Sequence record: LT603033.1 | DNA length: 64,000 bases | Strand: one strand, 5' to 3' | In this document: in pieces, positions 1 through 64,000 of the stretch | How the letters are laid out: the number at the start of each line of letters is the position of its first letter | Numbering within the stretch: position 1 is the first letter of the stretch | Position numbers and translations under genes: made by a program | Notes under the pieces: model-generated | Databases searched by the model: none | What the model was told of the DNA's origin: nothing | What the model saw: the letters and a program-made list of their open reading frames with translations, nothing else

Positions 1-189
1 GGAAAGTATATAGTAATATTTCTATGTATCTAAATGATGAATATCACTTTCAACAATCTACAATAGAAGAAGTATTGTTCAGTACTGAAGAATTAAAAGA
101 ACTATATTACTGGTATAATTATTTCACATCTTGACATTATTGTGGGTTTATCCTACAATACATGATGATGCTGCATTGAGGATAAATTT

Positions 190-600
190 ATGAGTTTAGA
201 TTTACACAATGAACTAAAATATTTTTTAGATTTGGACATATCAGAATTGAACCACCACGTCAATCATATGACTAGTACTGTATGGTGGTCTAATGATCAA
301 GACGACCCAATTATCCAACTAAGTGATGAATCGTCAATTATGCGATTTTATAAGATTAATTATAAAAAGAACATCAAGATCACATATGTACCATACAAAA
401 ACATACTACTAGTCGAAACACTTAATCCAAGTTCTTTATTAAAAATCACCGATTTAGATACATTACAAACAAGTGAATCTTTATTCCAACGTTCATTAGT
501 TGATGATCTTGGTGGTATTACTTTTGAAGATATATTACAATTGAAGAATATGTATAGTGAATTGTTGGAGATTAAAAACACTTTAGTAATGGGGAATTGA
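190..600 (+). CDS. FQ-motif family protein
   Basis: C-terminal TSESLFQRSLVDDLGG motif. Confidence 0.75.
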   Translation: MSLDLHNELKYFLDLDISELNHHVNHMTSTVWWSNDQDDPIIQLSDESSIMRFYKINYKKNIKITYVPYKNILLVETLNPSSLLKITDLDTLQTSESLFQRSLVDDLGGITFEDILQLKNMYSELLEIKNTLVMGN

Positions 601-601
601 T

Positions 602-1006
602 ATGGTAAGTTTACTAGATATTGATAATACCAGTTTAGTGCTGGTGAAAAAAGGTTTAATTCCAAATTCTAAAAAAATTGATTATGCTGTTATTGAAACA
701 AATATTGGAAATATCTGGTACGACTCTGAAAGGGATATTGTGTTTAGCTGTGTAGACAGTGATCGTTCTGAATGTTGTAGAGTCGGTCATGACGGACAAT
801 TTGTTTTTGAATTTCGTTATTGGAAGGACGCAAAATTTCACCAAGAACTGGTTGCTTTGTCAAATGAACTATATACAGAAGAATCGTTCTTCATGGCTAG
901 TACTATTAATGATTTTGGTTCAGTTACATTTGAGTACTATAAAAAAATATACGCACTATCCAGAGAAGTTATGAAAATTATCAGAACTGCTGAAGGTAAA
1001 GAATAA
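602..1006 (+). CDS. FQ-motif family protein
   Basis: TEESFFMASTINDFG; abuts previous ORF. Confidence 0.75.
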   Translation: MVSLLDIDNTSLVLVKKGLIPNSKKIDYAVIETNIGNIWYDSERDIVFSCVDSDRSECCRVGHDGQFVFEFRYWKDAKFHQELVALSNELYTEESFFMASTINDFGSVTFEYYKKIYALSREVMKIIRTAEGKE

Positions 1007-1007
1007 C

Positions 1008-1385
1008 ATGACTACTATATATGATATTTTGGGTGTTCTGAGTAGAAATATAGATGATGATTTTGTTATTGTTCAAGATACTAGAAATACATTTCAACTA
1101 CCAATAGGTTCACCAGATAGGTTAATTTTTAATAGATACTCAAATGAACTAACTTACATCCATGATGGGATTGCAATTGTATCAGTTTCTATAAACGACT
1201 ATACAATACGATATGTATATGACTTCAACGATTATTGTACAAGAATCCACAGTATTGATATTTCCGAAGAGGAACTATTCCAATTGTCATTGATTGAGAA
1301 AAATGTAATAGGAATTACAGAAATTGGTATTATTAAAAAAGCATTAAACTATACAAATATAAGAATTAATGGTGGGTGCAGATGA
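1008..1385 (+). CDS. FQ-motif family protein
   Basis: SEEELFQLSLIEKN; abuts previous ORF. Confidence 0.75.
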   Translation: MTTIYDILGVLSRNIDDDFVIVQDTRNTFQLPIGSPDRLIFNRYSNELTYIHDGIAIVSVSINDYTIRYVYDFNDYCTRIHSIDISEEELFQLSLIEKNVIGITEIGIIKKALNYTNIRINGGCR

Positions 1386-1837
1386 ATGTTGACGAAATAA
1401 AAAATCATTTTGAAATTGCAATGTCATGTGAATTTGACACACAACGTGTTCATGACCCGAAAGAACATATACGCATTTGTTGTGAATTGTCAGATGATTG
1501 TAATATTTTTATTGGAAAAACCTATGACATGATCGATCTTTCATGTATAGATCCATTGGAAAGAAAAACAAAATATTTATATCTGTACAACACAACATCA
1601 GATACGATTGCAATACAACTAATATCAACCACAACATCCCACAGTTATTATAACATAACTGAGGTTAGTAGTTTAACGTTAACCGAAGAAGGATTCTTTC
1701 AACAATCGCTTATTCGTGAAATTGGTGTTAGTTATGATGAGTTAAATGTATTAGTAGATTGTTTCGAAAAATTGAGTACTTTTGTATTATCCCTTTTTAA
1801 TATACAGTCGCAAAATCCAATGGTGGTGAAATGCTAA
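1382..1837 (+). CDS. FQ-motif family protein
   Basis: TEEGFFQQSLIREIG; ATG overlaps upstream stop (ATGA). Confidence 0.75.
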   Translation: MNVDEIKNHFEIAMSCEFDTQRVHDPKEHIRICCELSDDCNIFIGKTYDMIDLSCIDPLERKTKYLYLYNTTSDTIAIQLISTTTSHSYYNITEVSSLTLTEEGFFQQSLIREIGVSYDELNVLVDCFEKLSTFVLSLFNIQSQNPMVVKC

Positions 1838-2271
1838 ATCCAAGTAAATTTCTCCACTTACTTTCGATAACATCAATACCGGATCTTACCAGTGAAACTA
1901 ATGAATATCGTGAAGCTGGGGTGGTGTCTATGGAACTCGATACATTTGACCACAAATGCTATGTGACATATGACCCACCGCGTTATGGTAAAGAACATTC
2001 TTCTTTTATTTTTGTATTCGTATACACTGTATATGATAATACAACACTTGATGATGTTTGTATTGACACTTACGAAATTTGTGATAATATCATAACTGAT
2101 GACAACAATAACTCATTTGATATGTCACTATATAACACAGAAGAATCGTTGTTTCAACTTAGTACTGTTATTGATGCACCATCATTAGAAGATATAAAAC
2201 AATTTCAAGAACATCTTGACGCAGTTCGTGAGATGTTCTATAATCATTATCCAGAAGTAGAGTTCAATTAA
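1831..2271 (+). CDS. FQ-motif family protein
   Basis: TEESLFQLSTVIDAP. Confidence 0.75.
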   Translation: MLNPSKFLHLLSITSIPDLTSETNEYREAGVVSMELDTFDHKCYVTYDPPRYGKEHSSFIFVFVYTVYDNTTLDDVCIDTYEICDNIITDDNNNSFDMSLYNTEESLFQLSTVIDAPSLEDIKQFQEHLDAVREMFYNHYPEVEFN

Positions 2272-2285
2272 CTAAAGGTAATAAG

Positions 2286-2546
2286 ATGACTAAAGTAGTT
2301 CGTAAACGCCACATGATGAACATGGATGAATTTCGTACATTTGACAAATATCGTACTATGTTTCGTATGCTTTCACAGGGCCGTCCAATCGTCATTGTAA
2401 CAGAGAATTACATGTCACCTGAGATTATGTTTGGTAATTATGAAAAGGTCTTCATGTTGTACGTGAAGCGTGGATTACTTACAATCAAGACATTAGCTGA
2501 AGCAACTGATGAAGATATGGATGGTGATAATACCTTTACCATGTGA
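2286..2546 (+). CDS. hypothetical protein
   Basis: ATG ORF after AAGG RBS, co-directional. Confidence 0.7.
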   Translation: MTKVVRKRHMMNMDEFRTFDKYRTMFRMLSQGRPIVIVTENYMSPEIMFGNYEKVFMLYVKRGLLTIKTLAEATDEDMDGDNTFTM

Positions 2547-2554
2547 GGAAATAT

Positions 2555-2632
2555 ATGTCTGAAAAGCCAAAAGAACCATTAGATCGTGATGATGATTTTT
2601 ATGACGAACGATATGGAGATGATGATGAGTGA
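2555..2632 (+). CDS. acidic 25-aa micropeptide (MSEKPKEPLDRDDDFYDERYGDDDE)
   Basis: Read by hand; GAGGA RBS; stop overlaps start of next gene; below ORF-track cutoff. Confidence 0.55.
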   Translation: MSEKPKEPLDRDDDFYDERYGDDDE

Positions 2633-2876
2633 ACATAGTGCTGTGCTTAAAAAGATTTTAAAGGAACTTGATGGTGAGTTTAATGTCACAGAAGAAGAAT
2701 ATCAGCATTGGAAGAAAGGTTTTGAACAACTAACCGAGTATGATAAAGTGTTCAATATGATTGGTGTAATTAGCCAGTACTTACTTGGTGGAGGACGTGC
2801 AAGTGCTTCAATTCTGGCATCTGCAATCATCTGTACATCACGATGGTGTGATGAAAAAAGTTTGGAAGATTTCTAA
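2625..2876 (+). CDS. hypothetical protein
   Basis: Track ORF 2586..2876; start moved to ATG after GGAG. Confidence 0.65.
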   Translation: MSEHSAVLKKILKELDGEFNVTEEEYQHWKKGFEQLTEYDKVFNMIGVISQYLLGGGRASASILASAIICTSRWCDEKSLEDF

Positions 2877-2928
2877 ATAAGATGCTATAATATATTATAG
2901 TACCTTAACAATATAAAAAGGATTTTAT

Positions 2929-3789
2929 ATGAAACCTATCCGAGTACTTTCTCTTTTTAATGGAATGAGTGTGGGATATATGGCATTGCAAGATGCTGGT
3001 ATCCCAGTTGAAAAATATTATTCATCCGAAATTGATAAGTACGCAATAGCTGAATCTCAATCTAACTTTCCTGATATTATCCAATTGGGTGATGTAACTA
3101 AGTGGAGAGAATGGGATATTGAGTGGGACAAAATAGATTTATTAATGGGTGGTTTCCCATGCCAAGCCTGGTCAGTTGCAGGTAAACAGGGTGGTTTAAA
3201 TGATATACGTGGGCAGTTATTTTTAGTAATGGTTGAAATTTTTGATCATATCAAAAGTCTCAATCCTAACTTGAAATTTCTGTTTGAAAATGTTAAAATG
3301 AAGGAAGATTTCAAAGAATACATTAATAGTATTTTAGGAATCACGCCAGTACTGATAAACTCCCAGCATTATACGCCTCACTTCAGGCAGAGATATTACT
3401 GGTACAGTACTGATAAGCTTTTTATACCACCTGCATTATCCAATGCACCTAAACTTCAAGATATTATTGAAGATGGTTGGTACACTGACAGAACCGCTTC
3501 GTACTGTATAGATGCTAACTATTTTAAAGGTGGTGATTGTAACCAGTACTTTAATAAATCCAGACGACAATTGGTGTTTCGTGACCCAGTGATCAGTCGT
3601 CAATATCTATTAGAGAATGGCAAAAGAAATATTGACTATAGACACTTAAGTGTAGTAGAATGTTGTAAATTACAGGGTGTTCCTGAAGATTTCTTTAAAG
3701 TGTCTAGTAAGACACAAGCATACAAAATGCTTGGGAATGGATGGACTATGCCAGTTATATCACATTTACTAAGAGAGATATTCTTTTGA
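2929..3789 (+). CDS. DNA (cytosine-5) methyltransferase
   Basis: Motif I VLSLFNG, catalytic GGFPCQ, FENVK, RQRYYW, C-terminal KMLGNGW in canonical C5-MTase order. Confidence 0.92.
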   Translation: MKPIRVLSLFNGMSVGYMALQDAGIPVEKYYSSEIDKYAIAESQSNFPDIIQLGDVTKWREWDIEWDKIDLLMGGFPCQAWSVAGKQGGLNDIRGQLFLVMVEIFDHIKSLNPNLKFLFENVKMKEDFKEYINSILGITPVLINSQHYTPHFRQRYYWYSTDKLFIPPALSNAPKLQDIIEDGWYTDRTASYCIDANYFKGGDCNQYFNKSRRQLVFRDPVISRQYLLENGKRNIDYRHLSVVECCKLQGVPEDFFKVSSKTQAYKMLGNGWTMPVISHLLREIFF

Positions 3790-4271
3790 ACATAAACAAA
3801 TACCAAACTTATATAAAACGTACAGAAAGTTTCAAACGGCTGGCTGTAAAATCTGAATTAGAATTTAATTTGTATTATCCTAATATTGGTGATGAGGTAT
3901 TTTATTGCTCTCATTCAAAGAATGGAACTTTACTTAAATCGGGTAAAGGAACTATTGTTGATATGACCGCAAATTTCAGAGGTAAACTTAATGTAATGTA
4001 CAAAGTACAAGATTCAAGTACTGAGTGTATTCATGAAGTGATGCATAACATACCTGCATATCCAAAAGATTTTGTTCAGCTAATATCTCGAAGGGAGAAA
4101 CCTATGTTTTATTGTGGTTATGACAAATTAACCAAACAAATTATTCCTAATACTATGGGAAAATTTAAAAGTGATGTGAAATCTGAACTTGAAAAGAAAT
4201 TTGGCACGTCATGGGAAACTGAAAACGAGTTTATCGAAATTCGTTTAATTGAAATTACTATACTTGAATAA
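3741..4271 (+). CDS. hypothetical protein
   Basis: Fills gap between MTase and next gene; true start probably near TTG 3786. Confidence 0.6.
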   Translation: MDYASYITFTKRDILLNINKYQTYIKRTESFKRLAVKSELEFNLYYPNIGDEVFYCSHSKNGTLLKSGKGTIVDMTANFRGKLNVMYKVQDSSTECIHEVMHNIPAYPKDFVQLISRREKPMFYCGYDKLTKQIIPNTMGKFKSDVKSELEKKFGTSWETENEFIEIRLIEITILE

Positions 4272-4313
4272 TTACAAATCCACGCATTGCGTGGATTTTT
4301 CATAGGTGCATAT

Positions 4314-4829
4314 ATGCCAATTCCTTATGTTAAAATTATTAATAATATTCTCGATTCATGGGAAGATGTTATTACTGGTATAAAGCAACCATCACCAGTA
4401 CATGCTTTATCTGGGAAACTTCAATTCAGAATGTCAAACCAAACTGAAACATTTAATAATCATGATATTTGCATTACATTAAAAACACCTATTAGTATTG
4501 TAATTAAAAAAAATAAAGATGATGAATTGACATTATCTATTGGTCGTGATAAAATCATTTTAAGTAATTTGTCTGAAGAAGAATTCTTTCAAAGAAGTAC
4601 TATTATCGATATGAAAGATTTCACATATGAATCATTGGTTGAACTCAATACACGTTTTAACGATATTCAGGAACGATTGCGACCAATTCTTCGTATCGAA
4701 GAAGAAGCCTGGATTGAAAGTATTAGGAAGATGCAAGAAATGTTGAAAGAAAATATTAACAATCTGGGTAAAGCTACAATGGAATTTGGTAAAACTTTTA
4801 AACTGAACTTTTCAAAGGATCGTAAATGA
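4314..4829 (+). CDS. FQ-motif family protein
   Basis: SEEEFFQRSTIIDMK; ATG after AGGTG. Confidence 0.75.
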   Translation: MPIPYVKIINNILDSWEDVITGIKQPSPVHALSGKLQFRMSNQTETFNNHDICITLKTPISIVIKKNKDDELTLSIGRDKIILSNLSEEEFFQRSTIIDMKDFTYESLVELNTRFNDIQERLRPILRIEEEAWIESIRKMQEMLKENINNLGKATMEFGKTFKLNFSKDRK

Positions 4830-5281
4830 AAATTGATAATTTGATTCATGTTTTAGGATCTTTACATAAAATATTATCACATCTACATGAGATAAAGAAA
4901 CTGGGATATAACATCTCAAATTCAATTGAAACTACATTTAAATATCAATCAATTACTGGTGATGGTTATTACATAATCGAATATACCTATGAAACCGATC
5001 CAGACTTCTATCCTCTTACGTTGAGAATTTATCCAACAAATCCGAGAGGAATTCACGACATATCATCAATTTCACTTGATCCAGATGGTGAAACGAGTAT
5101 TGAATACAATAATGATTCAAAACCAGAATTTTACATTGATGATATTAAAATGATGTTCAACGATGAATATGTGTTCCAGCAAAGTACTGTGCATGATGTT
5201 GGAAGTACTAATGGACAATTTTGGAATACATGTTATTATCATATGATTGAAATTTGTAAATTACTAAAAGGCGATGATTAA
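4826..5281 (+). CDS. FQ-motif family protein
   Basis: NDEYVFQQSTVHDVG. Confidence 0.75.
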   Translation: MKIDNLIHVLGSLHKILSHLHEIKKLGYNISNSIETTFKYQSITGDGYYIIEYTYETDPDFYPLTLRIYPTNPRGIHDISSISLDPDGETSIEYNNDSKPEFYIDDIKMMFNDEYVFQQSTVHDVGSTNGQFWNTCYYHMIEICKLLKGDD

Positions 5282-5664
5282 TGAAATACAGCATTGAAGT
5301 ACATTATACTACAGGGGACACTGAAAATTGTTATGACGTTCTTAATACAATTGATATTCAATGGTCTTCTAAAGAGGAAGCAGTTGCTGCTTTACAGTGC
5401 CTAAAAGAGCATTGGGTGTTTTATATGAAGCAAGATAATTGCTATACTAAAGAACACGAAACTATCGTTGAAAATGCTAAACAAAAAGAGTGGTTTGACC
5501 CAATATCACCAGAATATTCATTCTTGGTTAAAGTTGGCGATGTGACAGTTCCATTACGAACACCGTGGAACGGCTACTTTGAAACTCTTCATAATGCACG
5601 AGTTGTCGCTGTTGATAATCCTGAGCAAATCGATTTCGATTCATTGGACTGGAAAAAACTATGA
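5281..5664 (+). CDS. hypothetical protein
   Basis: Translationally coupled ATG ORF. Confidence 0.7.
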   Translation: MKYSIEVHYTTGDTENCYDVLNTIDIQWSSKEEAVAALQCLKEHWVFYMKQDNCYTKEHETIVENAKQKEWFDPISPEYSFLVKVGDVTVPLRTPWNGYFETLHNARVVAVDNPEQIDFDSLDWKKL

Positions 5665-6104
5665 CAGTACTGCACCAATTGAAGAAGGTTAAGCATCCAG
5701 TTGTATACGAGGATTGGAAACGACAGAAGTTGATGGGTGATTTTTATTTCCCAAAATCTAAAGTTCTTGCGAATTCAAGATGTACATATGTCACACATAA
5801 TGATAAAGATACAGTATTTGTTGAAATGGGTTTCAATCCATCAAATACAATGTTCAGTACTAACCAGACATTTTACAAATTTCATATCCAAAAAGATTCA
5901 TTTTCTATCATGATTTTAAAACTTTTAGTTGAAGATCTGCTATACCGTGGTGAACGTGTTCCTTTATCATTAGTGGATATTCCTTATGATAATTTAGAGG
6001 AAATGTACTTCCAACAGTTGACAGTACAAGAAAACTTTGGTATGATAGGACTTCAAGAGTTAGAGATGATTAAGCAAATTCGTGATATCTACTTTAAGGA
6101 GTAA
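5661..6104 (+). CDS. FQ-motif family protein
   Basis: LEEMYFQQLTVQENFG. Confidence 0.72.
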   Translation: MTVLHQLKKVKHPVVYEDWKRQKLMGDFYFPKSKVLANSRCTYVTHNDKDTVFVEMGFNPSNTMFSTNQTFYKFHIQKDSFSIMILKLLVEDLLYRGERVPLSLVDIPYDNLEEMYFQQLTVQENFGMIGLQELEMIKQIRDIYFKE

Positions 6105-6106
6105 CT

Positions 6107-6250
6107 ATGCCAGTACGTAACAGTACTTCACGCTTTACGCTTCAACAGAAAGCAGATCTTTTGAATATGGCTAACAAAGATTCTAATTTTTACTATCTAG
6201 TACTCGGTGGGTCAGTAGAAAAGATTGACCTACGTGAGTGTATGAAATAA
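6107..6250 (+). CDS. 47-aa hypothetical protein
   Basis: AAGGAG RBS, ATG 6107, TAA 6248-6250; read by hand. Confidence 0.55.
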   Translation: MPVRNSTSRFTLQQKADLLNMANKDSNFYYLVLGGSVEKIDLRECMK

Positions 6251-6267
6251 CAAAAAGGGGACTAAAA

Positions 6268-6438
6268 ATGAGTCTACGTGAATCATGGGAACAATTTAAA
6301 GAAGAGATTGGTTATCGTGGTGTTAAGATTGAAAAAATCAATCGAACCGAAAGCATCAAAGCCAGTACTAATGGCACTACCTATGATCGTTATGATGAAA
6401 AGTATGGTTTGCATTCTAAACCGAAGGATACTGAATAA
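6268..6438 (+). CDS. small hypothetical protein
   Basis: ATG after AGGGG. Confidence 0.55.
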   Translation: MSLRESWEQFKEEIGYRGVKIEKINRTESIKASTNGTTYDRYDEKYGLHSKPKDTE

Positions 6439-6577
6439 TGGTATACACTAACATTTTTACTGGTATTATGCGTAAATTTATTAATGGTACTGGATACGTA
6501 TCTAATGACAACGGTAGTACATGGGTAAAAAATAATACGTCTGAATCTTTAGTAAAAAGTCTTCCGTATTATAAAGC

Positions 6578-6606
6578 TTGACACATGAAAATGGAGTATA
6601 TATAAT
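6578..6606 (+). promoter_or_regulatory. sigma70-type promoter
   Basis: TTGACA-N17-TATAAT; -10 lies inside inverted repeat GGAGTAT..ATACTCC. Confidence 0.8.
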
Positions 6607-6638
6607 ACTCCTATATTAATTAAACGAGGATATACGAA

Positions 6639-7211
6639 ATGGCTGGTGTTGATAAAATTTGTGAATTCAGTTCAGATTATGAAGGTTACGAGATGTACAA
6701 GTCCAAGCGTAATCACATTCAAGTACTGTCAAAGTACCGTAAAGAATTCCGAGGCCACAAAGCAACATTGTATGTTTTTGAGAATGGATATTCTGAAGTT
6801 TTCACAAGTGGTGGGTACAGTACAGCTAACATGGCACATATCAACCCAAACCCAACTGAAGATGATTGGAATAGTGGTAACGCTTTTCGTATTTCAATTT
6901 TGAATAAAATGAATCGTTACGACCGTTATTGTACATTCTTTGAAAATATTTCAGAATACAAGCAAGCATTAAAGAAATATAATCAACGCTTACTAATGAA
7001 TTATGATTACATTCTTCATGTGCCAACTGTTCCAGGTCAGGTTAATGGTCTGTATACGAATAGTACACATGATTTAACTGCGGTGAAGCGTCGCCTCAAA
7101 CGTATGTTGGGTTGTCGTAATTTAACAATCAAGGTTATGCGTAATGAATCAATGTATAACTTTTTAGATGTACTACACTACACATTGAAGGATAATAATG
7201 GAAACGATTAA
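6639..7211 (+). CDS. hypothetical protein
   Basis: GAGGA RBS, downstream of consensus promoter. Confidence 0.75.
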   Translation: MAGVDKICEFSSDYEGYEMYKSKRNHIQVLSKYRKEFRGHKATLYVFENGYSEVFTSGGYSTANMAHINPNPTEDDWNSGNAFRISILNKMNRYDRYCTFFENISEYKQALKKYNQRLLMNYDYILHVPTVPGQVNGLYTNSTHDLTAVKRRLKRMLGCRNLTIKVMRNESMYNFLDVLHYTLKDNNGND

Positions 7212-7395
7212 GTTTATGTTTGAGGTGTTTGTTGCATTCATCTTATGTGCTGTGTCTATTACTATTGCTTTAATCCCAGTAATCGTTTACCAAGTTAATG
7301 GTGGGACAGATCCAACAATTGATATTTTACTTCGTTGTTTCGGGTTTTTTATATGGTTGGCGATGTTTATGTACTACATGCATCTTGAGGATTGA
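7198..7395 (+). CDS. small membrane protein
   Basis: Two hydrophobic stretches. Confidence 0.65.
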   Translation: METIKFMFEVFVAFILCAVSITIALIPVIVYQVNGGTDPTIDILLRCFGFFIWLAMFMYYMHLED

Positions 7396-8228
7396 TTATG
7401 TCATTAGAAAAAATAATCATTTCTGAATTCCGAAAGTATATCATGGATTGTGATAGAGATGTACAGCGTAAGTTCAATGAGTACCTTGACAAATATCCGT
7501 ATTTGATGTTTAATCCGTTTGAAACTGATGATGATTTATATCTTGGTTTTTACATAGGATTTACTCAACGAATTCTTCATAAAGATGAAATGAAACAATC
7601 TGAGATTTGGGTAGAAACTGACTCATCCGAGTCTAATGTTTTTTATCTTTATACATATTATGCCGAAATTGTTAGAGATACGACACCTGATGGTTGTCTA
7701 TTTGTACAATCTTCTGATATTGAAAGAATATATATCGAACCTGTATCTTTAGATATGGTTGCACAGCTTCCAACTATCCAACAGTTAGGTGCAGACGAAT
7801 TAACTTATTCTGTATTTGAATATCTAGGTAGAGATGATTTAACTCAAGAAATTGATAAAATGGTTTCTAAATATACTTCATCACTTATTTCGAATGGTAA
7901 ACTTAAATTAGAATTAATTTTTGAAGATACTAGTATTAATCCAGTAAGAGGGGTTACAATTGGAAAAGTTACCATACGTGTTGTTTACGATAATGAAGTA
8001 CTAGGATATATTTCAAAACGTGGACATGATTTATGTATAATTAGTACATTCGTTATTTCTCGTAAAAAATGGAATGATTTAATGCAAAAAATCGTGGACG
8101 GCAGTAAAATTCGTGATATAATATGTAATGACATGGTAATTATGAATCCTGATGTTGACTGTGATGTATATTTTCCAGTTCCTGGATTTACACGAGAAAA
8201 CTTTAGTAAATTGAAGGATACGAAATGA
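7392..8228 (+). CDS. hypothetical protein
   Basis: 278-aa coupled ORF, no motif recognised. Confidence 0.75.
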   Translation: MIMSLEKIIISEFRKYIMDCDRDVQRKFNEYLDKYPYLMFNPFETDDDLYLGFYIGFTQRILHKDEMKQSEIWVETDSSESNVFYLYTYYAEIVRDTTPDGCLFVQSSDIERIYIEPVSLDMVAQLPTIQQLGADELTYSVFEYLGRDDLTQEIDKMVSKYTSSLISNGKLKLELIFEDTSINPVRGVTIGKVTIRVVYDNEVLGYISKRGHDLCIISTFVISRKKWNDLMQKIVDGSKIRDIICNDMVIMNPDVDCDVYFPVPGFTRENFSKLKDTK

Positions 8229-8515
8229 AAATTTTAGAAGTCTTGCTAGAAAAAGATGCATCTGGTACTCTTTATGTTGGTAATGAGTTCAGTCCAGATC
8301 CAATTGATATGTTACAGAGAATCCAAACACTGACTCAAAACATCTCGGTTAAAAAACCGTTTCAGAAAGAATTGGAAATCTTTTGTGATAAAGATATTGA
8401 ACAGCATGATAATGTGATTTCAGATATTAAAAGTCTATTGACAAAAAATGGTTATGTAGAGTATAATCCTCCTATCGTAATCGTTATTCCAGACTTCATG
8501 AAAGGAACAATCTAA
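8225..8515 (+). CDS. hypothetical protein
   Basis: Coupled ATG ORF. Confidence 0.7.
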   Translation: MKILEVLLEKDASGTLYVGNEFSPDPIDMLQRIQTLTQNISVKKPFQKELEIFCDKDIEQHDNVISDIKSLLTKNGYVEYNPPIVIVIPDFMKGTI

Positions 8516-8784
8516 TGACTAAAGACGAAATGAAATCTCGCTTAAGCGAACTGAAGAAAGAACGTAAACTAGTACGTTTAGACTGGGATATCCTTAACAG
8601 GAAAGATGAGCAATCATATGCTAACTGGAGTTCTGATAAAGTACGAAATGACCGTTCTAAAGAAGATGCAAAGCAATTCATGGCATTATCGAAGCGACTA
8701 TCATCTTTGAACAGTGAAATTACTGGCCTTCAGAAAGAGATCATTTCCATTCTTAAAGCGGAGATTGAATCACTCTATGAATAA
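8515..8784 (+). CDS. hypothetical coiled-coil protein
   Basis: Heptad-like, charged; coupled. Confidence 0.7.
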   Translation: MTKDEMKSRLSELKKERKLVRLDWDILNRKDEQSYANWSSDKVRNDRSKEDAKQFMALSKRLSSLNSEITGLQKEIISILKAEIESLYE

Positions 8785-9073
8785 ACATGAAGTAATTCAT
8801 TTTGATGATAAGATCTATATTCCAAATATTGATAGTACTGAAACATATTACCTAATCAATAAGATTATGGCTGAAACAAATACGTGTTGTCGTCAACAGC
8901 CAGAAAAATATGAGTTCAGTCAGACTATTGGTTATTACCGATATGATATGTTAGAATCATTTACAATTGATAAGTCTAAAGTTATTGACATTCTTGTACA
9001 GAATGGATATAATGAACAACGTGTAAATGATACGGATTTACCAGTTTCAAAAATTGTTCTTTCTAATAATTAA
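8777..9073 (+). CDS. hypothetical protein
   Basis: ATG after GGAG, overlaps upstream stop. Confidence 0.65.
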   Translation: MNKHEVIHFDDKIYIPNIDSTETYYLINKIMAETNTCCRQQPEKYEFSQTIGYYRYDMLESFTIDKSKVIDILVQNGYNEQRVNDTDLPVSKIVLSNN

Positions 9074-9188
9074 AAATTGGACAAGAACAGATATTGTGAT
9101 ATAATGTTTGTTATCGGCAGATATTAAAATGCAAACCATTCCTCAATGATGAGGGTTTTTCATAAAAAAGAAATAAAAGGGTATTAAA

Positions 9189-9398
9189 ATGGCTAAAGAA
9201 ACTAACGCACAAGTACTAGATATCACCGACTTCGACCGCACTGTGAACTACATTCAATTCCAGATTCATCAAGCAGAAGAAGCTCTAGCAGTATTCCACG
9301 GTACTGGTGCAAGGCCAATCCGTTTTGCTCACTTGATTGCATGGAAGAAAAGTCTTCAAGAAGAACTATCTGAACTGCGTAAAGCAAATCGTAAGTAA
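9189..9398 (+). CDS. hypothetical protein
   Basis: ATG after AAGGGG; followed by hairpin GCCTCATCA-TTTT-TGATGGGGC. Confidence 0.7.
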   Translation: MAKETNAQVLDITDFDRTVNYIQFQIHQAEEALAVFHGTGARPIRFAHLIAWKKSLQEELSELRKANRK

Positions 9399-9463
9399 TT
9401 TATCTTACCGCCTCATCATTTTTGATGGGGCATTTTAATCATATAAAGTAAGAGGATTTATAA

Positions 9464-9970
9464 ATGAGTGTTGAATATTGGTTTTTGTTTGTGTGTATTG
9501 GTACACTTGCATTAATCACCATTGGATTGATTTTCAATACCATGATTAGTGGAAGTAAGTACTTTAAGACATTCCAACTTTTAATGTCTGCTATGCCATA
9601 TAGTGCTGACGCCGAAAAAACAATTTCTCTAATTTTAGATAAGTTCGATGCAAATCTTTTGGTGGCTAAAATTTCAGCATGTGATACAAATATTTCATTC
9701 TACTCGGTAGACACGGATCTAGATGGAATTGATACACAATACTCAAATCCAGTAGTTGCTGAAATTTTCATTGGTTCAAAATATTATGCCTATGGATATG
9801 TAAGAAAATATTATTCAGAAGCAAAAGCTGAGTTGACGAAGAAGCGACCATCAATAAAAACTTTAAAACGCATCATTGCGTTGGAAAAATCACTTCGTGG
9901 TCAAACAAGCGTTAATGAGCCACCATCAGTGATTAAATCCAAAAAAAGTAATGTTGTGGAGTTGGAGTAA
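9464..9970 (+). CDS. membrane-anchored hypothetical protein
   Basis: N-terminal hydrophobic helix; GAGGA RBS. Confidence 0.7.
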   Translation: MSVEYWFLFVCIGTLALITIGLIFNTMISGSKYFKTFQLLMSAMPYSADAEKTISLILDKFDANLLVAKISACDTNISFYSVDTDLDGIDTQYSNPVVAEIFIGSKYYAYGYVRKYYSEAKAELTKKRPSIKTLKRIIALEKSLRGQTSVNEPPSVIKSKKSNVVELE

Positions 9971-10260
9971 TGGAACCAGAAAAATCAAGAAAAATTCTTA
10001 TTGATGTCCAAACTAAATTACTAGATATTATGGAAATCATCAATGAGTTACCACAGGGTTATCAGTACAAAGTTCGTGAAATGTTATCTTGTGCCGAAAC
10101 CGTTGTTTCTATGTACGATGATATTCAACATGGTATTATCCCTGATATTCTCAAAGATGACGTAAATATTAACACTGAGGTAAAAGAAACTAAATTAGAA
10201 TCAGAAACAGTATCTAATAAAAAAGTTCTAGACCTTAGTGGTATAAAAATTAATATCTAA
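9970..10260 (+). CDS. hypothetical protein
   Basis: Coupled ATG ORF. Confidence 0.65.
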   Translation: MEPEKSRKILIDVQTKLLDIMEIINELPQGYQYKVREMLSCAETVVSMYDDIQHGIIPDILKDDVNINTEVKETKLESETVSNKKVLDLSGIKINI

Positions 10261-10445
10261 AAAACATCCAATAGGAGAAGTAATGAGTAATCAAAAAATC
10301 GACTTAGTAGTAAAACTTCAAGAGATTCAAGCACTAGCTAAAGACCTTGATAACACACGTGCATCAGTAGTTGATTCACTATGTGCAACAATCCTGACTG
10401 TTTTTACAGATTACGAAAAGAAATCTGATTAAACGTTACTTTGTA

Positions 10446-10474
10446 AATACCCAGTCAAGTACTGGGTATTTTTT
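10446..10474 (+). terminator. intrinsic terminator
   Basis: AATACCCAGT-CAAGT-ACTGGGTATT followed by T-tract. Confidence 0.75.
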
Positions 10475-10486
10475 TAAGGAAATAAA

Positions 10487-10879
10487 ATGACTGAATCTGA
10501 ACTACGTGAAATGATAGATTTCATTTATGAAATGGTACAAGATAAAAATAACATCAATACAATTGCATCTGGTCCAAGACAAATTGGTAACCAAATAACA
10601 TATTCTTTGTCCTTATGGTTACACCCGTGCATTAAGGTTGATTGTTTGTATTTCCGTCCTGATATTGATGCTTATTATTTTGTCAATCATGATGCATTAA
10701 TGAAACCACATAATCGTCCAGTTGATGATAACTTTGTGACGCACCCATTTTACCTTGCTGATTCCGAAGAGGATGAGTTTCAAAAGAACACAACGTTAAG
10801 CCCAGGTGAAATTTGCATCCCTTACACACTAAAAGATAAAATGATTTACATCACAGAAGTTATGAAAACATGCTGGTAA
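10487..10879 (+). CDS. FQ-motif family protein (divergent)
   Basis: SEEDEFQKNTTL. Confidence 0.7.
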   Translation: MTESELREMIDFIYEMVQDKNNINTIASGPRQIGNQITYSLSLWLHPCIKVDCLYFRPDIDAYYFVNHDALMKPHNRPVDDNFVTHPFYLADSEEDEFQKNTTLSPGEICIPYTLKDKMIYITEVMKTCW

Positions 10880-10926
10880 GTGCAATGAAACTCTGATATA
10901 ATACTATGACTTACTAAGGAGAACAT

Positions 10927-11496
10927 ATGAACTTTATTAAATTCAACACATATGAGTCAGAAGCATACTTTAATACAAATAATAAATTTAATATTATTCT
11001 TAAAGACGGAACGGTTGTTATCGGAGTATCATTGCTTTCATTTGATGGCGAAAAACTCAAAACTGTTTATAAATTCACCAATCTTGATGGTGATTACTGG
11101 GATACGTCAGATGTATCTAAAATTTGCACACATTATGTATTTGAATCTATTGAAGTTGGTGATGGCTGGGCATTGACCTGTAATGGTAATAAAGTATTTT
11201 CTGGTAACATATTTGGAGTAATTTCCAGTAAAGAAATCGTAGACCATCATCTTCATGTTCTCAATAATAACGCCAACACTTATACACCTGATAATATCAA
11301 AATTCACGATATTGTAACATATACTGATTATAATGGTTTCAGACATAAAGCAATCGTAACTGAAGTTAAAAAACCAAAAAATTATTTCGACCACGGTTTA
11401 ATTGAAGTATATATGGTAGGTGGCGAAAAACAATACTTTGATCATTTCACTTATACTGGTTGGGATAGATTCCTAACCGTTATTGAGGAATACTAA
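10927..11496 (+). CDS. hypothetical protein
   Basis: AAGGAG RBS. Confidence 0.72.
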   Translation: MNFIKFNTYESEAYFNTNNKFNIILKDGTVVIGVSLLSFDGEKLKTVYKFTNLDGDYWDTSDVSKICTHYVFESIEVGDGWALTCNGNKVFSGNIFGVISSKEIVDHHLHVLNNNANTYTPDNIKIHDIVTYTDYNGFRHKAIVTEVKKPKNYFDHGLIEVYMVGGEKQYFDHFTYTGWDRFLTVIEEY

Positions 11497-11497
11497 C

Positions 11498-11986
11498 ATG
11501 CCGATTCGTGGTGTCCCAGAACCATTAATGGAAGTTATTAAGCATGTTCGCATTGGAGATCGAGAAGTTAATCTTCGCCGTAATAACATTTATTACTTTA
11601 AAACTTCAGAAATGAGTTCTGTGCAGATTGTCATTGGTACATCTATTAAGATTACTCGTGTACTTGATGGTAGTACTGACTTCGTTGAATATAATGTACT
11701 TACTAATAAAGTAACGCATATATATAAATGGAGTGGGTATAAAACTATTAAGTATGAATTTGACTTAGCTAGAACTGAAGAAGAACGATTTATGCTGAGT
11801 ACTATCAATCCAGCAAACTATCCCGATCTTGATGCATTTTTGCTAATTTTAAAATTGTATAATGAAGCAAATCAGAAAGCTAAAGAGTATGATAGAATCA
11901 TGTATGAACGCCGAAAAGAACGTGCACAAAAAAGTTATGATCTGTATGATAGCCCATACGTGAAATATAGTAAGGGGTCGAAATGA
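11498..11986 (+). CDS. FQ-motif family protein
   Basis: TEEERFMLSTINP; GAGGA RBS. Confidence 0.72.
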   Translation: MPIRGVPEPLMEVIKHVRIGDREVNLRRNNIYYFKTSEMSSVQIVIGTSIKITRVLDGSTDFVEYNVLTNKVTHIYKWSGYKTIKYEFDLARTEEERFMLSTINPANYPDLDAFLLILKLYNEANQKAKEYDRIMYERRKERAQKSYDLYDSPYVKYSKGSK

Positions 11987-12387
11987 ATAAAGAAGTTCAA
12001 ATTATCATAACTCCACCTATACAAAGTCTGGATGTATCCATTAGTGATTTTTTGGAAAAATACTATGAATGGTTTAATGAAGATTCAGTAATTTATAACC
12101 ATTCATTACCAGATGGTTTCGTGGAGCTTATCGAATTAAATTCAAAATCACTATACTTCTGTGTTGAATACAATGATTATATGACAGATGAAGCTTATCG
12201 CTTTCGTTGTACATTGTATCCGAATTATTTTTCAATAGGTTATAAAGATTACCAGTACTGTACCACTAACTATAGTGTTGAGGAAGAATTTCAGTACAAT
12301 TTACTTTATCCTGATTTAGATTATACGATTGCAGTACTGTTGACTAAAATCATGGATTTTTATAAAGATAAATATAATGCAGCCTAA
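11983..12387 (+). CDS. FQ-motif family protein (divergent)
   Basis: VEEEFQYNLLYPDL. Confidence 0.7.
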   Translation: MNKEVQIIITPPIQSLDVSISDFLEKYYEWFNEDSVIYNHSLPDGFVELIELNSKSLYFCVEYNDYMTDEAYRFRCTLYPNYFSIGYKDYQYCTTNYSVEEEFQYNLLYPDLDYTIAVLLTKIMDFYKDKYNAA

Positions 12388-12562
12388 GACATTTGATGAG
12401 TGGTTTAATCTACACTATAATATAAATGCAGCAGATATATACTATTTTAAGCTTGAATTGTATATATCATTGCGTAACCCAATTGAGTACTATAACAACA
12501 TTATCAATTGTGATGATTTTGGTACATATTTTAGTATAGCCGTTATGGATATTAAGAGATGA
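12377..12562 (+). CDS. small hypothetical protein, distantly MTHEEW-like
   Basis: N-terminal KTFDEWF; coupled both sides. Confidence 0.6.
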   Translation: MQPKTFDEWFNLHYNINAADIYYFKLELYISLRNPIEYYNNIINCDDFGTYFSIAVMDIKR

Positions 12563-12738
12563 CACATGAAGAATGGATGGCAATGATGAAAAAACGTTAT
12601 GACCAGTTTGGAAATGGATTTATTGATGGTCATTTCGATATTTTACGAGACAAATATAAGTTCGAATCATATGTACTAGATGAGAATGGAAATCGTTGGT
12701 TCATCTATGAGCTTGCGGTTAGAGACAAAAAAATATAA
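12559..12738 (+). CDS. MTHEEW-family microprotein (59 aa)
   Basis: MTHEEWMAMMKKRYDQFG...WFIYELAVRDKKI; read by hand. Confidence 0.7.
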   Translation: MTHEEWMAMMKKRYDQFGNGFIDGHFDILRDKYKFESYVLDENGNRWFIYELAVRDKKI

Positions 12739-12750
12739 TAACCTTTTCCA

Positions 12751-12816
12751 TTGTCCATTGCAATGCTTTCTTTACAGAAGAATAAATGAAACACTTAATT
12801 GAACTGGATACATAAA
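12751..12816 (+). pseudogene. relic 3' end of the 13119..13334 gene
   Basis: Near-identical to 13270-13334 but with in-frame TAA. Confidence 0.55.
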
Positions 12817-12993
12817 ATGACACACAAAGAATGGATAGAGTCACTAAAATATAAACATGATCATTTTGGATTTGGTATACGCCAAGGCCATTATGATGTT
12901 TTGAACGATAAAAAAACGTTCGAATCCTTGGTTTTGGACGAAGATTCCAACCACTGGTTCATCTACGAGCTTGCTATTAGAGATAAAAAATAG
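12817..12993 (+). CDS. MTHEEW-family microprotein
   Basis: MTHKEW...WFIYELAIRDKK. Confidence 0.7.
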   Translation: MTHKEWIESLKYKHDHFGFGIRQGHYDVLNDKKTFESLVLDEDSNHWFIYELAIRDKK

Positions 12994-12998
12994 TAAGA

Positions 12999-13334
<336 letters not shown>

Positions 13335-13335
13335 A

Positions 13336-13518
13336 ATGACACACGAAGAATGGATGTCCAAACAGCATAAAGAACATGACTGCTTTGGGAATGGCATTCG
13401 TCAGGTACATTATGATATATTAAGAGATGAAAATCTTTTCAGGTCATATGTTTTGGATACCAGAAAACCCTGGTTTATATGCGAACTGGCATTTAGAAAG
13501 TCAAATAATCAAAACTAA
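13336..13518 (+). CDS. MTHEEW-family microprotein
   Basis: MTHEEW...PWFICELAFRK. Confidence 0.7.
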   Translation: MTHEEWMSKQHKEHDCFGNGIRQVHYDILRDENLFRSYVLDTRKPWFICELAFRKSNNQN

Positions 13519-13534
13519 ACAAGGAATACAAAAA

Positions 13535-13753
13535 ATGGAAACAACTTTATTAGAAGTTATTCAATCATTAAAACCTGAAGATGAGGTTCAAGTACTACTA
13601 CATGGTTATCGTGTAAAAGGTACTGTGGTTTTAGTCAATGATACAACATTGGTTATTACAGAAACAAACCCATATGATAGTAATCAACTTGCCAATATCC
13701 ATATCGATATCACTGGAATTATTGGTGTCGGTGTATCTAAAACACTTGCATAA
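13535..13753 (+). CDS. small beta-rich hypothetical protein
   Basis: AAGGA RBS; start corrected from track 13427. Confidence 0.65.
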   Translation: METTLLEVIQSLKPEDEVQVLLHGYRVKGTVVLVNDTTLVITETNPYDSNQLANIHIDITGIIGVGVSKTLA

Positions 13754-13786
13754 ATCATTAATTCATTATATAATGGGACATAACAT

Positions 13787-13902
<116 letters not shown>

Positions 13903-13906
13903 AATA

Positions 13907-13983
13907 CGGGGTATAGCACAATTGGATAGTGCAAGAGAATTCTAATCTCTAGGTTGGGGGTTCAAGTCCCTCTACCTCGGCCA
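13907..13983 (+). tRNA. tRNA-Arg(TCT)
   Basis: CGGGGTA/TACCTCG acceptor, stem AGAGA/TCTCT, loop ATTCTAA, CCA. Confidence 0.9.
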
Positions 13984-14006
13984 ATTTTAATTAAAGGTTA
14001 AAAACC

Positions 14007-14333
<327 letters not shown>

Positions 14334-14341
14334 AAAAAAAG

Positions 14342-14755
<414 letters not shown>

Positions 14756-14812
14756 CTAAATAATTCAGTACCAAGGAGATTAATATGTTTAAAGATGAAC
14801 GTCCAGATTTGT

Positions 14813-14850
<38 letters not shown>

Positions 14851-14856
14851 GAATTC

Positions 14857-15198
14857 CACAATCAGACGTATATGGTGTAAGTTACGTCGATGCAATCCAG
14901 AACAAGATCTCTGGTACTCTAGGAAGTGGTGAATGTTAACCTAGACGGGTTTGATAATTGGACGATAGGCAATTATTACTTGACTAGCAGGTTTAAACTA
15001 GAGGTGATAGTCCTTCACCAAACTGGAAAACCGGATGGACTTTTATTTAAAAGGGTAAGGCGTGGAAATATGTTTACAGAAGTTGCTTTTAGTAGCCTGT
15101 ACGCCCCACGTCAAGGTAGCCGAAAGGCAAGTTAAAACGGGTGGTTATAAAGCTGAATTAACAGCGGCGTTTAAAAGCGTCACCATCCATTTTTTTTT
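14857..15198 (+). ncRNA. candidate structured ncRNA (about 340 nt)
   Basis: Own promoter, GC-richer, many helices, ends in structure plus T-tract; no credible RBS/ORF. Confidence 0.55.
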
Positions 15199-15214
15199 AA
15201 TTAAAGTTGGTGAT

Positions 15215-15979
<765 letters not shown>

Positions 15980-15992
15980 TTCACATGATATA

Positions 15993-16810
<818 letters not shown>

Positions 16811-16813
16811 ATA

Positions 16814-16900
<87 letters not shown>

Positions 16901-16955
16901 GACTGCCAAACAGCTTGAAGTACTTTGTAGTGCTGCACCTATGCCGACACTTGGC

Positions 16956-17056
<101 letters not shown>

Positions 17057-17068
17057 TATCTTACTTCT

Positions 17069-17158
<90 letters not shown>

Positions 17159-17164
17159 TACACT

Positions 17165-17590
17165 ATGACATACAACATTGTTAAAATGGTGAACTATGTA
17201 TTAAAAAACAACGCATGGTCACTGCATGATGTACAATTAGAAGATATTGGTGAAGTTAGAGTATTTTGCTATGATCCAGATTTGAATCAAACCACAGATT
17301 TGAGTAAATGTTTTAATATTTTTCTTGGTTATGAATTCAATAATCATTTTTATTCATTTGATGTGTATTTTGAAAAAGTTATATTCAGAAGTTATGAATG
17401 TGATAATGAAGATTATGATTATGATGATGAATCAATTGAATTGAATGTTAACGATATTGATACTGAAGAAAAATTCTTCCAGTACTGCCTCCTTAACGAC
17501 ACATTAGGATTAACATTTGAGGACATTAAAGCTATACTTAAAGTTCAAAAGTTGATTCCAGAAGAGGTACTAAATCCATTAAATGACTAG
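17165..17590 (+). CDS. FQ-motif family protein
   Basis: TEEKFFQYCLLNDTLGLTFEDI. Confidence 0.75.
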   Translation: MTYNIVKMVNYVLKNNAWSLHDVQLEDIGEVRVFCYDPDLNQTTDLSKCFNIFLGYEFNNHFYSFDVYFEKVIFRSYECDNEDYDYDDESIELNVNDIDTEEKFFQYCLLNDTLGLTFEDIKAILKVQKLIPEEVLNPLND

Positions 17591-17948
17591 TCTAATAGTA
17601 CGTATAATGCAAGATGTTTGTAATAACCTTTATACAGGCAATTTTGACGATCCGAACATAAAAATATTATGTTATGATGGTTTTACAATGGTACATCCAT
17701 CCTATTCAAATAATATCTACGTAGCATATACAGGTGAAAATCTATTGTATCAATTTGATATATATAGTACAATGACAAAGATAATTTTGGATGCCTCTAA
17801 ACCAGCAATCTTTATTGCTTCTCATGATTACCATTACACTGAAGAATCACTATTTCAGTACTCAATGATTAATGACATTGGTGGGTTGACATTGGATGAG
17901 GTTAATGCTATACTAGCTGTCTCACGTTTGGTTAAAACCCACAATTAG
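17583..17948 (+). CDS. FQ-motif family protein
   Basis: TEESLFQYSMINDIGGLTLDEV. Confidence 0.75.
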   Translation: MTSLIVRIMQDVCNNLYTGNFDDPNIKILCYDGFTMVHPSYSNNIYVAYTGENLLYQFDIYSTMTKIILDASKPAIFIASHDYHYTEESLFQYSMINDIGGLTLDEVNAILAVSRLVKTHN

Positions 17949-17957
17949 GAGATTCAT

Positions 17958-18149
17958 ATGTTCTGGAATTTATTATGCTTGTTTGGTCGTACATTGGTTC
18001 TTGCTATTATTCATACACCTGGTATTCGTAATTATGTTTCTTATGAATTTAAGAAAAATTATCACAACAATACTGAAGTTCGTACAACTAAGATGTGCAA
18101 AGACTTCAAGGTAGATGTTCCACCATTCAAGAAGTACGAGGATGAATAA
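17958..18149 (+). CDS. small hypothetical protein
   Basis: AGGAG RBS. Confidence 0.65.
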   Translation: MFWNLLCLFGRTLVLAIIHTPGIRNYVSYEFKKNYHNNTEVRTTKMCKDFKVDVPPFKKYEDE

Positions 18150-18433
18150 TGGAATTCATTGTTGCACCTGATGAACTTAAAACATTCACGTTCAGAGATA
18201 ATAACAATTATCCTTATACAAATCATTCATTGAATTCATTACATGTTATTGCAATCATTGCATCTGAATACAGGGATAATCCATGTATTGATTTTAAAAC
18301 CACTGATGGCGAATATACATGGGTGATCCCAAAAGATAAATATAGTTATCAAGGGGCAGTAGAAATTCGTGACTCGATTCTAAAACAAATCGAAGATGGA
18401 AATACTCATCCTAAACTAAACACTCAGTACTGA
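18149..18433 (+). CDS. hypothetical protein
   Basis: Coupled ATG ORF. Confidence 0.7.
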   Translation: MEFIVAPDELKTFTFRDNNNYPYTNHSLNSLHVIAIIASEYRDNPCIDFKTTDGEYTWVIPKDKYSYQGAVEIRDSILKQIEDGNTHPKLNTQY

Positions 18434-18446
18434 AATCGTTTAACCC

Positions 18447-18500
18447 GATAGCTTCTAGTCAGTACTGATTCCTCCTTATGTATAGAAGCTATCACTTTTT
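18447..18500 (+). terminator. long-stem hairpin, probable terminator
   Basis: GATAGCTTCTA/TAGAAGCTATC 11-bp inverted repeat then T-tract. Confidence 0.55.
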
Positions 18501-18658
18501 TACGTATAATGATATTACCCTCAAATTCATTATATTCGTTACCCTCTAACAGTATCTTTTTATTCCTCTTGGATGCTGTAATTTAGAAGTTGACTTTTTA
18601 ACTTCTACTGTGTTATACTTAAGGCTGATTCGATGAATCGGCCTTTTTTCTTATATAG

Positions 18659-19087
18659 GTGAATGCAATGAGTTATTTGTTTACTTTAATTGATAAGTAT
18701 GTTGACATTGTATACCGTCAAGTTTGTAGTGATACGTTTGAAACAAAAAACCCAATTAGAGATGGCATTTTTGATGTTGTCGTTGGATCATTTTTGAATG
18801 GATACACCGAGACATTATACAACAGTAATAATATTTTTATTTCAGTTCAATCCAGACATACATCAGACTATGCTGTTAGCATTGATATTTGGGAAAATAA
18901 TATAGAAATAGATATAACGGAACATACTAACATTCATGTTGATGATACATTTAATCAATTAACTGAAGAAATGTACTTGCAGTTGAATTTTGTACATAAT
19001 CTTACAAATATCAGTTATGATACATTAAGGAAAATATGTTTTCTTAGTGGGGTGATCCGTAGTAATATGAGTAAGGATGGGAAGTGA
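18659..19087 (+). CDS. FQ-motif family protein (divergent)
   Basis: TEEMYLQLNFVHNL. Confidence 0.7.
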   Translation: MNAMSYLFTLIDKYVDIVYRQVCSDTFETKNPIRDGIFDVVVGSFLNGYTETLYNSNNIFISVQSRHTSDYAVSIDIWENNIEIDITEHTNIHVDDTFNQLTEEMYLQLNFVHNLTNISYDTLRKICFLSGVIRSNMSKDGK

Positions 19088-19088
19088 A

Positions 19089-19505
19089 ATGTTAAAAATT
19101 CCACCTAAGTCGTTAACACATCTTATTGAATGTGGTGTAATATTTTCCGAAGGTGATACCTCATCATACACATTGGTCGATGAGCCTTATAATTTTTCAT
19201 ACCAATCTTATAAAAATAATTCTAAAATTTCTTGTAGATATGCTGAAAACATATTAATAGATGTTTCGTTACATAATGTTCCGAAATTTTACATTGATAT
19301 CTTTGGTGATTCTTTGACAATTCGAACATATGATTATTTTATTAATAAAGACCTCTTGAGTCTTCCAATTGAACATGATACTATAGATTCAGAGATGTTC
19401 TTTCAACTATCAACAGTTTACGATTTACAGGGTTTAACTGTTGAGCAGTTGAATGGAATATTTGAGATTTCACGAAACATACGAAGCAGGAATAAAAATG
19501 TCTAA
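19089..19505 (+). CDS. FQ-motif family protein
   Basis: DSEMFFQLSTVYDLQGLT. Confidence 0.75.
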   Translation: MLKIPPKSLTHLIECGVIFSEGDTSSYTLVDEPYNFSYQSYKNNSKISCRYAENILIDVSLHNVPKFYIDIFGDSLTIRTYDYFINKDLLSLPIEHDTIDSEMFFQLSTVYDLQGLTVEQLNGIFEISRNIRSRNKNV

Positions 19506-19908
19506 TATTTTAAATGAAAAAACAGTTGATGTTGTTATTGGTGTTCTTAACACCGCAACTTCATTTCAGAAGAAACACAGTGTTGTATACTTTGGTGAAG
19601 ATTGTTGGCTGAACTATACTAATAATTCGTTTATAATTCGTGTAGAGGCTGATGATATTGGATTAACCGTTCAGGTAGGATGTGCCAAAACTGACAAACA
19701 AATCACTGTCATTGTTGATAAACTTACGTCTTCTTTTTATGATAGTATAGATGATTGTGAACACTATAGTTCAACATTTTATGATACAGAAGAAGAACAT
19801 TTTATGGAAAGTACTGTTCAAGAGTTAGCTATTCCATATAAGCTAATGAAAGCAGTGAGTGATTTAATTTTAAAATATAAAAAAATAGGAGTTACTAATG
19901 CAATTTAA
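19498..19908 (+). CDS. FQ-motif family protein
   Basis: TEEEHFMESTVQEL; AGGA RBS. Confidence 0.72.
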   Translation: MSNILNEKTVDVVIGVLNTATSFQKKHSVVYFGEDCWLNYTNNSFIIRVEADDIGLTVQVGCAKTDKQITVIVDKLTSSFYDSIDDCEHYSSTFYDTEEEHFMESTVQELAIPYKLMKAVSDLILKYKKIGVTNAI

Positions 19909-20344
19909 TGGTAAAGTTTCCAAAGTAGGTTTGGTTTTTGAAAACTGTGAATTTGTTGATATTGATGTAAAGAATGTTTTATGGATGCATATTGCTGATG
20001 AGAAGACTCTTTGTAGCCGTTTTTCAAACGGTCTGACAATTAGTACTGTTATCGGTGAGTTCGGTATTGCATTACGCAGCAATACACCATCGGATTTCAT
20101 GGACAACTCTACACTGTTAGACCGTTTAAAAATGCGTGACGTTACACACGTTTATCTATATGATACTAACGGTGTTGAACAGCGTTATGTAGTTGAATGG
20201 GCTAATTATAACCTTAGTGATCAATATTCAGTAAACCAGCGTGTTCAAATCACCCCTGGTGGTAATATTGTGTTTGTTAGTTCAACTGGTAAATTAATCA
20301 GTGTAGATGATAAAAACATTGACCTATTCACAGCATATAACTAA
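19898..20344 (+). CDS. hypothetical protein
   Basis: AGGAG RBS, coupled. Confidence 0.72.
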   Translation: MQFNGKVSKVGLVFENCEFVDIDVKNVLWMHIADEKTLCSRFSNGLTISTVIGEFGIALRSNTPSDFMDNSTLLDRLKMRDVTHVYLYDTNGVEQRYVVEWANYNLSDQYSVNQRVQITPGGNIVFVSSTGKLISVDDKNIDLFTAYN

Positions 20345-20355
20345 TACGAGCTTCC

Positions 20356-20775
20356 ATGAAAACAATCAAAATTCATTTCAAAGACACTTGGACAGAAGTA
20401 AGTACTGGTAATATTCAGGATATTTTATATAGTACTGAAACTATTCATGTTTATGATGAAGAGACTGCTTCCGAGCAGTTAAAAGTTTTGCATCGTAGTG
20501 TTGGTGTGCACACTGAATATGGCATTAAACATACTCGTGAATTACTTAATACTAATCACATTGAAACCCGTAAAGCAAACTTATCAAAAGAAGAAATGTT
20601 CGATTTCATCCTGAACCATAAAGTTCATATTGAGCCTGATGGGTCTATATGGGAGAACACTGCTGGACAAAAAGTGCTGAAAAAATATCATGTTTCAATT
20701 GATAATGTAAAAATGTCAGGGTATGATTTGGAAGATGCAATTAATGAATATGTATCTAGGCAGAGGGCAAATTGA
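20356..20775 (+). CDS. hypothetical protein
   Basis: ATG ORF, co-directional. Confidence 0.7.
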   Translation: MKTIKIHFKDTWTEVSTGNIQDILYSTETIHVYDEETASEQLKVLHRSVGVHTEYGIKHTRELLNTNHIETRKANLSKEEMFDFILNHKVHIEPDGSIWENTAGQKVLKKYHVSIDNVKMSGYDLEDAINEYVSRQRAN

Positions 20776-21146
20776 TGAGCTTGATAACATTTACAATTAT
20801 TTGTTGCATTACTATTGTACTTTGTCGCCTGATTCATGTATACTCATATCATAAAGCGTTGCGAATCGAACAAGAGATTTACAACGAAAACCGAGAACCA
20901 GAACCAGTCAAGAAGCCACCATCACCTTATGGGTTGAAACGTGAGATGCATTCTCAAAGTAAAAAGTGGGGTTATGCAATTACTAAAAATGGCTACATCT
21001 ATACTGCAAGTAATGGTTATTTTCAAATTCACCACGAATTAGAAGTGGCAGTTCAAATTTTGTGGGAGATGGAGGACATTGGTGGTTATGAGCGTACTAA
21101 GTTTGAATTCATATCAAATGATCCAGGAACTTCACGAGAAACATGA
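20772..21146 (+). CDS. membrane-anchored hypothetical protein
   Basis: N-terminal hydrophobic helix. Confidence 0.65.
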   Translation: MMSLITFTIICCITIVLCRLIHVYSYHKALRIEQEIYNENREPEPVKKPPSPYGLKREMHSQSKKWGYAITKNGYIYTASNGYFQIHHELEVAVQILWEMEDIGGYERTKFEFISNDPGTSRET

Positions 21147-21291
21147 TATAATTGTTGATGTGGAGAAGAAGGAAGTCGTTATGAAAAAGCAAGCATATAG
21201 AATTTTAGAAGACTTCCATCTAAAAGCATTTATAATGAAGTTCTGTACAGATGAACATCTTACCGGACGAGTAATACGTAAGGAGTTGTAA

Positions 21292-21633
21292 ATGAACTTA
21301 AGTTCAACAATTCAGTACTTGAGCAGTAACTTCGAGAAAATTATTTCTCGCGGTGGGATGATTGTACACCCAGAAACAGAGGAAATGTACATCATTGGAT
21401 TTGATAAAAATTCTTATGATCAAGTACTTGTAATTTCCAAGTTAGAAAGTTATAATGAAGTTGTTCAGTTTTGCTGTACCGAATTTGGTATCTATATTAA
21501 AGACGCTGAAACTAATACAATTTCGCATTATTTTTATCACACACTGATGGGTACTAAAGATTTCGGATTGAAGTTCAATGATTTAGTACAATGTCACTAT
21601 ATGTTTAAAACCTTCCCAGCTAGTGGGCACTAA
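21292..21633 (+). CDS. hypothetical protein
   Basis: AAGGAG RBS. Confidence 0.7.
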   Translation: MNLSSTIQYLSSNFEKIISRGGMIVHPETEEMYIIGFDKNSYDQVLVISKLESYNEVVQFCCTEFGIYIKDAETNTISHYFYHTLMGTKDFGLKFNDLVQCHYMFKTFPASGH

Positions 21634-21646
21634 GGAGTATATCAAT

Positions 21647-22435
21647 ATGAGCAACATTTTCTTCAAAACTATTTCTTTCAAAAAAGCATCTTACTCCTAC
21701 GCCTACGTTGATGGTAAAGTGCTTAATATTGTACTGGATGGTGTTGATGTACCAGTTGAATTTAAAACACATGAAGAAGCAGTTGAAGGTGCTAAAGAAT
21801 TGAATTCAATTCTTAATGGTGAAGTAAGTCAAAAACAAAATGTAAAATCTGATTTAGATGTACTTTTGGAAAAAATCAAAACTGGTGAAGTATTAGAAAT
21901 TTTAGACAACTGTAATGAAAAACTTCGTAATGTAGTTAATAATGTTCGTGACCAGATTCAAGAAAAAGCACTAGAGCAAGCATTCAAACATGTATCCAAG
22001 AATGCTGAATCTCGTATTGATGGTATGGTTAAAAATCTTGATGATGTACTATCCCATCTCTTTACTAAAGAATACGAACAAGAAGTTGAAGAAGAACCAG
22101 TAAAAGAAACCAAAAAAGAAAAACGTAGCTTTGGTTCAGGTGATGATGTGTTTGGCTTTACGAATGTCCGAACAAGTGCAGATGAACCAAAAGAAATTAG
22201 TGAGATGCTCATTGGTGACATGACAACTAAGCAGCTTCGTAATGAAATTGACAAGTTTGTAACTAGTTGTATCAAATCAGAACGTGCACAAAGTATGTTT
22301 AAAAGCATTAGTGAGAACTTTGGTCCAGAAGCAACTGAGCAGGCACTAACTGCATTTAAAGAATTGATTTATAATGTAGCCATTAGCAATCCAGATAAAA
22401 CACTTGAAGAAGTTCTACGTGACAATTTCAAATAA
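21647..22435 (+). CDS. hypothetical helical/coiled-coil protein
   Basis: AAGGAG RBS; charged helical sequence. Confidence 0.78.
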   Translation: MSNIFFKTISFKKASYSYAYVDGKVLNIVLDGVDVPVEFKTHEEAVEGAKELNSILNGEVSQKQNVKSDLDVLLEKIKTGEVLEILDNCNEKLRNVVNNVRDQIQEKALEQAFKHVSKNAESRIDGMVKNLDDVLSHLFTKEYEQEVEEEPVKETKKEKRSFGSGDDVFGFTNVRTSADEPKEISEMLIGDMTTKQLRNEIDKFVTSCIKSERAQSMFKSISENFGPEATEQALTAFKELIYNVAISNPDKTLEEVLRDNFK

Positions 22436-22447
22436 TTAGATAAAATT

Positions 22448-22478
22448 AAAGCCACTACAATGTAGTGGCTTTTTTTTA
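22448..22478. terminator. bidirectional terminator at convergent junction
   Basis: AAAGCCACTACA-A-TGTAGTGGCTTT plus T-tract between convergent genes. Confidence 0.85.
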
Positions 22479-23633
22479 TTATGCGTTGTAACCAACTATT
22501 ACGACTGAGCAGTCAAGCGGTTCTACTACTTTAAGAATTACATTATCATCTTCATCCACTTGTATTTCACTATGAACTACATGATTGTCTGAAGAATATA
22601 ATTGAACTTGTGGTAGTGCTTTACCATGTTCAGTTACTGGAACTGAGATAGAGTACATAGAGTCTTCACCGAGAACCCACTCACTTAAAGTATATTCTTT
22701 ATGGAAAGGAGTAGTATGCAGTGTTTTTCCGATTATACTCAAAGAAACAGGTAAATTATCAGTTTGATACACAGTAATATTACCTTCTGCGTCTACAGAA
22801 AGATCTACACCAACTTGATATAAGTCACCACTGTATGCTTGAAGTGCCAAGTACTGTCCACGATCATGAACATCAAATGGAACAACCGCAGAAAATACAC
22901 CTTCCGAAACAGGTTCAAATTGGGATAGAAGAACTGATGTAACAAAATCAATATCCTCACCACTTTCAAGAACATCAAATTCCACCACTTTAGTGTTATA
23001 ATATGGAGAAGTGAGCGTAGCAGTACCTTTCCCTGATTGTGTGATAACATCAACTGGAATTGTAAATGCATCATTAACAAATTGGGTAGTAAAGTATTCT
23101 GTCCCGTCTGGTAATACGATTGTTATTACCATACCGTTAGTATCAATTTCTGAACCAGTGTTGAATAATTTACCACTAATTGAGTCATTACCAACAAATA
23201 CTGGTGAAATGAGAATATTATCTATATCACGATCTATAATACCACATTCAGGTGTATACATATGATACAAGGTTTGTGAACTACCTAAAATTGTTTTATG
23301 TAGCATGAATTTATATACAAATCCAGTATCAGTTTCTTGTGGCTCTTCGGAATATCCACGAACAAAGAAACAATTTTTATTAATTTCACTTAATAGTTGG
23401 TCATTAGTTTTATTGTAATTTAATAGATAACCTTTATTATCTTTAGTTGTTATTTGTACTTTACGATATATTATATTAGTTCTGGGATCAACTAAATCAT
23501 ATAATCTATGGCTTCTTTGGCGATAGATTCTAATATTTTTTAGTCTAGTTCCATCGTTGAGGATTGCACCATCAACAACATAACCACATTCACCAAACTT
23601 ATAGCGTCCAGCCGCAGCAATTGACCTTGACAT
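22479..23633 (-). CDS. putative virion structural protein with two C-terminal beta repeats
   Basis: GGAGG RBS, TAAATA upstream; repeats V-H-x-G..V-Q-x-Y..V-D-x-D/E-x-N-V; beta-rich. Confidence 0.6.
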   Translation of the reverse strand: MSRSIAAAGRYKFGECGYVVDGAILNDGTRLKNIRIYRQRSHRLYDLVDPRTNIIYRKVQITTKDNKGYLLNYNKTNDQLLSEINKNCFFVRGYSEEPQETDTGFVYKFMLHKTILGSSQTLYHMYTPECGIIDRDIDNILISPVFVGNDSISGKLFNTGSEIDTNGMVITIVLPDGTEYFTTQFVNDAFTIPVDVITQSGKGTATLTSPYYNTKVVEFDVLESGEDIDFVTSVLLSQFEPVSEGVFSAVVPFDVHDRGQYLALQAYSGDLYQVGVDLSVDAEGNITVYQTDNLPVSLSIIGKTLHTTPFHKEYTLSEWVLGEDSMYSISVPVTEHGKALPQVQLYSSDNHVVHSEIQVDEDDNVILKVVEPLDCSVVIVGYNA

Positions 23634-23693
23634 TTATCCCTCCATTGGTATAATTATTATAACGTATTTATTATGCATATCCAAAAAATGAGC

Positions 23694-23722
23694 TTGACTG
23701 GTGTATGATTTGGTGTTATCAT
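23694..23722 (+). promoter_or_regulatory. sigma70-type promoter
   Basis: TTGACT-N17-TATCAT. Confidence 0.65.
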
Positions 23723-23749
23723 GTAGTGAATGAATAATGAGGTGTTTTT

Positions 23750-24334
23750 ATGAATGTTATTGATAATAGATTAGTACTGAAAAATGGAAAAATGACTGTT
23801 AAGTTATATAAAGATGAAGCAGATTCTTTCATGGCAAAAGCGATTGAAAAATCAGAACGATATAAACTTTTGGCTCCAGCCAGTAAATCGCCATATGGTT
23901 TTAATCATGCACATAGTCATTTTGTTGGTATGGTATGTGAGCACGCATCTTTAGTACTTTTTAATGAAATTGAAAACAATACTGGTATTAAACTTAATAT
24001 CGATCCAGCATTCCAAAATGAAGCACGTGACGGTGAATGTGATATTAAGGTAAACAACCTTCGTATTGAAGTAAAAGGTATCAAGTATAAATCATGGACT
24101 GACTTTGGACCATGTGTTAGTACTCGACAGTTAAAAAATATCCAGAAAAAAGCTGACGTAATACTATGGGTATTGTATAATGAGAAAAAACAAGAGTTCA
24201 CGTTTGAGGGATTCAACTATGTAAAAGATATTAGTTCTATCCCAGTTATCCTCACTGGTGTACCAGGGCGACCAATGATTGAAAATCACCCAGTACTCGG
24301 TATTATGAAACCACTACAGGAGTTACCATTGTGA
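23750..24334 (+). CDS. putative PD-(D/E)XK nuclease
   Basis: GMVCE helix followed by CDIK...IEVKG signature. Confidence 0.6.
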   Translation: MNVIDNRLVLKNGKMTVKLYKDEADSFMAKAIEKSERYKLLAPASKSPYGFNHAHSHFVGMVCEHASLVLFNEIENNTGIKLNIDPAFQNEARDGECDIKVNNLRIEVKGIKYKSWTDFGPCVSTRQLKNIQKKADVILWVLYNEKKQEFTFEGFNYVKDISSIPVILTGVPGRPMIENHPVLGIMKPLQELPL

Positions 24335-24558
24335 TTACTGCAACTGTATATCAAGATATCAATGAAGAATTTCATTCTAAAATTGCGTTCTTATCATTTC
24401 CTGTACTCCCAGCAGTTGGGTCAACGTTGAATCTTACCATTTGTGGTTTTGAGAAATATTATAAAGTACTAGATATTGAGTACTGTGCTGATGTATATTC
24501 ATGTAATAGTGAAATTGCAATTCCAGTATCAATCGATATTATTGTAAAAGAGGTTTGA
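24331..24558 (+). CDS. small hypothetical protein
   Basis: GTG start overlapping upstream stop, AGGAG RBS. Confidence 0.6.
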   Translation: MITATVYQDINEEFHSKIAFLSFPVLPAVGSTLNLTICGFEKYYKVLDIEYCADVYSCNSEIAIPVSIDIIVKEV

Positions 24559-24560
24559 TT

Positions 24561-25016
24561 ATGTTTAAGAATTTTATGGTTATCGTAGCAGTACTGTTTG
24601 GTACATCATGTTTCATTTCCCCAGTACACGCAGAAGAACAACGTCAAACTATTAAAACTATTGGGACTGGTAAAACTCCCCCTAAACGTACTGCTGAAGA
24701 ATACATGCCTGAAATGCGTGAACGTTATCGTCAGACATACAGGGAAAAACATGCTAATGATAAACCCATCAAGAAGCATAAATGGGAAGTTGTTAAATCT
24801 CCTTCATTTTGTGCTGGATATGCTAAAGTAAAGATTGAGCAGCACAAAAACCAGTACTATAAAGATATGTATTCCTTCTATGACTCCAGAATTTCTGACA
24901 CAGATATGATGGCAGGGAAGGTTGATAAAGAAGAATTTCTACAAGGCTATGATATGATGGACGATGACAAAATCATGGAATGCGTTGAAGTGTATGAAAA
25001 ATACAGAGGCTTCTGA
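24561..25016 (+). CDS. exported protein
   Basis: Signal-peptide-like N-terminus ending VHA. Confidence 0.7.
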   Translation: MFKNFMVIVAVLFGTSCFISPVHAEEQRQTIKTIGTGKTPPKRTAEEYMPEMRERYRQTYREKHANDKPIKKHKWEVVKSPSFCAGYAKVKIEQHKNQYYKDMYSFYDSRISDTDMMAGKVDKEEFLQGYDMMDDDKIMECVEVYEKYRGF

Positions 25017-25492
25017 TGTTAACAATAGTGTTGTTGGTTAGTCCATTTGTGTATTTTGTGCTGTATAATATTTTTAGTAATGCTAATCATTTTAAATATG
25101 CACAAACAATTGCAAAGCATGAAGGTTTTTGGAATTTTTTCCCAGCATTACTATGCTCATATCTATACCATGAACGCTATTTCATTTTTCCTGAATATAA
25201 AAATTATGGTTATGATTCTAAAGTAAATGGTATAATTGAGTACTGTATAAGAAATTATATTAATAATAATGATAACGTCCAAGTAAGAATAGGAAATGGT
25301 AATATATCAAGAATAGTTTTCATACCTGATATACAAGACCCAATATACTTATATCCATATGATTATAGTATTAGTGTAGGTTGTTCGATACATGGTAGTA
25401 AATCTATGTACGATTATTTTATCTTACCACCAACACAAATTAGATTAATAGAAAAATATTTGAGGGAAAAGTTTGACAACAAAGATTCTTAG
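25016..25492 (+). CDS. membrane-anchored hypothetical protein
   Basis: N-terminal hydrophobic segment. Confidence 0.65.
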   Translation: MLTIVLLVSPFVYFVLYNIFSNANHFKYAQTIAKHEGFWNFFPALLCSYLYHERYFIFPEYKNYGYDSKVNGIIEYCIRNYINNNDNVQVRIGNGNISRIVFIPDIQDPIYLYPYDYSISVGCSIHGSKSMYDYFILPPTQIRLIEKYLREKFDNKDS

Positions 25493-25501
25493 TATTATAA
25501 T
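25473..25501 (+). promoter_or_regulatory. sigma70-type promoter
   Basis: TTGACA-N17-TATAAT. Confidence 0.8.
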
Positions 25502-25533
25502 TAACACACCAAGTAACCCAAGGGGGATGGAAA

Positions 25534-25992
25534 ATGGATGTATTAGCTACAAATTTCAAACGTAACACAGAAGAGCGTGAAGGTTATTTGAGTATTAGTG
25601 AAGTTGTCGATGACAATTTTAAACAATACATTTTTAATAGTGCAATTAAATTAAAATGCACAAAAGATTCACCTGATCGTAGCTTTACTAAATGGATTGC
25701 GTATTGGGAAGATTCACCAGTTGCAATTGAAATGACTGTGATTACAACAGTACTTGAAACAGGTTACATCAAAGCCATTATAGTTGATAAGAAAGTCCGT
25801 ACTCTTGATGAAATTAATCCATATCCAGCCCGAAATTCTAAAGTTTTTGGTGTGTTGGTTGATGGTAAATTTATGATAGAAAAAGATGCAAAGGAATATG
25901 TAATTAATAAACTTCAAACTACATCAGAAAAAAAGGAAGTAGTGGACCAAAACTCTGTTGATGCAATCAAAAAAGCATGGGGACTAAAGTAA
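25534..25992 (+). CDS. hypothetical protein
   Basis: Downstream of consensus promoter. Confidence 0.75.
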   Translation: MDVLATNFKRNTEEREGYLSISEVVDDNFKQYIFNSAIKLKCTKDSPDRSFTKWIAYWEDSPVAIEMTVITTVLETGYIKAIIVDKKVRTLDEINPYPARNSKVFGVLVDGKFMIEKDAKEYVINKLQTTSEKKEVVDQNSVDAIKKAWGLK

Positions 25993-25993
25993 T

Positions 25994-26416
25994 ATGTTCA
26001 CACTAAGTAATGCAAAATATCTTTTTCTTATTAGTATTATTGGTTGGGTTATGGCTCCAGTGCTAAATGCACTGGGGTTTTCCGATGAACATAAACTTTT
26101 AAATGTTTCAGGTTTAATTCAGGGTATTTCATGGTATACATTAATTATATTTTCAGTGTGCATCAATACATTTGCCCGTGATTATCGACGTTTGTTATAT
26201 CTGAAAGTATTTGGAACTACACGATATAGTTTTGTTTACACTTTCATTTTAGTACCGTGTATGTTATATGCATTTGTATTTGATTACTATACATATCTAT
26301 GGGTATGTGGAACTATGTTTGTTATGTTGGAATACATCAGAACTGTTCAAAACTCATATGCCGATGAGTTTCATGATCTAGAAGTTAAACGAAAATTAAC
26401 GGAGCTAAACAAATGA
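25994..26416 (+). CDS. multi-pass membrane protein
   Basis: About 4 hydrophobic segments. Confidence 0.7.
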   Translation: MFTLSNAKYLFLISIIGWVMAPVLNALGFSDEHKLLNVSGLIQGISWYTLIIFSVCINTFARDYRRLLYLKVFGTTRYSFVYTFILVPCMLYAFVFDYYTYLWVCGTMFVMLEYIRTVQNSYADEFHDLEVKRKLTELNK

Positions 26417-26838
26417 GAGGCTATAATAAGATTTGTATTTTTGTATTTTTAGTTTGTGCATTCAATTCGTTTGGTTACTACTGTACAGAAAATAATATTT
26501 CATATGGTTTAAATCCTTTGTGGTTTACAATTTCCAATGTAGCACAAATTGGTATTGCTCTTATGTCTGCACTTATGTTCTGTCCAATTGTCACTATGGA
26601 TACTGATCATGAAAGGCTTGGATTTCTCCGTGATACTGGAGACGAACCTTACAGTAGATTGATTGTGTTGTATCCATTTATTGTTATTTTAGGTACTAAC
26701 ATCCAACTTGGGTCATTATCTAATAGTGTTACATCAGCAGCTATTGCTATATTTGCATTCACATTTTTTATGGTACACAAATCAGTACTTAATTGGTATA
26801 TCACAAAAATGGCAGAAGAAGGTACTAAAAATACTTGA
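26413..26838 (+). CDS. multi-pass membrane protein
   Basis: About 4 hydrophobic segments. Confidence 0.7.
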   Translation: MRGYNKICIFVFLVCAFNSFGYYCTENNISYGLNPLWFTISNVAQIGIALMSALMFCPIVTMDTDHERLGFLRDTGDEPYSRLIVLYPFIVILGTNIQLGSLSNSVTSAAIAIFAFTFFMVHKSVLNWYITKMAEEGTKNT

Positions 26839-26863
26839 CATAATTTAGTATGTTATATATAAT
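26835..26863 (+). promoter_or_regulatory. sigma70-type promoter
   Basis: TTGACA-N17-TATAAT. Confidence 0.8.
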
Positions 26864-26897
26864 TATTTTGTTAAAAACAAATTAGAGTAAGGAACTT

Positions 26898-27149
26898 ATG
26901 AACATCGATAAGGTCAAAGAACTTAGTGCTGCACTAATTAAGAATGAAGAAGTTTGTGAAGAACTTCGCAGTACTATCAAAGTTGAGTACGCACGACTCC
27001 AAGGTATGCTTCAAGAATCAGAATGGGTAGTAACTAAATCTATCGAAGCAATCTATAAGGATATCGAATCCCTTTTCAACAAGAAAAGTAAGATTGAATC
27101 TGATTCATATAACAAACGTAAAGAGTTATCTACTGCACTTGGTATCTAA
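26898..27149 (+). CDS. coiled-coil hypothetical protein
   Basis: AAGGA RBS. Confidence 0.7.
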   Translation: MNIDKVKELSAALIKNEEVCEELRSTIKVEYARLQGMLQESEWVVTKSIEAIYKDIESLFNKKSKIESDSYNKRKELSTALGI

Positions 27150-27155
27150 AAGTAT

Positions 27156-27184
27156 TTGACATAACAAATAATATGGAGTACAAT
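27156..27184 (+). promoter_or_regulatory. sigma70-type promoter
   Basis: TTGACA-N17-TACAAT; -10 inside GGAGTAC..GTGCTCC inverted repeat. Confidence 0.7.
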
Positions 27185-27223
27185 GTGCTCCTAATTTAAT
27201 TATCAGCTAAAAAGGAAAACATT

Positions 27224-27484
27224 ATGAAATCTATTCTCGTTGCAGTTAACCTGGTTGCTTCCCCATCTTTCAACTTCAAACAAGTTGTTGCTGATAATCT
27301 GAAGAAGATCTGTCCAAACGCTGAATTGACTTTCTGTGTATTTGATTCAGAAAAAGTAACTAAAGTTGATCTAAACTATCTTTTGAACGAAGTACAAAGC
27401 GTTTCTGGTGAAAGTAACTTAAAAGTTCTTCATGAGATTGCAGAAGATTATGATGACACTCTAGTAATTTCGGAGAAATTCTAA
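27224..27484 (+). CDS. hypothetical protein
   Basis: AAGGA RBS. Confidence 0.72.
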   Translation: MKSILVAVNLVASPSFNFKQVVADNLKKICPNAELTFCVFDSEKVTKVDLNYLLNEVQSVSGESNLKVLHEIAEDYDDTLVISEKF

Positions 27485-27489
27485 ATCAA

Positions 27490-27909
27490 ATGATTACATT
27501 CATTCAGTACTTAATCATTAAATTTTTTGGCTATTATACGATTGAGGGCAAAGCTACGCTTGCACATAAAATCTTTGTAGCATTATGTACGGGTGATTAT
27601 GACGTATTGAATAAGTACTGTAAATCTAAAGAATGTATTGATATAATGGCACTTCGTATCTATGAGTGCCGATCCAATAGATACAATTTTTACCAGTACA
27701 GATTTGATAAAGAAGAATTTGATAGCATCAAAATGCTAAAGAATTTATGTAACAATAAAAAGAATATGCATATATCAGAATTTGTTGCTTTGTATTTTTA
27801 TTTAAAAAGTTCATTGTATATGAACACGATGCAAAGATTCGATACTAGAATTAATGTATTCACCGATAAAGAATTTTATATATACGATAAATTCTTAGAT
27901 AAGGTTTAA
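27490..27909 (+). CDS. hypothetical protein
   Basis: ATG ORF, co-directional. Confidence 0.65.
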   Translation: MITFIQYLIIKFFGYYTIEGKATLAHKIFVALCTGDYDVLNKYCKSKECIDIMALRIYECRSNRYNFYQYRFDKEEFDSIKMLKNLCNNKKNMHISEFVALYFYLKSSLYMNTMQRFDTRINVFTDKEFYIYDKFLDKV

Positions 27910-27910
27910 T

Positions 27911-28408
27911 ATGACAACTGTTTATATTGATAAACGATTAAATTTATTGATTACCGATTCTAGAGTTACGTCAACTATACCACGAAACTTATTTGGTTTT
28001 TTCCCACTAAGACCAAAATATCAATATGGAGTTGTTAATCAAAAAACTTTATATGTACATGACCGTTTATTCAGTGCTAGTGGGGTAGTAAGTGAAATTG
28101 ATAAAGTACTGGATTGGTTAATTAATAAAGTACCAGTTATACCTGACAGAAAGTTAAGTTGCCATTGTGTGCTTCTTTCTAAAGATTATGTCATTCATAT
28201 GATTTTAACTAAAGGAAAGTTTATTAAAAAACTTGAATATCTACATGAAGACTACACTTTCTTTATGGGAAGTGGTGGAGAATACATGCTAGATGCTGCT
28301 ATTCATGAAGAACATACAACTTTATATGATAAAGTGTTTAGTACTTTCATGGATGTGCACAACCATGATTGCTTCACAGATGATAATATTAATGTATATC
28401 GATTTTGA
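27911..28408 (+). CDS. putative Ntn-hydrolase (HslV/proteasome-beta-like) peptidase
   Basis: N-terminal MTT, DSRVT and GSGG at positions typical of the family. Confidence 0.55.
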   Translation: MTTVYIDKRLNLLITDSRVTSTIPRNLFGFFPLRPKYQYGVVNQKTLYVHDRLFSASGVVSEIDKVLDWLINKVPVIPDRKLSCHCVLLSKDYVIHMILTKGKFIKKLEYLHEDYTFFMGSGGEYMLDAAIHEEHTTLYDKVFSTFMDVHNHDCFTDDNINVYRF

Positions 28409-28429
28409 TTTCGTCATTAGGAGATGTAA

Positions 28430-29395
28430 GTGAAAAAGCTTGATTTAAATACAATTGCCGAAGAAGTTCTGGATGAATGTTTTGCTAATGAAGAAGTCAA
28501 CACACTAGAAGCCTTAGATTTCGTTGAAGATAAAGATGATAATGAAGGTAAAGTACAAAGCAGTTTCAAATATAATATTACACTTAAGCGACCACCAAAT
28601 GTTTCCAATGAAGATCTAATTCGTGATATTCAAGCTGGTATCAATGTAAAGAAAAACACTGAACTGTTAGTTCGTTACAATTATGGACTGATTATTGATG
28701 TAGCAAGTAAATGTACTTGTTATATCCCATTTGAAGATAAGATTTCATATGGTGTTGAGGGGTTCATGAGAGCACTAAAAACCTTTGATCTTAATAAGAA
28801 TGTTAAGTTCATTACCTATGCTTCTTCTAGTATTTACATGACAGTCTATAACGAAAGTTCTGACGCTAACTATATGGTACACTTCCCACGTTATATGAGT
28901 GTTCATAAGATCAAAGTAAAAAGATTCTGCCAGGAATATATGCGTAAACATGGTGTTCGCCCAACACCTGAAATAATCTCAGAGGGTACTGGGATTGAGA
29001 TTCAGCATGTTAATAATTGTTTATTATTTCAAAGCGAATACACTTCACTGGATGCACCATTAGACGGTGTTACAGATGGTACATTAGGTGACATTATTCA
29101 TTCACCTGCTTCTGATTTTAACCTCAATGTTGATAGTATCCGTGCACCTTTACGTTATGCTATCAATGAACTGACTAACGAATTGAGTACTAAAGAACGT
29201 GAGATTATCCAGCGTGTTCATGGTCTAGGTGAATATGAACCTGAAACGCTTCGTGAGATTGCTGATAATGGTTTTGTTGATGATAATGGAAAATATGTTA
29301 AATCCCGTTCATCAATACACCGAAAGTACAGTGAAGCTATGCAAAAGCTTAAGAAGTTAGTACTTGCAAAAGGGTACGAATACGAAGATTTCTAA
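28430..29395 (+). CDS. sigma70-family RNA polymerase sigma factor
   Basis: Region 2 GFMRALKTFD...KFITYA, region 3 TSLDAP, region 4 EREII...ETLREIA; GTG start after AGGAG. Confidence 0.9.
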   Translation: MKKLDLNTIAEEVLDECFANEEVNTLEALDFVEDKDDNEGKVQSSFKYNITLKRPPNVSNEDLIRDIQAGINVKKNTELLVRYNYGLIIDVASKCTCYIPFEDKISYGVEGFMRALKTFDLNKNVKFITYASSSIYMTVYNESSDANYMVHFPRYMSVHKIKVKRFCQEYMRKHGVRPTPEIISEGTGIEIQHVNNCLLFQSEYTSLDAPLDGVTDGTLGDIIHSPASDFNLNVDSIRAPLRYAINELTNELSTKEREIIQRVHGLGEYEPETLREIADNGFVDDNGKYVKSRSSIHRKYSEAMQKLKKLVLAKGYEYEDF

Positions 29396-29400
29396 AGAAC

Positions 29401-29429
29401 AAGGGTTGGCTTATGCCAACCTTTTTTTT
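29401..29429 (+). terminator. intrinsic terminator
   Basis: AGGGTTGGC-TTAT-GCCAACCT plus T-tract. Confidence 0.8.
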
Positions 29430-29462
29430 ATGGGATGAAGTAAAAGTTTGTGATATAATTAT

Positions 29463-29935
29463 CTTGTACAATTCTGTTGGCATGATATTCATGTACCTGA
29501 TCCACTCGAAAACGTAGAGGGCAGTTGAGCAGTCCGACAGTGCGAACAGCAAAAGAAACCCGTTAGATGTGGGCATAGTTTGAACCCCTCACGGCAATGC
29601 GGCTGTATAAAGAACCACGTTAGGATAGCTGGTGGTTCCTTGATAGACATATAAGGATAACACCTTACGAATTATCTAAGGGAGAGTTATCGAATTTTGT
29701 ACAGGAAAGTTGCGTCCAAAATTTGAGTACTCACATTAAGTATTTGATTGCATAGATACTTAATGAAGATACACTATGTTTAAAAGTGTAGACCGTCATA
29801 TGAAACTGAAGTAGAGAGAAACAGGATGACCCGCTTTCGCACTCGTTATGAGTAATCTTCAATGCAATAGCTCTGATACCATCAGCGTCAAATTTCCCTC
29901 CTTGTGGGGGGAAGAAAAATCCCTTCCTCAAATCC
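29463..29935 (+). ncRNA. candidate large structured ncRNA (about 470 nt)
   Basis: Starts after TG-n-TATAAT at 29451-29459; long-range and local helices; GC-richer; no + strand ORF. Confidence 0.55.
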
Positions 29936-29953
29936 CGTCAATATTAAAAGTCC

Positions 29954-29982
29954 TTGACAGTTATTAATCATTCGCGTAGAAT
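29954..29982 (+). promoter_or_regulatory. sigma70-type promoter
   Basis: TTGACA-N17-TAGAAT. Confidence 0.75.
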
Positions 29983-30046
29983 ACGTAGTATTAGAAGCGA
30001 ACAGACATCTCGAAGAGATGGATGATTAACCATTAAGGAATATCAA

Positions 30047-30256
30047 ATGAATTCAGTAATCTTTTTAGTAGTCGCTTTCTCTGTTAATTCCGGTGTACAA
30101 ATAACCCCAATGAATTCCATGAATCAATGCATAGCAGTACGTGATAGTACATACGAACAAGTAAACAAAGATATTTGGATTACAGTTAGTAAAGAACAAA
30201 TGTGGTGTTACAATAGTAATACTAACACAAAGCTTATTGTAGGACAAACTCAATGA
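30047..30256 (+). CDS. small exported or membrane protein
   Basis: Hydrophobic N-terminus, two Cys; AAGGA RBS. Confidence 0.68.
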   Translation: MNSVIFLVVAFSVNSGVQITPMNSMNQCIAVRDSTYEQVNKDIWITVSKEQMWCYNSNTNTKLIVGQTQ

Positions 30257-30483
30257 GTTATGGCGTTCGTTTTGAGATTCGTTCTATTGTCATCGATGCA
30301 GAGAAACAAGTATCGTTAGATGGTGATATACGTGAAATTTATCTATCATGTATACGTGCGAAATCTGAAGCAGATGCCTTAGTACAAATGTATAGTTTTA
30401 ACTTTTCAAATGGATTCTATTTGGTACGAGTTGTTGAAGTTAAAAAAGTAATTCTTGGTTGTTGCATAGAAGGAATAATGTAA
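30253..30483 (+). CDS. hypothetical protein
   Basis: Coupled; IRAKSEADA motif. Confidence 0.65.
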   Translation: MSYGVRFEIRSIVIDAEKQVSLDGDIREIYLSCIRAKSEADALVQMYSFNFSNGFYLVRVVEVKKVILGCCIEGIM

Positions 30484-31272
30484 ATGAGCACTATCGATGA
30501 ACTGATTCAACGGAATTCAAAATATTACCAACCATCAGAAATTGTGGATAACATTACTAAATCTGAGTTTGGACCGAACACACGCAAACTCATTCATGTA
30601 ATGTCACGTGATGGCTTTAAATGTGATTGTTGTGGTGAATCAAATGTAGTATTCACTTTACACAAGCACAGTACTAAAGATCGTTATAAATTCAGACCTT
30701 ATGTACTTAAAGGGAAACGCCTTGTACGCATGACGTTAGACCATAATGTACTGGACTGTCTTCAGGGCGGTAATGATAAAGAGAACATGACTGCACTGTG
30801 TGAAGATTGTAACGCATTACGCCAGCATAAGTTTGCTGAATACAGTGAGTTTAAACACTGGTATCATAACGCGGATCGTTCAATCGAGCCTGACGTTAAC
30901 TACTGCTTCATTGAGTACATTAAGAATGCCAAAGATACATACATTCTTAAATCAATGTCACCTATTACCGTGTTTCCTGAGAACCTATTCACTACATTAA
31001 ACAATAGTTTTATTGTAGGTGATATTGATGCATTCAAGTATTTTGACAAAGGTGCAAAACATTTTGAAATTCAATGTCTTAGTACTGCACTATGTGAACT
31101 CATTAAAATTTACATAAAAGAGTATTTGGGTATTGACAATGTACGTGTACCAGAGTATACTTTTTCTATTGAATTCGATTGTGAATCAATCAAAGAGTTT
31201 GGAATTCTTTTCAATAAACAAATAGAACTTGCAATTCAAAACGAAATCAAGTACTATACTACTAACATTTAA
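30484..31272 (+). CDS. HNH endonuclease-like protein
   Basis: RDGFKCDCCG ... MTLDH..GGNDKENMTALCEDCN. Confidence 0.72.
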   Translation: MSTIDELIQRNSKYYQPSEIVDNITKSEFGPNTRKLIHVMSRDGFKCDCCGESNVVFTLHKHSTKDRYKFRPYVLKGKRLVRMTLDHNVLDCLQGGNDKENMTALCEDCNALRQHKFAEYSEFKHWYHNADRSIEPDVNYCFIEYIKNAKDTYILKSMSPITVFPENLFTTLNNSFIVGDIDAFKYFDKGAKHFEIQCLSTALCELIKIYIKEYLGIDNVRVPEYTFSIEFDCESIKEFGILFNKQIELAIQNEIKYYTTNI

Positions 31273-31287
31273 TCAGAGGAAATTATC

Positions 31288-31470
31288 ATGCAAATTATCA
31301 TTCTTATCGTTGGCATCATGCTGGGTGTTTACGGTCACTCCTGGATGAACGAGAAGTTTCCGAATACGCGTCCTGAGTATTGCAGTTCTAATGTATTCCA
31401 GAATGGTGAGAAACCAAAGGAAAGCATTGGTAAAAAGCTGGATAAAGTACTTGATGTGATCAATGAATAA
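31288..31470 (+). CDS. small membrane-anchored protein
   Basis: GAGGA RBS, hydrophobic N-terminus. Confidence 0.68.
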   Translation: MQIIILIVGIMLGVYGHSWMNEKFPNTRPEYCSSNVFQNGEKPKESIGKKLDKVLDVINE

Positions 31471-31681
31471 GGGCCATAAAATGTTTAAACCGAATTCCAA
31501 TGTTGGTAAGAAAGTTCAATTACTTGAAGATGTATCCACCATGAGTGGAATTTTCCCAAGAGGTCACATCATGACTATTATTGCCGAAACATCCCGTGGG
31601 TGGGATTTGGAAGATGCTGATGGTAATCGCATCCTTGAGGCTGGATTCTATGGTCATCGTGAATATAAAATCGTTGATTAA
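31463..31681 (+). CDS. small SH3-like-pattern hypothetical protein
   Basis: VGKKVQLLED...GHIMTI beta pattern. Confidence 0.6.
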   Translation: MNKGHKMFKPNSNVGKKVQLLEDVSTMSGIFPRGHIMTIIAETSRGWDLEDADGNRILEAGFYGHREYKIVD

Positions 31682-31777
31682 GGATACAACATGACTTTAG
31701 AGATTGTCTTTGGTATTGTTAGCTTAGTCGTCTGTGTGGGTTGGTTTGGGTATCTGATGATTTTTAGTGATTAATAC

Positions 31778-31805
31778 TTGACATAAGATATCAGTACTGT
31801 ATAAT
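31778..31805 (+). promoter_or_regulatory. sigma70-type promoter with AGTACT in spacer
   Basis: TTGACA-taagatatcagtactg-TATAAT. Confidence 0.8.
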
Positions 31806-31850
31806 GTTTATATCAAACGAAATCCACTTTAACAAATGATAGGAAATATT

Positions 31851-32129
31851 ATGTCTTTTTCTAAAGAAGAACGTGACCTTATTAAAAAAGCAATCTGGTT
31901 TTATGCTAATGAAGGGAAGTGCGATGAAGAAAAAGCACGTGAACTGTGTAATATCTTTGAGAAGAAACAAGATCTAAAAGTGTATCGTATCCGTGATTTG
32001 GATGAAGGGGATCGTATTGTCCTAGCTGAAACAAAAGAAGAAGCAGAACAAATCTTCACTGATAAAAACGAAAATCCACATTGGATGGAAGAAGTCTGTG
32101 ATGTTAAAAAAGGTACTTATATCGATTGA
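31851..32129 (+). CDS. hypothetical protein
   Basis: AGGA RBS. Confidence 0.7.
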   Translation: MSFSKEERDLIKKAIWFYANEGKCDEEKARELCNIFEKKQDLKVYRIRDLDEGDRIVLAETKEEAEQIFTDKNENPHWMEEVCDVKKGTYID

Positions 32130-32163
32130 CAGTACTGAATAATAGCAGTATTATGTTTTATAT

Positions 32164-32228
32164 AAAAGGGAATGCAGTGAAAGGAAAGACAGCATAATCG
32201 TACTCGTCACTGCGTTCCCGCCCTTTTA
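32164..32228 (+). ncRNA. candidate 65-nt hairpin sRNA or attenuator
   Basis: GGGAATGCAGTGA/TCACTGCGTTCCC stem and T-tract just after promoter TTGACA 32126..TATTAT 32149. Confidence 0.45.
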
Positions 32229-32248
32229 AATTAAATGAGGAATTAACT

Positions 32249-32557
32249 ATGTTTCAAACTAACACTCAAGGTTTTGTAATCATCGATTTGAATCAAAACA
32301 GCGGTTATTGGATGAAACCTACTGACGCATGTATGCAGTTTGATTTTTTAGGTTACAGGATTAGTGTAAGTACTGGTGCTTCTGTACTGAGAGGTGGTTG
32401 TATCGTTGAACATCTGGTAACTGATCCAGAAGGTCGTGAGTATGAAATCGCAGGTTCAGTACAAGATGCCATTATGTTTGTATGTCAGCGTGAAATGAAT
32501 GGTTCGAATTCAAATGCACTGACTCATGCTCTTTCTCAAGAAGTGGAGGTTCGTTAA
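32249..32557 (+). CDS. hypothetical protein
   Basis: GAGGA RBS. Confidence 0.72.
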   Translation: MFQTNTQGFVIIDLNQNSGYWMKPTDACMQFDFLGYRISVSTGASVLRGGCIVEHLVTDPEGREYEIAGSVQDAIMFVCQREMNGSNSNALTHALSQEVEVR

Positions 32558-32802
32558 TGAAATACATTGTAGCAGTACTCGTCGCATTTCTACTCACTGC
32601 ATGTGATGCTTCTACCAAAGAACGTACAAGTGATTTTGTTCTACCTGCTGAATTAAAAGAAGCAGGGTGTAAGATTTATCGTATGCAACAAGATGGTGCT
32701 GGTGCAACTTTATACACTGTGTACTGTCCTAATGCAAATACAAGTACTGGATACACTAGCGGTAAAACACGAATCAACACTTCCGTAATTCATGGAGAAT
32801 AA
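32557..32802 (+). CDS. lipoprotein
   Basis: Signal peptide with lipobox LTAC. Confidence 0.75.
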   Translation: MKYIVAVLVAFLLTACDASTKERTSDFVLPAELKEAGCKIYRMQQDGAGATLYTVYCPNANTSTGYTSGKTRINTSVIHGE

Positions 32803-32804
32803 CA

Positions 32805-33173
32805 ATGAGCCTTGATACAACACGTGCAGCAGATTTATTAACTCGTCTGAATGATGAAGAATATCTTGCTGAGATAAAGTACAAGCTTGACAAACTTGTT
32901 CGAAGTGCTGAAGTAATTGAAGTTGAAGGTCACTTACCGATGGATCAATACCATAGGTTCAAGGAAGATATGGTTTATTATCCTAATGAAATTTGGATTG
33001 AGTGGCAACATTGGACTAACAAAACTCTTCGCATTGAAGGGTATTGTGTGAAGTATGAAAGTTCACCTGGTGATGTTACAAAAACTCTATCAATTTGGTG
33101 TACAAAAACAAATGAACTCGTTGAGGTGAATTTGAATTATATGAATGGATTCCGTTGGGGTGATGTTAAATGA
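32805..33173 (+). CDS. hypothetical protein
   Basis: GGAG RBS. Confidence 0.7.
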   Translation: MSLDTTRAADLLTRLNDEEYLAEIKYKLDKLVRSAEVIEVEGHLPMDQYHRFKEDMVYYPNEIWIEWQHWTNKTLRIEGYCVKYESSPGDVTKTLSIWCTKTNELVEVNLNYMNGFRWGDVK

Positions 33174-33445
33174 TTAAAAAACTCTTGACTGGAATCATTG
33201 TGTGCAGTACAATGTTTCTTACAGCATGTAATGATGACGGCAGGTTTAGTGCAAAAGACTTAGTTCGTCAGGATTGTACATTCACAGGTAAGTCTTTTAT
33301 TAACGAGTATGAAATATGTACACAATCAGGTCGTATCTGTGGTGGTTGGGAAAAACGTCAGGAGCGATTGTATGTATATGAATGCCCTGGACATCACAAC
33401 AAAGTACTAAGCACACACAAACTTGTTTATGATAAGGTTGAATAA
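33170..33445 (+). CDS. Cys-rich lipoprotein
   Basis: Lipobox LTAC; several further Cys. Confidence 0.72.
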   Translation: MIKKLLTGIIVCSTMFLTACNDDGRFSAKDLVRQDCTFTGKSFINEYEICTQSGRICGGWEKRQERLYVYECPGHHNKVLSTHKLVYDKVE

Positions 33446-33660
33446 TGACTACCAATGAAATGATGCAGGTTATTTGGGATAAAGGTTGTGATATTAAAAT
33501 CACTAGTACTGATGTTCGTGTATTCAAAACTGAATATATGGAGTACTTGGACCTTGATACTTATAATAATATTGTATCAATTGAACACAAAGGTGCAGTA
33601 CTGGAAACCATTGACGTAGTACTCAAGAAAGCTACCGACCTATTAGGAGTGGCAGTGTGA
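33445..33660 (+). CDS. hypothetical protein
   Basis: Coupled ATG ORF. Confidence 0.65.
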   Translation: MTTNEMMQVIWDKGCDIKITSTDVRVFKTEYMEYLDLDTYNNIVSIEHKGAVLETIDVVLKKATDLLGVAV

Positions 33661-33813
33661 ATAACAAAGAGTGGGAAGATTACCGCAAGAAGTGCAGGGA
33701 GTTTGATAAAGAACTTACTGGTACAGTGAATGCAGTAATGTGGGTATCTGTAATTATTGCAGTTCTTGCGTTGGGTGCTATTATTATTAATAAATTATTC
33801 TAAGGCGAATATC

Positions 33814-34014
33814 ATGTTTACTTTATATCTCGCAGTAGTTCTCACCAATGGTGAAATCACTCGTACTATTGGTGAAGGTGTATATAAAACACCAGACCAG
33901 TGCTACTCTGCCACTCATTGGCCTCGCGATAGTGGGGATGAAACTCGCACTGAATTCAAATGCATGAAAGTAAAAGGTGATTTTGTTAACCTTAAGGTTA
34001 TCGAGGCGAAATAA
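33814..34014 (+). CDS. small two-Cys hypothetical protein
   Basis: Start corrected to ATG after AAGG. Confidence 0.62.
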   Translation: MFTLYLAVVLTNGEITRTIGEGVYKTPDQCYSATHWPRDSGDETRTEFKCMKVKGDFVNLKVIEAK

Positions 34015-34532
34015 TGGATATTAATGAGTTGTTGAAATTAGTGTTTAATCGTGAACGCCGCGATACAAGACCAATTGAATATCAAGATGTGATACGCATT
34101 GAAACTGATTTCTGTTATGGTAAAACAACTCATGACCTTTTGAATCTCTCTGGAAAACGCTATGCTGATGTTTGTTTTTCAGAGAGAAGTGATGGTTCAG
34201 AAATAACGAGTACTGATATTGTTTGTTACGCACGCAGTGCTGATAAATCTTATGAAATAGAACTTATATATTCCCCTAGTTCTAAAACAAATCATCACCG
34301 CCATATTTTATATGATGTTTACACACCACCTGGTATTGCTGAATATTTTGTTATTGATTATAGTACTGAAGAAAATGTGTTTCAACAAAGTTTGATTCAT
34401 AACTTTGAGGTGAATGATCCATTAGTACCAAAGTTGTTCAAACTACTTGACACCATAGATGTTGATTTTGAATTTGTTATGTGCATTAGAACTTCTTTAT
34501 TCAATGAATTCATGGAACTTTTTAATATATGA
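34014..34532 (+). CDS. FQ-motif family protein
   Basis: TEENVFQQSLIHNF. Confidence 0.75.
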   Translation: MDINELLKLVFNRERRDTRPIEYQDVIRIETDFCYGKTTHDLLNLSGKRYADVCFSERSDGSEITSTDIVCYARSADKSYEIELIYSPSSKTNHHRHILYDVYTPPGIAEYFVIDYSTEENVFQQSLIHNFEVNDPLVPKLFKLLDTIDVDFEFVMCIRTSLFNEFMELFNI

Positions 34533-34750
34533 ATAGATACTATGTTGTGTATGAACACGTCTCTGAATTTAATAACATACGCGGGTTTTCCAGAGTAGTC
34601 ACCAAGATGGATGTATTCATTCGTGCTCTTAGTGAAGTAGATGCACTGTTTAAATTGTTTGATGAAATTACAAAGTATAACACACCCAAAACACACCGCT
34701 ATGTGGAAACTGTACATAGCATTATACTAACTGAAAGTGATGAGGAATGA
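34529..34750 (+). CDS. small hypothetical protein
   Basis: Coupled; IRALSEVDA motif. Confidence 0.65.
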   Translation: MNRYYVVYEHVSEFNNIRGFSRVVTKMDVFIRALSEVDALFKLFDEITKYNTPKTHRYVETVHSIILTESDEE

Positions 34751-34753
34751 TAA

Positions 34754-34972
34754 ATGAATTTATATCTAGTTGAAGGTTTAGTACAAGTCTATAAACCAGA
34801 AGGTGAAGGTCTACGTTTTTCACACGTAGAAGAATTTAAGTACGTTGTACAGGCTGATGGTCAGTACGATGCGGAAATTCAAGTAGATGAATCATTCCGT
34901 AAGAAAAATGAAATTGGTAAATTTCAATACCAGAACTTACAATACAAAGTATGGCCTAGTATAAATGACTAA
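34754..34972 (+). CDS. small hypothetical protein
   Basis: GAGGA RBS; VQADGQYDA motif. Confidence 0.65.
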   Translation: MNLYLVEGLVQVYKPEGEGLRFSHVEEFKYVVQADGQYDAEIQVDESFRKKNEIGKFQYQNLQYKVWPSIND

Positions 34973-35180
34973 GATGTGGTGGTGTCATGGTGTATATAAC
35001 GTGTATGTAAATGGTAGATATAAAATGTCTAGTACCTATGCAAGACGTGTTAATGCGAACAACCAAGTTGATGCTGCTTGTGAGATCATTGAGTGGTATG
35101 CTGAGTTCAATGCACCTGACTATATGTACGAAATAGTTACAATAAATGTTGTACAAATCGATACATCTTTGATACAATAA
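34965..35180 (+). CDS. small hypothetical protein
   Basis: Coupled; VNANNQVDA motif. Confidence 0.62.
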   Translation: MTKMWWCHGVYNVYVNGRYKMSSTYARRVNANNQVDAACEIIEWYAEFNAPDYMYEIVTINVVQIDTSLIQ

Positions 35181-35287
35181 CCACATCAAAAAAATTGCAT
35201 CTGAGGATACTTATGTTAGTTAATCTTAATTTCATCACTTCACCTGACTGGGCATTACGTGGAGTTTCTTTAAACTTCAAGGAAACT

Positions 35288-35875
35288 ATGTTTGACTACA
35301 TTGGTGAGTGTACATTGGTAAATGCAACTTTTGATCCAAATCATCCGTTTTGGGCTGAAATTCATGATCCAAATGTAAACAACAATACATCTGTTATGAC
35401 TATTGTCCAGACTAAACATGCAGGTATCCTTGCAGGTTATCGACCTGCACATGCAATTGAACACTTCACTGATTACGATGTCGTGGATGAATACCCAATG
35501 ATCCATGAAGATGGAAGTCTATACACATCTGAAGACTTCCGTGCTATCTTTAATAGTACTGATGATATTCTACCAAGTGGACGTCCACGTCCTGAGTCTT
35601 ATCTTATGCATTCATCTTATGGTGTAGCAGATACGCTTGAACAGATTATGAAGAAGTACAAGAACCTAATTGAAGGTCCAGAAGAAATTGTCTTGTGCTA
35701 TCACCCAGTACTGAAGTCTGAACAACCAAAGGATGGTGGATGGCGTTGGCATAAGAATGGTGAGTATATCGGTACTAAACGAAGTAAAGAACGTTTTGAG
35801 TACTTGTATGATGAGCCAGATGTTGATGTGGTTTTGTGTTATAATTTTATTAAGGTGAAAAAGAAATGTATCTAG
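35288..35875 (+). CDS. phage hypothetical protein with GWRWHKxGEYIG motif
   Basis: Motif recurrent in phage hypotheticals; start corrected to ATG after AAGGA. Confidence 0.75.
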   Translation: MFDYIGECTLVNATFDPNHPFWAEIHDPNVNNNTSVMTIVQTKHAGILAGYRPAHAIEHFTDYDVVDEYPMIHEDGSLYTSEDFRAIFNSTDDILPSGRPRPESYLMHSSYGVADTLEQIMKKYKNLIEGPEEIVLCYHPVLKSEQPKDGGWRWHKNGEYIGTKRSKERFEYLYDEPDVDVVLCYNFIKVKKKCI

Positions 35876-36108
35876 TACTAAGTTTTGTTGTTGCACTATT
35901 GTTTATGTTCTATCCTACACTAGTGGCATTAGCCACTAGGCGAACGATGGTAGATCTCACTACTGTATTCTTGCTAAACGTGGCATTAGTACTGGTGTCT
36001 ATTATCATTCCAGTGAGCTTTACAGTTATTGATATTATTTCGGTATTACTCTTCGTGTTAAGTTATCTTATGCTTATTGAAGAAACAAATGTTGACAAAC
36101 GTTCGTAG
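35866..36108 (+). CDS. small membrane protein
   Basis: Three hydrophobic segments. Confidence 0.65.
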   Translation: MYLVLSFVVALLFMFYPTLVALATRRTMVDLTTVFLLNVALVLVSIIIPVSFTVIDIISVLLFVLSYLMLIEETNVDKRS

Positions 36109-36119
36109 TACTGTATAAT
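36092..36119 (+). promoter_or_regulatory. sigma70-type promoter with AGTACT in spacer
   Basis: TTGACA-aacgttcgtagtactg-TATAAT. Confidence 0.8.
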
Positions 36120-36166
36120 GGTTCCTGTAGTCTGAAACTTAACACTTAAACTTGAGGTAAAAAAAT

Positions 36167-36493
36167 ATGCTATCAGTACTAATTTCAATTCCGTCTTTAA
36201 TTCTGATTTGGCTTCTGGTTTACGAATGCTTCATTACTGATGATAATGATAAAAAAGAGTTCTCTGAGTTGTTTATGCTTGATTCACCGATTGTGCGTAT
36301 TTTCTATGCAGTCGTTGTGGTTTCAGTAATTGTATGGGTTTTGAGTTTTATCTTCCCACTCGGTGCAGTAGTTAAAACTTTGGATTTAGTTGAGAACTTT
36401 GTTGCAATTATGTGGCTAATCAAAGCACTATTTGCAGGAAATGTTAAAATTTGGATTGATATTATCAAATTCAAGTTCACGAATAAGATGTAA
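36167..36493 (+). CDS. membrane protein
   Basis: GAGG RBS; three hydrophobic segments. Confidence 0.7.
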   Translation: MLSVLISIPSLILIWLLVYECFITDDNDKKEFSELFMLDSPIVRIFYAVVVVSVIVWVLSFIFPLGAVVKTLDLVENFVAIMWLIKALFAGNVKIWIDIIKFKFTNKM

Positions 36494-36571
36494 CAGTGAA
36501 AATATCTCTATAGTATTAAATACTTCTGTACATATATATAGTACAGAAGTATTTCTCGTTAGAGGTTTGTT

Positions 36572-36931
36572 ATGAAGAGTTATATAAAATTAATAGCACT
36601 TGTGTGTGCATTATTTTCATGTTTTAGTTATGGTGCAGCAGCAGAAACATATTGTCGTAGTACTAAGGGAACGTGGCATGTATTGACTAACGACCCTAGA
36701 AATGGTAAAAATATAGTTGTTGATGGTGTGATTTATCGTTTTAAAGTAGAAAGTATTATCGGTAATAAAAAAATCTCGACTTATAGAGATGATTCTGGTA
36801 CATTAGCAAACGTAATATTAATTGTAGACCCAAGAACTGGTAATGGTGATATCTATATAGTAATTTACTTGGACTCATCGGTACGCCGTGACCTAGATAT
36901 AGATAAATTGAACTTACACTGTGAAATATAG
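36572..36931 (+). CDS. exported two-Cys protein
   Basis: Signal peptide; ETYC ... LHC. Confidence 0.7.
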   Translation: MKSYIKLIALVCALFSCFSYGAAAETYCRSTKGTWHVLTNDPRNGKNIVVDGVIYRFKVESIIGNKKISTYRDDSGTLANVILIVDPRTGNGDIYIVIYLDSSVRRDLDIDKLNLHCEI

Positions 36932-36941
36932 GACTTAAAAA

Positions 36942-37319
36942 ATGGTAAACACTATTTTACTTTTGTTGTTGAATATTCCAATTATTCTGTCTTTTTTAAT
37001 TTCTATTTTTATGGCAGGATATTGTTTAGTTGCAGTAATTCATTTCATTTTAACAAACAAATATGTCCTAATTTCTAAGCTTGATTCTATTTTTGCTTGC
37101 GATTCGATTGCTTATAACTTGTGGTTAATTTGTTCTTGCATTATGGGAGTAACTTTCCTTCTGTATGTATTTGATGTCCTTGACCAAAAGTTCGTATACA
37201 TCAGTACTGGATTGGCTCTTTATCCTGCTACGTGGTACTTGATTTACGTTGGTGATATATGGTATAGTACTTATAAAGAATATCAGTACAAGAAATCACT
37301 TAACGTTGGAGGAAAATAA
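36942..37319 (+). CDS. multi-pass membrane protein
   Basis: Three hydrophobic segments. Confidence 0.7.
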   Translation: MVNTILLLLLNIPIILSFLISIFMAGYCLVAVIHFILTNKYVLISKLDSIFACDSIAYNLWLICSCIMGVTFLLYVFDVLDQKFVYISTGLALYPATWYLIYVGDIWYSTYKEYQYKKSLNVGGK

Positions 37320-37321
37320 TC

Positions 37322-37672
37322 ATGAAAATTATTTTATTTTTTGTATGTATGTTAATGTGTGGATTGTCATATGCTGAACCATTGGAAGGTTTAGTTTGTA
37401 CAGATGGTAATATTAAACATATCTATCAAGGTGATAGTGACAATCGAGATATTGTATATATTGATGGACAATCATATACGTTTGTTAAAGAGCATACAGT
37501 AGGCGACATTAGCTTCACTGAGTTTTCTAACGACACAGACCCTAACTTCTTAGCGTTTATTGAAGTAGATGTATATGAAGATAGTAATGGCACACAATAT
37601 GCTAAATTAGTTATGATGCGTCGTGGTGCTAAAGAAACTAGTTTTGGTGGCTTGTGTAAATATAAGGATTGA
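37322..37672 (+). CDS. exported two-Cys protein
   Basis: Signal peptide ending SYA; LVC ... GLC. Confidence 0.7.
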   Translation: MKIILFFVCMLMCGLSYAEPLEGLVCTDGNIKHIYQGDSDNRDIVYIDGQSYTFVKEHTVGDISFTEFSNDTDPNFLAFIEVDVYEDSNGTQYAKLVMMRRGAKETSFGGLCKYKD

Positions 37673-37676
37673 TATT

Positions 37677-37868
37677 ATGTTGATTTATCAAAGTGATAAT
37701 ATTCGTGTTATGCAGCATCCCTACTTACAAATCTTTGATGTGCAGCAGTATATGGAAGGTGATGACCCAAGAACCTATGGTCGTAAGTATGATTACTTCA
37801 CTGTAAAGCAGTGTAAAAATATTAACGAAGTACGACAATTAGTTCAAGAACTTCAAAACAAAGGTTGA
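37677..37868 (+). CDS. hypothetical protein
   Basis: AAGGA RBS; start corrected. Confidence 0.65.
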   Translation: MLIYQSDNIRVMQHPYLQIFDVQQYMEGDDPRTYGRKYDYFTVKQCKNINEVRQLVQELQNKG

Positions 37869-37894
37869 CTTCGGTCAGCCTTTTTTGTTATAAT
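37860..37894 (+). repeat. terminator-promoter hybrid repeat, copy 1
   Basis: AAAGGTTGAC-TTCG-GTCAGCCTTT, TTGACT-N18-TATAAT. Confidence 0.85.
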
Positions 37895-37922
37895 TCTCTT
37901 AATAAATTAGAGGATTTTAATT

Positions 37923-38363
37923 ATGTATGTATATCGTTTTGAACTTAAATTTAGTTACATTGAACCTAACTTAGATCCTGCACGAACTGTAGGTCCGTTT
38001 GCACGGTATTCAACCAGATACAGTACTAAAAATGGATTTGACCGTTTGCTTATGACTACACCTTCTCAATTCCAACCTGAACCAACTGAGGATGGGATCT
38101 ATTCAATCAAAAGTGGATGGGTATTTGGCTGTCAAAGTTTGAAAGATTTGTTCAGATTCTTCACTATGGACTTGGGTAAATTGCATCGTGCTGGGTTTGC
38201 TATATCTGTATATGAAGTTCCAGACCACCATGTAGACATTGGTCGTAATCAGGTTCAGTACTATTGCGGTAGTGCTAAATTAGTTCGTATCATGTCAGTT
38301 AAGGAAGCAAAGGATGAGTTCCGACAAAGTAAAAGAGAAACACATGAGGTAATATATGGATAA
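37923..38363 (+). CDS. phage hypothetical protein
   Basis: GAGGA RBS; WVFGCQS...GFAISVYEV...GRNQV pattern. Confidence 0.75.
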   Translation: MYVYRFELKFSYIEPNLDPARTVGPFARYSTRYSTKNGFDRLLMTTPSQFQPEPTEDGIYSIKSGWVFGCQSLKDLFRFFTMDLGKLHRAGFAISVYEVPDHHVDIGRNQVQYYCGSAKLVRIMSVKEAKDEFRQSKRETHEVIYG

Positions 38364-38700
38364 AACTCAAATAGAATTAAAGAAATTTGTTTCATTCTAT
38401 CTTCCTGATGACCCACGTAATTCACAAAAAGATATTGAATATTATAATATCCTATCTAAACAGTTAATGAGAAAGTTTCAACAGTGTTTAACTATATTCA
38501 ATACAGATGGAAGACGTAGATACCGAATCGTTTCAATGAATGATGAAAACGCAAATTTCTTTGATTACGATGTAGTTTTTAGAGCATATAATGATGATCG
38601 TATAAAATTAAATTATGATCAAATTATACTTGACCTGAATGTTATATGTGTTATAATCACTCACGTAGCCGAACTTAATGGTTTTAAAGAATGGTATTGA
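38356..38700 (+). CDS. hypothetical protein
   Basis: GAGG RBS, coupled. Confidence 0.68.
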   Translation: MDKTQIELKKFVSFYLPDDPRNSQKDIEYYNILSKQLMRKFQQCLTIFNTDGRRRYRIVSMNDENANFFDYDVVFRAYNDDRIKLNYDQIILDLNVICVIITHVAELNGFKEWY

Positions 38701-38714
38701 ATAGAGGATAACAT

Positions 38715-38981
38715 ATGAAGCTTAAATTACAATATAATGGATTTACTTTACGTAATGATACTGAATTTATTAATCGTTCTCCTGGTGCTGAACTGTTTTT
38801 ACGAGAGATGAACATTCCTTTCATCATTACTACAGTGGGCGACCGTGAAGTTTTACAATATGCAGAGCATCCGATTATTGATGTTCCTTGGTACTCTGAG
38901 CATATGTACATGGATATGGCACGTCGCTACAACTGTAAGTTCGTAGTTGAAGGTGATAAAATTACAGTCGAATTTAAATAA
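38715..38981 (+). CDS. hypothetical protein
   Basis: GAGGA RBS. Confidence 0.72.
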   Translation: MKLKLQYNGFTLRNDTEFINRSPGAELFLREMNIPFIITTVGDREVLQYAEHPIIDVPWYSEHMYMDMARRYNCKFVVEGDKITVEFK

Positions 38982-38993
38982 GGTAAATTAAAA

Positions 38994-39287
38994 ATGATCA
39001 GTACTTCAGTTAATGAAAGCATCGTCGCTGACGTAGAAATGGTTAAAGAATGTGCAGATGAAACTCTTCGTGATATGTACATTAATGATTTAATTACTGA
39101 ATACGGTAGTCGTGGTGTACACGAATTTATTCGTTTAAGTGGAGAGTTGATGAAAAATCGAATTCGTATGAAGCTTAACGTACATCCAAAAGCATGGGCA
39201 TTTACATTAAAATACGCAGAAGATATTGTGAATTTGCGTCGAACTGAAGTATATGAACGTTTGCACAATGGTATGTTAGATAAATGA
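38994..39287 (+). CDS. hypothetical protein
   Basis: AAGG RBS; followed by GGAATTC..GAATTCC-T-tract hairpin. Confidence 0.72.
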   Translation: MISTSVNESIVADVEMVKECADETLRDMYINDLITEYGSRGVHEFIRLSGELMKNRIRMKLNVHPKAWAFTLKYAEDIVNLRRTEVYERLHNGMLDK

Positions 39288-39339
39288 TTGTAAAATAGGA
39301 ATTCTTAAATGAATTCCTTTTTGTTTATAAGGTATAGTA

Positions 39340-39561
39340 ATGAAATATATAGTACTTGTACTGATATTATTCAGTACTGTTGTAAGTGCTAAACAAAAAG
39401 AATATATTAAATGTATAAATTATGAAGAGAAATATGTTGAAACATATAAAAAAAGTATAATTAAAAACGTTTCGATTACTAACAGAGCAACAATCATTGT
39501 ACTTAAAAATGGGTTAATTATGCTATATAAACCACACGTTAAATGTGAAATTATTAATTGA
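39340..39561 (+). CDS. exported two-Cys protein
   Basis: Signal peptide ending VSA; YIKC ... VKC. Confidence 0.65.
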   Translation: MKYIVLVLILFSTVVSAKQKEYIKCINYEEKYVETYKKSIIKNVSITNRATIIVLKNGLIMLYKPHVKCEIIN

Positions 39562-39568
39562 GGAAATT

Positions 39569-40141
39569 ATGAATCGTAAAGGTCGTTTTAAAGTATCAAA
39601 AAAGAACAAAAGTTCTAGGTTTAAACCTATTGTTTTAACAGTTAAATCTAACAAAGAATTAACTGCACTTAGTAAAAAGATAATTTCATCTAAGATTGAA
39701 GTATCATACGTAAATTCATTAAAATATATGAATGTCAAACCACTGGACCAACTCATTTCACTTATATTTGAACGTAATGATTTTGAGATATCAGTAGATG
39801 ATTATAGAGCCTATAATGCTGGTTTCATTAATGTTACTTGTAATAAAAAACTAACTGAGTTGGAAAATTTGTCATGTATAATAAATCTAGATAAAGGTGT
39901 TGTGAAGTACCATTTTGTACATTTCACTAATATCAATAATGGAATGGGTGTACAATCCAGACCTATAGTGCCTACGTGTGATGTTACTAAATTAGCAAAG
40001 CTCAATGATGAAGAATATTTTCAAGAAAGCATTGTAACTGAGCATTTAGATGATATAATAGCTACTTACAAAGAATGCATATGGGTGTTGAATGCTATAA
40101 AACCTAAATTGTGTTTAATGAATATTGTTCGTGATTTATGA
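39569..40141 (+). CDS. FQ-motif family protein
   Basis: DEEYFQESIVTEHL; GAGGA RBS. Confidence 0.72.
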   Translation: MNRKGRFKVSKKNKSSRFKPIVLTVKSNKELTALSKKIISSKIEVSYVNSLKYMNVKPLDQLISLIFERNDFEISVDDYRAYNAGFINVTCNKKLTELENLSCIINLDKGVVKYHFVHFTNINNGMGVQSRPIVPTCDVTKLAKLNDEEYFQESIVTEHLDDIIATYKECIWVLNAIKPKLCLMNIVRDL

Positions 40142-40154
40142 ATGGGGAATCGTA

Positions 40155-40598
40155 ATGAGTTGGGTAAATGTTAATAGTATTGAACTTAACGAACAAGATA
40201 TTTTTGCATTTGTAAATTTAACTAATAACACAGTACTAAAAGGGCGTTTGTTCAGTGCTAGTGATGGGTACAAATGGATCTCTTTGATGGATGATAGTGG
40301 TGTGATTTATAATGTAATGCAATTACCCCAATGGGTATATAGTAACACTGCTGACGATGTTCTTACCGCAGTTATGCGTGAGTTTGAAAAACTCCCAGGT
40401 GGTGATATCAAAAACAAAGTTTTTAATGCAGAACGTAAAAATTATACAGCACAGCAGTTGGAATCCCTTGCCATTGCTGCTTATCAAGCTGCTATTAAGA
40501 AGCCAGAGTGCGTTATTCTTAAGTATGTACCAGACTTAAAACTTACGTTGGAAGACATGGATGCATTCATTTTTACATCTGAACTTGGTCAGTACTAA
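40155..40598 (+). CDS. hypothetical protein
   Basis: ATG after GGGGA. Confidence 0.7.
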   Translation: MSWVNVNSIELNEQDIFAFVNLTNNTVLKGRLFSASDGYKWISLMDDSGVIYNVMQLPQWVYSNTADDVLTAVMREFEKLPGGDIKNKVFNAERKNYTAQQLESLAIAAYQAAIKKPECVILKYVPDLKLTLEDMDAFIFTSELGQY

Positions 40599-40669
40599 TT
40601 TAACTTTGGGACAACCATTCTTATTATGATATAATGTTTTATGTCATTCGATATAAATGACAACGGAAC

Positions 40670-40677
40670 TATAAATA
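40670..40677 (+). promoter_or_regulatory. T4-type late promoter candidate
   Basis: TATAAATA upstream of 40714. Confidence 0.55.
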
Positions 40678-40713
40678 TTATAGTAAAATTTATCTCTTAT
40701 AGGAGTTATAAAA

Positions 40714-41097
40714 ATGGTTGATAAATGGAATAAGAAAGATCCATCACATGATGTTGATATTTCTGGTCTAGACAATGCACATAAGCACAAGTATCTAGAT
40801 TCACTAGGTCTTCTAAAACCAGACCAAAGTCTTGCACATGATCGTCCATCCCGTGAAAAAGCATTTAGCCTAGAATCACTAGGTCATGAGCTTAATCGTG
40901 TGTTTGAGGATCACCCAATCTATGTACGTGATATTATCGAGAAACTTAAAGTAACTCCTAAAGAGCACTTTAAAGCAACAGTACACTCTGCATTCCGTGC
41001 ATTGCATGATTCTCTCAAGAAAACTCACAATCTTCGTAAAATTCATGATGAAATCGTGAATGCAATCGAAAGTGAAAAACATAAGTTCAAGAAGTAA
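40714..41097 (+). CDS. putative internal virion protein, paralog of N-terminus of 41343 protein
   Basis: DKW ... YLDSLGLL ... VF..HP..V..I...L...PKE..K shared with 41343; late-type promoter. Confidence 0.6.
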   Translation: MVDKWNKKDPSHDVDISGLDNAHKHKYLDSLGLLKPDQSLAHDRPSREKAFSLESLGHELNRVFEDHPIYVRDIIEKLKVTPKEHFKATVHSAFRALHDSLKKTHNLRKIHDEIVNAIESEKHKFKK

Positions 41098-41100
41098 TAA

Positions 41101-41137
41101 AAAGGGGTTGACTAAGGTCAGCCCTTTGTTGTATCAT
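41101..41137 (+). repeat. terminator-promoter hybrid repeat, copy 2
   Basis: GGGTTGAC-TAAG-GTCAGCCC, TTGACT-N18-TATCAT. Confidence 0.8.
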
Positions 41138-41286
41138 AACTTCTCAATATAACTGAGGTATCATATATGCAAGGTTTGAAATTTGTAGTTGCTGCACTCA
41201 TCGCCGCAGTACTGGTTGGTGGTGTATTCTATGTAGTGGATCAAAAAGTAAATCCACCTGCACAAGAACAATCTAAGTAACAAAAT

Positions 41287-41326
41287 AAGGTTGACTTCGG
41301 TCAGCCTTTTCTTTATACTATAAATA
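41287..41326 (+). repeat. terminator-promoter hybrid repeat, copy 3, with TATAAATA
   Basis: AAGGTTGAC-TTCG-GTCAGCCTT; TATACT 41314 and TATAAATA 41319-41326. Confidence 0.85.
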
Positions 41327-41342
41327 TAGACATAGAGAAAAA

Positions 41343-42896
41343 ATGAAATCTATGGAGAGAAATCAAATGCCAAGTAATTTTACTGATAAAAATGGTGGTA
41401 ACATGGCTGGTCACTCTGATAAATGGAGTGAACGCAACCGCCGTCCAAATAGTTATCAAGCAGGTCAAGGTTCACGTGGGTCACGTAATCAAGGAACTGG
41501 TCTAGCTGGTAAAGCAAACGCAGAAGCAGGTGAAGTTAAGAGTACTGAGAACATGACTGAGCTAGAAAAGCTACGTTATGTTAATTCATTGGGACTTCTT
41601 AATGCTACACAAAAACAACGCCTAGCTGATATGGAACGTGAAGAAAAAGAAAAGTCTTCTCCTGCGAAAGAAGAACCAAAACAAGAAGCACCGAAGGCGG
41701 TTAACCCTGTCAAAGAATTGTCTGATAAGTTAGGTAAGATTTTTGCTAATAAACCACAACTTATCCAAGGTATTGTGAAAGAATTGCAATCTGTACCTAA
41801 AGAAGAATTAAAAGTCAAAGCACAAGCTGTACTTGATGCAATGAGTGGAAATACCAGTACTGAACCAACTGAAGTATTCAGTACTATAATGCGTGCACTT
41901 GAAGGTAAACCACAGGGTGACGAGACTGCACAAGAGGAAGTAAGTCTTGAAAGCGTACTTAAAACATTTGATAGTATTGGTAAAGAAGACCGTGCTAATG
42001 CTCAACAAGTTAAGAATGTACTAGCTAAGTTAGAAAACCGTCTGGAAGGTAAAGACGATAAGATTAAATTAGTATCTGATGCAGTTAACGATGCACTTAA
42101 ATCTTACGTACAAGGTGAAAAGAGTCGTTTTGTAACTGCAATGGATGCTGCATTCAATACTATGAAAAAGTATGAAGCTGATCATGGTGAGAAGGTTACA
42201 CGAGATGGTTATCTGATGCGTGATGATGAAGAAGGTGCAGTTGACCAGAAAGATGCTGAAACATCTCATGATGATTTACCTGATACTGTTGATATGGATG
42301 GTTACATTCATCGTCCAGAAATGGGAGAGTTTGGTTCTGACAAAGAAGGATTTGAACATGCAATGGCAGTGTACAAAGCTCTCGTGGACAATCCAGATTA
42401 TGCCAACCGATTTGTAGATGAGTTTGATAGTGCATGGAACAACTACAAAGACAAAGGTTATGACTTCCCTGCTGAGGCAGCATTCTTTGAACTTGGTAAA
42501 CTATTAGCTAAACATGGAATTGATGTAGGTTCTAAAGATGGTACTGATACTGATGGCATGGAAGCAGAATTGGCTAAAGATCGTGAAATGAACGACAACT
42601 CCATTCATGAACTCCAAAAGCTAATGATGTGGATATCCGATATTGGTAAAAAAGCTGGTGCTGATAATAAGAGTATCAACAAAAACATTAGTTGGATTAA
42701 AAGTAATGTTGGTAAAAATGCTCGTAAACTACAAAAAGCATGGACTGATTTAGTAAATGGTGCTGATGATGTTGACATTGAATCACCTGAAGCATACGAA
42801 TATGCATTAACTACTCTTGATAATTCCTTTAAAGATTACGATAACGGTAACGTAACTCATTGGGAAAAGGACATCATGAGCAAATACGGTAAATGA
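41343..42896 (+). CDS. putative internal virion (head) protein
   Basis: Acidic helical 517-aa ORF, low-complexity N-terminus, TATAAATA upstream; true start may be 41367. Confidence 0.55.
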   Translation: MKSMERNQMPSNFTDKNGGNMAGHSDKWSERNRRPNSYQAGQGSRGSRNQGTGLAGKANAEAGEVKSTENMTELEKLRYVNSLGLLNATQKQRLADMEREEKEKSSPAKEEPKQEAPKAVNPVKELSDKLGKIFANKPQLIQGIVKELQSVPKEELKVKAQAVLDAMSGNTSTEPTEVFSTIMRALEGKPQGDETAQEEVSLESVLKTFDSIGKEDRANAQQVKNVLAKLENRLEGKDDKIKLVSDAVNDALKSYVQGEKSRFVTAMDAAFNTMKKYEADHGEKVTRDGYLMRDDEEGAVDQKDAETSHDDLPDTVDMDGYIHRPEMGEFGSDKEGFEHAMAVYKALVDNPDYANRFVDEFDSAWNNYKDKGYDFPAEAAFFELGKLLAKHGIDVGSKDGTDTDGMEAELAKDREMNDNSIHELQKLMMWISDIGKKAGADNKSINKNISWIKSNVGKNARKLQKAWTDLVNGADDVDIESPEAYEYALTTLDNSFKDYDNGNVTHWEKDIMSKYGK

Positions 42897-42903
42897 TAAA
42901 ACT

Positions 42904-42938
42904 AAAGGTTGACTTCGGTCAGCCTTTTTTTGTAAATA
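42904..42938 (+). repeat. terminator-promoter hybrid repeat, copy 4
   Basis: AAAGGTTGAC-TTCG-GTCAGCCTTT then TAAATA. Confidence 0.85.
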
Positions 42939-42966
42939 CAAAAGAGGAATTAAGAAGAGGATTACA

Positions 42967-43552
42967 ATGAAAAAATATATTATATTTGGAATTGTATTAT
43001 TTTCCAGTACTGCTTATGGTGCAGATTATCATTGCTCCGTAGCAAGGCAGGATTTCAGAAATGGGGAGTTCTATACTACCTCATACACAAAAGGAATAAT
43101 ACACGACACCGACAGAACTATTGGATTTAATGCGTTTGACAACAAAGATTCATATACTTCAGGTATACTATCTGAGCGTAAGACGGATGTACTCGGAATA
43201 GAAAAAGAGTTTCGGTGATTCCGTGGCAATGTGTAATGACATTGAAAGTACTAAAACAATTTATTATAATAATGAACGTAACTATCGTTTTCATAATTTA
43301 ACCACAAATAAAAGTTTACTATTTTACAATTGTAAAGAAGTAATACTCCCATCAGACAATAGCTGTACTCCAACTAATCAACCCCCAGCACAATGTAATA
43401 CTCCCTCTGAACCTGATAAAAATAAAAAAGACAAAGATAAAGATAAAAAAGAAGACAAAAAACCTTTAAAAGATAAAAAGAAAGATAAAAAACCTAATCC
43501 GTTTAAAAATAATAAACCAGCACAACCCGATATGACGTGTAAAATAAAATAA
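42967..43552 (+). CDS. exported two-Cys protein with K/D-rich tail, apparently frameshifted near 43202-43207
   Basis: Track ORFs 42967..43218 and 43223..43552 fuse by removing one A from the A5 run; fusion restores Cys..Cys pattern. Confidence 0.5.
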
Positions 43553-43561
43553 GGATATATA

Positions 43562-43981
43562 ATGAAAAAGATTTTTTTAAGTATTATTTTAGTACTTTTT
43601 AGTTTTAATGTATATGCAGCAGATGCTAAACAGGTTGCTAATACAGTAAAAGATGTTATAGTAGACAATGCTCCTACCTTAGAGGAAATTGGGGTAAAAA
43701 CTTGTGATATAGTAATATATAATTTAGTTAATGATGAACGAGTTATGTTGAATACGTATGAACAAGTAGTCCCATTGGTTGAATCTGGTGATGCTTTTAG
43801 CTTTACATATAAAGTTAAATTAACAGGAGGGGTTGAAGTTAATCTTGACATTGATACCGCTTCAGTACTAAAAGATAAACTAGGATATGTGTTCAATCGT
43901 ATTCGTGAAGAAGGTCATCTTAAGTATGTTTATGAAAGTAAAATACTAAAACGTGCAATAGTTATAGAAAACTGTAAATGA
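43562..43981 (+). CDS. exported two-Cys protein
   Basis: Signal peptide ending VYA; KTC ... ENC. Confidence 0.7.
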   Translation: MKKIFLSIILVLFSFNVYAADAKQVANTVKDVIVDNAPTLEEIGVKTCDIVIYNLVNDERVMLNTYEQVVPLVESGDAFSFTYKVKLTGGVEVNLDIDTASVLKDKLGYVFNRIREEGHLKYVYESKILKRAIVIENCK

Positions 43982-43985
43982 TAAT

Positions 43986-44022
43986 AAAAGGGTTGACTTC
44001 GGTCAGCCTTTTTTGTTATGAT
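43986..44022 (+). repeat. terminator-promoter hybrid repeat, copy 5
   Basis: AAAAGGGTTGAC-TTCG-GTCAGCCTTTT, TTGACT-N18-TATGAT. Confidence 0.85.
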
Positions 44023-44050
44023 GTTGATATTAACTACAGAGGATAAAGTA

Positions 44051-44692
44051 ATGACTAAGCAAGAAATATTCAAAACTTTAATTGACATTTTGCGTCCATC
44101 AAAAACTCGTTGTGCGATGGAGTTTGATATTCCTTATGCTGAACGCGTAATCTTTCCACAAGTTAAAGCTGCTGGACTTACTTTGCTTGGAATGGGGATG
44201 TACTCTGTAGTAGTTGAACATAAAAACTATCCTGGACGAGCATTTAAAGTAACCACTTCACGCTGGGATGGTTTTCGTGCTTATGCAAAGTACTGCATTG
44301 AAAACGCAGGAACCAAGTTTCTTCCAGTGATCTACAGTGCCAACGAACAAGGAAACTTTGGATGGTATGAGATGGACAAGTACTATCCTATAATTAAACA
44401 AAAAAATAATTATGATGACTTTGTTAGTACTAAAATTGGAGATTTATATTCTTATGCACATGCTGGTCAGTACGCTACTTCAGTGAATGATATGCGTGGA
44501 AATTCTGAAGAGATTGCTATTGCGACGGTCGCTGCTAACATCATGAAAGAGTTTCACGGGCGTTTTGTACCAGACATTCATTCAAGTAATGTAATGATGG
44601 ATAAAGATGGGAATGTATTCATTACTGATCCTCTTTCGTGTGATGTGCGTAGAGAAATACCAATTACTGAAGAAGATCCAGTTTTTTATTGA
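44051..44692 (+). CDS. Ser/Thr protein kinase, T7 gp0.7-like
   Basis: LLGMGMYSVV glycine loop, RAFKV, DIHSSNVM catalytic loop, ITDP. Confidence 0.78.
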   Translation: MTKQEIFKTLIDILRPSKTRCAMEFDIPYAERVIFPQVKAAGLTLLGMGMYSVVVEHKNYPGRAFKVTTSRWDGFRAYAKYCIENAGTKFLPVIYSANEQGNFGWYEMDKYYPIIKQKNNYDDFVSTKIGDLYSYAHAGQYATSVNDMRGNSEEIAIATVAANIMKEFHGRFVPDIHSSNVMMDKDGNVFITDPLSCDVRREIPITEEDPVFY

Positions 44693-44717
44693 CAGAACTG
44701 ATGTTCTGATGTATTCT
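44689..44717 (+). promoter_or_regulatory. sigma70-type promoter
   Basis: TTGACA-N17-TATTCT; inverted repeat CAGAAC/GTTCTG in spacer. Confidence 0.65.
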
Positions 44718-44753
44718 TAATAAACCATAAAAATTGCGGTAAAGGATAAAATC

Positions 44754-45035
44754 ATGCGTTCATTTGAAAACTTAATAGGTAAGCATCTTTTATCTGAAAT
44801 TGATGCAGACGTTAAAGAATTATCCAAATCAAAAAGTTACATTCATTTGGATGAACTATTTGTTAAGTACGGTGAGATTGGTTTTAAGTCATTATTTGTT
44901 TTTACTATGAAAGTACATAGTTTAAAGTACTTCGATTTGAGTGCTAAAGATGGTGAACCGAATCTATATTACATGTATTACCTTAAGAACAAAGATGAAG
45001 CTAATACATTACTCTCTGAATATATATTGGGGTAA
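44754..45035 (+). CDS. hypothetical protein
   Basis: AAGGA RBS. Confidence 0.68.
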   Translation: MRSFENLIGKHLLSEIDADVKELSKSKSYIHLDELFVKYGEIGFKSLFVFTMKVHSLKYFDLSAKDGEPNLYYMYYLKNKDEANTLLSEYILG

Positions 45036-45037
45036 AA

Positions 45038-45376
45038 ATGGAACAATATTTTGAATTAATAAACAAAGTATCATTTTATGTAGTATCTTTGGTTTGGGTG
45101 TATTATATGTTTTGCTACATTATTGCATTCTTCCGATACACTACTTTATATGAACGTATCTACTATGATGCCCCAATTTCATTCTTGATGTTTTGTGCAT
45201 GTACGTGGGGAATATTAGAAGTACTGATATGTGGGTATAGTACTGATGAATTAAATCTGGTATCGGTCTTGACTGGGTTTTCATTTGTTGTTATGATAGC
45301 TGCCGTTCCAGTATGGTTGTTCTTTGGACTAGTTCATCGCATTGATATATGGCGTTCTAATATCCCTGAAAAGTAA
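45038..45376 (+). CDS. small membrane protein family member
   Basis: About 3 TM; ends WRSNIPEK. Confidence 0.72.
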   Translation: MEQYFELINKVSFYVVSLVWVYYMFCYIIAFFRYTTLYERIYYDAPISFLMFCACTWGILEVLICGYSTDELNLVSVLTGFSFVVMIAAVPVWLFFGLVHRIDIWRSNIPEK

Positions 45377-45385
45377 GGATTTGTA

Positions 45386-45727
45386 ATGATTTATTACACT
45401 AACATGTTTGCCTATGCTGTTGCTTGCATTTACATTGTTTACTTCTTATTCGGTGGAGTACTGTGCTTCTTTAAGTACAAAACGTTGTTCAACCGAATGT
45501 ACCCAAATCATCCAATTGTAGTTGTACTTTTGATTCTTTCAGTTTCTCAAATAATCGTTGAAACTACAATGGGTATCAGTAGTGTACATTATAGTTTTGG
45601 TACTATAGTAATTATTACTATGCTTATTGCATACATTTTAGTACTTGGATATGGTATCTTTGGTAATATTGGTATGAAAATGTATCATCGAATTAAAACA
45701 TTACGTGATAATCTACCGGAGCGTTGA
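45386..45727 (+). CDS. small membrane protein family member
   Basis: About 3 TM; ends LRDNLPER. Confidence 0.72.
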   Translation: MIYYTNMFAYAVACIYIVYFLFGGVLCFFKYKTLFNRMYPNHPIVVVLLILSVSQIIVETTMGISSVHYSFGTIVIITMLIAYILVLGYGIFGNIGMKMYHRIKTLRDNLPER

Positions 45728-45728
45728 T

Positions 45729-46073
45729 ATGTATAATTTGAACCTAATCTCATATATTATAACAACACTGTTTACATTCTATGCCTTTGTTGGTATAATC
45801 CTACTGTACTTTAAATTTTATAAAGTGTTTAACCGTTTCTATCCTTCAATGGAGAATGAGTTTTTCTTTGTGTTGTACGTAGGTTACACGTTAATGGCTA
45901 CATGTTTCACTGTAGCCGATGGTGTCATCGGCATTAAAACTGATTCCCCAAATGGTAGTACGCTGGTTGCATTTATTCTTACCGGATTCCTTGCAACTTA
46001 TATTGCCTTCATTACAACATGGTCAGTTGTTGAATTTCTCTTGCGACTACGAAAGAATATGCCGAATAGATAG
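45729..46073 (+). CDS. small membrane protein family member
   Basis: About 3 TM; ends LRKNMPNR. Confidence 0.72.
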   Translation: MYNLNLISYIITTLFTFYAFVGIILLYFKFYKVFNRFYPSMENEFFFVLYVGYTLMATCFTVADGVIGIKTDSPNGSTLVAFILTGFLATYIAFITTWSVVEFLLRLRKNMPNR

Positions 46074-46082
46074 GAGACATAT

Positions 46083-46337
46083 ATGTTTGCGTTGCGTAAT
46101 AAAAACACTAAAGAATTATTATGTATTGATACCGTATGGGATTGTGCGGGGTCAACTACAGTTCTTGAAGAAGGAACTGGATATTGCGTGTTTGTTGTAC
46201 ATGATAGGAATGAACTCGAATTATTACTTGCTGAGTTCAATGCTGGTGGTAATCCTAACAGTACTGAATACCCTGAGATTATCAATCCAGCACCACCAGG
46301 CTCTTATGAAATTCTACAACTGTGGGAGTTGAAGTAA
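46083..46337 (+). CDS. hypothetical protein, paralog of 48199
   Basis: MFALRNK...YPE...GSYEI vs MYALYNK...TPE...GYEI. Confidence 0.7.
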   Translation: MFALRNKNTKELLCIDTVWDCAGSTTVLEEGTGYCVFVVHDRNELELLLAEFNAGGNPNSTEYPEIINPAPPGSYEILQLWELK

Positions 46338-46717
46338 TGCGTCAAATGCACAAAGTAACCGAGCTAAACAAGCGTCTGGTTAAACAATCAATGTTCGAGG
46401 ATAAAGAGTCTTATTATAACTTTAAACGTGCAGTAGAGGCTGCTATCCACATTCAGAAGCTTAAAGAACGTGGTTGTATTATTCTGGAAAATGGTTCGGA
46501 AGTTGTAACGGATGACTTTAGTGTAGCGTTTGATGTTTCACCTGACGGGACGCTATCAATGCCCCGCTTAGGAACTGGAAACATGACTGTTTGGGTTGGC
46601 TTCACTATGGGGAATGTACCTGGTACTGTGTACGTAGATGATGCGGAATTGAAAGACAGTTTCAAAAACTTATCTTATCTTGAACCACAATACGCACATG
46701 AAATGAATTTATTTTGA
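46337..46717 (+). CDS. hypothetical protein
   Basis: Coupled ATG, GGAG RBS. Confidence 0.7.
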   Translation: MRQMHKVTELNKRLVKQSMFEDKESYYNFKRAVEAAIHIQKLKERGCIILENGSEVVTDDFSVAFDVSPDGTLSMPRLGTGNMTVWVGFTMGNVPGTVYVDDAELKDSFKNLSYLEPQYAHEMNLF

Positions 46718-46718
46718 G

Positions 46719-46746
46719 TTGACAAACACATTCAGTACTGTATAAT
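46719..46746 (+). promoter_or_regulatory. sigma70-type promoter with AGTACT in spacer
   Basis: TTGACA-aacacattcagtactg-TATAAT. Confidence 0.8.
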
Positions 46747-46793
46747 GCTTATCAAGGGGATGAACTTCTCATCCCTACAATCGAGGAACTACC

Positions 46794-47348
46794 ATGATTA
46801 CTTTTAAGAAAACTGCTAACCACATCCATGAAATCTACATTAACGGTCACAAAGCTGGCCTTCTTCGTTTACTCGCCCATCATCCTGATGTTACCGTATC
46901 TGATAATGAACCTAAAGATTGGCGTGTATTTTTCTTTGGAAAGTACAGTGATTTTCAAGTATCAAACCTGAAGAACATTCGTTCAGTATGCACGTTAACT
47001 GAAATTAAAGAAAAGTTAGAAAAAGCATTGAAAACTAATCCAGATGGTGTTCTTCCACCTGATAACTTTGTAGAGAAAGGTTATGCATTAGCTCATTTCA
47101 AAGATGGTACTATTCAATCTATCAGTACTGAATATGAATATCAATGGACTGAGTACTTCACTTATGGATCGCGTAATACATTGATGGCTTCACGTAGTAA
47201 ATTGGAAGAAGTACTGACTCGTATGAATGAACGCGAACGTCAATTTTATGACAAACCAGAAATGTGGAGTTCAACTTACATTGACCGTATTGACTATGTT
47301 ATTATGACTCCAATCTTTGACACTGCTTACTATGATTCTTTGAAATAA
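46794..47348 (+). CDS. hypothetical protein
   Basis: GAGGA RBS. Confidence 0.75.
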   Translation: MITFKKTANHIHEIYINGHKAGLLRLLAHHPDVTVSDNEPKDWRVFFFGKYSDFQVSNLKNIRSVCTLTEIKEKLEKALKTNPDGVLPPDNFVEKGYALAHFKDGTIQSISTEYEYQWTEYFTYGSRNTLMASRSKLEEVLTRMNERERQFYDKPEMWSSTYIDRIDYVIMTPIFDTAYYDSLK

Positions 47349-47564
47349 GGATAACTTATATGAAACTACGTACTCGTAATCGACTGATGGATGCACTGTA
47401 CCATGAACAGCTTTCACTGAATGAAGTGAAGCGTCAGTTAATGTACACATATCTGTTACCCGCTCGCATTGCAAAACAACGTGCTAAAGAATTGCTGAAA
47501 GAAGCAATCGAGTACTGGGAATCTGATTCGTACTAATTGTCACGTTAATTAAGTGAGGCGATAA

Positions 47565-47816
47565 ATGAAAATTTTATTAGTTCTAATACTACTAATTGTT
47601 TTACCATTTACGTTAGTATCCCCTGAACTTGCATGGAATGTGTTTGTGTACTTACTATGTACTATTGTAGTAAATGGTATCTTGTTCTTAGTTCTATTCA
47701 TAAATGGAATAGGACACGGTGGAGGATGGACCAGTACTGCTGATATTGTACATAAAACCACTATGTCTTTATTTGTAGTGTGGAATTTATTCTGGACTTG
47801 GTTTGTGTTCTTCTAA
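47565..47816 (+). CDS. small membrane protein
   Basis: Three hydrophobic segments. Confidence 0.68.
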   Translation: MKILLVLILLIVLPFTLVSPELAWNVFVYLLCTIVVNGILFLVLFINGIGHGGGWTSTADIVHKTTMSLFVVWNLFWTWFVFF

Positions 47817-47825
47817 TTAAAAAAT

Positions 47826-48197
47826 ATGAATATAGATTTGAAAGGTGCAACCCGAACTGTTATCCTCATTGGGGAATACGCTATCAAGATTCCAACCTTT
47901 AAAAGTTGGAAGCTATTCTTAACAGGGATGATAGCTAACCTCAATGAACGTTCGTGGATGCAGTACTCCAAGCGTAGTGATACTGGTATCTGTCCTACTT
48001 TGTGGTCATCATGTACTGGACTAGTAACTGTACAGAAACGTTGTAAGCCAGTACAACATAGGGGTTTATTTTGGGTGGAGTTGTGTGCTTTAGCATTGAA
48101 TTCAGAGTTAAGTACTGACTTCTTCTATTCAGATGCGAAGCCAGAAAACTTTGGGTATCTGTGTGGTAAGTTGGTTAAACTTGATTATGGAGATTAA
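47826..48197 (+). CDS. minimal protein-kinase-like protein
   Basis: YAIKIP (beta3 Lys), DAKPENFG catalytic loop, KLDYG. Confidence 0.65.
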   Translation: MNIDLKGATRTVILIGEYAIKIPTFKSWKLFLTGMIANLNERSWMQYSKRSDTGICPTLWSSCTGLVTVQKRCKPVQHRGLFWVELCALALNSELSTDFFYSDAKPENFGYLCGKLVKLDYGD

Positions 48198-48198
48198 T

Positions 48199-48468
48199 AT
48201 GTACGCACTGTATAATAAAGAAAAGAAACGATTTGCTAAGGTTGAAATTTCGATTGATACATTTGATATGTTGGAGTACTGTATTGTAACTGACCTATAT
48301 GCTAACTTGTATTACGTTCTTGATGACGTATCAGTACTGCAACGATTGCTTGAGAATTCCAAAAGTCAATGCCAAGGCATCCATGATGGTTCATCTTATG
48401 AAACACCTGAGTGTTCCTACGGCTATCTGGACGGGTATGAGATTGTGAAGTTGGGGATTGTTGAATAA
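48199..48468 (+). CDS. hypothetical protein, paralog of 46083
   Basis: GGAG RBS; shared pattern. Confidence 0.7.
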   Translation: MYALYNKEKKRFAKVEISIDTFDMLEYCIVTDLYANLYYVLDDVSVLQRLLENSKSQCQGIHDGSSYETPECSYGYLDGYEIVKLGIVE

Positions 48469-48560
48469 ATGGATTAAACAATGAAGAAGTGTATGATTCT
48501 TTGTTCTAATCACCATCGCATGGTACATTCTGGTAGACTATGTTTGATTGAAAGAAAAAA

Positions 48561-48596
48561 AAAGGGTTGACTTCAGTCGGCCCTTTTTGCTATAAT
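48561..48596 (+). repeat. terminator-promoter hybrid repeat, copy 6
   Basis: GGGTTGAC-TTCA-GTCGGCCC, TTGACT-N18-TATAAT. Confidence 0.85.
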
Positions 48597-48624
48597 CATT
48601 TCATCGAAACGAGAGGATGAATAC

Positions 48625-49059
48625 ATGACACGCATTAACTTAGTACACGTTAAAGAACTTGCTGACCAACATCTGATGGCTGAATATCGTGAACTCCCAC
48701 GTGTATTTGGTGCTGTACAAAAACACGTTCAAGCACGTAAGCGTGTACGTGATTTCAAAATTAACAGTACTTATCTGTTAGGTTCAGGTCATGTAACATT
48801 TTTCTACGACAAGTTACTGTACTTACAGAAGCGTCATATTGATATTGTCAACGAATGTCTGCGTCGTGGTATGAAGATTCAAAACACTGAAGTAAACGAC
48901 ATTAGCGGCTTCCCTGCTGAGTTTTGTAATGACTACATACCAACGGAGTCAGAGATTAAAATGTCTCGTGAACGTTTGATTGAGAAGCTCCAGATGAAGC
49001 CTACGTGGTATAAATTTACTGATGTTGAGTTACCTGAGTATTATCGTTCTATGATCTAA
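48625..49059 (+). CDS. denV: pyrimidine dimer DNA glycosylase / endonuclease V
   Basis: [31 protein letters not shown] match T4 endonuclease V. Confidence 0.93.
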
Positions 49060-49122
49060 AAAAAACATTAACACCAGTTTTATCTTTCAGTATCATGTAA
49101 CAAAGAAAATGAGGAATACAAC

Positions 49123-49482
49123 ATGGCATCTTTAAGTGAAATCGCAGAATACAACCCACTAACAATCTCAACAATTCAACGTACAAAAACTTTTTATTTC
49201 CGTCCTGCTGATGGATGGAAACGTGGAATGAATGGTGACTATCGAGTACTGGAAGATTCGCTCATCGAGCGTATCAACTCTGAACTACAGAAGTATGAAG
49301 GTGTTAAAGTTGTGCGTTCAACTTCTCGTTATTTTGAGTACTACATTGAGTCTTCAACTGTAAATGAAAACTCATCATTCTCGGTGGACAACACTGATAT
49401 TCTTCGTAATGCAGTTGGTTTGCTATGCAACATTGCAGAAGAAATGGGATTAACTATCGCCACAATGAGTGAGTTAGAATAA
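49123..49482 (+). CDS. hypothetical protein
   Basis: GAGGA RBS. Confidence 0.72.
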   Translation: MASLSEIAEYNPLTISTIQRTKTFYFRPADGWKRGMNGDYRVLEDSLIERINSELQKYEGVKVVRSTSRYFEYYIESSTVNENSSFSVDNTDILRNAVGLLCNIAEEMGLTIATMSELE

Positions 49483-49485
49483 CAT

Positions 49486-49521
49486 AAAGGGTTGACTTCG
49501 GTCAGCCCTTTTTGCTATAAT
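49486..49521 (+). repeat. terminator-promoter hybrid repeat, copy 7
   Basis: AAAGGGTTGAC-TTCG-GTCAGCCCTTT, TTGACT-N18-TATAAT. Confidence 0.88.
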
Positions 49522-49547
49522 TATTTTATCGAAACGAGAGGTAATAC

Positions 49548-49787
49548 ATGAAACTATCTTTTATACGTTTAGCAGAATTCTTCGGTACTGATATAATTAC
49601 ATTACAACAAATTGCAGACAATACTTCATTAAGTACACAAGAAGTACTTGACTTGGATGTAATTAAGTGTGATAATACTTCCATCGATTACAAAGAAGGT
49701 CTTGTCGAAAAAGATAAGATTCAGGCTAAGATTAATGGTGCTGGACGGGTTCAGTACTGGAAAGGAGTTTTAAGTAATGCCAGCTAA
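49548..49787 (+). CDS. hypothetical protein
   Basis: GAGG RBS. Confidence 0.7.
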   Translation: MKLSFIRLAEFFGTDIITLQQIADNTSLSTQEVLDLDVIKCDNTSIDYKEGLVEKDKIQAKINGAGRVQYWKGVLSNAS

Positions 49788-51663
49788 ATTAACCCCTAAA
49801 CAAGCAAAAGAAAAATTCAACAATAAAGTATTAGAACATAACGTTCCAATTGAAGCTGATTATAGTAAGTATGAAAATGCCAAATTAAAAAACATCCAAG
49901 TAGTTTGCAATGATGTATTAAAACACAAATCAGGCATATCACAAGTATATCTTATGGATCACGCAAACCTCACACACCCATCTAAAAAATTTGGTTGTCC
50001 TGAATGTGAAGACTGGTATAATGGTCATGCTAAAAGTTTAGATATTTTAATTGTTAGGGAAAGAATTAATTCTTGGATTAGTACTTATGGTGGCATAATT
50101 GATACAGTTAGTGGTGAAGTTGAAGTTTATAAAAATAATTCAACAAAAATACCATATATTTGTAAAAATGGAACTAAAAAAACGCTTACTATTTCTACAC
50201 TGGGTGATGAAATCGGTTGTAATTGTTCTAAATGTAAATCTGAATTAATATCAGAAATCGAAGATAACAATGAATATACATCCATGACTACTGATGATGA
50301 TTGTGTTACAATTTCCCATTTTATATTTGGGGATGATGTTGCATTCTCGTGGATTTCACCATTGGAAATGAAAAAACATGGTTACGGTCTTGCCGAAAAA
50401 ATGAAAGAAAAAGCATTGTCGGTTGGTAAAAATATTATTGGATATGCAATATCATCTCTTAGTGAATGGAAAAATGAAAAAACTCCTGTAATAACGGAAC
50501 ACGAAGGAGTATTATATCGTATTTCCAGAGCATCATATTTGATCAATAATAATATAGTACATAGACCACATTATACAAAAAATAATTTTTTATATTATTT
50601 TTACAAATGTTCACCTAACAATCAACTTATTACACCAATCCTAATACCTGATGATGTTGGTACAAAAAAGAAAATTAAAGTATGTTATAAATCATGTGGG
50701 TGTGAATACGATATATCTGTGGACGTTATAATGAACAGAAATTTAAAAACTTGTGGAAACTGTAAAAATATAGATACTAAAACATTTATAGAAAAGTGCT
50801 TGGAGTTCAAATCAAGTGGAGAATATATCTATGATAGAGTAAACTATATAAATCAAAGTACACCTGTAACTATAGTTCATAAAATTTACGGAGAATTCAA
50901 AAGTACACCACAAAATCACTTAACACATTTAAAAAACAGTTTGAAATATGATACAGCTAACTTTAAAATAAAAAATCTAACTCAATTTAAAATTAAAGCA
51001 AATGAAGTTCATAATAACTTATATAATTATGATAAAGTTGATTATGTAAATTCTTCAACGAAAGTATTAATAACTCATCCAGTGTATGGAGACTTTTGGC
51101 AAACTCCAAATGGGCATTTGGCAGGTAAAGGACACCCGAAAGTCAAAGGTGGTGTTCCTTATACATGTGATGAATTTAAAATTAAAGCAAATGAAGTTCA
51201 TAATAACTTATATAATTATGATAAAGTTGATTATGTAAATTCTTCAACGAAAGTATTAATAACTCATCCAGTGTATGGAGACTTTTGGCAAACTCCAGCA
51301 AGTCACCTTTGTGGGTCTGGTCATCCACTTGCGGCTGGTCATTCTCAGCAATATGCATATATTCATAATATTTTGGATGGTGATTTATCTGTAGCATTGA
51401 AATATGGTATTGAAAAGCAGAAAGGTAAGAGGGTTATGCAGCAAAATAAAAAATCATTATTTAAAATTGAATCGTTACATACGTATTTTTTCACATCTGT
51501 GTTTGAGTGTAAGGAAGCTGAAAAAGAATGTAAAAAACTATTTGGTAAAGGCGTTTTAACTAAACAAGAAATGCCAGATGGTTATACTGAAACTACTACA
51601 CCAAACAACATAGATAAAATTATTGCAATCTATGAAAAATGGGGTGGGGTGAAAAAAAACTAA
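49777..51663 (+). CDS. homing-endonuclease-like protein with DUF723-type repeats and C-terminal GIY-YIG/T5orf172-like domain
   Basis: Repeats F..KA.EVH...Y.YDKVDY.NS.TKV.I.HP..G.F.QTP..HL; Cys pairs; C-terminal YAY..KYGI..R...DGYTE. Confidence 0.62.
   Translation: MPAKLTPKQAKEKFNNKVLEHNVPIEADYSKYENAKLKNIQVVCNDVLKHKSGISQVYLMDHANLTHPSKKFGCPECEDWYNGHAKSLDILIVRERINSWISTYGGIIDTVSGEVEVYKNNSTKIPYICKNGTKKTLTISTLGDEIGCNCSKCKSELISEIEDNNEYTSMTTDDDCVTISHFIFGDDVAFSWISPLEMKKHGYGLAEKMKEKALSVGKNIIGYAISSLSEWKNEKTPVITEHEGVLYRISRASYLINNNIVHRPHYTKNNFLYYFYKCSPNNQLITPILIPDDVGTKKKIKVCYKSCGCEYDISVDVIMNRNLKTCGNCKNIDTKTFIEKCLEFKSSGEYIYDRVNYINQSTPVTIVHKIYGEFKSTPQNHLTHLKNSLKYDTANFKIKNLTQFKIKANEVHNNLYNYDKVDYVNSSTKVLITHPVYGDFWQTPNGHLAGKGHPKVKGGVPYTCDEFKIKANEVHNNLYNYDKVDYVNSSTKVLITHPVYGDFWQTPASHLCGSGHPLAAGHSQQYAYIHNILDGDLSVALKYGIEKQKGKRVMQQNKKSLFKIESLHTYFFTSVFECKEAEKECKKLFGKGVLTKQEMPDGYTETTTPNNIDKIIAIYEKWGGVKKN
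50984..51297 (+). repeat. 125-bp perfect direct repeat, period 189 bp
   Basis: 50984-51108 identical to 51173-51297, in frame. Confidence 0.92.
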
Positions 51664-51665
51664 AC

Positions 51666-51702
51666 AAAAGGGTTGACTTCGGTCAGCCCTTTTTGTTATA
51701 AT
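51666..51702 (+). repeat. terminator-promoter hybrid repeat, copy 8
   Basis: AAAAGGGTTGAC-TTCG-GTCAGCCCTTTT, TTGACT-N18-TATAAT. Confidence 0.88.
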
Positions 51703-51730
51703 TATTTCATCAACTGATGAGGATAACGAA

Positions 51731-52501
51731 ATGACCAGAGAAGCACGTAGCATTCAAATCCAGAAAAACTTCAACTCCATGATGGTTGCTCTTGAGTGTT
51801 TGCTCGATGATAGCAGTACTGTAAAAAGTATGGTTGTCAGTGGTGCTCCTGGTGTTGGTAAGACTTACACCCTGTCTAAACGCCTCCAGAAAGCTCATGA
51901 CGCAGCAGAATGGAACGTAGCTACCATCAGTGGTAAAATGACTACTCTGGCTCTGTACGAAGTTCTGTACAAGAATCGTCATAGCACCAACGTATTAGTA
52001 CTGGATGATATGGACAGCATCTTTGATTCAGAAGACGGTATGAACCTGCTCAAAGCAGTACTGGACAGCGGTAAACGTACTGTGTCTTACATGACTAGCT
52101 CTAAGTACTTAACCACTAACGGTATCCCTAACAGCTTTGATTTTAACGGTCGTATCGTATTCATCACTAACAAAGATTTAGCATTAGATGCTAAAGCTAA
52201 AACGAAAATGTCTGCTCACTATGCTGCTCTTATGTCTCGTTCTGTATACGTTGACTTACAGATTCAGACCAAAAGCGATATCATGATTCACATTGAGAAC
52301 GTGATGAATCAGACTAACATTTTAGAATCTAAGGGTATTAACCGTAATGGTAGTAAAGCAATTCTGAACTGGATGTTGAAGCACGAAGATTCTCTTCGTT
52401 CACCTTCACTGCGTATGCCACTGTTGATTTCGGCAGTATATAACAACAACCCATACGATTGGGAAGAGCAGTGCGAAAACTTGTTCCTTGAGAAAATTTA
52501 A
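51731..52501 (+). CDS. AAA-family P-loop ATPase
   Basis: Walker A GAPGVGKT, Walker B VLVLDDMD, IVFITN. Confidence 0.88.
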   Translation: MTREARSIQIQKNFNSMMVALECLLDDSSTVKSMVVSGAPGVGKTYTLSKRLQKAHDAAEWNVATISGKMTTLALYEVLYKNRHSTNVLVLDDMDSIFDSEDGMNLLKAVLDSGKRTVSYMTSSKYLTTNGIPNSFDFNGRIVFITNKDLALDAKAKTKMSAHYAALMSRSVYVDLQIQTKSDIMIHIENVMNQTNILESKGINRNGSKAILNWMLKHEDSLRSPSLRMPLLISAVYNNNPYDWEEQCENLFLEKI

Positions 52502-52508
52502 TTCCATA

Positions 52509-52540
52509 TTGACAGTACTACCATAGTGTAGTACTATAAC
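52509..52540 (+). promoter_or_regulatory. promoter flanked by two AGTACT sites
   Basis: TTGACA at 52509, AGTACT at 52514 and 52530, -10-like TACTAT/TATAAC. Confidence 0.6.
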
Positions 52541-52566
52541 TTAATATTCACCACCGGAGATACGAT

Positions 52567-52905
52567 ATGCTTGAGTTTTTTAATTCAGATACAATGATTA
52601 GTATTACTTTGATTTATCTGTTTGGTTTTTTCTTTTATCATGCACTGGTTGTAGTACTGTGGTATTTTAAAAAGAAAATTGTTTTTAAACTGTATCCAGT
52701 AAGGAATTCATCACTAGTTCTTTACACACTAGTTCAAGGTTTGTTTGCAATTGTTGGTCTTATGGCACACTTAATTTATTGTGCCAATCCTCACTTGAAC
52801 TCAATCTCACAATATATTGTATTCTTTGGGTTGTTCATTTGGTTAGTTGTATACTTAATCCATCTCATTATTCATGGTAGAGATAAAATTCGCGGAGACT
52901 TCTAA
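52567..52905 (+). CDS. small membrane protein family member
   Basis: About 3 TM; WYFKK..F..YP; basic C-terminus. Confidence 0.72.
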   Translation: MLEFFNSDTMISITLIYLFGFFFYHALVVVLWYFKKKIVFKLYPVRNSSLVLYTLVQGLFAIVGLMAHLIYCANPHLNSISQYIVFFGLFIWLVVYLIHLIIHGRDKIRGDF

Positions 52906-53252
52906 TGTTTGAAGCTTATCTTGAGTTTTTAAAGAGTAGTTCTGTTGCACATTCAATTGCAGGGATTATTCTAACAGGTTATGTAACATTTTGGGTAGTT
53001 ATGTTTCTAGGATGGTATTTTAAACGACAATTCTATAAGCGTAATGGTGAAGATTTTATGAATTCTTTCATTAATCAATCGTTGTTTGCATCAACATTGA
53101 TAGCATGTATTGTAGCAACACTCACAGGAAAGGTACTGCCAGCATTCTCCGCAGTTTACGGTACATTGGGTATGATATGTGTAGTTTTTTACTTGACCAT
53201 TAAAATTTGTTGTGTTATGATTGAACTTCGAAATAAGATACCGGAGGAATGA
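52905..53252 (+). CDS. small membrane protein family member
   Basis: GWYFKR.FY; ends LRNKIPEE. Confidence 0.72.
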   Translation: MFEAYLEFLKSSSVAHSIAGIILTGYVTFWVVMFLGWYFKRQFYKRNGEDFMNSFINQSLFASTLIACIVATLTGKVLPAFSAVYGTLGMICVVFYLTIKICCVMIELRNKIPEE

Positions 53253-53587
53253 TGGAGTACTTTATTGATTTACTGCCGTGGTATATGAAAGTTAGTACTT
53301 TGTACTATATTATTAGTGCTGGATTCTACTTTCTGATGTGGTTCTTTAAACGACCAATTTCAGTATTCATCGCTGATAACATGCTGCAATTAAAATTACA
53401 CGCATGGTTTGGTATGGCGATGATTATGCCTATTATTCACTACTCAATGATTAGTAGAGGTTTCCGTTCTAATGGTGAACCAATTGTATTAGTATTCTAT
53501 TGGGGTTCAACTATTGCATATGTAAGTTTGTTGTTGTTCCCAGTCGTTCATAAATTACGTGCTAAAGTCCCTGATGCGAGGTACTAA
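53249..53587 (+). CDS. small membrane protein family member
   Basis: WFFKRP; ends LRAKVPDARY. Confidence 0.72.
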   Translation: MMEYFIDLLPWYMKVSTLYYIISAGFYFLMWFFKRPISVFIADNMLQLKLHAWFGMAMIMPIIHYSMISRGFRSNGEPIVLVFYWGSTIAYVSLLLFPVVHKLRAKVPDARY

Positions 53588-53901
53588 TGGATATCGTAAC
53601 ATTGATTTACACGTTGTATTCATTCTATTTCATTATGTGTTGGGTTGGATTTTTATTTGTACTCAAGATGTTTGATTATGTTGAAAAACAGATAAAAGAA
53701 TTTTGTATTCCTTTTATCGGATCAACCATTATTAGTGTTTCTTGTGTGTATTTTTTGGTTTTTGAACCACCAGATAACACTGCAATGATTGACTTGATGT
53801 TACTACCAACAACTGTTACTTTTTTATGTAGTCTGATGCCGCCGATTAGCCGTGGACTAACAGAATTTAGACGCAACCAAAAGCGTAAACGAGGGATGTA
53901 A
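53587..53901 (+). CDS. small membrane protein family member
   Basis: About 3 TM; basic tail. Confidence 0.7.
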   Translation: MDIVTLIYTLYSFYFIMCWVGFLFVLKMFDYVEKQIKEFCIPFIGSTIISVSCVYFLVFEPPDNTAMIDLMLLPTTVTFLCSLMPPISRGLTEFRRNQKRKRGM

Positions 53902-54269
53902 TGGAAATTGCTCTTATTATCTTAACTGCTATGCTGTTTATTAGTACTGTGGTTATAATTGGTAAATTCTTTTGTGTATCATTTTTAGAAACGGTATACG
54001 ATGAAATTGCTGATGATTATGAATTACAAGCCGGATTTTTCATTACGTATTGGCTTAGTTTATTTTGTCTAGTCATTGCTTGGATTTTACATATCTTTAA
54101 ATGGGGTATGGTAGACGGTGATCCTATTATGGCAATTATTGTTCTAGTGTTTGGTATCCTTGGTGGTGCAGTGCATAATCTAATGGTTATCTGGCAAACT
54201 GTTCAATATGTTTTGGTTCCCTATTTCGAAAAGATGCACAGTACAATTAAAAAACGTAAACGAGGTTAG
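53901..54269 (+). CDS. small membrane protein family member
   Basis: IGKFF...VYD; basic tail. Confidence 0.72.
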   Translation: MEIALIILTAMLFISTVVIIGKFFCVSFLETVYDEIADDYELQAGFFITYWLSLFCLVIAWILHIFKWGMVDGDPIMAIIVLVFGILGGAVHNLMVIWQTVQYVLVPYFEKMHSTIKKRKRG

Positions 54270-54270
54270 T

Positions 54271-54633
54271 ATGAACGGGATAGAATTATCTTTCGTTGGT
54301 CAATTACTAGTAATGGCGTATACATTTATCTTCTCACTGAATGCATTCGTGTGCATTGGGAAGTACTTCCATAAGCGACCATTATCAAATATATATGATG
54401 TAATCCAAAAGAGATATAGTCCAGCATATACTGTGTTGGGTACAGTATTCAATTTTGGTTTTATTGTATTAATAATTGGACTGTTCACATCCTCTTTGAA
54501 TACAATAACCTTCGGTCTTATGATATGTTCATTGGTATTAGCCGTAATTATATGTTGTTTAGTACTGCACCTTGTGGTACTATTGTATATAAAGATCTCT
54601 GAAATCCACCAACGTTTGGGTATGAGGAAATAA
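54271..54633 (+). CDS. small membrane protein family member
   Basis: IGKYFHKRP...IYD; start corrected to ATG after GAGG. Confidence 0.72.
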   Translation: MNGIELSFVGQLLVMAYTFIFSLNAFVCIGKYFHKRPLSNIYDVIQKRYSPAYTVLGTVFNFGFIVLIIGLFTSSLNTITFGLMICSLVLAVIICCLVLHLVVLLYIKISEIHQRLGMRK

Positions 54634-54634
54634 T

Positions 54635-55006
54635 ATGAGTTACCGTGAGATATTTTCCATTATTTCAATTATTATGTTCAGTACTGGAACACTGGTATGG
54701 TTATTATACTTCTTCTGTATTAATCCAGTGTATAATATGTTATGTAATATTAAATCAAGTGCCGGATATATCACTTTTATGGTCTTTATGGGATATTATT
54801 GTCTAAGCATTTTAGGTGTTGTTTTGGTTGTTATATTTGATGTGGGACCAAATAGTGATGGTATGGAAATACATGAATTAATAACCATGTTTGGATGTAT
54901 GATACCAACAGCACTACTGTTTGTAGCTACTGGTAGTGGATTGATAAAATTATATAATTATTTAAAATCCATTCATAATTCCATTCATAATAAGCGTATG
55001 TCATAA
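54635..55006 (+). CDS. small membrane protein family member
   Basis: YFFCINPVYN; basic tail. Confidence 0.72.
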   Translation: MSYREIFSIISIIMFSTGTLVWLLYFFCINPVYNMLCNIKSSAGYITFMVFMGYYCLSILGVVLVVIFDVGPNSDGMEIHELITMFGCMIPTALLFVATGSGLIKLYNYLKSIHNSIHNKRMS

Positions 55007-55008
55007 TA

Positions 55009-55038
55009 AAAATCCAGTACTATCAAGTACTGGATTAA
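55009..55038. terminator. probable terminator hairpin
   Basis: AATCCAGTAC-TATCAA-GTACTGGATT. Confidence 0.6.
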
Positions 55039-55047
55039 TAAGGAGTT

Positions 55048-55710
55048 ATGATGAAAACAAAATTAGGTTTGTTTTATAAAAATTATTTCGTTAAACAGCG
55101 TAAATTTATAAAAAAATATTTCTCTGGTGAGAAGTCTAGTCCTATAATTTTTAAAAGACCAAGTTATAATACTTACTTAGCTGATGCTAAACAGTCTAAG
55201 AAATTTATTACTCTTTTAAATAAAAACAAAATTAAAGCTTCTTATGTTGAAACGAGAAGAAACTCATCAATAACTCCTGGTGATTTTATTGAGTACGGAT
55301 GTTTCAATATTAAGTATAATGATAATACATACTTTATGGATATTGATTGTAATACATCCAATCTTTTTAACATTGTAGTAAATCCATTAAAACAATATAA
55401 TGTTTATGGTGATTCTATTATCAAATTAATCAAAAACAAAGATGGCTTTGATTTTGAAATAAATGTTTTAGATGATAATTTTGACGAAGTACCCGTAAAC
55501 CCTGAAATCTGTGATATTTTAAACAGTTTAAAAGGTAGTACCTACAATATATCATCTGATTTAATGTTTCAGTACTCATTAATCCATAAAGATATTGAAA
55601 AGTATATTGAATGTTCCAAAATTTTGAATTATCTTTACGATGAATTTAAAAAGAGTTCTAAAATAACCGCATACACTTTGTACAATATTCCTAAAATGGT
55701 GAATCTTTGA
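55048..55710 (+). CDS. FQ-motif family protein (long, divergent)
   Basis: SSDLMFQYSLIHKD; AAGGAG RBS. Confidence 0.68.
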   Translation: MMKTKLGLFYKNYFVKQRKFIKKYFSGEKSSPIIFKRPSYNTYLADAKQSKKFITLLNKNKIKASYVETRRNSSITPGDFIEYGCFNIKYNDNTYFMDIDCNTSNLFNIVVNPLKQYNVYGDSIIKLIKNKDGFDFEINVLDDNFDEVPVNPEICDILNSLKGSTYNISSDLMFQYSLIHKDIEKYIECSKILNYLYDEFKKSSKITAYTLYNIPKMVNL

Positions 55711-56843
55711 CAAATACAGTACTGGCAACTCCACCGTCTGTAATATATTGTCCAGTACTGTAAATTTGTATACCATCGGTTAAGTAAGTTCTGTATAAAG
55801 TTGCTGTAACATATACGTTATTCATATTCATCTCTATTGGTAGTACACATTTGGTATAGGCCGACACATCTGTTTGTGTACCTATACCCAATTGACCTGC
55901 GTTATCGCCTGTGTTATAACCAGTTGCGTAAACACCTAATGAAGTTATAATATGATTAGAAAAATATGAATAACCCACACTGCTTCTTATTATATCACCT
56001 GGTGCTTGTGTTGTTTGTCTTAACGAAATATATGTTTGTGATGTAGAACCATTTGCTAACTGACCAAAGTATTGTCCACCACCATGATATGCAAATAATT
56101 TATTAGTACTATTATTACTTGCTATAGCAAAAGCGAAGTAACTTGAGTTTGTTGTATAATCTTTCACCGTATAGGTATTAGTTATTTGAGAACATAACGT
56201 GTACTTTGAATATAACGTCATGTCGGTTGTACCTACGCCTGATATTGCACCAGTATAATACAATCTCCCATCGGTTCCAATAAATCCTTGCATAAGAAAA
56301 TTTGCCAGTATTTTGGATGGTGTTACTCCAGTAGGTACTGTTCCTTGTACAAATGATGAAAGTGAATCGGTACTTCTACCATTTCCCAGTTGTCCATAAC
56401 TACCATAACCCGTATTCCATATCGTGTTGTCTGTACATAATACGCTTAATGCACCTGCACTAACTGCAATTTGTTTTATTGTTTTTCCAAGTGCTGTTAT
56501 TCTATCAAACACTATCTTTGCAGAAGCCCACGTTGTTGACTTATCAGTTGATAAACCGAATGATGCACCATTTCCAGCATACCACATCGTATTATCTTTC
56601 TTTTTAATTAATGTTGACTCATACCCGAACCCATAGATCTTCTACGTTTGTATTGCACAAAACCCATTTGGTTTGTGTTATAATATTACCTATACCCATT
56701 TGCCCAAACTCTTGAGAGCCTCTACTGTACAACGTACCATCTGACATAAGGGCAAAAACTGTTGTATCAGATGAAGCTATTTTTGTTACAGAAGGTTGTA
56801 TGTTCTTTTTTGATGATGTGATAATTCTTCCAAAGGGTAGCAT
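55691..56843 (-). CDS. RCC1-like beta-propeller protein, frameshifted near 56624-56632
   Basis: MLPFGR start at 56843; RCC1 repeats GYGSYGQLGNG, GQLGIG in second frame; one extra base splits the gene. Confidence 0.7.
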
Positions 56844-56915
56844 TGTATCCTCCAAATGTAAATCGTTATTATATTTAGGACAAAAAAATGCCAGTACAAG
56901 GCACTGGCATAAAAT

Positions 56916-58085
56916 CTAAGCAGAAGGCATATCCTTCATTTTAATAAATGAAAATTGTGTACCAGTATTTGTGGTTTGATCAGTAAAATATGAATTACTA
57001 CCAGCCCAGTACAATTCATTATTAACTATACAATATATAACAGAACTCGAACTCTGTGAATACACACGACTTATATTTGATGGTTCCACTCCAGTACTGA
57101 ACTGAACCGAACCCAACTGTGAACTTGGTATCACATCAGTTGGTCTACCTAAACCATTAACACCAGCCCCACCACCACATGTATATACCCCAGTACTATC
57201 AGTTGATATATTAACATAACCATTCCCGGCATTTTCAAATAGTATTTCACTGGGAACAACACCAAATCCTGTAAGATCTATTTTCCTGAATGTAGTGTAA
57301 ACAGTAGAACCACCAACACCTCTTCCACCATAATCATTAGAACCAGCCATATAGATACTATATCCAGAACTTCCTAAACATAATAACTGTACGTTGTCAT
57401 ATAATATTTGCATAGATATAACGTTATCAGGAATACTCAATACCGTAAAAGTAGTTAAAGAAGAACTTCCAATATTACTACCAACCGATGTTCCACATCT
57501 GTAGTACTTACCGCCTTTTATATAATGGAACGATGAACCGCCTAACTTATGTGCTCCTATTGCACTTACCCCAGTATCTATAAGAATGGGAGATACAACT
57601 TTGTTATTAACACCTAACTCAGATCTACTGTTCATACCGAACCCATATAAACGACCATCTAACATCAATATTAGTGTACTACCGGAAGTACCCGCTGACG
57701 TAAATTCTATATTCTTTATTTGCGACACGTCAATACCTACAAATAATGAAGTTACTTCAGTCCAGTTAACATATGAACCACTAGCCCCAAAATATCCACC
57801 CATGTATAGACCTGCACAATATAACTTATTATCAACAGTCTTTATTAATGTACCGGATACACACGCCCAAAAATCATCAACTTCATAGGGTACATGTACC
57901 CAACCACCTAATACATCACTAGCATCCCCTGTACCTAATTTATAGTTCGAACCAGAACCACGCATGTACATATTCCCTGTACTATAAAGTAATCCGACAT
58001 GTAATTGACTACCATCCAATTTCTTTATTTCAGGAAGAGTTGGTTTAATATTTCCGTACTTTAACATTCTTCCAAAAGGTAACAT
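56916..58085 (-). CDS. RCC1-like beta-propeller protein
   Basis: MLPFGRMLKYGNI; YGFGMNSRSELG, GSNDYGGRG repeats. Confidence 0.8.
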   Translation of the reverse strand: MLPFGRMLKYGNIKPTLPEIKKLDGSQLHVGLLYSTGNMYMRGSGSNYKLGTGDASDVLGGWVHVPYEVDDFWACVSGTLIKTVDNKLYCAGLYMGGYFGASGSYVNWTEVTSLFVGIDVSQIKNIEFTSAGTSGSTLILMLDGRLYGFGMNSRSELGVNNKVVSPILIDTGVSAIGAHKLGGSSFHYIKGGKYYRCGTSVGSNIGSSSLTTFTVLSIPDNVISMQILYDNVQLLCLGSSGYSIYMAGSNDYGGRGVGGSTVYTTFRKIDLTGFGVVPSEILFENAGNGYVNISTDSTGVYTCGGGAGVNGLGRPTDVIPSSQLGSVQFSTGVEPSNISRVYSQSSSSVIYCIVNNELYWAGSNSYFTDQTTNTGTQFSFIKMKDMPSA

Positions 58086-58095
58086 ATTCCCTCCT

Positions 58096-59238
58096 TTATA
58101 TTATATTTAATTTTTGATATGTGGGATATATTTCTTGACTTGGTTTATCTAAAATATATTGTACGTTACCTGCACCATATAAACTACCATCAATAGTAGC
58201 TAATTTAACATTAGTATCACCAGCCACCCACGATGTCATTTTTGATGCACCTGGAACTAAAGTTGTATTTTTTACGCTGGTGGAAACGGAATTTACCCCC
58301 AAACTACTACTTAAGTTATATCCACTACTATAAACTTCACCATTAATTCTAAATTTAACGTATACTGGTAAGTTAACAGCATTACCATAGTTGTAGTTTG
58401 TATGCTTTATAAAACGAAACTCTGAACTTACATATGTTTCCGGTTGAGCTACACTGTATATATTGTATGACTGAAAGGTACTACCAGCCGCAGAATTTAA
58501 TAATCCAGTGTCCCCAGTATAGCCACTAAAATAAACTGAAGTAGCATCACTCCACATAAAACAAGATGTTGCAGTTAAATAAAAATCAATCACATTTGAC
58601 TTAACTACTCTTGGTGTCAGGTAACCAGTACCGCCCACAGTTGTGAAGCAGTTGAATCTGTTCTCACCCCACGCAACAACGTCGCCATTCGATCTTATTC
58701 CACATGCGTTCAGATGACCAAATTGCATTTTAGAAACACCAGTAAGGTTTGTATTTTGTGTCCATGTAGGGGCGTATGTTGTAGTACTTGCTAACCCAAT
58801 CATACCATATAAATTAGAACCTAAAACCCAAACTGAACCATCGGCGTTTACAATAACAGTTGCATGATCACGTGCAACATATATTTCGCTCGCATTGTCA
58901 AATTTGTCTTTGATTAAACTATCAATGTTAATAAAAACATTACCACTATCTCCATATGCATATGCTGCTCCACTAAACCAATATGAACTATCATTTTTTA
59001 AAATAGTTAATCCAGACTGACTAAACCAAAAATTAACCACATTTTCGGCTATTAATGTACGTACTGTAAGTGTTGTTCTATTTCCTAATCCAAATTGACC
59101 TGCTGATTGAGTCCCACTTGCATATAATTTACCATCACTTGTAAGTATTATACAACCATTTATTGTTAAATCTACTTTTTTTATATCAAGTGGGATTATC
59201 ATATTCCCGTACTGAATCATTCTTGCAAAAGGTAACAT
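58096..59238 (-). CDS. RCC1-like beta-propeller protein
   Basis: MLPFARMIQYGNM; GSNLYGMIG, WGENRFN repeats. Confidence 0.82.
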   Translation of the reverse strand: MLPFARMIQYGNMIIPLDIKKVDLTINGCIILTSDGKLYASGTQSAGQFGLGNRTTLTVRTLIAENVVNFWFSQSGLTILKNDSSYWFSGAAYAYGDSGNVFINIDSLIKDKFDNASEIYVARDHATVIVNADGSVWVLGSNLYGMIGLASTTTYAPTWTQNTNLTGVSKMQFGHLNACGIRSNGDVVAWGENRFNCFTTVGGTGYLTPRVVKSNVIDFYLTATSCFMWSDATSVYFSGYTGDTGLLNSAAGSTFQSYNIYSVAQPETYVSSEFRFIKHTNYNYGNAVNLPVYVKFRINGEVYSSGYNLSSSLGVNSVSTSVKNTTLVPGASKMTSWVAGDTNVKLATIDGSLYGAGNVQYILDKPSQEIYPTYQKLNII

Positions 59239-59240
59239 AA

Positions 59241-59306
59241 TTCCCTCCTTTATTCATTATACTATATTTAATACAAATAAGAAAGCCAGTACTCTGTACT
59301 GGCATA
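59241..59306 (-). repeat. intergenic terminator / late-promoter / RBS cassette
   Basis: GCCAGTAC..GTACTGGC-TTTC, TATTAAATA, AAGGAGGGAATT before ATG. Confidence 0.85.
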
Positions 59307-59309
59307 ATG

Positions 59310-60452
59310 TCAATAAGCATCCCAAGGTAATGGTGTCTTTCTAAACCCATACCTAGTTGCGTTCTGCCCATCTCCGGCAATGTATCTACCGGTCCCACAC
59401 TGATATAATTCAGTACTGCTACATATCGCACCACCAATAGTCCCACTACACCACTGTGTTATATTAGAATATAATATTGGTAAATCACTACATTTGGTAT
59501 ATACTGCAACCGTGGCAGTCCCGCTCGGACCACCAAACACACTTCGGTTCGAACCCGTGTAATATATGCCATCTGGACTCATAAATGCAGATGTATAAGT
59601 TGTACTGCAATCCACTGGACTTCTTATATTATTAAGATCGCTTGGGTATGCTCTAGCACCATATGTGTATACATTACCAGCAGTAGTAATACCATTACCT
59701 AACTGACCATCATTTTGTCCACCACATGTAACCAACGATGCAGAACCAGAAACAATTGCAGTAGCATTATACGAAGTACCCATTGCAATAGAAGCACCAG
59801 ACAATAGTTTTGGTGTAACGATAGCTGTTGTATTACCCTGGCCTAATTCACCATTTGTGTTTCGTCCCCATGCGTATATAGAAGTCGTATCCAATCGACA
59901 TAGTACTGAACCATAACTAAACGTATATCGCATGTCATTTACAGCAGAAGGCAAATTAACCTTAGTTGCAACACTAATAACACCACCAGTAACACCACTG
60001 TTTGCGTTCATATTACGTCCATATGCGTATAAAGAACCATCAGCAGTTTTAATATGCATCATGCCATCTGTGCAATATAATGCATCGATGCTATCCACTG
60101 CAACTGGACCCATACTGGCAGTTATATCGGTCCACCCAAGCGTGGTAGTACTAGAAATTAAGTTATTTCCTGCGTATAGTATTCTATTATTATTAGTAAC
60201 TACAACTGTATATCTGGCAGTAACACCAATTAATCGAACATCAGTATATATCTTCGACCACGCACCTAGTGAATTGGTATTTGCATCCAAAAAGCCTAAC
60301 TGCCCATCTGTATTGTATCCAATACCCCATGCATCACCTGCACTGTCCAATAACACTTCATGTGAAAAGCCAATCTTAAAATCTTTTATTGTAGGAACTA
60401 CCGGAACTGGTGCAATATTCCCGTACTTAACCATTCTTCCAAAAGGTAACAT
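59310..60452 (-). CDS. RCC1-like beta-propeller protein
   Basis: MLPFGRMVKYGNI at 60452; GYNTDGQLG, WGRNTNGELGQG, GGQNDGQLGNG. Confidence 0.85.
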   Translation of the reverse strand: MLPFGRMVKYGNIAPVPVVPTIKDFKIGFSHEVLLDSAGDAWGIGYNTDGQLGFLDANTNSLGAWSKIYTDVRLIGVTARYTVVVTNNNRILYAGNNLISSTTTLGWTDITASMGPVAVDSIDALYCTDGMMHIKTADGSLYAYGRNMNANSGVTGGVISVATKVNLPSAVNDMRYTFSYGSVLCRLDTTSIYAWGRNTNGELGQGNTTAIVTPKLLSGASIAMGTSYNATAIVSGSASLVTCGGQNDGQLGNGITTAGNVYTYGARAYPSDLNNIRSPVDCSTTYTSAFMSPDGIYYTGSNRSVFGGPSGTATVAVYTKCSDLPILYSNITQWCSGTIGGAICSSTELYQCGTGRYIAGDGQNATRYGFRKTPLPWDAY

Positions 60453-60519
60453 AATTCCCTCCTTATTCATTATACTATATTTAATACAAATAAGAAAGCC
60501 AGTATCAAGTACTGGCATT
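60453..60519 (-). repeat. intergenic terminator / late-promoter / RBS cassette
   Basis: Near-identical to 59241-59306. Confidence 0.85.
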
Positions 60520-60523
60520 GTGT

Positions 60524-61703
60524 TTATCTAAAAGGAATGCACTTTTTGAATTTATATATATATCCAGTCTCACCTTGTTCAGTAAAATACCCAGGGTTTC
60601 CAGTCCAGTATAAATCCTCACCTATACTAACTACCGATACTGAACCATTACCAATCGTACCAAACCACTCAACATGTGATAAGTCAACACTATCATCAAA
60701 GAATTCTATTGGTAATATTGAACCATAATTCCCAGAGAATGCGTTGCGGCCTAATCCAGCACCATTAGAATTATATCCCTTACCATTCGTATTAATAATG
60801 TTAGTACTGGATTTTATTGCATTAACATAGGATACTGGTGAAAGTTTATCGAATGAATTTGCTGTTATATCGGTATAGGGATTTGTAGTAAATGATGACC
60901 TTATTATAGCAGTATTTTCAGAACCACCTATAGTCAACTGTGTGTTCCAACCAGCCGCCATTAAAGACAAAGCAGATGTACTACTTTGAACAATCAAACG
61001 TGTTACCCATCGTGTAGCTTGTACTGCAATTACATGAGAACTACCAAGATTCAATGCAGTAAAAGTAGTAATAGGATTATTATCACCGGTTCCTAATTGA
61101 TAAAAAGTATTCTCACCACAACGATAATATATACCATCTTTTATATAGTGAAAGTTTCTGCTCATTTCACTAGATGCAATTGCAGATACACTAGTGTCTA
61201 TTAAGAGTGGAGATGTAATTGGTGTAGTTGCTGTACCCAATTCACTTGCACCATTCATGCCTATACCATATAACTGACCGTCACTTGTTAGTATTAACAT
61301 GGAATTGTTAGTACTGGTTGATGATGTTATTTTTATATCTTTTATTGAACTCGGAGAAATAGATCCAAAATATGATTCACAACGAGTCCATGTTGAAACA
61401 GAAGATGATATACCAAAAACTGAGTTAGTTCCACTATAGTACAATTCCCCTTGTTTTGTTCTAATTATAGTACAATATAAAGAACTCCAGAAATCATCAA
61501 CACTATAAGGACATAAAACCCATCTATCTAAAAAAGATGAACCAGTAACTCCCATTTTTGATAATTGGTTTCCGTCCACGCATATATAATGACCCATCAC
61601 TGTATAATACGCTTATTGAATTTTCATCACTATTAATTTTAACAACAGTATCTTTGCCAGGGGCAATATTCCCATAATTCATCATTCTTCCAAAAGGTAA
61701 CAT
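60524..61703 (-). CDS. RCC1-like beta-propeller protein, frameshifted near 61569-61575
   Basis: MLPFGRMMNYGNI starts at 61703 (read by hand), stops early; body continues in track ORF 60524..61600. Confidence 0.72.
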
Positions 61704-61770
61704 AATTCCCTCCTTTATTTGTTATACTATATTTAATACAAAAAGAAAAGCCAGTACTGAGTACTGGCTA
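61704..61770 (-). repeat. intergenic terminator / late-promoter / RBS cassette
   Basis: GCCAGTACT-C-AGTACTGGC hairpin, TATTAAATA, AAGGAGGG. Confidence 0.85.
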
Positions 61771-61775
61771 TTATA

Positions 61776-62966
61776 TTATAATTGTCGGGGTGTATCTAGT
61801 ACATATCTAGTTGTACTAGGACCACCATCATCATAAGTTCCGGTTGAATATATATTTTTCATATCAGCAGTTAGAAAAGTACGATACGAACCGCGATATA
61901 TTTTTATTTTATCATACATAGAATATGTTATTTGTGTAGGCATTGGACATGCAGTAAACTTACCAACAGTTGCACTAGTACCAATACCCAATGAACCAGC
62001 ATAACTACTGGCATTTAAACCAGTTGCATATACACCAGTACTCGTAACTAGTATACTAGATTGTGTTGGGTATCCTGTATGAATTGAATACAAAGTTCCA
62101 GTTGGTAATGTCGTACTATTGCTCCCTAATACAGCAAGTGCCGAACTGGTTGTGGTATTGTTACCCCATGCACCATTACTCGCTAAACCACCAACTAGAA
62201 ACTGACGTGCACCAGAACTTGGATTCTCAACCAAAGCACTGACTGCACCACTTGAGCATCCAGTGTATTGTAACGTTTTTGTGTATGTTGTACTTGGTTT
62301 ATATAAAGTATATTCATTAAATGGTGTCCATGTGGTACTGGTACTTATACCTGACGTACCACCACCAATATATAAATTATTTTGTGTATCAAAAAACATT
62401 ACACAGTTATTTGTTGACTGTATTTGTGCAATATCAACATTAGGCGTGACAGCTTTTACAAATGATCCATCTGTTATTTGTTGAGTACTACCAGTACCAT
62501 CAGCGAATTGTCTAGCCCCACTCCAACCAGTACTCCATATTGTATTATTATCCATTAATACCGTAAACCACGTAGTACCTCCATACATCTGTTTAATTGA
62601 AGTACTTGAACTTTGCGTGTACAAATTTTCAATATATTGGTTATAACTTAAAAACGTAGTAGTACTAGTTGGTAAACCAACATGATCACCATATCCACAA
62701 TAAAAATAATTTGAGTCATTGTCTTTTACTAATAAAGTTCCTTGTGTAAGCCAGCAATCGTTAACGTTTTCTCTAATTAATGTCCATGATTTTAATGCAG
62801 TGTTGTTTCCTCTACCGAATTTCCCAAAACTATTATTCCCACGTGCATATAGTTGACCATCCGTATACAGAACCACAACATCTAAATCAGTTGGGATTAT
62901 TTTCTTAATTTGAAGTGGTACTGGGGCAATATTCCCATAATTCATCATTCTTGCAAAAGGTAACAT
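61776..62966 (-). CDS. RCC1-like beta-propeller protein
   Basis: MLPFARMMNYGNI; RGNNSFGKFG, GSLGIG repeats. Confidence 0.82.
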   Translation of the reverse strand: MLPFARMMNYGNIAPVPLQIKKIIPTDLDVVVLYTDGQLYARGNNSFGKFGRGNNTALKSWTLIRENVNDCWLTQGTLLVKDNDSNYFYCGYGDHVGLPTSTTTFLSYNQYIENLYTQSSSTSIKQMYGGTTWFTVLMDNNTIWSTGWSGARQFADGTGSTQQITDGSFVKAVTPNVDIAQIQSTNNCVMFFDTQNNLYIGGGTSGISTSTTWTPFNEYTLYKPSTTYTKTLQYTGCSSGAVSALVENPSSGARQFLVGGLASNGAWGNNTTTSSALAVLGSNSTTLPTGTLYSIHTGYPTQSSILVTSTGVYATGLNASSYAGSLGIGTSATVGKFTACPMPTQITYSMYDKIKIYRGSYRTFLTADMKNIYSTGTYDDGGPSTTRYVLDTPRQL

Positions 62967-63033
62967 AAATTCCTCCTTTATTCATTATACTATATTTAAT
63001 ACAAATAAGAAAGCCAGTACAGTGTACTGGCAT
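62967..63033 (-). repeat. intergenic terminator / late-promoter / RBS cassette
   Basis: Near-identical to 59241-59306. Confidence 0.85.
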
Positions 63034-63037
63034 TAAA

Positions 63038-64000
63038 TCATTGTATAAATGACATATCAACTTCTGTATAACTAAGAATGTTTTGTCCAGCAATTCCCCC
63101 CATTACTACCATAGCATACCCACAATAATATAATTGCTCAGTGTCCGTAAGTATAAGTGAACCAGATGGAGTGCGTACCAAATTACACGAACTATTAAAC
63201 GAAGTATACGAAGGAGTATATGAGTACTGATTAATATTATTACCAACACCTAATTGACCAAATCCATTCGACCCAGATGCGTATAGAACTTCATCACCTT
63301 TAGCTATATGTGATGCCATGTTACTAACACACGTATATAGAGTATAAACTCCTGAACTCAATAATGTCGGAGTTTTGTATTGTATATCGGTAGATGAAGA
63401 AGTACCACCTGTGCCAAATTCGTTCCCGTATTGTGCACCGAACTGTTTACCACAAGCGTACAAATTATTATCCGATTTAATAAAAAATGTACTCTGATAA
63501 CTTACATCAAAATCTATAACATCTGAAGCAATCATCGTCACCCCAGTAATAGAAGTTTGATTACCTGTACCTAACTGATAGTAATAGTTAAAACCACAAC
63601 CCCATAAAGTATTATCTTCTTTTAGGTATATGTTACCAACTGCCTTTTTAACCGAAGTTATAGTATCTACCCTTTTGAATGTGTTAAAAGAATTAATGTT
63701 TGTACCATCACCAAATGATGATAGGTTCGAGTTATTGTTAACTCCACAACAATACAACGTACCATCGTTTGTTATCAAATTCACCTTCATATCATTAAAA
63801 CTACTCATGTATTTTATATCAGAAACATTAATACCACCTGATGTTATCCACGTAGTACAGTCCGTCCACAAAGTTTTTGTATCAGTTACACCAGTGAATG
63901 CCTTCGTGTTACCAGTGATAAAAACTTTTCCAGTACCTTTCTCTTCATACAATTGACAACTACTACTGTTATCTTCCAATAGAACTCGTTTAACATTCTC
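63038..64000 (-). CDS. RCC1-like beta-propeller protein (5'-truncated by window edge)
   Basis: GFNYYYQLGTG, GSNGFGQLGVG; frame stays open to position 64000. Confidence 0.82.
   Translation of the reverse strand, partial: ENVKRVLLEDNSSSCQLYEEKGTGKVFITGNTKAFTGVTDTKTLWTDCTTWITSGGINVSDIKYMSSFNDMKVNLITNDGTLYCCGVNNNSNLSSFGDGTNINSFNTFKRVDTITSVKKAVGNIYLKEDNTLWGCGFNYYYQLGTGNQTSITGVTMIASDVIDFDVSYQSTFFIKSDNNLYACGKQFGAQYGNEFGTGGTSSSTDIQYKTPTLLSSGVYTLYTCVSNMASHIAKGDEVLYASGSNGFGQLGVGNNINQYSYTPSYTSFNSSCNLVRTPSGSLILTDTEQLYYCGYAMVVMGGIAGQNILSYTEVDMSFIQ

What the first reader, a model, noticed from the sequence alone, without database searches (positions are those of the whole stretch)
55691..64000. Array of at least 7 RCC1-like propellers with an invariant N-terminal peptide
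All six visible starts read MLPF[G/A]R, five continuing M[L/I/V/M][K/Q/N]YGN[I/M], while the propeller bodies of about 380 aa are highly diverged and Ser/Thr/Gly-rich. A constant leader on variable propellers under late-type promoters suggests a plug-in display system. The leader would dock interchangeable binding domains on the virion (fibres or whiskers), or route them to a shared assembly site. RCC1 repeats in bacteriophages are unusual.
Basis: partly seen in the sequence, partly recalled or inferred. Interest (0 to 1): 0.68.

Follow-up and report, generated by a model that had tools for sequence, protein, structure and literature searches.

The report
Leader-tagged virion propeller array, jumbo phage
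A giant E. coli phage carries a tandem array of very different beta-propeller genes that all start with the same 13-residue peptide, and this peptide marks proteins of several folds that published proteomics finds in the virus particles of related phages, so it most likely acts as a loading or docking tag.

Summary
The window is bases 1-64000 of Escherichia phage vB_Eco_slurp01 (Asteriusvirus). The array holds 13 units (55691-71425, minus strand): 11 intact and 2 frameshifted.

- **Contrast:** paralog bodies are about 20% identical; the first 13 residues are 77% identical.
- **Fold:** AlphaFold gives a 7-bladed RCC1-like propeller. The leader is a free, low-confidence tail.
- **Spread:** a leader profile finds 4-17 genes per genome in Asteriusvirus, Mimasvirus, Eneladusvirus and relatives. 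RaK2, PA5oct and Atu_ph07 have none.
- **Other folds:** in those genomes the leader also heads Kelch propellers, LamG lectin folds and unknown folds.
- **Virion association:** published virion mass spectrometry detects 8/10 (CBB), 8/11 (phAPEC6) and 3/4 (GAP32) leader proteins.
- **Not cleaved:** two CBB peptides start at leader residue 7, so the leader stays on the mature protein, unlike the T4 capsid-targeting sequence.
- **Shuffling:** units are bounded by a terminator, late-type promoter and leader cassette, and are permuted between near-identical phages.
- **Second lineage:** the unrelated phage W70 has three RCC1 virion proteins with a different shared leader on a homologous body.

The leader is best read as a lineage-specific virion-incorporation tag on exchangeable binding modules. 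The docking site, and whether it lies outside or inside the capsid, are not shown.

The parts
55691..56587 (-). Unit 1, body fragment (298 aa) of a frameshifted RCC1-like gene; no leader on this ORF
   Evidence: the same 298-aa ORF is present in 121Q
56619..56843 (-). Unit 1, leader fragment (74 aa). It starts MLPFGR but has lost the YGN part
56888..56910 (-). Terminator-like hairpin (GCCAGT..ACTGGC followed by a T-run) between unit 2 and unit 1
56916..58085 (-). Unit 2, intact leader plus RCC1-like propeller, 389 aa. It follows unit 3 after a 10-nt spacer with no cassette of its own
   Evidence: 99.7% identical to phAPEC6 gp010, which was detected by MS
58096..59238 (-). Unit 3, intact leader plus RCC1-like propeller, 380 aa; no ortholog in phAPEC6 (best hit 36%)
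59239..59309 (-). Intergenic cassette: terminator hairpin 59285-59303, promoter-like TAAATATAGTATAAT 59256-59270, AAGGAGG ribosome site
59310..60452 (-). Unit 4, intact, 380 aa. This is the protein that was modelled: a 7-bladed RCC1-like propeller from residue 22, with residues 1-12 disordered
   Evidence: ortholog of phAPEC6 gp005 (89.6% identical), which was detected by MS
60453..60523 (-). Intergenic cassette (hairpin 60498-60516, promoter-like motif 60469-60483)
60524..61703 (-). Unit 5, frameshifted. The leader ORF is 61524-61703 (59 aa) and the body ORF 60524-61600; a one-base frame change lies after the first blade
   Evidence: contigs of three other runs cover it without gaps
61704..61775 (-). 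Intergenic cassette (hairpin 61749-61769, promoter-like motif 61721-61735 with one mismatch)
61776..62966 (-). Unit 6, intact, 396 aa
   Evidence: 87.6% identical to its best phAPEC6 match, an unannotated ORF
62967..63037 (-). Intergenic cassette (hairpin 63013-63031, promoter-like motif 62984-62998)
63038..64000 (-). Unit 7, RCC1-like. Its 5' end with the leader lies outside the window at 64186; six more units follow up to 71425

Best explanation
The array encodes accessory virion proteins built as [13-residue leader] + [short Pro-rich linker] + [binding module]. In this phage the module is always a 7-bladed RCC1-like propeller.

**Shown**
- The leader is kept at the amino-acid level across at least four phage groups while synonymous sites vary.
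- It heads at least four kinds of body: RCC1 propellers, Kelch propellers, LamG/ConA-like lectin folds and unknown folds.
- It is predicted to be a free tail.
- Proteins that carry it are strongly enriched in published proteomes of purified virions.
- It is still on the mature virion protein.

**Inferred**
- The leader is a short linear docking motif. It becomes ordered on binding one conserved, multi-copy site of the particle, so many different modules compete for the same sites and virions carry a mixed set.
- The modules are lectin-like or protein-binding folds. Their bodies turn over fast and are exchanged between unrelated coliphages, so they most likely sit outside the particle and bind host-surface or environmental ligands.
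- Each unit is flanked by a terminator, late-type promoter, ribosome site and leader cassette. This cassette evolves in concert within a genome and serves as the crossover site that adds, deletes and permutes units.
For: **Leader against body**
- 77% against 20% identity.
- The leader occurs only at the 13 unit starts in the genome.
- Across genera, Pro, Phe, Arg, Tyr, Gly and Asn codons vary while the residues are kept.

**Distribution of the leader profile**
- slurp01 13, phAPEC6 15, Munch 17, fENko-Kae01 13, XbC2 11, CBB 10, Serratia BF 9, Yen9-04 5, GAP32 4.
- RaK2, PA5oct and Atu_ph07 have 0 credible matches; PA5oct's single hit has E = 0.12.
- Non-RCC1 bodies are LamG, Kelch, an RCC1+Kelch fusion and unknown folds.

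**Structure**
- AF2 model has pTM 0.82. Residues 1-12 have pLDDT below 50 and the first strand starts at residue 22.
- Foldseek matches UVR8, RPGR, HERC2 and RCC1 at E about 1e-21.

**Virion mass spectrometry**
- CBB 8/10 (Fisher p = 2e-7), phAPEC6 8/11 (p = 2e-6), GAP32 3/4 (p = 0.003).
- 5 of the 6 virion proteins that CBB has and GAP32 lacks carry the leader.
- Peptides LFEYANVIIPPNYK (CBB_536, residues 7-20) and LLQYGNK (CBB_553, residues 7-13) are in the CBB virion peptide list.

**Lineage-specific leader**
- W70 (Vequintavirinae) has three tandem RCC1 virion proteins that share a different leader, MLEM[LM]NL.
- One W70 body is 37% identical to the slurp01 66586-67788 paralog, and the alignment starts right after the two leaders (residue 23 of W70, 24 of slurp01).

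**Shuffling**
- Homology blocks between slurp01 and phAPEC6 begin 10-75 nt upstream of one ATG and end 34-50 nt past the next. They are permuted.
- 3 of 11 paralogs have no ortholog in phAPEC6.

**Outside-facing use of such folds**
- The RCC1 protein of phiCD211 lies in its tail-fibre module.
- LamG bodies match domains of baseplate and large virion proteins.
Against: - No structure or imaging places any leader protein on the particle.
- The docking partner is unknown, and the one complex prediction I tried could not be run.
- Virion MS preparations also contain replication enzymes in phAPEC6, and the fENko-Kae01 proteome is not from purified particles.
- Peptide counts for the RCC1 proteins are low: 1-5 in phAPEC6.
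- The phAPEC6 authors suggest an inner-body role.
- Within slurp01, leader codons 2-7 are invariant at the DNA level. Part of the within-genome identity is therefore concerted evolution rather than selection on the peptide.
- The phyletic link with hairs or whiskers rests on four phages.
Confidence: 0.6

Rival explanations
1. The leader is a capsid-targeting signal like the T4 CTS. On this reading the propellers, Kelch and LamG modules are packed inside the head (inner body) and ejected with the DNA. They could be a varied set of protein-binding inhibitors of host defences, as T4 IPI* is.
For: - T-even internal proteins are a highly diverse set that shares only a conserved N-terminal CTS (PMC3012670).
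- phAPEC6 has an inner-body rod, and its authors propose the RCC1 proteins for it.
- The array lies outside the structural gene module and turns over fast.
- From my own knowledge, not tested here: RCC1-like propellers can be tight protein inhibitors (BLIP-II).
Against: - The leader is retained in virion proteins, whereas the T4 CTS is cut off by the prohead protease.
- No conserved L/I-x-E cleavage motif follows the leader.
- The proteins have near-neutral pI (5.0-8.2), not the charge pattern of DNA-embedded proteins.
- LamG and Kelch lectin-type folds, and homologous domains in tail-fibre or baseplate proteins, point outward.
- Rough spectral counts in W70 are on the order of portal and baseplate proteins, not of hundreds of copies.
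Confidence: 0.22
2. The conserved start is a nucleic-acid feature, not a peptide with a function. It would be part of a promoter, 5'UTR and translation-start cassette that gene conversion keeps identical.
For: - Within slurp01 codons 2-7 are identical at synonymous sites, and they use CCT and GGG/GGA, which the bodies rarely use.
- The about 70-nt upstream cassette is nearly identical between units.
- Leader haplotypes are shared by neighbouring units.
Against: - Across genera the DNA differs at synonymous sites and the upstream cassettes differ or are absent (operon-like packing in Munch, Yen9-04 and XbC2), yet the residues M-[LI]-P-F..[ILM]..Y-[GA]-N persist.
- Orthologs that share only 40% body identity keep the leader.
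Confidence: 0.06
3. The N-terminal peptide is simply a structural part of the propeller (the closing 'velcro' strand), and it is conserved for folding.
For: From my own knowledge: many propellers close the ring with an N-terminal strand.
Against: - The model leaves residues 1-21 without secondary structure, and residues 1-12 have pLDDT below 50.
- The same peptide heads LamG and Kelch proteins and proteins of unknown fold.
- The homologous W70 propeller has a different leader.
Confidence: 0.03
4. The proteins are DNA or chromosome condensation factors, as many records annotate them.
For: Only the family name (RCC1) and the speculation.
Against: - The pI is neutral, with K+R about equal to D+E.
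- The name comes from eukaryotic RCC1, whose chromatin role is specific to it. The closest folds include UVR8, RPGR and HERC2, which are protein-binding propellers.
- Sister genomes use lectin folds in the same slot.
Confidence: 0.03

Closest known systems
T4 capsid-targeting sequence (CTS) on polymorphic internal proteins (IPI-III, Alt)
   Same: - A short conserved N-terminal peptide is the only feature shared by a diverse, fast-changing set of proteins that end up in the virion.
- From my own knowledge (Repoila et al. 1994): the shared sequence also serves as a recombination point.
- The CTS itself is described in PMC3012670.
   Different: - The sequences are unrelated.
- The CTS is cleaved by the prohead protease and its cargo is small and internal. 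Here the leader is retained and no cleavage motif follows it.
- Here the cargo is a 25-45 kDa lectin or propeller fold.
Conserved N-terminal anchor modules of interchangeable tailspikes or tail fibres (for example CBA120 TSP1-4, G7C gp63.1/gp66, K1-5/SP6 adaptor system); my own knowledge
   Same: - The N-terminus is specific to the phage lineage and the distal binding part is exchanged horizontally between lineages on the same host. The W70-slurp01 pair shows this.
- Several alternative binders occur per virion.
   Different: - Those anchors are folded domains of tens to hundreds of residues on trimeric fibres or spikes.
- Here the tag is about 13 residues and predicted disordered, on modules modelled as single chains.
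- The attachment site is not known.
Hoc-type Ig-like capsid decoration and other surface adhesion modules
   Same: These are accessory, non-essential-looking virion proteins with binding folds. The phage also has a virion protein with three tandem Ig-like domains (window 22479-23633).
   Different: - Hoc is one protein per phage with a folded capsid-binding domain.
- Here 4-17 paralogs share a peptide tag.
Promoter-stem-loop cassettes (PeSL) that shuffle genes in T4-type genomes (Arbiol et al. 2010); my own knowledge
   Same: A stem-loop terminator plus promoter repeats flank single genes in a hyperplastic region and mark block boundaries.
   Different: - PeSLs carry early promoters and flank unrelated small ORFs.
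- Here the promoter is late-type and the repeat extends into the coding leader of one protein superfamily.
RCC1-like virion proteins of Vequintavirinae phage W70 (W70_237-239)
   Same: - A tandem set of about 40-kDa RCC1-like proteins, all detected in purified virions and encoded away from the structural module.
- They share an N-terminal peptide, and one body is homologous at 37% identity.
   Different: - The leader differs (MLEM[LM]NL...).
- There are only three copies.
- The phage lineage is different, with a 137-kb genome.

Membership tests
RCC1-like beta-propeller (Pfam RCC1 / RCC1_2 / WD40_RLD; PHROG 4219) | Sequence match to the RCC1 repeat models | tested here: met
   - All 7 window units hit PF25390 at E 1e-9 to 1e-31, below its 150-bit curated cutoff.
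- PF00415 or PF13540 pass their cutoffs in units 3, 4, 5 and 7.
- phrog_4219 matches at E 2e-99.
RCC1-like beta-propeller (Pfam RCC1 / RCC1_2 / WD40_RLD; PHROG 4219) | Seven-bladed propeller fold | tested here: met
   The AF2 model has pTM 0.82. Foldseek matches UVR8, RPGR, HERC2 RLDs and RCC1 at TM 0.65-0.77 and E down to 3e-21.
RCC1-like beta-propeller (Pfam RCC1 / RCC1_2 / WD40_RLD; PHROG 4219) | Ran-GEF or chromatin-binding activity of RCC1 proper | not testable with these tools
   No assay was possible. Neutral pI and the phage virion context argue against it.
T4-type capsid-targeting sequence system | A short conserved N-terminal peptide shared by otherwise unrelated virion proteins | tested here: met
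T4-type capsid-targeting sequence system | The peptide is removed by the prohead protease at an L/I-x-E site | tested here: not met
   Leader residues 7-20 and 7-13 were recovered from CBB virions. No conserved Glu-containing motif follows the leader.
T4-type capsid-targeting sequence system | The cargo lies inside the capsid | not testable with these tools
   There are only whole-virion proteomes.
Modular receptor-binding proteins with a lineage-specific N-terminal anchor | The N-terminus is conserved within a lineage and the distal part is variable and exchanged between lineages | tested here: met
Modular receptor-binding proteins with a lineage-specific N-terminal anchor | Attachment to the baseplate or a fibre, and a role in adsorption | not testable with these tools
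No imaging or genetics is available.
PeSL-like mobile regulatory cassettes | Stem-loop plus promoter repeats flank the genes and coincide with recombination block boundaries | tested here: met
   Hairpins are at 56910, 59303, 60516, 61769 and 63031. Block ends fall at the cassette and leader.
PeSL-like mobile regulatory cassettes | Early (sigma-70) promoter | tested here: not met
   - There is no -35 element, and sigma-70-like sites are not enriched.
- The motif occurs only before virion-protein genes and resembles the T4 late box.

The most novel reading that the evidence does not exclude
The 13-residue leader is a self-sufficient, portable 'virion address' of a whole clade of jumbo phages, and other lineages have tags of their own, such as MLEM[LM]NL in W70. 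Any protein that carries the tag is plugged into a common multi-copy socket on the outside of the particle. Each virion would then display a mixed, combinatorial set of lectins and propellers, and the set is re-dealt by recombination at the tag. This would be a natural peptide-tag display system unlike known fibre-anchor domains.
Probability: 0.3. Interest if true: 0.78.

Novelty: new variant of a known kind. Interest (0 to 1): 0.62.

Why it matters
- It gives a testable function to about a dozen 'DNA condensation protein' or hypothetical genes per genome in a widespread group of jumbo phages, and shows that the usual annotation is probably wrong.
- It explains why a scattered cluster of lectin-like proteins turns up in virion proteomes.
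- It offers candidates for the unexplained hairs and whisker decorations, or for what is attached to them.
- If the tag is sufficient, it is a ready handle for loading foreign proteins onto large phage particles and for studying how accessory adhesins shape adsorption.
- The W70 case suggests that peptide-tagged accessory modules may be a general, overlooked design in large myoviruses.

Tried and rejected
- **Whole genome file:** none is held for this window. I worked through the GenBank record and handles instead.
- **First fold attempt:** I repeated it with window and 121Q loci.
- **IMG/VR scans:** the leader DNA scan and the related-loci scan found only 121Q plus one chance match inside an unrelated gene, L015. 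They gave no wider sampling.
- **Complex prediction:** No partner was tested, and I claim no binding.
- **That Ig-like protein as partner:** it shares the promoter motif and the clade distribution, but the whole genomes are syntenic, so co-occurrence proves nothing.
- **Literature:** searches for the leader strings found no paper. The jumbo-phage comparative papers and reviews I read do not mention the leader.
- **Reads and contigs:** contigs break or join at the cassettes. Such joints can be assembly artefacts at repeats, so I do not count them as independent evidence. RNA-library contigs do not prove transcription.
- **Link between hairs and RCC1:** rejected, because CBB is hairy without any RCC1 gene.
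- **Hairs as polymers of these modules:** rejected as unlikely, because the bodies have unrelated, complete folds.


Full report
**What the window is.** Megablast places the window at bases 1-64000 of Escherichia phage vB_Eco_slurp01 (LT603033.1, 348 kb, Asteriusvirus PBECO4), at 100% identity and with the same coordinates.

**The observation.**
- The minus strand from 55691 to 71425 holds 13 units of one gene family. Eleven are intact (369-400 aa) and two are frameshifted (55691-56843 and 60524-61703). Seven units lie in the window, the last one cut at 64000.
- Among the 11 intact paralogs the bodies are 14-27% identical (mean 20%), and residues 1-13 are 77% identical.
- The degenerate DNA pattern for M-L-P-F-x-R occurs 13 times in the genome, only at these starts, with no hit for the reversed control.
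- All window units match RCC1-like Pfam models.
- An AlphaFold2 model of the 59310-60452 protein (pLDDT 77, pTM 0.82) is a seven-bladed propeller. Its closest solved folds are UVR8, RPGR, HERC2 RLDs and RCC1.
- Both frameshifts are real. Unit 1 is split the same way in 121Q, and phAPEC6 keeps only a matching leader fragment. Contigs of three other runs cover the unit 5 region without gaps.

**The flanks.**
- Most units are preceded by an intergenic cassette of about 72 nt. It holds a GC-rich hairpin with a T-run (terminator-like: 12 sites found against 3.6 expected), the motif TAAATATAGTATAAT, a strong ribosome site, and then the leader.
- Two junctions lack the cassette (58085/58096 and 66577/66586).
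- TAAATAnnnTATAAT occurs 10 times in the whole genome. Eight are in the array. One precedes the virion structural protein at 22479-23633. One precedes a tail-tube paralog.
- In phage CBB, bona fide structural genes carry TATAAATA-type boxes and the leader genes carry [G/T]TAAATAC.
- Sigma-70-type sites are not enriched.

**Is the leader a peptide or a DNA feature?**
- Inside slurp01, codons 2-7 are invariant even at synonymous sites. They use codons that are rare in the bodies, and neighbouring units share leader haplotypes. The cassette and leader therefore evolve in concert within a genome.
- Across genera the picture reverses. In GAP32, CBB, XbC2, Yersinia fHe-Yen9-04 and Salmonella Munch the synonymous sites vary, and the upstream DNA differs or is missing because the genes are packed as operons. 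The residues M-[LI]-P-F-x-x-[ILM]-x-x-Y-[GA]-N are still kept.
- Orthologs of one paralog that are down to 40% identical in the body still carry the leader.
- The peptide itself is therefore under selection.

**The leader is not part of the propeller.**
- The model leaves residues 1-21 without secondary structure, with pLDDT below 50 for residues 1-12.
- More tellingly, the same leader heads proteins of other folds in sister genomes:
  - LamG/ConA-like (XbC2_582, XbC2_584; GAP32_002 and GAP32_530 match weakly; CBB_548 and CBB_551 by their record annotation);
  - Kelch propellers (XbC2_585 and XbC2_590; CBB_550, 552 and 554 by their record annotation);
  - an RCC1+Kelch fusion (XbC2_591);
  - several bodies with no family match.
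- A 15-column profile of the leader gives these counts:

| Genome | Leader genes |
|---|---|
| Munch | 17 |
| phAPEC6 | 15 |
| slurp01 | 13 |
| fENko-Kae01 | 13 |
| XbC2 | 11 |
| CBB | 10 |
| Serratia BF | 9 |
| Yen9-04 | 5 |
| GAP32 | 4 |
| RaK2, PA5oct, Atu_ph07 | 0 credible |

- Almost all sit in one syntenic cluster. The exception is CBB_247, next to structural genes.

**Virion association comes from published proteomes, not from my own data.**
- phAPEC6 belongs to the same species as slurp01. ESI-MS/MS of its virions lists gp003, 005, 006, 007, 009, 010, 549 and 551. I mapped all eight to leader-bearing array genes.
- In CBB, Table 4 lists CBB_247, 536, 537, 548, 549, 551, 552 and 553. 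That is eight of the ten leader genes.
- In GAP32, three of four were detected: 001, 530 and 531.
- Fisher tests against the papers' totals give p = 2e-7, 2e-6 and 0.003. The GAP32 gene total of 545 is my assumption.
- Five of the six virion proteins that CBB has and GAP32 lacks are leader proteins.
- Caveats: the phAPEC6 list also holds some replication enzymes, the RCC1 peptide counts are low, and the fENko-Kae01 proteome was not from gradient-purified particles.

**The leader stays on.** The CBB peptide table holds LFEYANVIIPPNYK and LLQYGNK, each preceded by Arg. These are residues 7-20 of CBB_536 and 7-13 of CBB_553. The mature virion proteins therefore keep the leader. No conserved L/I-x-E motif follows it. 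This separates the system from the T4 capsid-targeting sequence, which is otherwise its nearest analogue: diverse proteins that share only an N-terminal address.

**Turnover.**
- slurp01 and phAPEC6 are near-identical genomes. Even so, the best phAPEC6 matches of the 11 intact slurp01 paralogs are 99.7, 98.6, 92, 90, 88, 75, 64, 62, 36, 33 and 27% identical.
- By contrast, the Ig-like virion protein at 22479-23633 is 100% identical across many of these phages.
- DNA homology blocks start 10-75 nt upstream of one start codon and end 34-50 nt past the next. They run from cassette to the end of the next leader, and their order is permuted.
- The cassette plus leader is thus the crossover site, much like promoter-stem-loop cassettes and the CTS in T-even phages (my own knowledge).

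**A second lineage with its own tag.**
- Phage W70 (Vequintavirinae, 137 kb) has three tandem RCC1 proteins of about 40 kDa. All were found in purified virions, with spectral counts on the order of portal and baseplate proteins.
- They share a different leader, MLEM[LM]NL, which is found only on these three genes.
- One W70 body is 37% identical (E 1e-73) to the slurp01 paralog 66586-67788. That is closer than any two slurp01 paralogs are to each other. The alignment starts exactly after the two leaders.
- So bodies move between unrelated coliphages while the leader is lineage-specific. This is the logic of modular receptor-binding proteins.

**Where do they sit?** This is not shown.
- Evidence for the outside:
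  - the folds are lectin and propeller types;
  - the LamG bodies are related to domains of baseplate and giant virion proteins;
  - the phiCD211 RCC1 protein lies in the tail-fibre module;
  - the pI is neutral;
  - the leader is uncleaved;
  - apparent copy numbers are low to moderate;
  - leader-gene number loosely tracks hairiness: phAPEC6 and 121Q are hairy on head and tail, CBB has whiskers, and RaK2 has no leader genes.
- Evidence for the inside: the inner body of phAPEC6 and the T4 precedent.
- CBB has whiskers but no RCC1 gene, so the propellers are not the whisker shafts.

I could not run the complex prediction against a candidate partner.

**Verdict.** The array and its virion association were already in the literature under the name 'DNA condensation proteins'. 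I found four points in no paper:
- the shared leader;
- its spread over several folds and genera;
- its retention in virions;
- cassette-bounded shuffling, together with the parallel tag in W70.

I rate this a new variant of a known kind (address peptides and modular binders), of moderate to high interest.

Noticed in passing
window 51731-55710 (+ strand): A P-loop/AAA-like NTPase (51731-52501) is followed by seven tandem paralogs of small multi-pass membrane-like proteins of 104-123 aa (52567-55006) and a 220-aa protein. They converge on the leader array, with a 20-nt 3' overlap at 55691-55710. The same arrangement occurs in GAP32 (524-529), CBB (542-547) and Munch (528-533). The function is unknown.
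   Followed up: partly
window 22479-23633 (-), promoter motif 23656-23670: This is a virion structural protein, the homolog of phAPEC6 gp077 (10 MS peptides). It has a small N-terminal domain, a disordered linker and three tandem Ig-like domains that resemble bacterial adhesin stalks. It has the same promoter motif as the array and the same clade distribution, and RaK2 holds only a weak N-terminal match. It is a Hoc-like candidate for a surface decoration or a docking platform.
   Followed up: partly
window 40714-41097 and 41343-42896 (+): Two highly charged proteins, helical-looking by sequence, share an SLGLL..Q motif. They are homologs of the MS-detected phAPEC6 gp037c and gp035c (annotated 'chromosome segregation protein') and may be internal head proteins.
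   Followed up: no
window 49777-51663 (+): A 628-aa endonuclease-like protein (PHROG 681/559) has an exact internal duplication of a block of about 50 residues.
   Followed up: no
L021 (Yersinia fHe-Yen9-04), L024 (Xanthomonas XbC2), Serratia BF record: A second leader class, MLPFPIISNT.., coexists with the YGN class in the same arrays. This may mean two docking sites or partners.
   Followed up: no
L018/L019 (phAPEC6 MK817115) and L020/L025 (GAP32 JN882285): There are annotation gaps. phAPEC6 has leader ORFs with no annotated CDS at their leader start, at 3-47, 2434 and 6063 (gp002 is annotated from an upstream start). GAP32_531 is annotated from a GTG without a leader because the gene is split by the ends of the linear record; its leader piece lies at bases 82-126.
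   Followed up: partly
L001 23529-42001 (record 71528-90000, outside the window): Directly upstream of the array begins a long run of tandem small genes of 45-120 aa on the + strand. This is probably the array of more than 30 genes that Hua et al. noted for 121Q.
   Followed up: no
window 59100-59299 and 60300-60499: In metagenome and isolate contigs the depth at the cassette and leader is 5-10 times that of the bodies, contigs break there, and different bodies follow the same leader. The same loose end at 60403 appears in three runs. This is expected for a repeat that joins alternative units, but it is also what assembly artefacts produce.
   Followed up: partly
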